Shown: piece after piece, positions 1 through 64,000 of the stretch
How the letters are laid out: each line of letters opens with the position of its first letter
How positions within the stretch are numbered: position 1 is the stretch's first letter
Made by a program: the position numbers and the translations under genes
DNA from: Balanoglossus misakiensis
Taxonomy: Eukaryota > Animalia > Hemichordata
Length of the DNA stretch: 64,000 nucleotides
Direction of reading: 5' to 3'
Assembly: GCA_040954595.2 (NCBI GenBank)
Contig: CM082590.2
Span: 1,550,001-1,614,000, forward strand
Notes under the pieces: generated by a model
The model's input: only the letters and a program-made list of their open reading frames with translations
The model's database searches: none
What the model was told of the DNA's origin: nothing

Positions 1-334
1 AGCCCCAATGCTCTGTTTCATAAAACTGGGCCGCATTGTTCTATCGAATATTTAAAGCCTTATAACTCCGCTCTAGAATATGCCTATTGTTATAGGAGTG
101 GGTCCGGGTTTTATGTTATGTTATGCGAAACTCCCTGCTTTATGGATGCACAACTTTTCCTATTTCCCACCCAATCCTTTAATACCCATACACACCCACT
201 CCTACACCCATAATATATATGAAAACACGTGTCAATTCTAAGATATGAACTTTATTCTTGCTACGATTACGTACAGAAATCAAGCCCCATACATCTGTAA
301 ATTAGGTTATTGTGCCATTAAGGAGCGGACTGGT

Positions 335-1593
335 TTAGAATGCCATAGTGAAGTCTGTTAGATCATTCGCCTGTTCGTAGTTTCGCGTCAGGATCTCTCC
401 TGCATCAGTCACCTCTTTTAACTTCTGGGCTGGTCCTTGGGCCGCTGACACAGAAGATAGTTTGGTGTAATGATTGGCTGTATCTTCTGAACGCCAACCT
501 ATGTGACGCATAAGCTCACTCAACTCCACCCCCGCCAAGGATAATGTGATCGCGCATGCGCTTCTGAGACTGTGTGGTGTTTCCCCTCTATCCATGTTTA
601 GCTCCTGTAGGTACACTTTGAGGCGACTGTACGCTGTTTGGGATGATAGAGGGCGTTGCTCGACTTCACCGCTCGGGGTTGTTGGCCGAAATAGATGACC
701 TCTGCGCAAGTTTACCCCAATCCTTTCCGCCAATGTGATGTATTGTTCTACAGCGTGTACTGGGCAAATATCCACATCTTTACATCGTTTAAGGGCAAAC
801 ATATTTGAAGATGCGCCCCTCAAGGTTTTTCCATAGGTGTGATTGAAAATGAAGCCGGAGTTGTCTGGAAAACGTAGAATTTCTTGTGTTTTTACATGCC
901 CCAGATCACCCGCCCTGTCGCCGGAAAATGCAAGTACTTTAAAGAACGCTAAATCCCTGGCCAGTATGTAAATTTGGGTGAGCGATCTTGCTACGTCTAG
1001 CTTACTTAATACGTGGTTGAATATACGTTTCATTTTTTCTAGAAACAGTGGTTTAGCTTGTCTAGGGGTAATATGTGCTCTGGCTTGTTCTTCCGATATT
1101 TTTTTACGTACCTAAATACCATCGTGGATTTTGCCGGGTTTGCATTATTCGACACTGAGTTGAAACAGACGCCGAGTTTTGAAACCATGTTTTTTATTGT
1201 ACTTGATTTCAGTCGTCTGGGGCAATGACACGGCATTGTACCTGTCCTTCCATAAAAGTCACAAGTATCAACGTGTATTTGCGTTTTAGCGTCTTTATCC
1301 TTGTATATTAGGAATCTGACGACATCCTCAGGTTTTGCCGTTATGAAATTGGTAGTTGGTGATGTAGCGGCTAGAAACTGCTCGAACTGCTGTATGAGTC
1401 TGTCTTTCTGTATTTCGTATAGTGATCTTTGACCGAGAACCTCATGCATGCGTCGGTTTATAGCCTGGATATCCGGCGGACTACCCTTCTTGTGACCCGT
1501 GTGTGGGGTTGTGAGAGAGACTAGGGTAGTAGAACATACATCACATTCAGTATTGGTGGTCTTGCTTGTAGTGCCACATATATAGCATATCAT
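335..1593 (-). CDS. Tyrosine recombinase of the DIRS element; one frameshift in an A7 run at ~1100
   Basis: ORF 335-1033 has the YR catalytic residues R(AGDL)...K(T)...H-S-L-R...H(IGW)...Y. ORF 1039-1692 supplies the N-terminal Cys-rich part and rejoins by a 1-nt shift (...YVKK/ISEEQARAHITPRQAKPLFLEKMKR). The ATG at 1593 directly follows a polypyrimidine-CAG acceptor. Confidence 0.9.
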
Positions 1594-1708
1594 CTGATGG
1601 GAGACAAAGGAAATACTATTGTAGTTTAGATGCGATATTGAGCCTAATATTGTCACATATGGATGCCATTGTGTCGAAATGTATTTGTACATTATAATTA
1701 CTGGGAAT

Positions 1709-3884
1709 TTAAGTGCTGGGTTTGAAAATCACTGCATATAAATCGCAGCGAAGTGGAAATTCATTGTAACCATTTCGCGATGGCGCTTGAATGACCCCTT
1801 CTTCTCCCTTTTTACCAATTAGCTTCGTGTGTGTTGCTTTTTGACGTATCAGTGGCCAGAACGGCTCCAAGAAGCGCCCTCTTGGGACTATGACTGTGGC
1901 TGTATACCGTTTATCTACGATGTGTCGGAGGACCGCATGCACCAATGGAAATGGCGGGTAGACATATGAGGTTTCCTGCCTAGAAAATGTGTGCTGGAAA
2001 AAGTTTACACCTTCACTTCTGGTTTGCTGAAATGGGGAGACGAACCGTGTTAGTTTTGCATTTGAGCTGTTTGCCATTGCATCAACGTGGTGTGGGCCAA
2101 ATTTCTCTTCCAGTAATTGCCACGCACGTGGAGACAGACTTGAATTCTTTAGTGAGATATCGCGAGATGCTCCATCAGCTTCGTTTTCTGCGGACCTGAC
2201 ATGTATTAGCTTCAGTGTGACGTTGTTGTCCATGCAAAAACGAAATATTTTCCTGATAATTTCGTTGAGGGCGTTCGATTTGGTGCCTGGGACTCCATTT
2301 GACCATACTTGGACCAGTGTCATAGAATCCACGTGTACATCGAGCCGCGTGTTCTTAACAGATCCCTGGAATGCGATCAGTGCTCGAGACAGCGCTTCCG
2401 CCTCCTTCAGGACGATTGGGTTTTGTCTCCATACTGTCTCCCACATATCACTGACAGCGGTATCCGTGGCTTCTGTGTCCGATCTATGTAATACAGCACC
2501 CCATTTGTAAGAACTGGCGTCTGTAGACATGGTTACCCGGACATGGTTTTCAGTTGGCCAATGGAATGTCCTTGGGGTTGTGACCACTTGTACCCACTCT
2601 TGCAATTCTTCTCTGAGTGGGCCTTTGATTGGCACCATGTACTTTGCCTGTTTATTTGCGGCAGCAATTGAGCGTGCCATCTGACGGATATATAGACGAG
2701 CACACGGGATAGCAAGGGAGAACGAGACACACTTTCCCATGATCCTTTGTAGGGATGATAATGGAGCGATACGACCGTCCAATACTTGGTTAACTAGCGT
2801 TATAAAAGTATGCCTCGTCGGGTATTGAGAATGCGTTGGCTACTGTGTCGACGGTCATACCCAGCATAATTAGAGACTGTGTTGGCCTGAGGACGCTCTT
2901 ATCTAAAGATATAAAATATCCCGCATCTATACATAACTTGATTAATATATAGGCCGCAGCTTCAGTGAGTTGGTACCTGGTCCATTCGTTGTCGGTAGTT
3001 GCTTGTGGTAAGTATAGTGCGCCCACATGTCTGTCGTCGATGTACTGTATACATGGTACGCCAAGAGACCTCGCATAGCTGGTAATACAGTATCCCACGT
3101 TCTGGTATATGAAGGCGGATAATTTCCATCCAAACGGTAGAGTGTTGTTCACATACCAGGATCCCGCCCACTGGAAACCAACGTAACGCCTTTCGTCCTC
3201 TGCCAGTAGGATGTGATCGTATCCGCTCTTGTCATCGCATTTTATTTGATAATCACACGATTGCAGGTATTTTGAAACTTCTATCAGCTTATCCAATTTA
3301 AAAGGCATGTCCTTCATCCAAAGGTTGAGAAATCTCATATCGATACATAGACGAGGCTTTTGGGGTTCAATTGTGATGGGCATAACTATATGAGGGGGAG
3401 GGGCACACCCTACTCTGCCCCACACCGAAATGGCTCCAGACTTGATTCTATCTTGCAGGGTATTAGCAATAAATTCTCCAAATTTACTACAATTCGGGTT
3501 GTTGTAAAATAACTTGTGAGGGGGTGTATCGTGATCGTATTCGACTCCTTTAAATTGTCCCGAAAAGTGACGAGTGTAATCCGAGATTTTGACTTTCTCC
3601 CGCAACCATGACATAACTAAGTCTTTGTTGTCTAGCCCATTTGTGATGCGATCCCATTCTTGAAGATGTTGATGGACTTCACCAGCCTTAAATTCAGCTG
3701 GATTTCTATAATTTAACTCTTGGGGGCGGGACAGGGTTCTTCCAAAGGCGACCTCTTCGACAGCTGGATTCCCTCCCATCACTTCCTGTCTGGGGGCGCC
3801 CTCCCATGATACCCATGAATACGAGACACGTCCACCACTTGCTTGATGAACGGGGTAGTTCATTTCCCACTGTGGGGTCAAAAA
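1709..3884 (-). CDS. DIRS pol: reverse transcriptase + RNase H + DNA N6-adenine methyltransferase-like domain; frameshift at ~2810
   Basis: RT motifs KPRLCIDMRFLN, DDKSGYDHI, LPFGW, YIDD. RNase H motifs TDASSYKWGAV, LKEAEA, VDS, NEADGASR. DIRS MT motifs VDAMANSSNAKLTRFVS and YVYPPFPLV. The two ORFs join through the alternate frame RHTFITLVNQVLDG. Confidence 0.92.
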
Positions 3885-4145
3885 CTGAAACAAAAGGAAA
3901 ACAGCAAAGCTTAGGACACTTTTTTTTTTTTTTTTTTTTTTTTCGAGGGCGACCCCCCAGACAGGACCCTGCGAAGGCAGGTTGCTTTTAAAGGCATAGG
4001 GCTGTTATTGTTAGCCCCCCTGTCCGAAGGGAAAAGGAAAATAAACTACACAAACACTGAGATTACAGAGTCATATTACTTATTTATTTTTTTTGAATAT
4101 TTCAATGCATCATCGGAAAAGTTATACGATTATCAGTACAATACA

Positions 4146-4676
4146 TTATTTTTTGTCGGGGCAGTCCCTCGCAATGTGCCCCAACTTCGCACATACAAAG
4201 CATTTAATTCCGGATTTGTCAGCCGAATTTCTTGGTTGCTCTCTTCTATAGTAGGGAGAATACGGTGTGCGGTTATATGATGCACGAAGTGGATAGGGCA
4301 TATATCGTCCCGATTCATATTGAGAGAACTGATTAGATGAGCCCGAGTGTTTCATAAACTTGTACACTTTTGAAGCTATTTCTTCCTCTTCTTTATTTCC
4401 CAATAATAGAATAATTAATCTCCCCGCATCTTCCCCGAAATCGGTAGATTCAAATTGGGAGAGCACCGCTCGAAAACGATGCAATTTTGGATGTGCGGTG
4501 GCTGTCGCTCTGTCGACCAGTGCCCTCAAAGCATTAAGTAGTTGGGTTCTGGATGCGACTGCTGGATTGTGGGCCATCTCCATTAGCTTTTGTAAAGCCT
4601 CTTCGACAGATGCTGTCCCAGCATTCTTTTCCAATAACAGTAGTTTCTGTTTCAGCTCCAATAGCTGTTCCTTCAC
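4146..4676 (-). CDS. gag-like protein with C-terminal CCHC zinc knuckle (probable exon 2)
   Basis: Contains CFVCAKLGHIARDC. The ORF begins at GTG immediately after a ...tgtttgtattgtag 3' splice site. Confidence 0.85.
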   Translation of the reverse strand: MKEQLLELKQKLLLLEKNAGTASVEEALQKLMEMAHNPAVASRTQLLNALRALVDRATATAHPKLHRFRAVLSQFESTDFGEDAGRLIILLLGNKEEEEIASKVYKFMKHSGSSNQFSQYESGRYMPYPLRASYNRTPYSPYYRREQPRNSADKSGIKCFVCAKLGHIARDCPDKK

Positions 4677-4842
4677 CTACAATACAAACACCGTTTTGTA
4701 ATGAGTACATCACAGTAACACTAACGCCCATGTACAAAGGTTAACATTATTTTGAATCAATTCTCCTTCCTTTCAGAGCCTCGTACCTTCATTTCATTAT
4801 GAGCCTCATTGCTTCATTATTGTTATTTTGTATACACATACA

Positions 4843-5012
4843 TCTATTTCAATAACCGAGCTCCACTGCTCTATTTCAATAACCGAGCTCCACTGCTCTA
4901 TTTCAATAACCGAGCTCCACTGCTCTATTTCAATAACCGAGCTTCACTGCTCTATTTCAATCATCGAGCTTCACTGCTCTATTTCAATCATCGAGCCCCA
5001 ATGCTCTGTTTC
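4843..5012. repeat. 27-bp minisatellite (~6 copies) inside the DIRS leader intron
   Basis: The unit CTCTATTTCAATAACCGAGCTCCACTG is repeated with small variants. It explains ORFs 4809-5165 and 4828-5016. Confidence 0.95.
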
Positions 5013-5285
5013 ATAAAACTGGGCCGCATTGTTCTATCGAAAATGTACAGGCACCTGGCAGTGGGGTCATGTCACGGTTTTCCACTCCATGCATATTCAA
5101 TGAGGATACAAACATTCACAATGGGGGCAGGTGGCATGCAGGAATTCAACAGGTGTACGCTGTAGTATAATGGGCGTCGAGAAAACCCGTTAACAAAGTA
5201 ATGGGGCATACCGAATGAAACGTACACGTCTAGACATCGGAATGAACAATAAATAAGGTGTACACGAGAAAGGATTTATATGTAC

Positions 5286-5525
5286 CTCATTATCTGCGGT
5301 CGTTTGAGCGTTCGCTTGACGACTCGGACCCGGAACTTGACTATCTGGTCGGCTCGTCGCCCTTTGCTGAGTTGGCTGAGATTGGGAGCCGGCATTACTA
5401 CTTTGGCTGGTAGAAGGCCTGTGTGCAGCTAGGAACGCTGCGACAGCTTGGGTAGCACTCGGCTGTGCCTCTTCTGTGGCCGGTGGTGGTGGTGGCGGGT
5501 TTTCCCGTACAGGTGGTTGAGCCAT
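5286..5525 (-). CDS. Pro/Gln/Ser-rich 80-aa leader exon of the DIRS element
   Basis: ATG at 5525 lies downstream of a TATA box. Exactly 240 nt later is a GAG|GTACAT donor in phase 0, in frame with gag. Confidence 0.6.
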
Positions 5526-5674
5526 CTTCTCTGCTATATGCTGCCTCCGTGGTTAAGGAATGGTACTGAGCCCATGTGCGGATATTCGCTAACTTTTATA
5601 CGGGTTCTCATGAATATTCATAATAAATTAGCATATGCGGATATATATCGCGTAGTGATGCGGCTTTAAATACA

Positions 5675-6721
5675 AATGAGGAGGCCAATATTGCTAATGA
5701 AATTAGCAATTTACTTTCGAAGCAAGTTATTGTGTATTCTCATCACTGTGCTGGTGAATTTCTGTCACCAATTTTTGTTGTACCAAAAAAGGATGGTAAT
5801 TTCAGAATGATTCTTAATCTTAAGTGTCTTAATGAATCAGTGCAGTATCCTCATTTCAAAATGGATACTTTTGAAAACAGCCATACGCCTCGTTGCACGT
5901 GGTTGCTACATGGCATCAGTAGATCTTAAAGATGCGTATTATTCTGTCCCTATTGCAGAAGACCACCAAAAATATCTCAAATTTGTGTGGAAAGGCAATT
6001 TGTTTCAGTATACCTGCCTACCCAATGGATTGGCATCTGCTCCACGTTTGTTTACTAAATTGCTTAAGCCAGTGTATACTACACTTCGCCAAATGGGTCA
6101 CACCATTATGGGTTATATTGATGATTCGTTCCTAGTGGGAAATACCTTCGATGAATGTCATCATAATGTATTGGATACTGTGGCCCTTGTGGAAGAACTT
6201 GGGTTTATGCATAATCCAGTTAAATCTGTTCTCATCCCCACTCAGAAACTCACCTTTTTAGGGTTTGAGATTGACTCTGTTCTAATGATTGTGACATTAA
6301 CGCAATATAAAGCTGACAAGCTAGTTTCAGCATGTGCGGATTTGTTGCGGAAAGACTTTGAGTCCATCCGCATTGTTGCCAGAGTTATTGGTGTGATTTC
6401 CAGTTTCCCTGGAGTAGAATTTGGACCTTTATTTTATAGGTCTCTTGACATAGCAAATATTTCATCATTAAAATTTCACAAAGGCAACTTTGATGCCAAC
6501 ATGGCTATCACAAAAGATATGAAGGTTGATTTAACCTGGTGGTTTCACAATCTACTCAATGAGAAACGTTGCATTTGTAGATGTAACCCTGAAATTTGTG
6601 TTTCTTGTGATGCCTCCAACCTCAGTTGGGGCTTTAGTTGTGATGGAAAAAGGGGAGGGGGCAGATGGACAGCCCAGGAGGCTAGTCACCACATCAACTA
6701 TTTAGAGTTACTGGCAATATA
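5675..6721 (+). pseudogene. Truncated RT/RNase H of a second, different DIRS element
   Basis: Motifs SPIFVVPKKDGNFRMILNLK, VDLKDAYYSVPI, LPNGLASAPRLFTK, YIDD, CDASNLSWG, HINYLELLA. Frameshift at ~5870. Cut on the left by the first DIRS and on the right by the HINE array. Confidence 0.9.
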
Positions 6722-9700
6722 TTTACGGGCCCAAGCCAAGCCAGGCTTGGGCCCGTATTGGTTTCGTTGGAATTTTTACGGGCCCAAGCCAAGCCAGGCT
6801 TGGGCCCTATTGGTTTCGTTGGTATTTTTCAGTCTTTCTTTCTTTCTTTATTCTTATGTCAATTCTTTGTCGCTCTAGATCTCAGACACCACTGCAGGTA
6901 CAGTTCTCAAACTTGCTACAGTGGTCAAGGTCAATGAGTAGTCGTGCATTGAACCCATGAATTTTTAATTAGTCACATGACTTGGCGGCCATCTTGGATT
7001 TTCTGAAAAAATGCAAATCTCAGATCTCAGAAACTACAAGTCAGATCGACTTCAAATTTGGTGTGCAGGTAGTCTACCTTCTACCCATCATTTTTGTAAT
7101 TGGATATTTTGCTGTCAATGTTGCAGTTTTTTTGCTACAATTTTGTTTCTGAAATCTGGCTTAAATTTCAAAAATCTTCTTCTCCAGAACCGGTGATAAC
7201 TGAGTCACGCGGTTTGGGGTATGTGGTCACCTAACTGATGTCTATCAAGTTTGCGAAGATCATTGTGATTGGTCGAAGATTATGGCGGCCATATTGGATT
7301 TTCGAAAAACCATAGTAAAACTTCAAAAATCTTCTTCTCAAGAACGGGCAATAACCGAGTCACAAGATTTGGTGTGTGTGGTCATTAAACAGATGTCTAT
7401 CAAGTTTGCGAAGGGGAATGTGATTGGTCGAAGATTATGGCGGCCATATTGGATTTTGTAAAAAGCATTAAAAAATTGAAATTCCTTTTTCTAGTCTAAA
7501 AATTGATAGCATAGAAATTCTTTGTATGGATATCAATCGTCATGTGACTAAAATATGTTACAAATTTTTGGCGATTTTTCACATGACCTTTGACCTACTT
7601 TTCACATGTTATTATTTCTGCATATTTAATTCCAGGCTAACCTATAGGGCTAGATGTTTGGTTTTTGATGCATGTGGATAAGTGTCTGATCAAAATATTT
7701 TGCTACTTTCCATGACCCCTTTGACCTCTGCTTACCTCATTAATTATGTGCATAGCTAATTACAGGCGAACCAATAGAGGTAGAGGTTTGGTTTTTGTTG
7801 GACATGGACCTGTATGGGATCAAAATTTTTTGCCCAAATGTTGGGTGACCTCTGGTGACCTTTGACCTACTTTCGCATATCTCAACATCCAGAGCAGATA
7901 CAGCCTTGGCATTTGGCAGGATGGGACCTAAATGTAAAGCCAAATTTTTGGCTCACCTGTGACACCTGCTGACCTCATTAAATATGCACATACCTAATTA
8001 CACGCGAACCAATAGAGCTAGAGTTTTGGTTTTTGTTGGACATGGCCCAGCATGGGTCAAAATTTTTTGCCCAAATGTTGGATGACCTCAGGTGACCTTT
8101 GACCTACTTTACCCTATTTCAGCAGCAAAAATACATACGTCCTTGTTATGTCATGAGATAATACACCCGATAGAAAATTATGTTTCTTCTCATTCATACT
8201 GTGCATATATAATTCAAGATCAGCGCTTGGGCCCGACAATGCTGCTTGCAGCTTTAATTAGGGCCCAAGCGCATACCAGCGCTTGGGCCCTATTGGTTTC
8301 GTTGGGGTTTTTAGGGCCCAAGCGCATACCAGCGCTTGGGCCCTATTGGTTTCGTTGGGGTTTTTCTTTCTTTCTTTCTTTCTTTCTTTATTCTTCTGTC
8401 AATTCTTTGTCGCTCTAGATCTCAGACACCGCTGCAGGTACACTTCTGAAACTTGCTACAGTGGTCAAGGTCAATGAGTAGTCGTGCATTGAACCCTTGA
8501 ATTTTTAATTAGTCACGTGACCTGGCGGCCATATTGGATTTTCTGAAAAAATGCAAATCTCAGATCTCAGAAACTACAAGTCAGATCGACTTCAAATTTG
8601 GTGTGCAGGTAGTCTACCTTCTACCCATCATTTTTGTAATTGGATATTTTGCTGTAAATGTTGCAGTTTTTTTGCTACAATTTTTTTTCTGAAATCTGGC
8701 TTAATTTTCAAAAATCTTCTTCTCCAGAACCGGTGATAACTGAGTCACGCGGTTTGGGGTATGTGGTCACCTAACTGATGTCTATCAAGTTTGCGAAGAT
8801 CATTGTGATTGGTCGAAGATTATGGCGGCCATATTGGATTTTCTAAAAACCATTGTAAAATTTCAAAAATCTTCTTCTCAAGAACGGGCGATAACCGAGT
8901 CACAAGATTTGGTGTGTGTGGTCATTAAACAGATGTCTATCAAGTTTGCGAAGGGGAATGTGATTGGTCGAAGATTATGGCGGCCATATTGGATTTTGTG
9001 AAAAACGATTAAAAAGTAAAAATTCCTTTTCTAGCCTTAAAATTGATAGCACAGAAATTCTTTTTATGGATATGAATCATCATATGACAAGAATAAGCTA
9101 TAAATATTTTGGTAATTTTGGCAATGACCTTTGACCTACTTTTGACGCATCATTTTTCTGCATATCTAATTCCAGGCTAACCAATAGGGCTATAAGTTTG
9201 GTTTTTGATGTATGTGGATTTGTATGTGATAAAAAAATTTTGCTACTTTTCATGACCTCTGGTGACCTCATTAAATATGCGCATACCTAATTGATGATGA
9301 ACTAATAGACCTAGAGGTTTTGTTTTTGTTATACATGGACCAGTATGGGGACAAAATATTTTGCCCAAATGTTGGGTGACCTCGGGTGACCTTTGACCTA
9401 CTTTTGCATATATCGACATCCACAACAGATACAGCCTTGACGTTTGGAGGTATGGTTTTTGTTGGACATGGACCACTATGGGTCAAAATTTTCTGCCCAA
9501 ATTGTGGGTGACCTCTGGGTGACCTTTGACCTACTTAACACTATATCAACACCAAACATAGATATAACCTTGATATTTCATGGGATAAAACACAGCATTA
9601 TGGTTCTACTCATTAATGATGTGCATATCTAATAATCTGATCAGATAATAGAGCTTGGGCCCGGACAATGCTGCTTGCAGCTTTAATTCTGTCTTTCTTT

Positions 9701-12700
9701 CTTTCTTTATTCTTCTGTCATTTCTTTGTCGCTCTAGATCTCAGACACCACTGCAGGTACAGTTCTCAAACTTGCTACAGTGGTCAAGGTCAATAAGTAG
9801 TCGTGCATTGAACCCATGAATTTTTAATTAGTCACATGACCTGGCGGCCATCTTGGATTTTCTGAAAAAATGCAAATCTCAGATCTCAGAAACTACAAGT
9901 CAGATCGACTTCAAATTTGGCGTGTAGGTAGACTACCTTCTGTCAAACATTTTTGTAATTGGAAATTATGCTGTCAATGTTGCAGTTTTTTTGCTACAAT
10001 TTTTTTTCTGAAATCTGGCCTAAATTTCAAAAATCTTCTTCTCCAGAACCGGTGATAACCGAGACACGGGGTTTGGGGTATGTGGTCACCTAACTGATGT
10101 CTATCAAGTTTGCGAAGATCATTGTGATTGGTCGAAGATTATGGCGGCCATATTGGATTTTCGAAAAACCCTAGTAAAATTTCAAAAATCTTCTTCTCGA
10201 GAACCGGCGATAACCGAGTCACAAGATTTGGTGTGTGTGGTCATTCAACAGATGTCTATCAAGTTTGCGAAGAGGAATGTGATTGGTCGAAGATTATGGC
10301 GGCCATATTGGATTTTGTGAAAAACGATTAAAAAGTAAAAATTCCCTTTCTAGCCTAAAAATTGATAGCACAGAAATTCTTTTTATGGATATGAATCATC
10401 ATATAACAAGAATAAGCTATAAATATTTTGGTAATTTTGGCAATGACCTTTGACCTACTTTTGACGCATCAATTTTCTGCATATCTAATTCCAGGCTAAC
10501 CAATAGGGCTATAAGTTTGGTTTTTGATGTATGTGGATTTGTATGTGATCAAAAAATTTTGCTACTTTTCATGACCCCTTTGACCTCTGCTGACCTCATT
10601 AAATATGCACATACCTAATTACAGATGAACCAATAGACCTAGAGGTTTTGTTTTTGTTATACATGGACCAGTATGGGGTCAAAATATTTTGCCCAAATGT
10701 TGGGTGACCTCGGGTGACCTTTGACCTACTTTTGCATATCTCGACATCCACAGCAGATACAGCCTTGGCGTTTGGAGGTATGGGGCCATAATGAAAAGCA
10801 AAAGTTTTGGGTCACCTGTGACACCTGCTTAACTCATTAAATATGTGCATACCTAATTCCAGGCTAACCAAAAGGGCTAGAGGTCTGGTTTTTGTTGGAC
10901 ATGGACCACTATGGGTCAAAATTTTCTGCCCAAATTTTGGATGATCTCAGATGACGTTTGACCTACTTTTGCATATCTCGGCATCCAAAGCAGGTACAAC
11001 CTTGGCGTTTGGAGGTATGGGGCCATAATGAAAAGCCAAAGTTTTGGGGTCACCTGTGACACCTGCTTTACGCATTATTTATGTGCATACCTAATTCCGG
11101 GTTAACCAAAATGGCTAGAGGTCTGGTTTTTGTTGGACATGGACCACTATGGGTCAAAATATTCTGCCCAAATTGTGGGTGACCCCCGGGTGACCTTTGA
11201 CCTACTTAACACTATATCAGCACCAAACATAGATATAACCTTGATATTTCATGGGATAAAACACAGCATTATGTTTCTACTCATTAATTATGTGCATATC
11301 TAATAATCAGATCAGATAATAGAGCTTGGGCCCGGACAATGCTGCTTGCAGCTTTAATCTTTCTTTCTTTCTTTATTCTTCTGTCAATTCTTTGTCGCTC
11401 TAGATCTCAGACACCGCTGCAGGTACACTTCTGAAACTTGCTACAGTGGTCAAGGTCAATGAGTAGTCGTGCATTGAACCCTTGAATTTTTAATTAGTCA
11501 CGTGACCTGGCGGCCATATTGGATTTTCTGAAAAAATGCAAATCTCAGATCTCAGAAACTACAAGTCAGATCTACTTCAAATTTGGTGTGCTGGTAGTCT
11601 ACCTTCTACCCATCATTTTTGTAATTGGATATTTTGCTGTAAATGTTGCAGTTTTTTTGCTACAATTTTGTTTCTGAAATCTGGCTTAAATTTCAAAAAT
11701 CTTCTTCTCCAGAACCGGTGATAACCGAGTCACGCGGTTTGGGGTATGTGGTCACCTAACTGATGTCTATCAAGTTTGCGAAGATCATTGTGATTGGTCG
11801 AAGATTATGGCGGCCATATTGGATTTTCGAAAAACCATAGTAAAACTTCAAAAATCTTCTTCTCAAGAACGGGCAATAACCGAGTCACAAGATTTGGTGT
11901 GTGTGGTCATTAAACAGATGTCTATCAAGTTTGCGAAGGGGAATGTGATTGGTCGAAGATTATGGCGGCCATATTGGATTTTGTGAAAAACGATTAAAAA
12001 GTAAAAATTCCTTTTCTAGCCTAAAAATTGATAGCACAGAAATACTTTTTATAGATATGAATCATCATATGACAAGAATAAGCTATAAATATTTTGGTAA
12101 TTTTGGCAATGACCTTTGACCTACTTTTGACGAATCATTTTTCTGCATATCTAATTCCAGGCTAACCAATAGGGCTATAAGTTTGTTTTTTGATGTATGT
12201 GGATTTGTATGTGATCAAAAAATTTTGCTACTTTTCATGACCCCTTTGACCTCTGGTGACCTCATTAAATATGCGCTTACCTAATTAATGATGAACCAAT
12301 AGACCTAGAGGTTTTGTTTTTGTTATACATAGACCAGTATGGGGTCAAAATATTTTGCCCAAATGTTGGGTGACCTCGGGTGACCTTTGACCTACTTTTG
12401 CATATCTCGACATCCACAGCAGATACAGCCTTGGTGTTTGGAGGTATGGGGCCATAATGAAAAGCCAAAGTTTTGGGTCACCTGTGACACCTGCTTAACT
12501 CATTATTTATGTGCATACCTAATTCCGGGCTAACCAAAAGGGCTAGAGGTCTGGTTTTTGTTGGACATGGACGACTATGGGTCAAAATTTTCTGCCAAAA
12601 TTATGGGTGACCTCTGGGTGACCTTTGACCTACTTAACACTATATCAACACCAAACATAGATATAACCTTGATATTTCATGGAATAAAACACAGCATTAT

Positions 12701-15700
12701 GTTTCTACTCATTAATTATATGCATATCTAATAATCAGATCAGATAATAGAGCTTGGGCCCGGACAATGCTGCTTGCAGCTTTAATTCTTTCTTTCTTTC
12801 TTTCTTTCTTTATTCTTGTGTCAATTCTTTGACCCACGAGATCACAGACACCGCTGCAGGTACACTTCTGAAACTTGCTACAGTAGTCAAGGTCAATGAG
12901 TAGTCGTGCATTGAACCCTTGAATTTTTAATTAGTCACGTGACCTGGCGGCCATCTTGGATTTTCTGAAAAAATGCAAATCTCAGATCTCAGAAACTACA
13001 AGTCAGATCGACTTCAAATTTGGCGTGCAGGTAGATTTCATTCTGCCCATCATTTTTGTAAATAGAAATTATGCTGTCAATGTTGCAGTTTTTTTGCTAC
13101 AATTTTTTTTCTGAAATCTGGCTTAAATTTCAAAAATCTTCTTCTCCAGAACCAGTGATAACCGAGACACAGGGTTTGGTGTATGTGGTCACCTAACTGA
13201 TGTCTATCAAGTTTGCGAAGATCATTGTGATTGGTCGAAGATTTTGGCGGCCATATTGGATTTTCGAAAAACCCTAGTAAAATTTCAAAAATCTTCTTCT
13301 CAAGAACCGGCGATAACCGAGTCACAAGATTTGGTGTGTGTGATCATTAAACAGATGTCTATCAAGTTTGCAAAGAGCATTGTGATTGGTCGAAGATTAT
13401 GGCGGCCATATTGGATTTTGTGAAAAACGATTAAAAAGTATAAATTCCCTTTCTAGCCTAAAAATTGATAGCACAGAAATTCTTTTTATGGATATGAATC
13501 ATCATATGACTACAATGTGCTATAAATATTTTGGTAATTTTGGCAATGACCTTTGACCTACTTTTGATGCATCATTTTTTTGCATATCTAATTCCAGGCT
13601 AACCAATATGGCTAGACATTTGGTTTTGATGCATGTGAATTTGTGTGTGATCAAAATATTTTGCTACTTTTCATGACCCCATTGACCCTGCTGACCTCAT
13701 TAATTATGTGCATAGCTAATTACAGGCGAACCAATAGACCTAGAGGTTTTGTTTTTGTAGGACAGGACAAGTATGGGGTCAAAATTTTTTACCCAAATTT
13801 TGGGTGACCTCTGGTAACCTTTGACCTACTTTCACAAATCTCAGCATCCACAGCAGATACAGCCTTGGCGTTTGGAGGTATGGGGCCATAATGAAAAGCC
13901 ACAGTTTTTGGTCACCTGTGACACCTGCTTAACTCATTATTTATGTGCATACCTAATTTCGGGCTAACCAAAAGGGGTAGAGGTCTGTTTTTTGTTGGAC
14001 ATGGACCACTATGGGTCAAAATTTTCTGCCCAAATTGTGGGTGACCTCTGGGTGACCTTTGACCTACTTAACACTATATCAGCACCAAACATAGATATAA
14101 CCTTGATATTTCATGGGATAAAATACAGCATTATATTTCTACTCATTAATTACGTGCATATCTAATAATCAGATCAGTTAATAGAGCTTGGGCCCGGACA
14201 ATGCTGCTTGCAGCTTTAATTAGGGCCCAAGCGCAAGCCAGCGCTTGGGCCCTATTGGTTTCGTTGGGGTTTTTAGGGCCCAAGCGCATACCAGCGCTTG
14301 GGCCCTATTGGTTTCGTTGGGGTTTTTTAGGGCCCAAGCGCATACCAGCGCTTGGGCCCTATTGGTTTCGTTGGGGTTTTTAGGGCCCAAGCGCAAGCCA
14401 GCGCTTGGGCCCTATTGGTTTCGTTGGGGTTTTTCTGTCTTTCCTTCTTTCTTTCTTTCTTCTTTCTTTATTCTTCTGTCAATTCTTTGTCGCTCTAGAT
14501 CTCAGACACCACTGCAGGTACAGTTCTCAAACTTGCTACAGTGGTCAAGGTCAATGAGTAGTCGTGCATTGAACCCATGAATTTTTAATTAGTCACATGA
14601 CCTGGCGGCCATCTTGGATTTTCTGAAAAAATGCAAATCTCAGATCTCAGAAACTACAAGTCAGATTGACTTCAAATTTGGCGTGCAGGTAGACCACCTT
14701 CTGTCAAACATTTTTGTAATTGGAAATTATGCTGTCAATGTTTCAGTTTTTTTGCTACAATTTTTTTTCTGAAATCTGGCTTAAATTTCAAAAATCTTCT
14801 TCTCCAGAACCGGTGATAACCGAGACACGGGGTTTGGGGTATGTGGTCACCTAACTGATGTCTATCAAGTTTGCGAAGATCATTGTGATTGGTCGAAGAT
14901 TATGGCGGCCATATTGGATTTTCGAAAAACCCTAGTAAAATTTCAAAAATCTTGTTCTCGAGAACCGTCGATAACCGAATCACAAGATTTCGTGTGTGTG
15001 GTCATTCAACAGATGTCTATCAAGTTTGCCAAGAGGAATGTGATTGGTCGAAGATTATGGCGGCCATATTGGATTTTATGAAAAACGATTAAAAAGTAAA
15101 AATTCCCTTTCTAGCCTGAAAATTTATAGCACAGAAATTCTTTTAATGGATATGAATCATCATATAACAAGAATAAGCTATAAATATTTTGGTAATTTTG
15201 GCAATGACCTTTGACCTACTTTTGACGCATCAATTTTCTGCATATTTAATTCCAGGCTAACCAATAGGGCTATAAGTTTGGTTTTTGATGTATGTGGATT
15301 TGTATGTGATCAAAAAATTTTGCTACTTTTCATGACCCCTTTGACCTCTGCTGACCTCATTAAATATGCGCATACCTAATTACAGATGAACCAATAGACC
15401 TAGAGGTTTGGTCTTTTTTGGACATTGATCAGTATGGGGTCAAAATAATTTGCCCAAATTTTGGGTGACCTCAGGTGACCTTTTACCTACTTTCGCATTT
15501 CTCGGTATCCAAAGCAGATACAGCCTTGGCGTTTTGAGGTATGGGGCCATAATGAAAAGCCAAATTTTTGGGTCACCAGTGACACCTGCTGACCTCATTA
15601 AATATGCACATACCTAATTACACGCAAACCAATAGAGCTAGAGTTTTGGTTTTTGTTGGACATGGACCACTATGGGTCAAAATTTTCTGCCCAAATTGTG

Positions 15701-17421
15701 GGTGACCTCTGGGTGACGTTTGACCTGCTTAACACTATATCAACACCAAACATAGATATAACCTTGATATTTCATGGGGTAAAACACATCATTATGTTTC
15801 TACTCATTAATTATGTGCATATCTAATAATCAGATCACATAATAGAGCTTGGGCCCGGACAATGCTGCTTGCAGCTTTAATTACGGGCCCAAGCCAAGCC
15901 AGGCTTGGGCCCGTATTGGTTTCGTTGGGGTTTTTAGGGCCCAAGCGCATACCAGCGCTTGGGCCCTATTGGTTTCGTTGGGGTTTTTCAGTCTTTCTTT
16001 CTTTCCTTCTTTATTCTTGGTTCCATTTTTCGGCCACCTAAATCTCAAAAACTGCAGCACCAACCAGGCTGAAACTTGGTAGGCAGATAGGGGCCAATGA
16101 GTAGATGTGCAGTGGCTCGTGAATATTTAATTAGTCACGTGACCTGGCGGCCATATTGGATTTTCTGAAAAAATGCAAATCTCAGATCTCAGAAACTACA
16201 AGTCAGATTGACCCTAAATTTGGTGTGCAGCTAGTATACCTTATGCCCGTCATTTTTGTAATTGGATATTATGCTGTCAATGTTGCAGTTTTTTTGCTAC
16301 AGTTGTTTTTCTGAAATCTGGTCAAAATTTCAAAAATCTTCTTCTCCAGAACCGGCGATAACCGAGTCACGCCATTTGGGGTATGTGGTCACCTAACTGA
16401 TGTCTATCAAGTTTGCGAAGATCATTGTGATTGGTCAAAGATTATGGCGGCCATATTGGATTTTCGAAAAACCATAGTAAAACTTCAAAAATCTTCTTCT
16501 CCAGAACTGGCGATAACCGAGTCACAAGATTTCGTGTGTGTGGTCATTAAACAGATGTCTATCAAGTTTGCGAAGAGGAATGTGATTGGTCGAAGATTAT
16601 GGCGGCCATATTGGATTTTATGAAAATCGATTAAAAAGTAAAAATTCCCTTTCTAGCCTAAACATTGATAGCACAGAAATTCTTTTTATGGATATGAATC
16701 ATCATATGACAAGAATTAGCCATAAATATTTTGGTAATTTTGGCAATGACCTTTGACCTACTTTTGACGCATCATTTTTCTGCATATCTAATTCCAGGCT
16801 AACCAATAGGGCTATAAGTTTGGTTTTTGATGTATGTGGATTTGTATGTGATCAAAAAATTTTGCTACTTTTCATGACCCCTTTGACCTCTGCTGACCTC
16901 ATTAAATATGCACATTCCTAATTAATGATGAACCATAAACCTAGAGGTTTTGTTTTTGTTATACATGGACCAGTATGGGGTCAAAATATTTTGCCCAAAT
17001 GTTGGGTGACCTCGGGTGACCTTTGACCTACTTTTGCATATCTCGACATCCACAGCAGATACAGCCTTGGCGTTTGGAGGTATGGGGCCATAATGAAAAG
17101 CCAAAGTTTTGGGTCACCTGTGACACCTGCTTAACTCATTATTTATGTGCATATCTAATTACGGGCTAACCAAAAGGGCTAGAGGTCTGGTTTTTGTTGG
17201 ACATGGACCACTATGGGTCAAAATTTTCTGCCCAAATTTTGGGTGACCTTAGATGACCTTTGACCTACTTAACACTATATCAGCACCAAACATAGATATA
17301 ACCTTGATATTTCATGGGATAAAACACAGCATTATGTTTCTACTCATTAATTATGTGCATATCTAATAATCTGATCAGATAATAGAGCTTGGGCCCGGAC
17401 AATGCTGCTTGCAGCTTTAAT

Positions 17422-17453
<32 letters not shown>

Positions 17454-20400
17454 TATTCATTTCTTTCGCGCGCTAGATCTCAGACACCGCTGCAGGTACA
17501 GTTCTCAAACTTGCTACAGTGGTCAAGGTCAATGAGTAGATGTGCAGTGACTTGTGAATACTTAATTAGTCACGTGACATGGCGGCCATATTGGATTTTC
17601 TGAAAAAATGCAAATCTCAGATCTCAGAAACTACAAGTCAGATCGACTTCAGATTTGGTGTGCTGGTAGTATACCCTCTGCCCATCATTTTTGTAATTGG
17701 ATATTTTGCTGTCAATGTTGCAGTTTTTTTGCTACAGTTGTTTTTCTGAAATCTGGTCAAAATTTCAAAAATCTTCTTCTCCAGAACCGGCAATAACCGA
17801 GTCACGCCGTTTGGGGTATGTGGTCACCTAACTGATGTCTATCAAGTTTGCGAAGATCATTGTGATTGGTCGAAGATTATGGCGGCCATATTGGATTTTC
17901 GAAAAACCATAGTAAAACTTCAAAAATCTTCTTCTCCAGAACGGGCGATGACTGAGTCACAAGATTTGGTGTGTGTGGTCATTAAACAGATGTCTATCAA
18001 GTTTGCGAAGGGGAATGTGATTGGTCGAAGATTATGGCGGCCATATTGGATTTTGTGAAAAACGATTAAAAAGTAAAAATTCCTTTTCTAGCCTAAACAT
18101 TGATAGCACAGAAATTCTTTTTATGGATATGAATCATCATATGACAAGAATAAGCTATAAATATTTTGGTAATTTTGGCAATGACCTTTGACCTACTTTT
18201 GACAAATCATTTTTCTGCATATCTAATTCATGGCTAACCAATGGGGCTATAAGTTTGGTATTTGATGTATGTGGATTTGTATGTGATCAAAAAATTTTGC
18301 TACTTTTCATGACCCTTTGACCTCTGGTGACCTCATTAAATATGCGCATACCTAATTAATGATGAACCAATAGACCTAGAGGTTTTGTTTTTGTTATACA
18401 TGGACCAGTATGGGGTCAAAATATTTTGCCCAAATGTTGGGTGACCTCGGGTGACCTTTGACCTACTTTTGCATATCTTGACATCCACACCAGATACAGC
18501 CTTGGCGTTTGGAGGTATGGGGCCATAATGAAAAGCCAAAGTTTTGAGTCACCTGTGACACCTGCTTTACTCATTATTTATGTGCATACCTAATTCCGGG
18601 CTAACCAAAAGGGCTAGATGTCTGGTTTTTGTTTGACATGGACCACTATGGGTCAAAATTTTCTGCCCAAATTTTGGATGACCTCAGATGACCTTTGACC
18701 TACTTTTGCATATATCGGCATCCAAAGCAGGTACAGCCTTGGCATTTGGAGGTATGGGGCCATAATGAAAAGCCAAAGTTTTGGGTCACCTGTGACACCT
18801 GCTTTATGCATTATTTATGTGCATACCTAATTCCGGGCTAACCAAAAGGGCTAGAGGTCTGGTTTTTGTTGGACATGGACCACTGTTGGTCAAAATTTTC
18901 TACCCAAATTGTGGGTGACCTCTGGGTGACCTTTGACCTACTTAACACTATATCAACAACAAACATAGATATAACCTTGATATTTCATGGGGATAAAACA
19001 CAGCATTATGTTTCAACTCATTAATTATGTGCATATCTAATAATCAGATCAGATAATAGAGCTTGGGCCCGGACAATGCTGCTTGCAGCTTTAATCTGTC
19101 TTTCTTTCTTTCTTTATTCTTCTGTCATTTCTTTGTCGCTCTAGATCTCAGACACCACTGCAGGTACAGTTCTCAAACTTGCTACAGTGGTCAAGGTCAA
19201 TGAGTAGTCATGCATTGAACCCATGAATTTTTAATTAGTCACATGACCTGGCGGCCATCTTGGATTTTCTGAAAAAATGCAAATCTCAGATCTCAGAAAC
19301 TACAAGTCAGATCGACTTCAAATTTGGCGTGCAGGTAGACTACCTTCTGGCAAACATTTTTGTAATTGGAAATTATGCTGTCAATGTTGCAGTTTTTTGG
19401 CTACAGTTGTTTTTCTGAAATCTGGTCAAAATTTCAAAAATCTTCTTCTCCAGAACCGGCGATAACCGAGTCACGCGGTTTGGGGTATGTGGTCACCATA
19501 CTGAGGTCTATCAAGTTTGCGAAGATCATTGTGATTGATGGAAGATTTTGGCGGCCATATTGGATTTTCGAAAAACCCTAGTAAAATTTCAAAAATCTTC
19601 TTCTCAAGAACCGGCGATAACTGAGTCACAAGATTTGGTGTGTCTGGTCATTAAACAGATGTCTATCAAGTTTGCGAAGGTGAATGTGATTGGTCGAAGA
19701 TTATGGCGGCCATAATGGATTTTGTGAAAAACGATTAAAAAGGAAAAATTCCCTTTCTAGCCTAAAAATTGATAGCACAGAAATTCTTTTTATGGATATG
19801 AATCATCATATGCCAAGAATAAGCTATAAATATTTTGGTAATTTTGGCAATGACCTTTGACCTACTTTTGACGCATCATTTTTCTGCATATCTAATTCCA
19901 GGCTAACCAATAGGGCTATAAGTTTGTTTTTTGATGTATGTGGATTTGTATGCGATCAAAAAATTTCGCTACTTTTCATGACCCCTTTGACCTCTGCTGA
20001 CCTCATTAAATATGCGCATACCTAATTACAGATGAACCAATAGACCTAGAGGTTTTGTTTTTGTTGGACATGAACCAGTATTGGGTCAAATTTTTTTGCC
20101 CAAATGTTGGGTGACCTCGGATGACCTTTGACCTACTTTTGCATATCTCGACATCCACAGCAGATACAGCCTTGGCGTTTGGAGGTATGGGGCCATAATG
20201 AAAAGCCAAAGTTTTGGGTCACCTGTGACACCTGCTTAACTCATTATTTATGTGCATACCTAATTCCGGGCTAACCAAAAGGGATAGAGGTCTGGTTTTT
20301 GTTGGACATGGACCACTATGGGTCAAAATTTTCTGCCCAAATTGTGGGTGACCTCTGGGTGACCTTTGACCTACTTAACACTATATCAACACCAAACATA

Positions 20401-23400
20401 GATATAACCTTGATATTTCATGGGATAAAACACAGCATTATGTTTCTACTCATGAATTATGTGCATATCTAATAATCAGATCAGTTAATAGAGCTTGGGC
20501 CCGGACAATGCTGCTTGCAGCTTTAATTCTTTCTTCTTTAGGGCCCAAGCGCATACCAGCGCTTGGGCCCTATTGGTTTCGTTGGGGTTTTTCTTTCTTT
20601 CTTTATTCTTCTGTCATTTCTTTGTCGTTCTAGATCTCAGACACTACTGCAGGTACAGTTCTCAAAGTTGCTACAGTGGTCAAGGTCAATGAGTAGTCGT
20701 GCATTGAACCCATGAATTTTTAATTAGTCACATGACCTGACGGCCATCTTGGATTTTCTGAAAAAATGCAAATCTCAGATCTCAGAAACTACAAGTCAGA
20801 TCCACTTCAAATTTGGCGTGCAGGTAGACTACCTTCTGTCAAACATTTTTGTAATTGGAAATTATGCTGTCAATGTTGCAGTTTTTTTGCTACAATTTTT
20901 TTTCTGAAATCTGGCTTAAATTTCAAAAATCTTCTTCTCCAGAACTGGTGATAACCGAGACACGGGGTTTGGGGTATGTGGTCACCTAACTCATGTCTAT
21001 CAAGTTTGCGAAGATCATTGTGATTGGTAGAAGATTACGGCGGCCATATTGGATTTTCGAAAAACCCTAGTAAAATTTCAAAAATCTTCTTCTCAAGAAC
21101 CGGCGATAACCGAGTCACAAGATTTGGTGTGTGTGGTCATTAAACGGATGTCTAACAAGTTTGCGAAGGGGAATGTGATTGGTCGAAGATTATGGCGGCC
21201 ATATTTGATTTTGTGAAAAACGATTAAAAAGAAAAAATTCCCTTTCTAGCCTAAAAATTGATAGCACAGAAATTCTTTTTATGGATATGAATCATCATAT
21301 GCCAAGAATAAGCTATAAATATTTTGGTAATTTTGGCAATGACCTTTGACCTACTTTTGACGCATCATTTTTCTGCATATCTAATTCCAGGCTAACCAAT
21401 AGGGCTATAAGTTTGGTTTTTGATGTATGTGGATTTGTATGTGATCAAAAAATGTTGCTACTTTTCATGACCCCTTTGACCTCTGCTGACCTCATTAAAT
21501 ATGTGCATACCTAATTACAGATGAACCAATAGACCTAGAGGTTTGGTTTCTGTTGGACATGGACCAGTATTGGGTCAAAAATTTTTGCCCAAATGTTGGG
21601 TGACCTCGGGTGACCTTTGACCTACTTTTGCATATCTCGACATCCACAGCAGATACAGCCTTGGCGTTTGGAGGTATGGGGCCATAATGAAAGCCAAAGT
21701 GTTGGGTCACCTGTGACACCTGCTTAACTCATTATTTATGTGCATACCTAATTCCGGGCTAACCAAAAGGGCTAGAGGTCTGGTTTTTGTTGGACATGGA
21801 CCACTATGGGGCAAAATTTTTGCCCAAATTTTGGGTGACCTCAGATGACCTTTGACCTACTTAACACTATATCAGCACCAAACATAGATATAACCTTGAT
21901 ATTTCATGGGATAAAACACAGCATTATGTTTCTACTCATTAATTATGTGCATATCTAATAATCAGATCAGTTAATAGAGCTTGGGCCCGGACAATGCTGC
22001 TTGCAGCTTTAATTCTTTCTTCTTTAGGGCCCAAGCGCATACCAGCGCTTGGGCCCTATTGGTTTCGTTGGGGTTTTTCTTTCTTTCTTTATTCTTCTGT
22101 CATTTCTTTGTCGTTCTAGATCTCAGACACTACTGCAGGTACAGTTCTCAAAGTTGCTACAGTGGTCAAGGTCAATGAGTAGTCGTGCATTGAACCCATG
22201 AATTTTTAATTAGTCACATGACCTGACGGCCATCTTGGATTTTCTGAAAAAAATGCAAATCTCAGATCTCAGAAACTACAAGTCAGATCCACTTCAAATT
22301 TGGCGTGCAGGTAGACTACCTTCTGTCAAACATTTTTGTAATTGGAAATTATGCTGTCAATGTTGCAGTTTTTTTGCTACAATTTTTTTTCTGAAATCTG
22401 GCTTAAATTTCAAAAATCTTCTTCTCCAGAACCGGTGATAACCGACACACGGGGTTTGGGGTATGTGGTCACCTAACTGATGTCTATCAAGTTTGCGAAG
22501 ATCATTGTGATTGGTAGAAGATTACGGCGGCCATATTGGATTTTCGAAAAACCCTAGTAAAATTTCAAAAATCTTCTTCTCAAGAACCGGCGAAAACCGA
22601 GTCACAAGATTTGGTGTGTGTGGTCATTAAACGGATGTCTAACAAGTTTGCGAAGGGGAATGTGATTGGTCGAAGATTATGGCGGCCATATTGGATTTTG
22701 TGAAAAACGATTAAAAAGAAAAAATTCCCTTTCTAGCCTAAAAATTGATAGCACAGAAATTCTTTTTATGGATATGAATCATCATATGCCAAGAATAAGC
22801 TATAAATATTTTGGTAATTTTGGCAATGACCTTTGACCTACTTTTGACGCATCATTTTTCTGCATATCTAATTCCAGGCTAACCAATAGGGCTATAAGTT
22901 TGGTTTTTGATGTATGTGGATTTGTATGTGATCAAAAAATGTTGCTACTTTTCATGACCCCTTTGACCTCTGCTGACCTCATTAAATATGTGCATACCTA
23001 ATTACAGATGAACCAATAGACCTAGAGGTTTGGTTTCTGTTGGACATGGACCAGTATTGGGTCAAAAATTTTTGCCCAAATGTTGGGTGACCTCGGGTGA
23101 CCTTTGACCTACTTTTGCATATCTCGACATCCACAGCAGATACAGCCTTTGCGTTTGGAGGTATGGGGCCATAATGAAAGCCAAAGTGTTGGGTCACCTG
23201 TGACACCTGCTTAACTCATTATTTATGTGCATACCTAATTCCGGGCTAACCAAAAGGGCTAGAGGTCTGGTTTTTGTTGGACATGGACCACTATGGGGCA
23301 AAATTTTTGCCCAAATTTTGGGTGACCTCAGATGACCTTTGACCTACTTAACACTATATCAGCACCAAACATAGATATAACCTTGATATTTCATGGGATA

Positions 23401-23782
23401 AAACACAGCATTATGTTTCTACTCATTAATTATGTGCATATCTAATAATCTGATCAGATAATAGAGCTTGGGCCCGGACAATGCTGCTTGCAGCTTTAAT
23501 TACGGGCCCAAGCCAAGCCAGGCTTGGGCCCGTATTGGTTTCGCTGGGGTTTTTCTGTCTTTCTTTCTTTCTTTATTCTTGGTTCCATTCTTTATCGCTC
23601 TAGATCTCAGACACCGCTGCAGGTACAGTTCTCAAACTTGCTACAGTGGTCAAGGTCAATGAGTAGATGTGCAGTGACTTGTGAATGCTTCATTTCGACA
23701 ATTCCCATAATACTTTGCGCTAGTGATTGGTTCCGGTCTGGCGACGCCATGTTTAGTTACCGGGTCACTGTGGTTTACAACA

Positions 23783-26394
23783 ATGGATCGCCCGGCAGCT
23801 GTCGTCTGCTCGTTGAATTACCTCAAATCATGGAAACAGGTCAAGTCTCTTACAAAGAGACAACTCGACGCGTGTTGTAAACAGGTCGGTATTACTGTTG
23901 ATGTCGGAAGAAGCGCACAAGAAGTCTTATTGTGTCACAAATTGTCGATCTCCACCGTAGGCAATGTTTCAACCCCATCGAAAAATAGTCGCGATATTGC
24001 AGCGACGTGTACGCGTAAACAACCGGTGAATTTGCTATCTGACAATGAACGGATCGAGTTACAAGCCCTTACGCCTGATGTTGTGAAATCGATGAAAGGC
24101 TGGACAACAGACATCAGTAGTATGCCTGAAGTGGATGTTTCAAAAGTTAAACAATATTTACTACGATGTAATAGTTCTTAGTTCACAGAAACAGATCTCC
24201 GTAAATACAAAGTGTCGAGAAGTTACCAACACATTGTGTCAGGTCATCTCCATTCAGTGAAATTCAACCCGAATGGTAAAAGTGGCTTGTTTTGTCTCAT
24301 TAGTGGACAGTGCATTGCATCACAATCAACAGACCCACAAAGAGTTAAATGGTGTTTTGCAGTATTGGACAAGTGTACTGGTCAACCCTATAGTGGTTAT
24401 TGCATTTGTACAGCAGGGTAAGTCTTGTGATGTGGTTTATTATTATTTTGTAATTATTTTGAAATTGATTCTGGTAGTTGTGTATTGAAGTACTGACAGA
24501 TCAGACAAGAAAAGTTGTTGTGCATTAGGTACCTAAGTTGGTACAGGAGGGTGTCTGTAATTGCATCTTTAATCACCAATTAATTCCATCGTATTTCAGC
24601 CCTGGACAGATATGTTCTCATGTTGGCGCCTTATTGTTTCTTGCTGCTGAGGTAGTTGCAGGTGGATTTGATAAACTGCCTGATGGTCCATCATGTACAG
24701 AAATACCATGTCAGTGGGCAGAACCAAAAGGTAATATCAATATTGGTCAATATGCAGAGTCTTATTGTATAGCAGTTCAGGTGTCAGTGTGTGTTTCCCA
24801 AGTGTATTTGGAGTCACATTTTAAGATTAACACAGACTCAATCCTTACATTTTCACAAAAGTTATATGTGGAGTTCTATAGCCACAATTGCAGGAAAACA
24901 ATTTTGGAATAGCTGTTGTTTAGGTAAACAATCTTCCTATAAAGCCATGAAAAACCTACCCGGGTAGTCACTGTTTACTTGGTACGTGTAAATTGTGCAT
25001 ATTAATTTGATTTTGATTTGAACATTTATGAATGCCTTGTATATTGTTTATTTCCTTTTAGACTTTAAGTGTAAAATATCATGATATGAACAAAACCAAG
25101 AAATGCAAATATTTCAGGTTGTATTATAATGTTGGCCTTTTGATTCTATTTACTAGGTGCTGGAGTTACTCCTGTTCCATTAAAGGAGATACAGCTGGGT
25201 AGGAATAAGAAGCAGTCAGACTTGTCAATTGGAAAACATGAGCCTGTGAAGCCTCAGCAGTTACTGACTACCACATCTTATGACAGAATTTTAAAATTGA
25301 AGCATGACATATTGAATGCCAATATTAACTTGCCACAGCCACCCATCGTACATCTCCTGGATATGAGCAGATTCAGGTCTTCCGAACCAAGCATATCTTC
25401 TCCAGTGAAAACGCTACCTGATGATGGAAATGACCTTGACTCTGTATTAGCATTTTCCAAAGAAATTACCACAGAAACAACTCCAATGGCTATTCCAGAA
25501 ATGCCACATTTACAGTGTGAAAACACACTAAATGAGAAATATGTTACAGAGAAACTGCGATTTCTAAATGATTGTAAACTCACTTCTGAAGAAAGAGACA
25601 AAGTTGCAAATATTACTTTGGGGCAAGGACATAACAATGAATGGATTCAACAGAGAAAAGGCTCTGTAACTTCCACTAAATTTAAGCGCATTGTCTCATT
25701 CTTAAATACTGGTAAATCATCTGCAGATAATCTCATGTCAGATATCATGGGTTATAAATCTTGTGAATACAAGAGTGTGGCAATGGAGTGGGGTATTGAG
25801 CATGAAACCACTGCTATACATAAATACATACAAACACAATCGAATGAGAACTGTAAACTTGATGTAATTCCACAGGGATTGTTGGTACATGAAGACTTTG
25901 CTTACATTAGGGCTTCACCTGATGGTATAGTAACCTGTAGTTGTGACACCTGTCCTAAAAAATTGATTGAAGTAAAGTGTCCATATAAGCACAGGCATAT
26001 ATCTCCACAGGAGGCTGTTCATAACAAGTTAGTTGACTATATTTCTTATGATAGTCAATCAGGAATTTACACTTTGAGAAAGAATCACACAAGAGGCTAT
26101 TTTGAACAAGTAACTGTTCAAATGGCAGTATCACAAGTGTACATCTTGGATTTTGTTGTATGGACATGCAAGGGACTGCTTGTTGTTCCTGTTGAGTTTG
26201 ATGAAAAATACTGGTTGGAGTTGCTCTTGCCAGCCTCAGTGGCTTTTTTCACAAATTTCATTGTCCCAGAGATTTTGACATCTTCTTTGAAAGAAAAACT
26301 CAAAAGAGATGTGCCTGTGAATATTTCAGACAATATCCCACCACAGGAAACAACAAGCAGTGACAGTGATGTGTCGAGTGTTGATGACTGTTGA
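23783..26394 (+). CDS. SWIM zinc finger + YqaJ/lambda-exonuclease-like protein (exons ~23783-24418, 24600-24730, 25158-26394); in-frame TAG at 24179
   Basis: SWIM motif CICTAG/PGQICSH is split by a GT-AG intron. YqaJ motifs WIQQRKGSVTSTKF, WGIEHE, ASPDG, EVKCP, YFEQV. Confidence 0.85.
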
Positions 26395-26935
26395 TTTATC
26401 AACAGAAAAACAACCAGTACTGGCATGCACACAAAACTGTTAGGATGAGAGGCGAGAGCACCAAATTACTCAAGAGTGTAAGGCCACTTGATGAAATGTG
26501 ATGTCAATTTGAAATGCTTGAAATAAGTCATGGATTACTTTCTTCCAGTTTTACTTTTTAAATATTACACTCGGTCTCAGTTCCCACTGATATCTGGAAA
26601 CAAAATGAACTTGTATAATAAGGAAATGTATCTTGCTGTGCTAATGTTTATGCGTGTGCTTTGAGGTGTTACACACCCATCGCCATAACCAATGGCATTC
26701 CATTGTTCAATACATTTCTATATTTGACAATACAACGTGCCAATATGAAACTCCTGTGCATGTGAACCCATGTGTTGAGAAACTGAAGTCTGAAGCATGA
26801 GATGTTTGGCTAGATGTCAGTTCATTTGCATGTCAGTCCATTATACATAATAAATACATGTAAGTCATGTTTTTGGTGAAATAAACATTCATGTTTATTG
26901 CATGTATTCACTGTCTCTTTGCACATTGACTTTGA

Positions 26936-27118
26936 CAGCTTGGCCCAAAACAATCTGATTAAATCAGATGTGGGGTTGGCCCAAACTTTACCTTAGCTGA
27001 TTCTTGACTGTTCTGTTCGCCACACTACAGATGGACATCCAAGAACAGAACTTCCAAGAATCAGGTTAAGATCGAGTCAAACCTACATCTGATTATAATC
27101 AGATTGGGCCCAAACCTG
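26936..27118. repeat. ~180-bp fold-back/MITE-like inverted repeat between the convergent ISL2EU genes
   Basis: ...CAATCTGATTAAATCAGATGTGGGGTTG...CTGATTCTTG is mirrored by CAAGAATCAG...CAAACCTACATCTGATTATAATCAGATTG.... Confidence 0.7.
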
Positions 27119-28962
27119 TTATTGAACAATTGGTGTTTGGAAATTCACCAAGTATGCACATACTTTGAAAATATTCTCTGCTGATTCCAGCATCGACAGT
27201 TTCAGATCACCATCAAGAATGTGATACGTCTTTATACGCTGGATAATACGCTCAATATGCCCTCGTACAGTTGAAACTCTCTCAGAATATTCTAATTCAT
27301 GCTTGGAAAGCTGTGGTCGATCACATCCCTTAAATGCTGGAACATAGAACTTAACACCAATATCTGACAATTCAACTTCAATCCTGAACCCTCTATCTGC
27401 CATCACCGCCCCCTGATTGTCTCTCAAACTGTCCATCAAATCACAGGATTGTGTTGTTATGTGTTTGTCTGATGCACGTCCACCATACAGCCGACTGATG
27501 TATGTGACTGCCAAGTTTGGGCTCATACCAACTAGGTATTTATATGTATTGTGGTGTTTGTAATTTGAAAACACTTGCTTTTTAGCATCACATCGTTTTG
27601 GTGTCTGTATGAATAACTCGGTACAGTCTAAGATAATTTGAATATTTGAGAAATCATTTACAACAGAGGACTGATTTTCTTGAGTGACAATACTTGGTGG
27701 AAGTTTGCAGAGAAACTCAAGTTGCATGCACATCAAGTTTACCCAGGTGTTAAATATGATAGACACAGTACTGACAGATACATCAAATCGCTCTGCTAAG
27801 TCCTGAAGCAAAAGCCCAACACTTAAACGTACCAAAGTCAAAAAAAATTCTTCCTCAAGTGTCAGTTTCCGGTCAGACCCAGGCTTACTTGAGCATCTGG
27901 TACTGAAATGTTCATACAAATGGGTCCTGGAACCACTCCAGTATTTCATATTTTTAGCTATCGGTTCCAGATAGCTGAATAAAGCATAGAATGTACCGTA
28001 GTTAGGAAATCTTGTCCAAAACTGCATTTTTTTGGGATTGTGTTTATATTCTCTAATCGCAGTGTTTGTCTTTTCAGTTTCTCAATTTCATACTCCATTT
28101 CTGCAATTTTATTATGGGCCTCACTGTGAATTTCTTCCATGGAGGGTTGTACATAGGTGTGATCAGCAGATGGTGGAGGGACAATGGTCAGTTCAGATCG
28201 GGGTCTTCCTTTCCTGGCAAAAGTTAACCTCCTCCTTGTCTTTGGTTTCTTCAATGCTCTTTGGTTCTTAAGTGGACTAACTTGCTGCTTTGATGATGTC
28301 AGACTAGTCCTCGGAGTTGTTTGTTTCATCTTCAGTTTCGGCACATAGCCTTCATCTGACGGGCTATCACTCTTTCCTGTAATTAGAAACACAAAATGGT
28401 TTTCAAAACTTTTCTTTATCATCAATCACACATTTTGAATGGAAACAAATTTAGGGTTCCAGGGTTTTAAAGTATAAACCGGGTTACAACGTCCCCAAAT
28501 GATTTGCAGAGGGCGCTCATAATGCCCATGTTTGGGATTACGTCATTCACATTGCCGAGACAACGTTGTTGATGCCGGTTGCTAGGTAGCGCGCCATCTT
28601 GTAAGGGGATCTTACTTTCAGTTTGTACATCGTTTCGTGTTTCTCCCAAAGCAAACTTTTTATTACTTATCCCAACACTACACATAAACGATGCTCTATT
28701 TGATTCTTGATTTTTCTAACGTACCTTTCGGGAAATGATCTGAGCACACCCTCATCCATGACTTCGGCTCCCAGTTTGGTTCGCCCCGTCGTATCGCATC
28801 GACCCAAAGCTTCAATCTCTTTTTATCTTTCATAGGAAAAGAATAATACGATCTCCGTATTCCAGCTTCCAAATCAGAACCCTTGCTGTTTGTGCACATT
28901 GGCATACAGCAATAGGTGCCACGACCACGCCGTTTTCGCCGAAAAACTTTTGGAGAAAACAT
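27119..28962 (-). CDS. THAP + Harbinger-type DDE transposase (exon 1 ~28962-28725, exon 2 28376-27119); frameshift in an A7 run at ~28030
   Basis: THAP motif CCMPMC...FP...W...VCSDHF. HTH segment LQDLAERFDVSVSTVS. Catalytic motifs LDCTE, YKHHNTYK, GRASD, ADRGF, HIERIIQRIK. Confidence 0.9.
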
Positions 28963-31900
28963 TGTACAGTTTACGGTGATCGTCCACCATCGGAGCGATC
29001 GTTTGACAGCGCGTATGAGCGCAGACGTAGACGTGACCGGATCCACTCATTGCGCGTTGCATTATGGGTCATGTCAAAGGGGAGCATACTTAATTAGTCA
29101 TGTGACATGGCGGCCATATTGGATTTTCTAAAAAAATGCAAATCTCAGATCTCAGAAACTACAAGTCAGATCGACTTCAGATTTGGCGTGCTGGTAGTGT
29201 ACCTTCTGCCCATCATTTTTGTAATTGGATATTTTGCTATCAATGTTGCAGTTTTTTGGCTACAGTTGTTTTTCTGAAATCTGGTCAAAATTTCAAAAAT
29301 CTTCTTCTCCAGAACCAGCGATAACCAAGTCACGCGGTTTGGGGTATGTGGTCACCTTACTGATGTCTATCAAGTTTGCGAAGATCATTGTGATTGGTCG
29401 AAGATTATGGCGGCCATATTGGATTTTCGAAAAACCATAGTAAAACTCCAAAAATCTTCTTCTCCAGAACGAGCGATAACTGAGTCGCAAGATTCGGGGA
29501 GTATGGTCACTACACTGATGTCTATCAAGTTTGCAAAGAGCATTGTGATTGGTTGAAGATTATGGCGGCCATATTGGATTTTGTAAAAAGCAATGAAAAA
29601 TTGAAATTCCTTTTCCTAGTCTAAAAATTGATAGCATACAAATTATTTTTATGGATATCAATCGTCATATGACTAAAATATGTTACAAATTTTTGGCGAT
29701 TTTTCACATGACCTTTGACCTACTTTTCACACGTTATTATTTCTGCATATCTAGTTCCAGGCTAACATATAGGGCTAGACGTTTGGGTTTTGATGCATGT
29801 GGATTAGTGTTGGATCAAAATATTTTGCTACTTTTCATGACCCCTTTGACCTCTGCTGACCTCATTAATTATGTGCATAGCTAATTACAGGCGAACTAAT
29901 AGAGCTAGAAGTTTGGTTTTTGTTGGACATGGACCAGTATGGGATCAATTTTTTTGCCCAAATGTTGGGTGACCTCTGGCGACCTTTGACCTACTTTCGC
30001 ATATCTCAGCATCCACAGCAGATACAGCCTTGGTGTTTGGAGGTATAGGGCCATAATGAAAAGCCAAAGTTTTGGGTCACCTGTGACACCTGCTTAACTC
30101 ATTATTTATGTGCATACCTAATTCTGGGCTAACCAAAATGGCTAGAGGTCTGTTTTTTGTGGGACATGGACCACAATGGGTCAAAATTTTCTGCCCAAAT
30201 TGTGGGTGACCTCTGGGTGACCTTTGACCTACTTAACACTATTTCAGCACCAAACATAGATATAATCTTGATATTTCATGGGATAAAACACATATGTGCA
30301 TATCTAATAATCAGATCAGATAATAGAGCTTGGGCCCGGACAATGCTGCTTGCAGCTTTAATCTTTCTTTATTCTTGTGTCAATTCTTTGTCGCTCTAGA
30401 TCTCAGACACCGCTGCAGGTACACTTCTGAAACTTGCTACAGTGGTCAAGGTCAATGAGTAGTCGTGCATTGAACCTGTGAATTTTTAATTAGTCACGTG
30501 ACCTGGCGGCCATATTGGATTTTCTGAAAAAATGCAAATCTCAGATCTCAGAAACTACAAGTCAGATCGACTTCAAATTTGCTGTGCAGGTAGTCTACCT
30601 TCTACCCATCATTTTTGTAATTGGATATTTTGCTGTAAATGTTGCAGTTTTTTTGCTACAATTTTTTTTCTGAAATCTGGCTTAAATTTCAAAAATCTTC
30701 TTCTCCAGAACCGGTGATAACTGAGTCACGCGGTTTGGGGTATGTGGTCACCTAACTGATGTCTATCAAGTTTGCGAAGATCATTGTGATTGGTCAAAGA
30801 TTATGGCGGCCATATTGGATTTTCGAAAAACCATAGTAAAACTTCAAAAATCTTCTTCTCAAGAACGGGCGATAACCGAGTCACAAGATTTGGTGTGTGT
30901 GGTCATTAAACAGGTGTCTATCAAGTTTGCGAAGAGGAATGTGATTGGTCGAAGATTATGGCGGCCATATTGGATTTTGTGAAAAACGATTAAAAAGTAA
31001 AAATTCCCTTTCTAGCCTAAAAATTGATAGCACAGAAATTCTTTTTATGGATATGAATCATCATATGACAAGAATAAGCTATAAATATTTTGGTACTTTT
31101 GGCAATGACCTTTGACCTACTTATCGCATGATTTTTCTGCATATCTAATTCCAGGCTAACCAATAGGGCTATAAGTTTGGTTTTTGATGTATGTCGATTT
31201 GTATGTGATCCAAAAATTTTGCTACTTTTCATGACCCCTTTGACCTCTGCTGACCTCATTAAATATGTACATACCTAATTACAGATGAACCAATAGACCT
31301 AGAGGTTTTGTTTTTGTTATACATGGACCAGTATGGGGTCAAAATATTTTGCCCAAATGTTGGGTGACCTCGGGTGACCTTTGACCTACTTTGGCATATC
31401 TTGACATCCACAGCAGATACAGCCTTGGCGTTTGGAGGTATAGGGCCATAATCAAAAGCCAAAGTTTTGGGTCACCTGTGACACCTGCTTAACTCATTAT
31501 TTATGTGCATACCTAATTCCGGGCTAACCAAAAGGGCTAGAGATCTGGTTTTTGTAGGACATAGACCACTATGGGTCAAAATATTCTGCCCAAATAATTG
31601 GTGACCTCTGGGTGACCTTTGACCTACTTAATACTATGTCAACACCAAGCCTAGATATAACCTTGATATTTCATGGGATAAAACACAGCATTATGTTTCT
31701 ACTCATTAATTATGTGCATATCTAATAATCAGATCAGATAATACAGCTTGGGCCCGGACAATGCTGCTTGCAGCTTTAATTCTTTCTTTCTTTCTTTCTT
31801 TATTCTTGTGTCAATTCTTTGTCGCTCTAGATCTCAGACACCACTGCAGGTACACTTCTGAAACTTGCTACAGTGGTCAAGGTCAATGAGTAGTCGTGCA

Positions 31901-34900
31901 TTGAACCCTTGAATTTCTAATTAGTCACATGACCTGGCAGCCATCTTGGATTTTCTGAAAATATGCAAATCTCAGATCTCAGAAACTACAAGTCAGATCG
32001 ACTTCAAATTTGGCGTGCAGGTAGACTACCTTCTGCCCATCATTTCTGTAATTGGAAATTATGCTGACAAAGTTGCAGTTTTTTTGCTACAGTTGTTTTT
32101 CTGAAATCTGGTCAAAATTTCAAAAATCTTCTTCTCCAGAACCGGCGATAACCGAGTCACGCGGTTTGGAGTATGTGGTCACCAAGCTGAGGTCTATCAA
32201 GTTTGCGAAGATCATTGTGATTGGTCGAAGATTATGGCGGCCATATTGGATTTAAAAAAAACCCTTGTAAAATTTCAAAAATCTTCTTCTCAAGAACCGG
32301 CGATAACTGAGTCACAAGATTTGATGTGTGTGGTCATTAAACAGATGTCTATCAAGTTTGCGAAGAGGAATGTGATTGGTTGAAGATTATGGCGGCCATA
32401 TTGGATTACGTGAAAAACGATTAAAAAGTAAAAATTCCCTTTCTAGCCTAAAAATTGATAGCACAGAAATTCTTTTTACGGATATGAAACATCATATGAC
32501 AAGAATAAGCTATAAATATTTTGGTAATTTTGGCAGTGACCTTTGACCTACTTTTGACGCATCATTTTTCTGCATATCTAATTCCAGGTTAACCAATAGG
32601 GCTATAAGTTTGGTTTTTGATGTATGTGGATTTGTATGTGATCAAAAAATTTTGCTACTTTTCATGACCCCTTTGACCTCTGGTGACCTCATTAAATATG
32701 CGCATACCTAATTAATGATGAACCAATAGACCTAGAGGTTTTGTTTTTGTTATACATGGACCAGTATGGGGTCAAAATATTTTGCCCAAATGTTGGGTGA
32801 CCTCGGGTGACCTTTGACCTACTTAACACTATATCAGCATCAGATCAGATAATAGAGCTTGGGCCCGGACAATGCTGCTTGCAGCTTTAATACTTTCTTT
32901 CTTTCTTTCTTTCTTTATTCTTGTGTCAATTCTTTGACCCACGAGATCACAGACACCGCTGCAGGTACACTTCTGAAACTTGCTACAGTGGTCAAGGTCA
33001 ATTAGTAGTCGTGCATTGAACCCTTGAATTTTGAATTAGTCACGTGACCTGGCGGCCATCTTGGATTTTCTGAAAAAATGCAAATCTCAGATCTCAGAAA
33101 CTACAAGTCAGATCAACTTCAAATTTGGCATGCTGGTAGAATACCTACTGCCCATCATTTTTGTAATTGGAAATTATGCTGACAAAGTTGCAGTTTTTTG
33201 CTACAATTTTTTTTCTGAAATCTGGCTTAAATTTCAAAAATCTTCTTCTCCAGAACCGGTGATAACCGAGATACAGGGTTTGGTGTATGTGGTCACCTAA
33301 CTGATGTCTATCAAGTTTGCGAAGATCATTGTGATTGGTGGAAGATTTTGGCGGCCATATTGGATTTTCGAAAAACCCTAGTAAAATTTCACAAATCTTA
33401 TTTTCAAGAACCGGCGATAACCGAGTCACAAGATTTGGTGTGTGTGGTCATTAAACAGATGTCTATCAAGTTTGCTAAGAAGAAAGTGATTGGTCGAAGA
33501 TTATGGCAGCCATATTAAAACGATTAAAAAGTAAAAATTCCCTTTCTAGCCTAAAAATTGATAGCACAGAAATTCTTTTTATGGATATGAATCATCATAT
33601 GACAAGAATAAGCTATAAATATTTTGATAATTTTGGCAATGACCTTTGACCTACTTTTGACGCATCATTTTTCTGCATATCTAATTCCAGGCTACCCAAC
33701 AGGGCTATAAGTTTGGTTTTTGATGTATATGGATTTGTATGTGATCAAAAAATTTTGCTACTTTTCATGACCCCTTTGACCTCTGCTGACCTCATTAAAT
33801 ATGCACATACCTAATTACAGATGAACCAATAGACCTAGAGGTTTTGTTTTTGTTATACATGGACCAGTATGGGGTCAAAATATTTTGCCCAAATGTTGGG
33901 TGACCTCGGGTGACCTTTGACCTACTTTTGCATATCTTGACATCCACAGCAGATACAGCCTTGGCGTTTGGAGGTATGGGGCCATATAGTCAGGTGGAAA
34001 TTTCAGAAAATGAGCATTTTAAAAGCATGTCAGGCATTTTTTGGTACAAGCTGGGAACAAGTTGTTTTTGGATATTTCGAATACGCTGATTTCGAATTTG
34101 CCTGTTCCCAAAAATTCTTTTCACGTTTTCATGTCGAAAATGGCAAATTAATTTGTGACGTCATAATTTCAAAATACCTAAAAGAAAACGCTGTTTGTAG
34201 CCATTATGGTGCAATATCACAGGTCAACACCATAATAGTCTATTGAAATCATATTCGTATATTCATTTAAATATTTTTAAACAATTTTTTTAATTTAGAA
34301 ACATTTTGTGAATTGGTAAAATGCTAATTTATGTTAATTAGGTCCAGGTGGAAATTTCAGAAAATGAGCATTTTAAAAGCATGTCATTCATTTTTTGGTA
34401 CAAGCTGGGAACAAGTTGTTTTTGGATATTTCGAATACGCTGATTTCGAATTTGCCTGTTCCCAAAAAATCTTTTCACGTTTTCATGTCGAAAATGGCAA
34501 ATTAATTTGTGACGTCATAATTTCAAAATACCTAAAGAAAATGCTGTTTGTAGCCATTATGGTGCAATATCACAGGTCAACACCATAATAGTCTATTGAA
34601 ATCATATTCTTATATTCATTTAAATATTTTTAAGCATTTTTTTAAATTTAGAAACATTTGGTGAATTGGTAAAAATGCTAATTTATGTTAATTAGGTGAC
34701 ACGCCCATCTAAAATCAATGGTCTACAAAAGAGAGCCAACAGTGTTAAGTGAGGTGTCTATTGCAATGTTTTCAGGGTCAAGGAATTCAAATATGCAATC
34801 GATTACCTTGTCAGACAAGGTGCAGCATGGAAAATATGCAAAATTAGCTTAATTACTCACGATGTCATGCTAAAATTGACAATTGAAAGCTAATGATACG

Positions 34901-35510
34901 ACTATGGCCTGTGAGGTGTCTATTCACATGTTTTTTGGCAAATGTTTGCATTTTAATGAATAACTGAAATGAAACTTTTCATATTTGTATGTAATAGCAT
35001 GTAAAAAACAACAAAAAACAAACAAAGAAACATACACAACGAGGATTTAGTTTAGACTGTACATGCTCGTTGGTAACATCGTGACCGATCGCTCCGTTAA
35101 AAAAACACCAGAACATTGAACGTATGAATGTTTAGGTCCACAATTCACAAGTTATTGAACTATGAATGTATGTTCAATGTTGTGAAAAGCCAAAAACATA
35201 CTTTTTGCCAACAAAACTGGCATTTGTTAACGTACAAGTTGTTCATTAATAGCGAAAGCATCGTATGGCCACACTCACATTATGCCAGCACCGTATATTC
35301 ATGCTTAGTTATAAGACGTTGAATGCACACCGATGGCCCGACGTCCTCGGTGTTTTATTGAAACCCGGTCTCTAACAACAATTTCTCTTCATAAGTAAAG
35401 AGTAATGTGTATTTTTATTACGTTTTTATATGTGATACTGTGTGCAAAGTGAAGATTGTGTCAGTGAGGCAACATATATACATGTATGTTTAATCCACTT
35501 GGGTGTCGTA

Positions 35511-37717
35511 CTTGGCTCAGATGTGCGTTAATGTGTACTAAACAAATTCAGATAGCGAGCCACAATATCTGTTGATGAGTTTCCATGGCAATCATTTTTT
35601 TCATTTTTTCGAAATGGCCGCCAATACAGATAATCTCACCCGCAAAATAACAATTATAAAACACCACAATACATTCATATTACAATATTTGAAACAAGAA
35701 ACTGCTCAAATTTTCAAAATATATATCATCACTAAACTAGTTATAGGGGTAAATACAGGATCGAGATTCAGTCGCTAAAGAAATTCAAGTTTGGTAATAA
35801 CCCCGGTTACAACAAACTTAGTTAAAACATTGTATAACCATATATATGTATTATAATAGTGGCCTGGCATAAACACAATTTTCGTAACATTTGGGCATTT
35901 TGTGATAAAAGTTTAACAAGTAAAGCTCAGTTGATTCGTTATTTTCCCCATAAAAATATCTTTGATGAACAAAATTCCAAATTTAGTTAACCCAGGAAAA
36001 AACGGCATCTTGTTTCTCAACCTTATAAATTAATCTGACCAGTTTGAATCAGTGCAGAATCCAGCTTTTCTATTTTATCTTCATCAAATGATTCATGCAG
36101 ATAAAGAATCACTTCCCCATAAAATGATGGCAGAAATCCAGTATCATGACAGTCGATTGGTTTGTTAAAGTTACTATAGAAACTAACTATGTGTAGGGTG
36201 CATGTACATAGATAGGTGTTAGGAATCAAAATCAAAATCTGTTTCAAACTTTTCATCCAATACTTGTCCTTCGGAAAGCGTTTTGATGAAGTCGCTTGAA
36301 GTGCTTTGTATTGCTCATGTTATCGATAATTTTAATCACACCTTGGTGATAGTCAGCAGTTCTATTTTGACATGTTATTTTGTGTATTTGTGAACCCCCA
36401 AAAGAATAAAATGATAAAGTGAAAATAAGCTTCAAAACACCAAAAGTCTTCAGGATCACAGCTTTTCTGTAAAGAGTAAGATTTCGCTTACTTCATGCTA
36501 TTAAATGAAATGAAGTTTTCCGTAATATCTCTTGCAAAGTCAGATCTTTACACATTGAGATATTAGAATGGAAGTACATTCCAAGTGACTTGTTGGGAGC
36601 CTTGGGGCACCTAATCCCAGAAAATTGCAATAAGACCTGTTTTTCCATTTACCAATCTAAAGGCCAACTGCTTGTATATTTAGTTGGGTTTCTATAATTA
36701 ACACACATTTTTGACAATATTTATGGCATGATGGACACTATTCTCGACAAATAAAATAATGTTGTGTCCTCCGGTGTAATTTTTATGAGTTTGGAATCAT
36801 AGACACCATTTATCTTTTGGTCAACTCTGTTAACAGTCGCCAAAATTGCTGGAGTGGAACTGATACATGATCTAAAGTATCAAGACATATGGTCGATTAT
36901 TAACATTTCAGCAATTTGACTTAAGTTTCTTTAATTTCCTATGGCATTTTGACAAACATTAACGCCCCGAAAAAACGTTGTCAACGCTGCGGTGGCGATT
37001 GTGGTCGAAACAAAGCCGCTTGGTTCGTTACCCGGGGTCCATTTAGATTGCATTGCGTTTGAGGCCCTATGTCTGTCGACCAATAAACGTGACGACCGCG
37101 GACTCAGTTTGGATCAACGTCTATTTCGGGCAGTGGACTCTCCTATCAAGTTGATAAGGAAATTTTACCAGTCACGAGTAAGCCAAGCCCACATCCGTGT
37201 GCAATTCGAATATATCGGTGATCTGTTTATATGATTATCATTAGCTAAGGTGGTAAACTGTTGTGATTCATATGTGTAATTTACGTACTGCAAGTTAAAT
37301 ATCGCAATTAGCCTAATGTTTGACCATAGACAGTATGGTTTGACTTCTAGAGGAGCACCTATTAATCCGAAAGGGATTAAAAGTTGTGCCTTTAAATTGT
37401 GTTTTGATAACTTACTTACCCCTATAAGTAGTTTAGTAACCATAATATCTTTGCAAATCATTCTTTCCACAGTTCCTTGTATCAAATATAGTAATCTAAA
37501 TTTATTTTGGTGTTTGCAGATGTTATTTGGTGGATGAAATTATCTGTATTGGTGGCCATTTTGAAAAATTGGTTGCCATGGAAACTCATCAACAGATATT
37601 TAGTGGCTCCCTATCTGAATTTGTTTAGTACACATTAACACACATCTGAGCCAAGTTTGGTGCTTTTATCACAAAATGCACAATCGCTATGAAAATTAGG
37701 GTTTGGCCGCTCCACTA
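35511..37717. mobile_element. Second, nested TIR element (right end ...GGCCGCTCCACTA)
   Basis: 35511-35640 (CTTGGCTCAGATGTG...CAAATTCAGATAG...GTTTCCATGGCAA...AATGGCC) is the inverse of ~37530-37655. The outermost part of the left TIR is missing or diverged. Confidence 0.65.
35950..36750 (-). pseudogene. Decayed L1/Tx1-clade LINE, C-terminal RT region
   Basis: Manual translation across stops and frameshifts gives IGKWKNR, LGMYF, RNLTLYRKAVILKTFGVLKLIF and LPSFYGEVIL. These are typical of L1/Tx1 ORF2 downstream of the RT core. Confidence 0.6.
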
Positions 37718-40130
37718 CGGGGCTTTAGACGGCCATATTGAATTGCCACATCGAGGCTCTTGTCTCAAAATGAACTTCACACTTGAAGTATTGTTTTGAA
37801 CAAGGTTTAAGTCCTTTATTAAAATAAAGAAAAGGTAATTTTTTCCAATGCTTGTGAGTTTTCAGTACATGTACTGTTACACCTAGCTTTATTATTATTT
37901 GGTAGCCAAAAATCAACGAATTATTCATACAATATGCAAATTTTTACATAATTATTGTTTTATTGTTGCTATTTTGTGTTTATACAACCAAAAAAAGTTG
38001 TTGATGTAAACATGTAGTTTAGTTTCATTGTTTAAGGAGGTACGTGAACATTTCTTTGATGCTATTCATGTGAGAATTGCGATCCTTGGCGGCCATTTTG
38101 ATTTGCCAAAACGAGGCTCTTATCTCAAAAAGATCTTTTGGGAACAGGCATTTTCGAAATCAGCGTAGTCGAATTGACCAAAAAACATATTTGGTTTGCT
38201 TGTACCAAAAAATGCCAGAGGGGGTCACAATTTCTCAAATCTCCACCTGACTATAAACCTTAGCTCAGTTCTTTGTCGATGTATTAATCTTTTATAGTAC
38301 ATTTATGTGTTTTAGCTGGCGTAAATCATCGCTGATCTGACCGCCTATTTGTAGGCCTATATCCGCACCTGAGCAATCGCTAGCAATTATCGCTGCCAAT
38401 CCGAGCAGTTTTCTTCTCGGTTGATTACAAAGTCCTTCCCGTCGAACACCGTATATACTGGTACACAGTCGGTGACTGTGACTGGTAATTTGTACATCTT
38501 CATAAAATTTGCTTTCATCGCAGTCTTCCCCCATGAGCACGAGGCTTATTATCGTACACGGCAATGTTTGTTCTCTCTTCCGGGCCCAGCTTAGAAGCCG
38601 CCCGGTGTTCTGTGCGCGTCAGCTGCACTGACCCAGCCAATCCACCAAGGACGGTACACATTTATTTGTTAATCAAGTTCATACACTACACACATCCGTA
38701 CAAAAAAAGTGAATCAGACACTTGTTATACGAATTACCCTAACATAAACACAGTTTTATTTGCTTAGTCTAATAATTACATGTAGTTCAACTATATAACA
38801 GTGGAAATTTCAACAGGGGCTGGAGACGCATCTTTCCAATGTTAGCTTCAAGTTGAATTGTGACTTGTGACAGATTGATCTGAAACAAAGATCGAGAAAC
38901 ATATATCAGCATGACCTAATATCATAAAAACTTAGAGAATGTCCTCGATAAAAAAAAAAGAATTATATGACGAAGCCATACAAGGACATTGTCCAACACT
39001 AGCCTTGCGTACAGCGATGTGCGTTCCCGGGCAGCGTCAGACATAGCCCGGCATTGTACAGCCTCCATCGTGTAATGACGGGAGGCCGCGTGAATTCTGG
39101 AACACACAGGAGGGCTACAACATAGTTGTTACAGTGAGTAGCTTCAATGTAGGGGCCTACTTTTACCGGTAGTTCACAGACAAGTGACGGACGAACCTCT
39201 CAACTGTCACAGACACTCACCTATCTGTTGTGGGCCATACGGCTGTTTCTGTCGCTTGTGTTGTTGTCTCCAAACGCTGTTCAAAGCGATTGCGTGCTGC
39301 AGCGACTGGACAGAAGTGCTTGACATCATGCGGTACACAGCGTTCTCTCACAAAAAATCAGAAAGGCTTTCGGCACTGAAATTTCTGCTGTAAATTCGGA
39401 ATTTGAATGGTGATCATAGTCTAAGAGTTATTCGTCATTCGCACATAATTATGGGATTTCTGAGCTCATCGCACGTCGCGTTGCTAGAGAGGCCCAGTTG
39501 CGTTGCTAGAGAGTCCCACACAAGGGCGCCCTCATACGTTCATATGTGACGAGCCTCGCCCTTTAAATGTCTACACAAATGCATACTCATGTAATAACCC
39601 TATAATCTTGTAAGGCAGTATAGTGATTATTGGCTGACCTGAAACTTAATCCTGTCATGCTAGGGAGTTAAATTGCGCAGACGCGTATGCGCAAGGGAAT
39701 TCGGCATACTTAACTCATCCATCTTGGGAAAAATACATGTATATAAGATTGTTTGAATATCTTTTTTAATGTCAAACAAAAGTGGACCAAAGTTTTTATT
39801 TAGGTATTTCATTAACACTCATGGTAAACTAAAGAATGTCGTTGAAACTCAAAAAAAATCATCCCAAAGACTCATATGGAAGACACAAGGAACAGCCAAC
39901 TTTGGCCGACTCTGCCAAATACACGTACTGAAATCATGAAATCAGTGGGATTGAACCCTTAACAATTATGTGACGTTTGTGATAGCTTCAGGATCATTTT
40001 GTAAATACCTCAAGATTTAGCACCATAAATTAGGCATTGACAGACATTACTGACATATCACTGAAATGTATGGCGTTGCTGTTCAAGATGTAATATTCAT
40101 CACAGAGTAGCATTTGCAAAACTAGGAGAT

Positions 40131-42990
40131 GTTGTTCCTCCCTCGATACGAGGATGAGCTTGACTCCATATCAGAACGAAGGTCAGTTGTTGTGGGTCCG
40201 AAGATGACTGATGAGGCCAATCCGGGCCCGTAGGGCACGTCCACATATGGGACAGGTATGGGTAGGTGCTGCGTTGCAAGTGTTGGCAGCTCGAGCTTTG
40301 CGCGCTTCACGTTTCTGCTGTGCTTCTGTAGTGCGTCGCTTCTCTGCTGCGCGGGCGCCAGTGCTGACTTTGCTACGCCAAGTAGGACGGTTGGTAGCAA
40401 TCTGCTCCCAGGTGCTGATGTTAATATTCATGTCTTTGAGGGACGCTTTGAGGCTGTCCTTAAAGCGTTTCTTCTGTCCCCCGACTGAGCGCTTTCCTTC
40501 GCACAGTTCTCCATACAATAGTTGTTTTGGCAGTCGGCTGTCGGGCATTCTGACGACATGACCTGCCCATCTGACCTGTGCTTTCTGTAGAAGTGTGTGT
40601 ATGCTGGGGGTGCCGGCCTGTTCTAGGACTTCCGTGTCGGGGATTTTGTCCTGCCACTTGATGCGTAGGAGTCTACGAAGGCAGCACAAGTGAAAACGGT
40701 TTAGCTGTTTAGCATGTCTGCTGTAGACAGTCCAGGTCTCACAGGCGTAGAGAAGGGTGGTAAGCACAACTGCGCGATAGACCTTCAGCTTGGTGGCGAA
40801 AGTGAGTCCCCTCCGCTCCCAGACGTTCTCACGGAGTCTCCCAAAAGCAGAGCTAGCCTTGGCGATCCTGTTGGTGACTTCTGCATCAATGTTCACCGCT
40901 CTTGAAAGTGTGCTGCCCAGGTAGGTGAAGCTGTCGACAGCCTGGAGAGCATGTCCCTTCACCGTGATGTGTGGTTTTCTGAAAGGCTGTCCTGGTGCAG
41001 GCTGAAACATTACTTCCGTCTTTTTTGTGCTTATAGTGAGTCCAAAGTTGTCACAGGCTCTTGAGAGGCAGTCCATCTCGTGCTGCATCTTCTGCTCAGT
41101 GCCAGCGTTGAGGGCGCAGTCATCAGCGAACAAAAAGTCTCTGATGATAGTCTCCTTCACCTTGGTAACAGCCTGCAAGCGTCGGAGGTTAAACAGACCA
41201 CCATCAGTCCTGTACCTGACATGCATCCCTTCCTGGCAATCACGGAAGGCATCTGTCAGCATGGCTGAGAAGACCATGCTAAACAGCGTTGGAGCAAGAA
41301 CACATCCTTGTTTCACGCCGTTTGTCACAGGGAAAGCCTCTGACTCATCTCCGTCATCTAGTACCTTCACCATCATGCCGTCATGGAACTGCCGGACGAT
41401 CGTGATGAACTTGCTTGGGCAGCCAAACTTCTCCATTATCTTCCATAAGCCATCCCTGCTGACTGTGTCGAAGGCCTTTGTCAAATCGACAAAGGTCACA
41501 AAAAGGTTTCGGTGCTGCTCTTGACATTTTTCTTGGAGTTGGCGTGCAGCAAATATCATGTCGACTGTTCCACGTTCGGCCCGAAACCCACACTGACTTT
41601 CGGGAAGGTAACCCTGCTCTAGGTGTTGGAGGAGACGATTGAGCAAGACACGAGCCAGGATCTTCCCAGCTATGGACAGGAGAGAGATGCCGCGGTGGTT
41701 GTTGCAGGACTGGCGGTTGCCTTTCCTCTTGTAAATGTGAACCATGGTGGCGTCTTTCAGTTGTTGAGGGACCTTTCCTTCATTCCACATGGACTGGAAG
41801 AGTTTCGTCAGTTTCTGCATCAGGGCTGGTCCTCCTACTCTGTATACCTCTGCAGGAATTGCGTCTGATCCTGGTGCTTTGCCACGGGAAAGTTGCTTGA
41901 CGGCCTTTCTGACTTCTTCTTCTGAGGGGGGATTGTCGAGATCCTTGTTGATCTCGACTTGGGGTAGGCGGGCGATGGCTGCATTGTTGATCGAGGCGGG
42001 GCGGTTCAGGACCTGATTGAAGTGATCAGCCCATCTGTTAAGAATCTTTTTCTTCTCTGTGAGCAGCTGTGTCCCGTCTGCAGTAAGGAGAGGAGAGGAG
42101 CCGGTCGACTGAGGTCCGTACACAGACTTCAAGGCATCGTAAAAGCGCTTGGTGTCATGACTGTCCGCATAGACCTGTATTTCTTCGGCCTTCGAGCAGT
42201 ACCACGTATCCTGCATCTCACGAAGCTTTGTCTGTACCTTGCTTTTCACACGGGCAAAGGCATTTTTCTTGGCTTGTGACGTGGGGTCATTCTGATGTGC
42301 TCGGAAGAACTGGTGTTTTTCTGACAGGAGTACCTGTATCTCCACATCATTCTCGTCAAACCAGTCCTGATGTTTGCGGGTCGTTGGTCCAAGGTGTTCA
42401 AGGGCTGTGGAGTACACCACTTCTCTGAAAGCTGTCCACTGTTCCTCGGTGCTGACCTGTTCATCCTGGGGTGTATCTGGCAGTCTGCCGTCAAGGTCCC
42501 TGGCAAAATTCTGAGCGATGTTGGTGTTTTTCAACTTGGAAACGTTGAGTCTCTTTGCACTCTTCTGGCCTTGTGGTCTTCTCTTTGGCAGGATGCGAAG
42601 TTTACACTTAGATGCTACTAGTCGATTGTCAGTCCAGCAGTCGGCACCACACATAGCCCTTGTCACTCTCACATCCTGTACGTCCCTTTTCCTGGTGATG
42701 ACATAGTCAATTAGGTGCCAGTGTCTGGAGCGTGGATGCATCCAGGTTGTCTTGTTGTGGGTGGGAAGCCGGAACAGTGTGTTGGTGAGGGTGAGGTTAT
42801 GGGTGGCACACAACTTGAGGAGCAGAAGGCCGTTGCTGTTGCACTTGCCAATGCCATGTCTTCCAATGATCCCGTCCCAGGTTTGGTAATCTGTTCCCAC
42901 TCTGGTATTGAGATCTCCGAGGATGAAGAGCTTTTCTGACTGTGGGACTGCGGCAATGAGGGTGTCCAATTCTTCATAGAACTTGTCCTT
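40131..42990 (-). mobile_element. RTE-clade non-LTR retrotransposon, 5'-truncated, young
   Basis: 6-bp TSD GGAGAT at 40125-40130 and 42991-42996. Short 3' UTR with a CCTCG-TAT-CGAGG stem-loop and an AACAAC tail. The ORF is uninterrupted. Confidence 0.95.
40183..42969 (-). CDS. RTE ORF: partial APE endonuclease + reverse transcriptase + C-terminal C2H2 finger (928 aa)
   Basis: Motifs LGDLNTRVG, TTWMHPRSRHWHLIDY, KAPGSDAIP, QCGFR, FVDLTKAFDTV, GVKQGCVLAP, FADD, CPICGR...HLRTH. Confidence 0.97.
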   Translation of the reverse strand: MDTLIAAVPQSEKLFILGDLNTRVGTDYQTWDGIIGRHGIGKCNSNGLLLLKLCATHNLTLTNTLFRLPTHNKTTWMHPRSRHWHLIDYVITRKRDVQDVRVTRAMCGADCWTDNRLVASKCKLRILPKRRPQGQKSAKRLNVSKLKNTNIAQNFARDLDGRLPDTPQDEQVSTEEQWTAFREVVYSTALEHLGPTTRKHQDWFDENDVEIQVLLSEKHQFFRAHQNDPTSQAKKNAFARVKSKVQTKLREMQDTWYCSKAEEIQVYADSHDTKRFYDALKSVYGPQSTGSSPLLTADGTQLLTEKKKILNRWADHFNQVLNRPASINNAAIARLPQVEINKDLDNPPSEEEVRKAVKQLSRGKAPGSDAIPAEVYRVGGPALMQKLTKLFQSMWNEGKVPQQLKDATMVHIYKRKGNRQSCNNHRGISLLSIAGKILARVLLNRLLQHLEQGYLPESQCGFRAERGTVDMIFAARQLQEKCQEQHRNLFVTFVDLTKAFDTVSRDGLWKIMEKFGCPSKFITIVRQFHDGMMVKVLDDGDESEAFPVTNGVKQGCVLAPTLFSMVFSAMLTDAFRDCQEGMHVRYRTDGGLFNLRRLQAVTKVKETIIRDFLFADDCALNAGTEQKMQHEMDCLSRACDNFGLTISTKKTEVMFQPAPGQPFRKPHITVKGHALQAVDSFTYLGSTLSRAVNIDAEVTNRIAKASSAFGRLRENVWERRGLTFATKLKVYRAVVLTTLLYACETWTVYSRHAKQLNRFHLCCLRRLLRIKWQDKIPDTEVLEQAGTPSIHTLLQKAQVRWAGHVVRMPDSRLPKQLLYGELCEGKRSVGGQKKRFKDSLKASLKDMNINISTWEQIATNRPTWRSKVSTGARAAEKRRTTEAQQKREARKARAANTCNAAPTHTCPICGRALRARIGLISHLRTHNN

Positions 42991-43039
42991 GGAGATACAT
43001 GTAAATTGACAGTTATTTCTAACTTGTCAAATTTTGCAG

Positions 43040-44787
43040 GCGGAATCAAACTTCCTGTTGAGTGGGAAAAAATGGCAGACAATATGCCAGTCAAACGAGT
43101 CACATTGGACCCTAAATCAGACGAGTACAAAAAAGTTGAACAACGGATGACACAATCATACAGACCTACTAGCATTATACAGGTTAGTGTAATAAAACCC
43201 TGAGTGTTTCAAAATGGTATGTGAATGAAAACTTCGGTAACAATGCATATTATGACAGAACCCCATGGCTCGTTCGTGCAAGCACGGCATAACGGTAGTA
43301 TTTGCATCGAGTGTCTGGCGGTGTATTCTTGCGCCCGTCGCTGTCACTCGTGCGGGGGGCAGCAAGAATACACCGCCAGCACGAGTGCAAATACTACCTG
43401 TACGCCGTGCTTGCACGATTGAGCCATGGGGTTCTGTTTTTATTACATATGTTCATCCCATTTTGAAAAAAGGACCGAAAATGAAAGAAATGAGACCGCG
43501 GAATGATATTACTTGTTTCGTGAACAGGCCACTCATTTGCATACAGGTATGGCATAATGTTTTTGGTATCCACTGAGTGCAAGTACCGATGTTACGCGCG
43601 CGCTTGGTGCAAGTAATCGACGGTACATATGTAATAATAAAACCATTCAGATTACTCTGAAGAACTGAAATAAATGCATACAGCTGACGAAAAGTGGTAC
43701 TCTATATGATTTGTGAAAATTATTGGTGATGTACATCACCGAGTGTGAAGTAATTCACTCACAAAATTCGCAGGATTTTTGAAATCAATAAATACGTCGA
43801 CAAATCATTCAAATCACTCTTTGTAACAATGGTTTCTTAGCAGATCGCCCCCCCCCCCCCACCCCCAAACAGTAAATATAACACACAATGGATCGCAAGA
43901 AAAGCAAAGGAGCAAAAGGGAATCAAATTAGATTTACTTGGTCAATCAGTCAGACATTTGTCGGCTCATATGATTTAGCAAACCATAAGTCAGTTTATTT
44001 CTTGTTTGTAGATTGAGCGCATACAAAACCCAAAGCTGTACCGACAATATTCTGTTGAAAAACAATCCATGGATGCCAAGAACAAGCAAGAACTGCAAAA
44101 TGAGAAGAAGCTTTTCCATGGCACTGCTGAAGAGTCCATCAAAAAGATTAATGCAACTGGATTCAACAGAAGTTTTGCCGGGACACATGGTAAATGTTGC
44201 TTATGTACTTTGTTTGGTTTGAAATGTTAGGGCACTTTTAAGCCACATGTAAATGTATTTATAGTCTCTCTCTCTCTTTCTCTGATTTAGTCCAAAACCC
44301 GAATGAATTAATTCTGTTTTTGCCTTGTTCATAGATGTCAAGACAGCACTCTACCGTAGTTTGTAGAAAATTTTAAGCTCATTACTTAGGTGCACTTTGG
44401 TTCATAGACACTTTTTAATAGATCATTTTCAGAAATCCTGACTTGACCTGCACATGAGATATATTTATTTATCTGATTGATTTGTTTGTTTGTTTAAATT
44501 CAGCGGCGGTTCATGGAAATGGTACGTACTTTGCAGTGAATGCATCTTATTGAGCAGGAAGCACTTATTCCAAACCAGATTCCAAGGGGTACAAGTACAT
44601 ATACTTGGCTAAGGTGTTGACTGGTGAATTCACTCGTGGAAAGAGAGGACTTCTTGTTCCTCCAGCCAAAGGCAGCGACCCAACCGATTGCTATGACAGC
44701 GTTGTTGACAACACGACAACTCCGAGCATGTATATTGTGTTCAATGATGCCATGGCTTATCCGGAATATCTGATTACCTTCAATTAG
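43040..44787 (+). pseudogene. Mono-ADP-ribosyltransferase (PARP14/15-like) catalytic-domain exons 43040-43182, 44012-44189, 44504-44787; in-frame TGA at 44551
   Basis: Spliced translation reads IERIQNPKLY...NEKKLFHGT...GFNRSFAGTHAAVHGNGTYFAVNASY*...YLAKVLTG...YDSVVD...YIVF...YPEYLITF. Splice sites are canonical and phases are compatible. The H-Y-I triad indicates a mono-ART. No upstream exons were recognised. Confidence 0.88.
43186..43645. repeat. Intronic interspersed element with an internal inverted repeat
   Basis: ACAGAACCCCATGGCTC..TCGTGCAAGCACGGC at ~43255-43288 is inverted at ~43404-43437. TAATAAAACC motifs occur at both ends. Confidence 0.55.
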
Positions 44788-45159
44788 TTGTGGGACTATC
44801 ATAATGATTGAAATCACAATGCCAACATCACGATCACAATGTTAGAAAAGCTGTCACTTACTGGGGGGGGGGGGGGGGTTCATATTTGGATGGCAGCCAT
44901 TTACAGACAAGAGATTACCGAAATATATATAATATGATGAAAAAATGCTGACAGACATTTCGATTGAACATCTATTCAGGTCGAAAATGCTAGAATGATA
45001 AATGCTGCATCCATGGAATTCCATATTCCATGGAAATAATTCAAATTGCTCATATGAAATCATTCAACTTCAAAAAAAAGTGCTGTCGGTTCTGAAGTGT
45101 CTGTAATGGCTACATGAACTGCATATGAGTGACACAAATTGCACGGTTAATCATTTATT

Positions 45160-45950
45160 TCAACAACCTACCGACCATGGAAAACAACAAACAAGCGGAA
45201 AAGGGCTAAGGGAATGAGACCACTGACCTCGCCCATAAGAAAGTGCCAAGAGACTAAACCCAAATCCAGGGAATGTACTGGAGGTGAACGTTCTCCAGTA
45301 AAAGGAAAAATCTTCTGTGAAACCAACGGAAAACAACCTACCGACCATGGAAAACAACAAACAGACGGAAAAGGACCGATGGAATGAGACCACTGACCTC
45401 GCCACCACGAAAGTGCCAGGAGAAGATTTGACCAAACCAAAAACCAGGGAATGTAATGGAGGTGAACATTGCCCATTTGAGAATAAAGTTGAAAAGACCG
45501 AACCAGGATATGTGTATAAAGCCATTGAGAGAAACCACAAAGAAGAAAGAAACGCAATCATCCATAATGACCAAGTGCATAAAGCGAAAAGAACGTTTAT
45601 TTGCCAATCAAAGACCTTGACAATCAAAGTCCATCACCATCCATCTCAAATAAATGACCGAACCAGAATATGTGTATAAAGCCATTGAGAGAAACCACAA
45701 AGAAGAAGAGAAACACAAGCATCCATAATGGCTATGTGCATAAAGCGAAAAGAAAATTTATTGGCCAATCAAAGACCTTGACAATCAAAGCCCATCGCCA
45801 TCCATCTCAAATAAATGACCGAACCAGAATATGTGTATAAAGCCATTGAGAGAAACCACAAAGAAGAAGAGAAACACAAGCATCCATAATGGCTATGTGC
45901 GTAAAGCGAAAAGAACGTTTATTTGCCACTCAAAGACCTTGACAATAAAC
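45160..45950. repeat. Two adjacent tandem repeats (~173 bp x2, then ~160 bp x3)
   Basis: AACAACCTACCGACCATGGAAAACAACAAAC occurs at ~45162 and ~45332. GACCGAACCAG.ATATGTGTATAAAGCCATTGAGAG occurs at ~45496, ~45656 and ~45817. Confidence 0.9.
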
Positions 45951-46563
45951 GAAATATATTATCGGATCCAGATGCATTTTCGCAGAGTGACCATGGAGAG
46001 GAATCTAGCCATCCAAAGCCGATCTGATGACAATGATGCTAGTACTGACAGATATGTGAGTAGAGAAGTTCTTTGCCCAACGGACACCAGGAAAACCAAG
46101 GCTGAAAGTTGTCAACTTTCAGAAAATAAACATACTAATGGTTAAAGGAAAACCAACGATGCCTTGGCTCCAGAAAGCCAACAAGTCGCCGGACTTTCGT
46201 CATCTGAGACTGTCCACGTTCCTGGCGAATTTGAAATGGGACTACAATATATGTATTCATAACAATAAGTTTCACATCACATCAAACAAATTTTATTTGT
46301 TAAAAATTATTCCTGATATCAAAAGGAGGGTCGATATTCATTACAAAATCACTCTAATCCCAGCAGGGTTTTTTGTACAGGATTGCCGGAGCTTATGACA
46401 ATCAAAAATATACATAAAATGTCGCAAACCACCTTGCATTCACTAGAAAGACCTCATATTTACATTTGTTTCCTGGCAGAAAAGAGAGTAATTCAGTGAT
46501 TTAATGAAATACTTATTAACGAACTTCCATACATGTATAGAAAGTTAAAGAAAACAGTGTTAA

Positions 46564-46952
46564 GGATGTACGTTCATCAAAATTGAAAGTATTTTCATTT
46601 CTTTTAATTGTTGATTTTTGGATTATCCTGTGTATGTATAATGAAAATCTGTGATAGAATATAGGGGACACAGAGCCATGAATTTAGTCAATAGAAGAAA
46701 ACTGCTGACTCAGAATTTTTCACCAATGTTTGTCTATGGGCGAAAATTTTAACGAAATTTATCTCAAAATAGAGCGCAGTGACCACACGATTATATTTGA
46801 CCAATGAATTTATACTTACTTGACTTAGCTATGTGTAAAATTTTGTGAAAATTACAATGGTAGAAGTTTGTTTTCTAGCAATTATTAATGTAATCCTGTG
46901 GGAAAAAGACGGGTGTGCACAGTTTTCCGGTTTATGTTCTGCGCATATATCC
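46564..46952. mobile_element. Kolobok-like MITE
   Basis: TTAA|GGATGTACG ... CGCATATATCC|TTAA: short imperfect TIRs starting with GG, with TTAA on both flanks. Confidence 0.55.
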
Positions 46953-47093
46953 TTAAGAAGTATAGTATCATGAAGAATAGGACTGCATTTTCAAATTGTT
47001 TGCTGGATTCATTTTTCATCAAAAATAAAATCCCAGTACTTCGCTAAAATAAATTTCTTGTGAAATTTCTATTTTTTACACCTAAGTTGACCT

Positions 47094-48813
<1,720 letters not shown>

Positions 48814-48926
48814 CTGCAAAGATAAATACATTTCCCCACAACAATCAATGTGTTAGTTACCCTGAGGATTATAAATACTGGAAAATTCTTGTACTCAGTT
48901 CAGGGTGTGCCTTTCTGCAAATTTTA

Positions 48927-49097
48927 AGGGACTAGTCAGTTTTTCAGCTGGGGAGGGGGTTCTATTTGTAGCTATTAAAAAGTGTGACTGAATCCCCCCC
49001 ATCTCATTAAAGAAATGGACACCCCCTAATGACCCCCCCCCCCGCCAAAACAGGGTGGAACCCCCAACCCCCTGTCAAAGAATCTGACCAGTCCCTA
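48927..49097. mobile_element. Short MITE-like element
   Basis: Terminal inverted repeat AGGGACTAGTCAG ... CTGACCAGTCCCT around a C/G-run-rich core. Confidence 0.55.
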
Positions 49098-49257
49098 AAT
49101 GAAGTAGGCATAATTCATTCACTCAGATTTGAATCACTGGAAAGTCTTCAGAGAAGTCTGGCAAGTCTCCCAAAGGTTACAAATTTTGAGAACAATTGTG
49201 ATTGATCTTTTTTTACTGAATCTTCATGTTACAAATTTAACCCACCCACCCCTAGTT

Positions 49258-49371
49258 CAACACACTACTGATTGGCCGTTACCATGTAACAGATGTTGCT
49301 AATTAATGCTAATTATTTTCACACTATTAGCAACACCCAGGTCATTGCTCTGGCCAATCAGTAGTGTGTTG
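49258..49371. repeat. Fold-back hairpin (~115 bp)
   Basis: Outer arms CAACACACTACTGATTGGCC / GGCCAATCAGTAGTGTGTTG, with inner arms TGTTGCTAAT / ATTAGCAACA. Confidence 0.75.
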
Positions 49372-49568
49372 CGTAAGGTAATTGACTTGAACGACCTCGT
49401 TGCCGTGACATTGCATTTTGAGTTCTATTGACATTGATATGCAGATCTCGAAAACATGAGATAGTTGATTCTAAGGCCAGGCCAGTGTGTAGAATTTCTA
49501 TATATCTAAAACAAAGTGGTCTGGGGTCAGGCTACAATTGCTTATGTTACCTTCATACATGTACATAC

Positions 49569-51341
49569 CGGATCCAAACAGGACATTGGCTTGAGTTGAG
49601 AACGCCTCTTTGAATTTGGAAAAACTTCCAAAATGTCTCTGGATGAGTGAAAGCAGGCTACCTTCCGGGGTCCTGGTCTCATTTTGATGATTAGGAGACA
49701 TTACAGACCAATAGAAATTATGCTTGACATAGCTGTGAAGAAAAGAATAGAAAGTTGACTGGCACATGCAAAGTCCATAAGTACAACAAAACTGATTCAA
49801 CAGGCAATGCTCGCCTGACTTTTTCTGACCACAAAACTTTGCTTTAAATTTTGCGCAATTCGGTCAAATAAAAGAGTGCCATTTTTACGAGAGTGAAATG
49901 GCCAATGTGTCATGAACCGCGACACATATGTCATATAGTCAGAATGGATTTCATAATGTACAACAATTTCAACATGGTTAAATCAACTTGTGATTGGCCA
50001 ACTGGTGATTTGCTTAAACATGTACACACCTGGCCAATAATGACAGTCTCATTAATTGGAGTCTTACAATGACACATGTATGCTCATAACATAGCCATGA
50101 AAATGCAGTGAACTTTTGTGTATGATATTAGACAGGTTTGGCTACATGTTTTACATGAACCTAGTCATGGACCCAAAGTCACAAACGAAAGATGTTGAGT
50201 TGTTCATGAATAGGTTGGTGTTTGTAACAGTGGTCCTCCACTACAGTGGTACTTTTTATTTCATACAAAATGTTATTTTGTTGTTTAAAAATGAGGATAA
50301 ATATATGCTTACAAATTACGTGAAATCATGCTGCTTCCTTCACTTAGAACCTGTAATGCCAATCATGACAAACATTTCATGACGGTGATATCATCCCATA
50401 AATTCATGTTTTGTTCAGGTAAGATGTATAGCCAAACATGACTTCGAGTATCAATTATGTAGCTAATTTTTACTTACCCACCAGCAAAGTTTCTCAGATA
50501 ACTCCTGTATATTTCTGATACTGTATTCAACTTTTGCGAAAAACAAAGATTGGTTCTGAAGTCGAGGCTTCCTGCCCCTGTCACTGTGTTTGAAATGAAA
50601 ATATGTCTGTTATCTTGGTGGAAAAATTCTTATAATGCAACTTGCTATGAAAAGCTATTGGTACACACATCAGAATAACATTGTGAGAACAGAGATCCAT
50701 TGGCAACAATTAAAGAAATATACAGTCATCTATAGCCATGGTTACCATGTAATGCGCAAATTTTGCCTTCCACTATGGTTATAACCATATAATGGCCTAT
50801 TTAAATAAGAGGTGATTCTAAGGCATTGACATTGCATGGCTACATGGTTCGCCTGAAATCCACAAGTGAAAATGAGAGACATCAAAACTAAAACCATGGA
50901 TGATGGAGGTTCCACAAACATGACAGAACTTAAACTGAAAGTTTATCATACCTATATATTTAGATGAAGGTTAATCGTGGTTAGGCAAACGGGTAGGTTT
51001 ATGATGCAGAAAATGAACATCGTTTTAAAAGGAATTTTGACCTGCCTTACAATCTGGTCAAAGTTGAATAACTTGGATTGGTACGATATATTCTATAGTC
51101 TAACCTTGGTCCGCCAGTTTTGCAAAGCTGCATTCATCTTTTGCGCGTAGCCAGCATGGTGTCCCAAGTGATGGTCAATGTGCGGCTCAAGATCGGAGTA
51201 GCCATACGGCAGTGTCGGTAGCTGGTATGTTTCTGCGTAATTTGCGATCACCTCGTATGGTAGTGGCTCATCGGCGTTGCCCTGTGAAGGAAAAACAACG
51301 AACGCAGTAACCACTGCAACGAGAACCCGGAAGACATTCAT
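49569..51341 (-). pseudogene. Fe/Mn superoxide dismutase with predicted signal peptide; 5' exons only (51341-51105, ~50577-50478, 49732-49569)
   Basis: Motifs [58 protein letters not shown]...LFGSG. About 6 codons are missing between HID and HHLGHH, and exon 2 has a probable frameshift. No DVWEHAYY exon was found. Confidence 0.82.
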
Positions 51342-52154
51342 GTTGATCACTGAATGAAGATCAGGTGTCTACCATGTACCACGATCAGGTGACTGCAACA
51401 TGACCCTTATGGGGTCAAAACCAGCCAATGAGAGATTACACAAAAGGTCGAAGTTGACCTGTCAGCGCCATAGCTACCCTCCGTTGGCGTGCCTGGCAAC
51501 AGTGTGAACGCAAAGTCTGCTCCAGAATCGGTATTTACGCCGGATTACGGGAAATTATAAGCCGTACATTTCAAGTATGTATATCATGACCAGTTGTTGA
51601 TATTCATTGATGCGGTTGATCCCCAGGGTGTGACCTCGATACACCGATATTGAGTCCGTCGATCAGTGATTGTAGACACATTGCATTAGCTTACATTATC
51701 ATAATCATGATTAGTTATTGCTGCAGTTTTGCAGCCCGCGACTACCCTTTACGGCCGTCAAAAACACAAATCGTCAAGAGTAGTCGCGAGCCTATAGTTT
51801 CAAGCTTATTTTGTAGGCCTACATTCAATATAATTGATTCATGCTGTGAATTGCGAGGTAAACAAAGTCCCTGTCATGAGGCTGTACTGGCTTCAACTTT
51901 GTGCAGACATACAATTAGGCCCACAGACAGTAGATCTAATATTACACTCACCATTGAATATCTGGTTTCTCAAAACAGGTTGATTCTTATCATTTGATTA
52001 CTAATTTCAAGGGCAGCAAGGAGAAAGGAGACGAAAAGTACACTCTTGGTCTTCCCTCCACCCTGAGACTAACGACAAGACACTGACATTGAGAGATCAA
52101 CAGACTGCATGTCCATCATCATACACTGAATGTAACAAACACTGTAACATCAAA

Positions 52155-53133
52155 ATGGACGAAGAGTCAGAACTGTACAAAAAACTCCTGCAGGGTGATA
52201 TAGAACGCCTGCCATCGCAAGAGTCGAACATAGTTCGTATATTTATAAGTTCAACATTCACAGGTGAGTGCGTAGGCCAGCTAATTGAACAGTAAAAATC
52301 TGTGAAAAAAATGAAGTGTATAGAATTTGCACATCTGTCGCATCTAGATTGCCCATAAGCAAAGCCCTAACAAAGTAGAGTAAACTTAAAATAACCTAAA
52401 CGATCATGAGCAATATTATCGTTACTGCTATTTATATTCATTTTAAACCTCTGAAATTCAAAATACACACATTTCTTGAATTATAAGAATTTAGAAATGA
52501 TGAAGTGAGATCTGTATGTTATCAAATTTTACCGCACAAAAGTGTTAAATTTATAAGCTTGGGCAAAACATGCAAATCCATATATGTTTTTTTATTATCA
52601 ATTGCCAATTATAAATCTAGCAGCAGCATGATATCTGTACTTGACTGAGCTGTACACAATTATTATTGTTGTATCTCAATTTAGACATGGAGGAAGAGAG
52701 AAACAAGTTGATGAGGGACGCTTTTCCCATATTACGATCATACTGCCAGAACAAAGGCTTGGAATTCGAAGTTGTCGATATGAGGTGGGGGATTCGCGAC
52801 GAGGCCAGTTCGGATCACATGACGTCGGAATTGTGCATCCGGGAGATTGCCAATTGCCAGCGGCTGTCTAGAGGCCCGAACTTTGTGGTACGCCTGTTTT
52901 ACTGAGACCTTTCAGAGGGGCATGCACCAACACAAGGATTGGTGGTTATATTAAAATTTCAAATTTGAGACAATTTTAATTCTCTCTCTCATTCAAAAGT
53001 TTGCATGGTGACCCCAATTTTTATTCTCAATTTTCTTGAGCAAAATTTTTTTTGAGGTGCATACTAAATTTAATTTGGTGTTTTTTCTCTGTCTGTCTCT
53101 GTCTGTCTGTCTCTGTCTGTCTGTCTCTCTGTC

Positions 53134-53165
<32 letters not shown>

Positions 53166-56100
53166 AGGTTTTCTTAGGTAACAAATATGGGTATCGTCCT
53201 CTGCCTCCACATATCAAAGCAGAAGATTTTGAAAAACTGCGAGAACTGTCCAAATCGACCACATCTCCTGAAGACGTCCAACTACTGGACAGATGGTATC
53301 TAAAAGATGCTAATGCAGTACCTGAAGACTATGTTCTTCAGCCTATCACAACATACCTGCCGTATTTCAACAACGAGGATGACAATTTTGCCAACCAGCG
53401 GGCACAAGATCGACAGAAATGGTGGGAAGTATCGCAAACACTACAGGCTTTGCTGAAGTCAGCGGCTGACTGTGCCATCAAAACTGGAGTTTATGATGAG
53501 GAAAAAGTAGAGAATCTATTCATATCAGGTACTAACAGTGAAAAGTGTGGTTAGTGTAGACTTAGACAAACATAATGCCAACGACTTCATGAGTTAAATG
53601 TTGCACAGTTGTGGCACAATAACAGTCAAGCAACTTTCAAACACTCTAGAATAAAATATCACATGTGCAGAGAAAAAGATTATGTGAATTTAAAAGTGTA
53701 CATACATGTAACCTTCATTTTATTTATCATACACCACAGTAACCGAAGAAGAAGTCAAAGAAGCAATCATCATCAATCCAGATGCAGCTGACCAATGTTT
53801 GTGTTTTGTACGAGAAATTGAAGAGGCTGAGAATATCATAGAAGATGAACAGGCCAAGCATTATGTGGACTTGAAGGACGAGAGGTGCTTTACCTTTTTT
53901 CTCTTGTGGCATTTATTATTTCACTCACATTTTGGGACTGATTAGACATTTCTTGAGTTGAACAATAAGACATAACATAAGAAGCTTGGTTATCATAACT
54001 GCTGAATGCATGATTTTTTTTCTCTTGTCTCAGCACAGGCTTTATTCAAAGTCATCCTTGTGTAAATTTAAAATTTTTCCATCCCAACACATGAAAATCA
54101 CTTTGGGATAACTCACCACATGATCAAACATTTCTGTGTCTTGTAGAATACAAGTAGTCTTACTGTGTCCTTATTTGCTTAATATTAAAATGTCAAATGT
54201 TGTAATTTCTAAATGAAGTAGACTATAAAGCACATTGGGTGACACGCATGGCTGAATGTTTTAAGTTTCAAATTTATGAAAAAATAGACCTGGCAGAGTT
54301 GAAATATTGTGTGTTTTCATTGTGTCGATGAAACTAAAAGAAAACAAGTACGCCTTTTGTCCTTTCAGAGCAATCGACCAGGAAGCGCAAGCCCTACTGA
54401 TTAAACTGAAGCGGGAAAAACTGATTGCCAAAATGAACAAAGGCATGTTGAGAAAATGGTCGGTGCCCTGGACACCAAATGGGGTCGACCAGTCCAATCC
54501 GCAACACAAAGAATACCTGGAGGCTTTATGTGATGATTTTATCAGGAGTATTAAACAGCTGATCGTTAAAGGATCATATAAAAAGAGTGGTTGGGTGCCA
54601 GATGCGGATTTGTATAAAGAAGTTGTCCACCATGCCAAGTTTTGTGAAACAAAGTGCAGGTAGGGAATGTTGTAAAAGTTTGCACTGTAAGTAAGGCCTA
54701 TAGCTTTCCAGCCACTATTAGTACCTAACAGTTTGTTAACTAAGACTACAGTATGGTAATTAGCGATTTCTGATGTAATCACAATTTTGATAATCAAACC
54801 TTAAAACTATCAGATTTACTTGTATTCTCTCCTCCTGCAAAGAATTTCATTCAGTACCTCTAAGTTTATTTGTACAAAATGCGGTTATGTATGGTCTGGT
54901 TTCCATTGCAGGGCTTTCAGAGGAAGAGAGTCCATGTTAAAGTCCATCGAAGAGTATGTTAAAGACAGAGACCACATGAGCCCACTTTGTGTACACGGAT
55001 TATCAGGGTCTGGAAAAACCTCAGTAATGGCAATGGTCGCCAAGAATTCCAGGGAGTGGCTTGGAGCAGCAGGAATATGTGTGTTCCGGTTCCTCGGAAC
55101 GTCACCACACAGCAGCGGCATTCATCAGACCCTTCAAAGTATTTGCAAACAGGTAAGTAAACTATGCACCAATATTCACCTGGTAGTGAAATGGAAGACT
55201 CGGTTGGAATGTCACTTTTATTTTATCTCCGCATTATAGATATTTTTAGAAAATAAATCTCTTTTTATTTCATCCATATGTTTATCTCTCATAGTAAGGA
55301 TGGCATTGGCGACCCACAGAAATTTGGTGAATGGGTAATATTGAACTTGCTACTTGCTGAAACTGAACAAACATATTTCTGTGCATTTTATGTATAATTT
55401 ATTGTAAGGCATGCGATCTAAAATGCAAATATCTTTCTGCCTTCACTCATGCAGATATGTGAGGTTTACAATCACCCAGTACCAGATGCAGAGATTTTAG
55501 AAGACTATACATCAACAATGCAACATTTTAAGAAGTTACTAGACACAGTGCCATCAAAAGAATCCACCTTGGTGCTGGTACTTGACAGTATCAACCAACT
55601 TTCCTCGTCCCATGATGCCCATGCACTAAACTGGCTGCCCAAGACACTCCCGAAGCATGTTTGAATTGTGGTCTCCATGCTGCCTGATGTTCATGGATGC
55701 CTTGAGGTGTTGCGGAGAAACCTGGTCGATCAGAGATGCTATCTGGAGATGCAACCTGTGACGGGCAACATGGGGAGGGAGATTCTCGACGCGTGGCTGG
55801 ACAGCAAACAGAGGAAAATAACAGAGGCGCAAAGAGTGGCGATTCTGACCGCGCTCGAGGGGTGCCCGCAGCCGCTATTCTTGAAAATCGCGTTTGACAA
55901 CATGATTCACTGGAAGTCATACACGCCTGCCGATGATACAAAGATCGCTCGCAGCATCCGTGAGGCAATAGAAGTTTTATTTGACGGCCTGGAGAAGTAG
56001 TACGGCAAAGTCTTTGTGTCCCACGCCTTGGCGTACATAACTGCCGCAAAAGACGGAATAACTGAAGCAGAGCTTGAAGACGTGCTATCATTGGACGATG

Positions 56101-59100
56101 AAGTTCTCGGCGATGTGTACCAGTACTGGGACCCTCCGTCTGATGATCTTGTGCGAATTCCACCATTGCTATGGAAACGCACGAGATACGAAGTTGATGA
56201 GTATTTGGTCGAGAGACAAGCAGACGGCAAAACTGTCATGGCATGGTATCACCGGCAGTTCATCGAAACTGCCCAGAAAAGATACCTTGGGGGCAAAGCG
56301 AAGAGTGAAACACACTCCCTGTTGGCCGAATATTTTCGGGGGAAATTCTCTGGTGGGAAGTTCAAATTTCTAAACCTTGTCAAGAGGAAGAAAGTTCTGA
56401 CAAATGCCGATCGACAAGTGGCATCACAGCCCCTGGAGTATGGGGAAAATATTTTCAACCTGAGAAAGTTGTCAGAATTACCCTATAATTTGCTTCATTC
56501 TGGAGAGATCGAGGAACTGAAAGAAGAGGTTCTTTGCAGGTTTGATTGGATTCTGACCAAGCTGCGCGGCACTTCATTTTTGGAGGTGATCCAAGACTAC
56601 AGCAGTGTCTTAGAAGTTCACAAGGATGAAACAGTCCAGTTGGTGCACGACGGATTAATGTTAGCCAGCAGCAACCTCAAGGCAGACCCGTACTGGCTCG
56701 CCGGTCAAATTATTGGTCGACTGCACGGAATCTCTGGCCAGAACCACCGACTACTGGAGAGCTTGGTTGAGCAAGCGTTTGTTTGGTGCGAAGACAATGA
56801 GCGCCCTCTGCTGGTACCGAGAGCTGGGTGCCTTATTACTCCTGGGGGTCCACTGAAAACCACTCTTGCTGGCCATCCAAAGAAAGTAGACACAGTGGCA
56901 TTGACAAACAACATGCAACACGCTGTTTCGTGCTGTGAAGTTTCAAAGACGGAGTGCATGTTGAATGTGTGGGACTTGGAGAAATATGAACTGGTTCATA
57001 CTCTCAAAGCGCAGCCAGGGGGGAAGCCACATGTATTAATGTTTGGTGACCAAAAGAGGGTGATGTTCGGAGTTGGACCATTCCAAGTTTACGCGCTAGA
57101 AAGCGGAGAACATCTCCGGACAGTTGGTTCCAGTGAGGACCGAGTTGTTGCTGCGGCCTTGTCTCATAGTGATGAGTATCTCCAGACAAAATCCAGCTGA
57201 TGATATGGGAGATACAGGGCAACACATGTAAAGTCTCTGTTGACACCAATCACCAAGGCAACGTGACACACCTCAGTGTTTCTGATGACGACAAGGTGGC
57301 TGTGACGGGTGGAAAAGACAAAATCTTAAAAGCATGGGACACCTCGACCGGAGAAGCCTGTGGCCAATTCGAGGGACACACTGGACCAATCACATGTCTT
57401 GCCGTCTCCCCCGACAACCGCAAAATTATGTCCGGAAGTGAAGACTCGAGCATAAAGATCTGGAAGTTGGATGCTTCTGATGATAGTCTTGTCGCAACAA
57501 TACAAGCCCATTTGAAGGCTGTCTCTTTGCTGAAGCTAATCCGGAACGGGACGTCAATATTGTCAGGCTCCAAAGATCAGACATTGAAGTTATGGGACGT
57601 GCAAACACAGGCCTGCCTCCATGTGTTCAAAGGCCATCAAGATGGCATCTGGTGTGTGGCCATCACCGCAGACGAAAAGCTCATGGTGTCCGGTTCAAAG
57701 GATGATCTCCTCAATCTCTGGGACCTGGACAGTGGCAAATGCATTAATACCTATGAAGGGCACTCCTCCTGGATATCCAGTGTCTGTGTCACACACGATG
57801 GAAAGTCTGTTATATCTAGATCCAATGACAAAACGGTGAAGATTTGGAAGACAAAATCTGATGGGAATGTAAGTTCAATTTGTTGACACATCCAAATACA
57901 TGGATGTCATTTGAGAAATGTCTAACCTTATTTTCTGACCATTCTATAAATTCTTTTTTTCAGTTGCACCCACAAGAAGAGTTTAACTCCAATCCTGTAT
58001 AAAACTATCTGTCTCAAAAAATTGTTAATTGAAACAACCATCTTGAAATTATTTCTAAAATTTCAGTAAGTTAATAGATCTACACGCTTTGATTAACAGC
58101 ATGACTTAATTTCCAAATGCCGTTTTCTGCTTTCCATTCAGGTAATAGAAAGAGAACGCCATGAGACTCAACCGACAGCAGTTGCTATGACAACTGATGG
58201 GTCATTAGCAGTGACTGCAGCACCTAAGGACGCAACCAGAATTTGGTCACACGGGACCGGTAAATGCCTTCACAAACTGCCCACCGAGAGCTCATGCATT
58301 GCACTAACAGCAGATGACACTCTATTGGCCACTGGTTCTGTTGATAAAGTTGTCCGAGTTTGGAACCCTAAAACTGGAGAGAGTGTCTACAACTTTGAGG
58401 GTCATGAACAAGGCATTGTGTGCCTGACGACCACACAGGATTACAGGTACCTCCTGTCGGCTTGCAAAGGCAATGCTATCAGGAAGTGGGACCTTGTCAC
58501 AAGAGAGGCCTTCCCTGAATGGGAGGGTCATGACAAACCGATCAAATGTCTCAAAGTGACCCAGGACGTCTCCAAGGTCGCTTCCGGCTCAAGCGATGGC
58601 AGTCTCAGACTCTGGGACATGTACACCGGTGAGTGTCTCAGGGTTCTTACCGAACACGCCGGTTCAGTTGACTGCATTGCAGTGACGTCAAAAGGCAACT
58701 GGCTGGCCTCCGGATCGATGGACAAGACGGCCAAGATATGGAACATGAACACTGGGAAGCGCACTGATGAACTAACCGATTTTCACGATTCCGTGAAGTG
58801 CATCAGCTTCACGTCCGACTCCAAGTATCTAGTGGCAGGGTCCCATGAATCCGAAAGACAACTCAAAATGTGGCAAGTGGATAATAAAGGCCGCTGGTGG
58901 GTATTAAACAATCAACAGGAAAATACATGCTATCTTTGCTATGAAATGTCAGTAACCATCAGGCCTCACGGACATCAAGTGTTACATGAAATATATAATC
59001 TCAAAATATTAAATTTATTATCCTTGTATCTGAACCAAGTAAGAAGAATGCCAGAGCTAACTGCACTGACATTAATCAGAGATTTATTGAAAAGAAACGA

Positions 59101-59491
59101 ATTTAAAGAGCAATTTGACTTCTGTGCCAAAAGAGGACATGCAGGCAGCTTTGTTAAATAATTATAATTAACACTTACCAGTTTATTTTTCTTCTTTTGT
59201 TTCAGTAAACTTGCCAGAGAATTCACAGGTCACCACCATGCCGTCATGACCATCCACATCACAGAAGACGATAGATTCCTTCTGTCCGGATCCCGTGACT
59301 GCACGCTGAAAGTCTGGGATTTGTCCTGTGCCGAGCTGTTGGCGTCATTCGATTTCCAGTCACAGGTGCAAACGCTTGGTGTCTCCAAGGAGATTGTTCC
59401 CAATAGCGGCCGATACAAAGTCGTGGCTGCGAATAAATCAGGAATGGTTGGTTTGTTTGATCTGCAGCTGATGTCAGTTTTGCACGGGTAA
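52155..59491 (+). pseudogene. NWD1/NWD2-like gene (DUF4062-type N-terminus, NACHT NTPase, WD40 repeats), ~9 exons, disabled
   Basis: Motifs VRIFISSTFT/DMEEERNKL, VVDMRWGIR, FLGNKYGYRPLP, Walker A GLSGSGKT, Walker B LVLDSINQL, WYHRQF, NLRKLSELPY, and many GH...WD repeats. In-frame TGA at 55662, TAG at 55998, frameshift at ~57183. Confidence 0.9.
53095..53165. repeat. (CT/CTGT)n microsatellite acting as a polypyrimidine tract
   Basis: Runs directly into CAG|GTTTTCTTAGGT, an NWD exon start. Confidence 0.9.
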
Positions 59492-60339
59492 GTTCAAGGT
59501 GCCTAAATAAGCTGTTGTTTTTAGTAATAAGGCTTTCCTGTATACAAAATTATTTTACACTGACTTGCATGCACTGTAATGTAACTATCAAGCAGCAAAA
59601 ATATCTTGATTTGGTGTGTTAAACTTATTTATTTCATGTCTTTGTTTTTAAAAAATGTACTTCACAAATTTCTTTTGTATTCAATATGTGCACAAATCAA
59701 CACATTTTAATTGATATGCGAGTTGTTAGGCATTTTAATCTTTTTAAGGTAGAATGCACATGAAAACAAGACAGTGAACTGAACACCAACGTTTCTTCTT
59801 TTTTTCAAATAGCAAAGTACTGGAAGGTTTGGATGACTAATATTTTTCTGTAAAAGCTGTCCCAGAAGTGCCTATACTTTCTTAATATTTTATTTCTTCT
59901 CACAGTGTAAACACACCAGGAGCTCCTGTTCTACGACAAAGAATGGGGCGATCAGCCATGTGTGACATATTGTAGTCGATTCACAGACCCCTGTGTGAAT
60001 AAAACTGGAAAGTGGCATAAGGAAGGATACTGAACAATATACAGTCATGTACTTTGTGAAGCATTTGCATGGTCTCAGTTTCAATTTATGCCCCAAAAGC
60101 ATATGTAAATTTTGACTTATATACATGTATTAGTATATAGAATAATTATTAAACCAAATTGAGAAATAAATTCTTGAAATCATTTGTAAACACACATATA
60201 TACATGTACACATTGCTTGTAAGACATCCATAGACAGTAGAAAAGATTGCAACATAACATATGAGTATAAACATACCGGGTAATGGTTTCCTTGACATTT
60301 TCTTTGCTAAAGGTACATTTAAAGATCTATTTACCAAGG

Positions 60340-60396
60340 ATGCCTCTCTGAGGATGAGGCTGAATATGAGGATGAGGCTGAGAATGAGGATGAGGC
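60340..60396. repeat. 18-bp tandem repeat (x3)
   Basis: TGAGGATGAGGCTGA(ATA/GAA) units. Confidence 0.85.
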
Positions 60397-61414
60397 CAAC
60401 TTCACGCTCATGCTCCAATACCTATATTCTTATTATTCCAGATTAATATATTACCGTAATCACTCTATCAGTTCAGCCACTCCATTAATTCAACCACCCA
60501 CTATTCTTTGGAAAATTAATTATTTTGTAACCTTCAATTGTTTGACCACTGATTAAATGCATGTGTTGATATTGTGTATTTTATATGAAAATATCTGCAA
60601 CTTTGACCTTCCAGGGTATTCAGAACTCACTGATTTTATTCTGGCTGACTTTAAACAGTTCAATTCTATCATAAATATCACCTAAACTACATGCTGATAG
60701 TGCATACAGTTCATGCCATGCAAACATGCCCCCCTGAAAAATTATTCAAGCACTTTGAGTGGCCATTTTGTTGTTGTTATTTTTATTCTATTAGTTTGTC
60801 TTTTCACAATACTCGAGTTTCGAGATTCTCGCAAGGTTTACGAAAACAAGGCTGAAGGTGACCAGCTAGCTAGTGCGATAATGGCTGCTGTTGTTGGCAC
60901 TGGTACGGTAGCTCACAGTCACGTACGGAAAAAGTCACTAAGGTAAGATATATTGTTTTCAAAGAGAGTTAACTTACTGATGAGTCATTTTAGAAGGTTT
61001 TGTGAAGGTTCACGATATTTCAGTGTCGGGAAACAAGGCATTACTGCAAGTTGACTGTAATTTGACTGTGGAAACTGCAGACAACAAGTACAAAACTGAC
61101 AAGCCGTACGCCGTAGCGTGCAGAAAAGCAAGCAAACAGCATTTTTGGAAGAATAGTGAAACTTTCTGATTATTTAGCTTAGCTGCGGCAGGGTCTTGGC
61201 TGTGGTTGATATTGTTGATGGAAGCATATTCCTCCGTAATCTATTGCCGCATACGTTCAGCTTCAATGGTTGTAGCCGAACATTGAATCAAAGTTGTATG
61301 TGCGCTTGGTTGCGGCCTGCAGGCACACAACGTCATTGAATGCGGAAGTGACCTCTACAATCATCGCGTACGTTGCAACGTTGATAAATGACTAGTATAC
61401 GTACGATACATGAT

Positions 61415-64000
61415 GGCCACCTAATATTTTGACAGCGTCATTACCAATACCTCAGTCGAATTATTATTATTAATATATAATATGCTTTATTTTTATTTTG
61501 ATAGATGCCCAGAATCAGTAGAGGTAAGCAGTGCTGTGCATATGGATGTACAAATACTGCCAGGGACAAAAAAGGAAACCCAACTGGAATCTTTTTTTTC
61601 AGGTTTCCCAGTAAACTATCAACAAAGAACCTAAAACACACCACCAATGAGTTAGTGACAGTATGTGCATATTTGACAAATTTCCTTCCCCCTTTACTTC
61701 CGCCAAAGACCATTGCCCCTCAATAGAAATTAATCTGATATAAGATCATGCAGGACATGCATGTTCTCATTGACCCCACTTTAAAATATCACTGAATTAA
61801 GTTCACGATTGTCAGCCAGTCCTTTAAAATATTATTCTTGTCACTGTGTCCTCCAGTCTGTCCAAAAGGTCAACTTGACACTAAAATGTGCGCTTTATAA
61901 TATTACATTTTCATTCAGATTTTTTCTTTCATTGGATCAAGGAAACATACAGTCCTGTTTCATTGTAAGAGATTGTATTCTGTATCAGTGTAACTGAGTG
62001 ATTTATCTTTATTGTACATAGTTGATCAAAAAATGCAAGAATGAAGTATGACAAGTTGTGACCATTTAATATTAATATGAAATAACCTTTGACATTGTAA
62101 TGATTTATTTATGGGTACACACATATACCATTGTATACAAAGGTCAAAGAATTCATTGAAAAAGTTGTGTGATTTATCTAATTTATTAAATGTATAAAAA
62201 ATGTAATATGCAGTGAACACTTGTAAATATGTTTTAATAAAAAAATACACTCACTTATGGCATGTAAATACATGTATGGATTCTGCGTTTATTCATTTAG
62301 TAAATTGGCAGAATAGTCCCGTTAACATACAGCTAAATTATGATAAATATGGCTTCCAACCCAACTGCGTGTATAAAGTGAGACCCCGTTCAACTCTCCC
62401 CGTTAGCAGCTCAGGATAAACAGCCCTTTTATAGAAATAATCTACTGCTTGGCAGTGATGTTCTACACCAGCACTCATACAAATCAATTCTTTCAATAAA
62501 GAGTGGTAGTTCCTCACCCCAAAAAATGACAAAATCAGCACATCTTATTCCTGTGCAATACATTTGATCTTGAACTTGATGCCAGTAAGCATGGTTTGTT
62601 TTCAAGTGTGGACCCCCCTCATCTAAGCGAAAGACAAAATGATTTTTCTTTACATGCCTCAGCAACAGTCATACCTGCTTTTGATGATGGGCATTTGCAC
62701 TCCAATATCACATCTCCCTCTGGATCTCCTTTCACAAGGCCATCAATACTTGCACCCAAATATGGCTTCTCTGAACTTAACCATAATCCCACTTTTTCAA
62801 CATCAATATCAGTACCCACTTTTTTTCTCATTTCAATGTATTTTTGTATTGCAATAGGTTCATAAATATTGCCATATTTCATTGACATGGTTTTGATATC
62901 TCTGTACAACATATTTCTAAGATACTTAGATGGTTCCACATTTTATTGCCATACCAAAATTTGAAGCAGTGAGTTTGGTTTTTCTGATCTCTAACCATTC
63001 TGTCGAGTCCCTTTGTTCCCTTGTTTTCAATTTTATGGCATTTATTTCATCATTTGCCACTTTCATATTGTTCACTTGGTAATCAACCATGTCCTTGAAA
63101 GATGTTGAGCTAATATCATAGTCATTACTGAATGGCATGGTAACCTGAGTACCAGTAATATCAACTGTGACAGGAACATCAACTTCTGTACACTCTAGAT
63201 GTTGCAGTGGTTGAAGGTCATGAAACAGGAAAATCGAGGAGGATTGCAGACACTACTGTAATGTGCTGCAGAGCTCTGGAAATCTTTCACCCAGCTGTCG
63301 ATCTTGAGGTGCCCTGACATCATATCTGGAAGATGACTGACACATAAGCCTCCCTGACCTCCCATAATGAGACTGAAATATAGTGATTTCATTTAGAGGT
63401 TTTGGTCAACCTGAAAAGGATAGAAACAGACATGACAAAGGTTATGACACCATATATATCAAGTGATGCTACCAAAATATAAAATACAGCCATGTATAAA
63501 TGAGGGTTCAAGAGACAAATATATGCTGCTACCCTCCCTTCATGGCCAGTCAACATGTGTATGTGTTGTCATACATGTATTAATGCAGTAATACTGAAAT
63601 TCAGCAACTTACCTTGAGATTCCTGGGTACAACCCATACAGAGAGTCTTGATGTACATGATAAAGGCTCTGGGTGATCATGAAGTCCGCGTCTATGGAAG
63701 TCCTCCAATGCAAACAGAACACCACCAACATGTGAACATTTTCCAAGTCCATTATTTCCACGTCTGTAAACATATATGTTACAAAAATCAGGCCACAGTG
63801 TATGCTTCCATGCTTATTTTTATGATACTAAAATAATAGTACCCAACACAAAAGTTACACAATGTCATACATGTACTACAGAAAAACCCAAGTTAAAGGG
63901 AACCAACTCCTAAATGTAAAATTATAAGCATGCATACTATCATATCTGAGTGTTTTAACAAACAATAATAACAATTAAAGCTCTCATATAAATGCTGGAA
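61415..64000. mobile_element. Second, decayed ISL2EU-like element (THAP stub on +, SWIM-YqaJ on -), continuing past the window end
   Basis: The THAP start CCAYGCTN...FFRFP at 61505 is truncated and has no DDE domain. A convergent YqaJ gene lies at 62429-63138. A possible left end AT|GGCCACC is at 61415 (weak). Confidence 0.7.
62429..63765 (-). pseudogene. SWIM-YqaJ exonuclease gene, frameshifted
   Basis: WLEIRKTKLTASNFG, MKYGNIYE, YLGASIDG, ECKCP and YWHQVQ fall in three frames. An upstream exon at ~63760-63615 reads GKCSHVGGVLFALEDF...SCTSRLC. Confidence 0.85.

What the first reader, a model, noticed from the sequence alone, without database searches (positions are those of the whole stretch)
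1593..5525. YR retrotransposon that may express gag, pol and recombinase by alternative splicing from one shared leader exon
Seen: the three ORFs do not overlap and are separated by spacers. Each spacer ends in a 3' splice site at or next to the start of the following reading frame: gag ...tgtttgtattgtag|GTG at 4676; pol ...cctaagctttgctgttttccttttgtttcag|TTT at 3884; YR ...tatttcctttgtctcccatcag|ATG at 1593. A TATA-preceded 80-codon Pro/Gln-rich exon (5525-5286) ends in a phase-0 GT donor, and all three acceptors are phase 0 relative to their ORFs. Established: classical DIRS elements usually have overlapping ORFs, and how the downstream ORFs are translated is poorly understood. Inference: one promoter and one leader exon with three competing acceptors would give three proteins sharing a disordered N-terminal tag and would set their stoichiometry. 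The unspliced RNA would serve as the genome.
Basis: partly seen in the sequence, partly recalled or inferred. Interest (0 to 1): 0.85.

Follow-up and report, generated by a model that had tools for sequence, protein, structure and literature searches.

The report
One leader exon, three retrotransposon genes
A jumping gene in what is likely an acorn worm keeps its coat-protein, copying-enzyme and insertion-enzyme genes apart and mostly without usable start codons, and it likely makes all three proteins by splicing one short first exon onto each in turn, which would explain how this little-studied class of element expresses its genes.

Summary
The element is a PAT-like, ALOG-type tyrosine-recombinase (YR) retrotransposon with split direct repeats. 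This copy has frame breaks in pol and YR. The design recurs in 11 diverged families of this genome: TATA, a low-complexity leader exon with a phase-0 donor, and phase-0 acceptors at the start of gag, pol and YR. A phase-blind rule picked an in-phase acceptor at 30 of 32 sites, against 41 of 174 controls. Nine acceptors are themselves in-frame TAG stops. Ptychodera flava RefSeq models join leader to gag (3 families) and leader to pol (1 family) at exactly the predicted sites. They reach the YR acceptor through a short pol exon, so direct leader-to-YR splicing is the weakest link. No RNA reads could be examined. New here: a conserved four-way RNA junction between gag and pol, kept in non-autonomous derivatives, is a candidate signal of the genomic RNA. 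This scan noted the same three-way design in other genomes. My literature searches found no report of it.

The parts
5522..5673 (-). A1 split direct repeat (5' end of the element). It holds the promoter and ends on the leader ATG.
   Evidence: All full copies start here; the repeat recurs at 96% as A2 after B1 in sister copies.
5594..5600 (-). TATA box, 75 nt before the ATG
   Evidence: A TATA lies 63-101 nt before the leader ATG in 11 of 11 families.
5286..5525 (-). Leader exon, coding part: 80 codons, low complexity, with a short conserved A-F-[LV]-x-x-H motif
   Evidence: Leaders are 63-93 codons in 11 families. Indels are multiples of 3 in the 3 copies that have them; one internally deleted copy has a 1-nt loss.
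5280..5285 (-). 5' splice donor, phase 0 (GAG|gtacat)
   Evidence: Identical in 8 of 8 leader-bearing copies. T fraction rises across the donor in 11 of 11 families.
4843..5037 (-). 27-bp minisatellite inside the predicted first intron
   Evidence: The donor-to-gag distance varies from 583 to 3197 nt among copies while the splice sites stay.
4146..4676 (-). gag exon (176 codons, CCHC knuckle), preceded by a phase-0 TAG acceptor that is also an in-frame stop
   Evidence: zf-CCHC E 4.8e-6. First Met at codon 32.
4083..4088 (-). AATAAA after the gag stop, candidate polyadenylation signal of the gag message
   Evidence: such a signal in 9 of 10 families, 4.0 expected; absent from one sister copy of this family.
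3959..4025 (-). Conserved predicted four-way RNA junction (outer stem plus three hairpins)
   Evidence: Minimum-energy fold in 8 of 8 families tested; pair counts; kept in non-autonomous derivatives; no Rfam match.
1709..3884 (-). pol exon (RT, RNase H, methyltransferase-like), preceded by a strong phase-0 CAG acceptor; frame break near 2.8 kb in this copy
   Evidence: RVT_1 E 5e-8; RNase H and Dam hits below their curated cut-offs. Acceptor ranks 1 of 304 AGs (sister copy with the same site)..
335..1593 (-). YR exon (zinc ribbon, ALOG, tyrosine recombinase), preceded by a phase-0 CAG acceptor; frame break near 1.1 kb in this copy
   Evidence: ALOG E 1.6e-20, Phage_integrase E 1.2e-11. Acceptor ranks 4 of 304 (sister copy with the same site)..
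251..256 (-). AATAAA after the YR stop
   Evidence: 8 of 11 families, 2.7 expected.
47..122 (-). B1 split direct repeat
   Evidence: Recurs as B2 at the 3' end of sister copies.
1..46 (-). Start of a tandem duplicate of 5050-47 that continues outside the window and ends in B1-A2-B2
   Evidence: 99.92% identical, same two frame breaks.

Best explanation
This is a PAT-like tyrosine-recombinase retrotransposon with a short coding first exon, one phase-0 donor and three phase-0 acceptors in front of gag, pol and the recombinase, and it likely makes its three proteins by splicing that exon to each acceptor. Shown by sequence: the anatomy and its conservation. Shown in public gene models of close relatives: leader-gag, leader-pol and use of the YR acceptor. 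Inferred: transcription starts about 30 nt after the TATA in repeat A. The leader supplies the start codon and a shared, probably disordered N-terminal tag. The gag exon likely ends at its own poly(A) signal, as an alternative last exon. The unspliced RNA, which could encode only a short leader peptide, would serve as the genome. The four-way junction lies after the gag poly(A) signal and before the pol acceptor, so it would be present only in unspliced RNA, and it likely acts as a packaging or replication signal. Direct leader-to-YR splicing is inferred from phase alone in this genome.
For: (1) Leader, phase-0 GT donor and three phase-0 YAG acceptors occur in 11 of 11 families with a resolvable 5' end. 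(2) Phase-blind tests: the best AG is in phase at 29 of 33 sites (0.42 expected). With homology anchors it is 30 of 32 (1 dropped; 0.48 expected), against 41 of 174 control positions. (3) Nine of 33 acceptors are in-frame TAG stops. The first Met lies 38-173 codons into pol in 7 of 11 families and 51-131 codons into YR in 3 of 11, past conserved residues. (4) Of 35 P. flava RefSeq proteins mapped, 17 join a leader to gag (10; families F4, F5, F6) or pol (7; F8) at exactly the predicted residue. Eight enter YR at the predicted acceptor. All 13 P. flava Gag hits carry a leader-like N-terminus. (5) In metagenome contigs the best AG lies exactly 42 nt before the first YR cysteine in 20 of 23 sequence clusters; 19 of 23 have no Met before it. 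(6) The first intron varies fivefold in length while its ends stay. (7) Two Mytilus californianus models join a 52-residue low-complexity N-terminus directly to YR.
Against: No reads were examined, so no junction is shown for this family. RefSeq models are predictions and their read support could not be seen; a gene finder could pick the same signals. None of the 8 YR-containing P. flava models shows direct leader-to-YR joining: all use a donor 84 codons into pol, and that donor is not kept in the window's family. The Mytilus N-terminus could not be checked on DNA. The window family's gag acceptor fails both blind tests, its YR has its own ATG, and no branch-point match was found. Called donors were picked by eye: they are top or tied in 9 of 11 families but sole top in only 4. 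Families share ancestry, so the P values overstate independence. No intron-less genomic copy was found. Poly(A) signals after pol are not enriched (6 of 11, 4.5 expected). The four-way junction was not detected in families F9-F11 or in 32 metagenome loci.
Confidence: 0.8

Rival explanations
1. Leader-gag and leader-pol splicing are real, but the recombinase is reached another way: by a three-exon message (leader, short pol piece, YR) or from its own ATG on a spliced or reinitiated message.
For: All 8 YR-containing P. flava models enter the YR acceptor from a phase-0 donor 84 codons into pol. Families F1 and F6 have ATG as the first YR codon. The leader-YR intron must skip two acceptors over about 4 kb.
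Against: The internal GT is absent at the aligned position in the window family and is not a conserved column. The YR acceptor has the same phase as the leader donor in 11 of 11 families. Two Mytilus models join a low-complexity N-terminus straight to YR.
Confidence: 0.13
2. The acceptors serve trans-splicing or host-exon capture: each ORF is cut from a polycistronic RNA by a spliced leader or joined to upstream host exons, not to the element's own first exon.
For: An acceptor before every ORF is also what trans-spliced operons look like (recalled). A DIRS1-like gag was captured twice as an alternative last exon in mammals, and the authors inferred that it brought its own acceptor and poly(A) signal (PMC4495291, passages).
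Against: It does not explain a conserved in-phase coding exon and donor inside the element, ORFs without a start codon, or RefSeq models that join the element's own leader.
Confidence: 0.03
3. The signals are by-products of T-rich spacers. The ORFs are translated by reinitiation or internal entry, with the four-way junction as an IRES for pol.
For: Spacers are AT-rich, and several donors and acceptors are weak. A structured RNA lies 65-165 nt upstream of pol.
Against: Phase and position are fixed far beyond chance. In-frame TAG stops directly precede conserved domains. The junction survives in derivatives that lost RT and YR, including one whose pol acceptor AG is mutated.
Confidence: 0.04

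Closest known systems
ALOG-containing DIRS1-type retroposons (Iyer and Aravind 2012, PMC3537659; passages read)
   Same: Gag with zinc knuckle, RT-RNase H, adenine-methylase-like domain, YR with N-terminal zinc ribbon and ALOG domain, direct terminal repeats; found in marine animals including a hemichordate.
   Different: The paper has 0 occurrences of 'splic' or 'intron'. It mentions unexplained fast-diverging 5' ORFs and judged all metazoan copies inactive. Here there are young multi-copy families and a splicing programme.
PAT superfamily of the DIRS order (PMC3266345 and PMC7192593, passages)
   Same: Split direct repeats A1...B1-A2-B2; methyltransferase-like domain after RNase H; a PAT-like family was reported as shared by Nematostella and Saccoglossus.
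   Different: No leader exon or introns are described (0 occurrences of 'intron' or 'splic' in PMC3266345). Placement in a tree with reference PAT elements was not tested.
Foamy virus pol mRNA (PMC3705302, passages)
   Same: [quoted passage not shown]
   Different: Foamy Pol has its own start codon and Gag comes from unspliced RNA. Here Gag too needs splicing, and all three proteins would share a coding first exon.
Plant Ty1/Copia subgenomic Gag RNA (PMC5580714, abstract and section titles)
   Same: Alternative splicing coupled to early polyadenylation yields a Gag-only message and sets an excess of structural protein.
   Different: One splice inside a single gag-pol frame; the enzymes come from unspliced RNA; no shared leader exon.
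Cer1 CERV of C. elegans (PMC10309623, abstract)
   Same: A retrotransposon protein made from a spliced message; unspliced genomic RNA must escape nuclear retention.
   Different: CERV is an accessory export protein; Gag and Pol come from the unspliced RNA.

Membership tests
PAT-like YR retrotransposons | Split direct repeats A1...B1-A2-B2 | tested here: met
   A 152-155 nt and B 76 nt in sister copies and in the window's duplicated tail.
PAT-like YR retrotransposons | gag, RT-RNase H and YR coding regions | tested here: met
   zf-CCHC, RVT_1 and Phage_integrase above cut-off; RNase H E 5e-4, below cut-off.
PAT-like YR retrotransposons | Methyltransferase domain after RNase H | tested here: inconclusive
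   Dam E 0.009, 16.1 bits against a cut-off of 28.1, at the expected place and next to a YPPF motif; motif IV label recalled.
PAT-like YR retrotransposons | Groups with reference PAT, TOC or kangaroo elements in an RT tree | not tested
ALOG-containing DIRS1-type retroposons | YR with N-terminal zinc ribbon followed by an ALOG domain | tested here: met
   ALOG_dom E 1.6e-20; cysteines C3, C6, C17, C20 invariant in 19 of 19 sequences.
ALOG-containing DIRS1-type retroposons | Direct terminal repeats | tested here: met
DIRS1-like superfamily (strict) | Inverted terminal repeats and internal complementary region | tested here: not met
   Only a 23-nt imperfect inverted match between the two ends; the repeats are direct.
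Ngaro superfamily | No methyltransferase domain; often a hydrolase | tested here: not met
   A methyltransferase-like stretch follows RNase H (weak hit), and no hydrolase hit follows YR.
Retroelements expressed by splicing (works like foamy pol or Copia subgenomic gag) | Spliced messages seen in RNA | not testable with these tools
   No RNA run was listed; only gene models of relatives could be read.

The most novel reading that the evidence does not exclude
A whole lineage of YR retrotransposons in marine animals has replaced the Gag-Pol polyprotein with three-way alternative splicing. One coding exon puts the same N-terminal tag, with a conserved F-V-x-x-H motif, on Gag, reverse transcriptase and recombinase, and the tag co-assembles them into one particle. 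A four-way RNA junction placed so that only unspliced RNA keeps it selects or primes the genome, which would answer how these primer-less elements start reverse transcription.
Probability: 0.3. Interest if true: 0.86.

Novelty: new variant of a known kind. Interest (0 to 1): 0.68.

Why it matters
YR retrotransposons carry three separate ORFs, and none of the DIRS-order papers I read says how the downstream ones are translated. One also states that no primer for reverse transcription is known (PMC7192593, passages). A shared leader exon gives exact junctions to look for in existing RNA-seq. It explains why these ORFs look start-less or dead to ORF finders, so annotations and activity estimates may be wrong. 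It also offers a reason why DIRS gag was co-opted as an alternative last exon in mammals. The four-way junction is a concrete candidate for the missing cis-signal.

Tried and rejected
RNA evidence: no RNA holder was listed, so read laying could not be used; this is no evidence either way. Intron-less genomic copies: none found. All 8 leader-bearing F1 copies and all 9 F7 copies run through the donor into the intron. In every fetched locus where the leader and a downstream exon both matched, they lie at least 537 nt apart. A leader-only protein search gave 1 hit, a leader-pol model. A first locus search with the 19-sequence YR alignment failed for lack of conserved stretches; a closer alignment worked. 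Branch-point consensus: no match. Poly(A) signal after pol: not enriched. RNAalifold on the raw MAFFT alignment missed the four-way fold because rows were out of register; single folds and a covariance model were used instead. Rfam: 0 matches in 1-5800. The internal pol donor of family F8 is not conserved, so it was rejected as a general route. Ngaro and strict DIRS1 membership were rejected on repeats and domains. Literature: ten searches, judged from listings, showed no report of spliced expression in DIRS-order elements. Poulter and Butler 2015 is not held. The early Goodwin and Poulter papers and Repbase entries were not seen and could mention introns. No supplements were opened; Additional file 1 of PMC3537659 and Additional file 3 of PMC3266345 may bear on ORF starts. 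The earlier-findings search by sequence returned nothing.
Full report
What is there. The minus strand of 5673-47 is one copy of a tyrosine-recombinase (YR) retrotransposon. Pfam finds a CCHC knuckle in gag, RVT_1 and weak RNase H and Dam-type hits in pol, and ALOG plus Phage_integrase in YR. Sister copies at 92-99% identity all begin at 5673 and end in B1-A2-B2 split direct repeats. That fits the PAT-like layout (PMC3266345, passages) and the ALOG-type elements of Iyer and Aravind (PMC3537659, passages). The window copy has frame breaks near 2.8 kb and 1.1 kb; pol is full-length in 4 of 8 and YR in 3 of 8 copies measured. The host is likely an acorn worm. This is inferred from 90-97% identity of fast-evolving leader exons to Ptychodera flava proteins and agrees with unchecked earlier notes.

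The observation. Within the family the donor is identical in 8 of 8 leader-bearing copies, the gag AG is kept in 9 of 9, and the YR AG in 8 of 8 that hold the region. The pol acceptor is intact in 7 of 9. The two exceptions are internally deleted copies: one lost the pyrimidine tract, the other lost one base after the AG and one after the leader ATG. Leader indels in three other copies are multiples of three. The donor-to-gag distance ranges from 583 to 3197 nt through a 27-bp minisatellite.

Conservation across families. DNA and protein searches of the genome gave 11 families with a resolvable 5' end; several degenerate loci could not be resolved and were left out. YR proteins of ten families are 30-66% identical. 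All 11 have a TATA, an ATG 63-101 nt later, a 63-93-codon low-complexity exon ending in a phase-0 GT, and a phase-0 YAG at the start of gag, pol and YR homology. One leader, in a decayed copy, has an internal stop. I called these sites by eye, so I tested them blind to phase. A matrix trained on the other two ORF classes chose the called AG at 27 of 33 sites and an in-phase AG at 29 of 33, with 0.42 expected. A simple pyrimidine rule anchored on conserved residues chose an in-phase AG at 30 of 32 sites (one gag dropped for a frame break), against 41 of 174 control positions inside ORFs. Nominal P values are 2e-8 and 3e-9, but the families are related. The window family's gag acceptor failed both tests. 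Donors were top or tied in 9 of 11 families and sole top in 4. Three more families found later also show a phase-0 donor or phase-0 acceptors where these could be read.

Why splicing is needed. Nine of 33 acceptors are TAG stops in the frame of the ORF that follows. The first Met is 38-173 codons into pol in 7 of 11 families, although an invariant WE motif lies within 10 codons of the acceptor. It is 51-131 codons into YR in 3 families, past the zinc ribbon. Against this, gag begins with ATG in 3 families and YR in 2, including the window's.

Independent gene models. All 13 P. flava Gag hits among 16 hits carry a low-complexity N-terminus, 12 of them with an F-[VA]-x-x-H motif. Of 35 P. flava proteins mapped on the predicted exons, 10 join leader to gag and 7 join leader to pol at exactly the predicted residue. 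Fifteen belong to families with no close match here, and 3 start inside pol. All 8 YR-containing models enter at the predicted YR acceptor, but from a donor 84 codons into pol that the window family lacks. An unnamed protein joins an F11-like leader to pol. Two Mytilus californianus models join a low-complexity N-terminus directly to YR, and a M. galloprovincialis model enters YR at the same residue. These are predictions whose read support I could not see. That some skip a good gag exon or cut a long pol frame suggests transcript support, but that is inference.

Beyond this host. A metagenome scan gave 79 loci. Of 54 rows with a YR start, 47 could be anchored and 7 were dropped. They form 23 clusters. 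In 20 the phase-blind best AG lies exactly 42 nt before the first cysteine; 15 of these are in-frame TAGs, and 19 of 23 have no Met before the cysteine. Four of the longer contigs show Pro/Gln/Ala-rich leaders ending GAG|gta; the phase could be read cleanly only in L070, the others being decayed. Hosts were not determined. Of 14 pol proteins picked for N-terminal extensions from 150 listed, 8 show intron-like read-through ending in Q just before pol.

A cis-element in the gag-pol spacer. A 62-67-nt stretch folds as a four-way junction in 8 of 8 families folded, with z from -1.0 to -3.4. On a model-fitted alignment 90.5% of cells pair and 6 of 21 pairs show compensatory change (this leans to the model). 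It has no Rfam match and was not found in F9-F11 or 32 metagenome loci. A genome search scored 150 candidates and gave 47 matches, 20 outside known loci. Of 17 fetched, none has RT or YR nearby, 15 have gag remains and 14 have the B repeats. The 11 with both repeats are 2.6-4.1-kb non-autonomous derivatives. One of these has a broken gag and a mutated pol AG yet keeps the junction. A poly(A) signal follows the gag stop in 9 of 10 families (4.0 expected), upstream of the junction where there is one. One follows YR in 8 of 11 (2.7 expected), but after pol the count is only 6 of 11 (4.5 expected). The junction would thus be confined to unspliced RNA; its role in packaging or priming is inferred.

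Mechanism. One promoter in repeat A would drive one transcript. The leader donor would pair with one of three acceptors, giving leader-Gag, leader-Pol and leader-YR. Unspliced RNA would carry the junction and terminal repeats and be copied. The absence of intron-less copies fits selective copying of unspliced RNA, but gives no direct proof of splicing.

Novelty. The element class is known, and spliced expression is known in foamy viruses, Copia and Cer1. Ten searches showed no such report for the DIRS order, but key reviews were not available. Abascal et al. inferred that a DIRS1-like gag carried an acceptor and poly(A) signal (PMC4495291, passages). This scan recorded similar designs in other genomes; those notes are unchecked and not counted as support. 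Verdict: a real feature, a new variant of a known kind, interest 0.68.

Noticed in passing
window 1-46 and L021 (G000:C18:1544001-1550200): The stretch 5050-47 is repeated head to tail at 99.92% with the same two frame breaks. The joint links the end of B1 to a similar short site in the first intron, so it is either a recombinase-type local duplication or an assembly artefact.
   Followed up: partly
window 47-60 and 5660-5673; B1-A2 joints in sister copies: The end of B and the start of A form 11-nt inverted arms around a 6-nt spacer, like a tyrosine-recombinase crossover site; flanks show no clear target-site duplication.
   Followed up: partly
L140-L150, L153, L154, L158, L159: Several non-autonomous derivative families, some in many near-identical copies. 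They keep the repeats, leader, first intron, four-way junction and, where checked, the first 40-90 codons of pol; some keep a whole gag.
   Followed up: partly
window 5650-5610: An octamer-like TATGC(A/T)AAT and an ATGAATAT(T/G)CAT palindrome upstream of the TATA recur across families, each in a subset; candidate transcription-factor sites.
   Followed up: no
L031, L034, L041, L045 versus P0140-P0142, P0070: Four families are 90-99% identical in protein to P. flava elements (leader of F4 lower, 44 of 55 residues), meaning a very close host or horizontal transfer; not resolved.
   Followed up: no
window 3920-3943: A variable poly(A) run of 15-46 nt lies in the gag-pol spacer of 6 of 11 families; in one copy it has replaced the acceptor's pyrimidine tract.
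   Followed up: partly
window 5811-6878 (+): A fragment of another DIRS-type RT/RNase H (RVT_1 E 9e-17) lies just upstream on the opposite strand.
   Followed up: no
window 23711-28425: Two convergent ORFs, one resembling a YqaJ-type recombinase (25144-26394, +) and one a Harbinger-type DDE nuclease (27119-28081, -); labels recalled from motifs, not searched.
   Followed up: no
window 40183-43026 (-): A 947-codon endonuclease plus reverse transcriptase ORF of an RTE-like LINE; label recalled, not searched.
   Followed up: no
window 53012-59161 (+): Exons of a NACHT/WD40-type gene with unusually long WD-repeat exons; label recalled, not searched.
   Followed up: no
L098:1-719: A metagenome element whose gag frame is open to the contig start through a leader-like stretch; it may be a family or a spliced form without the first intron.
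   Followed up: no
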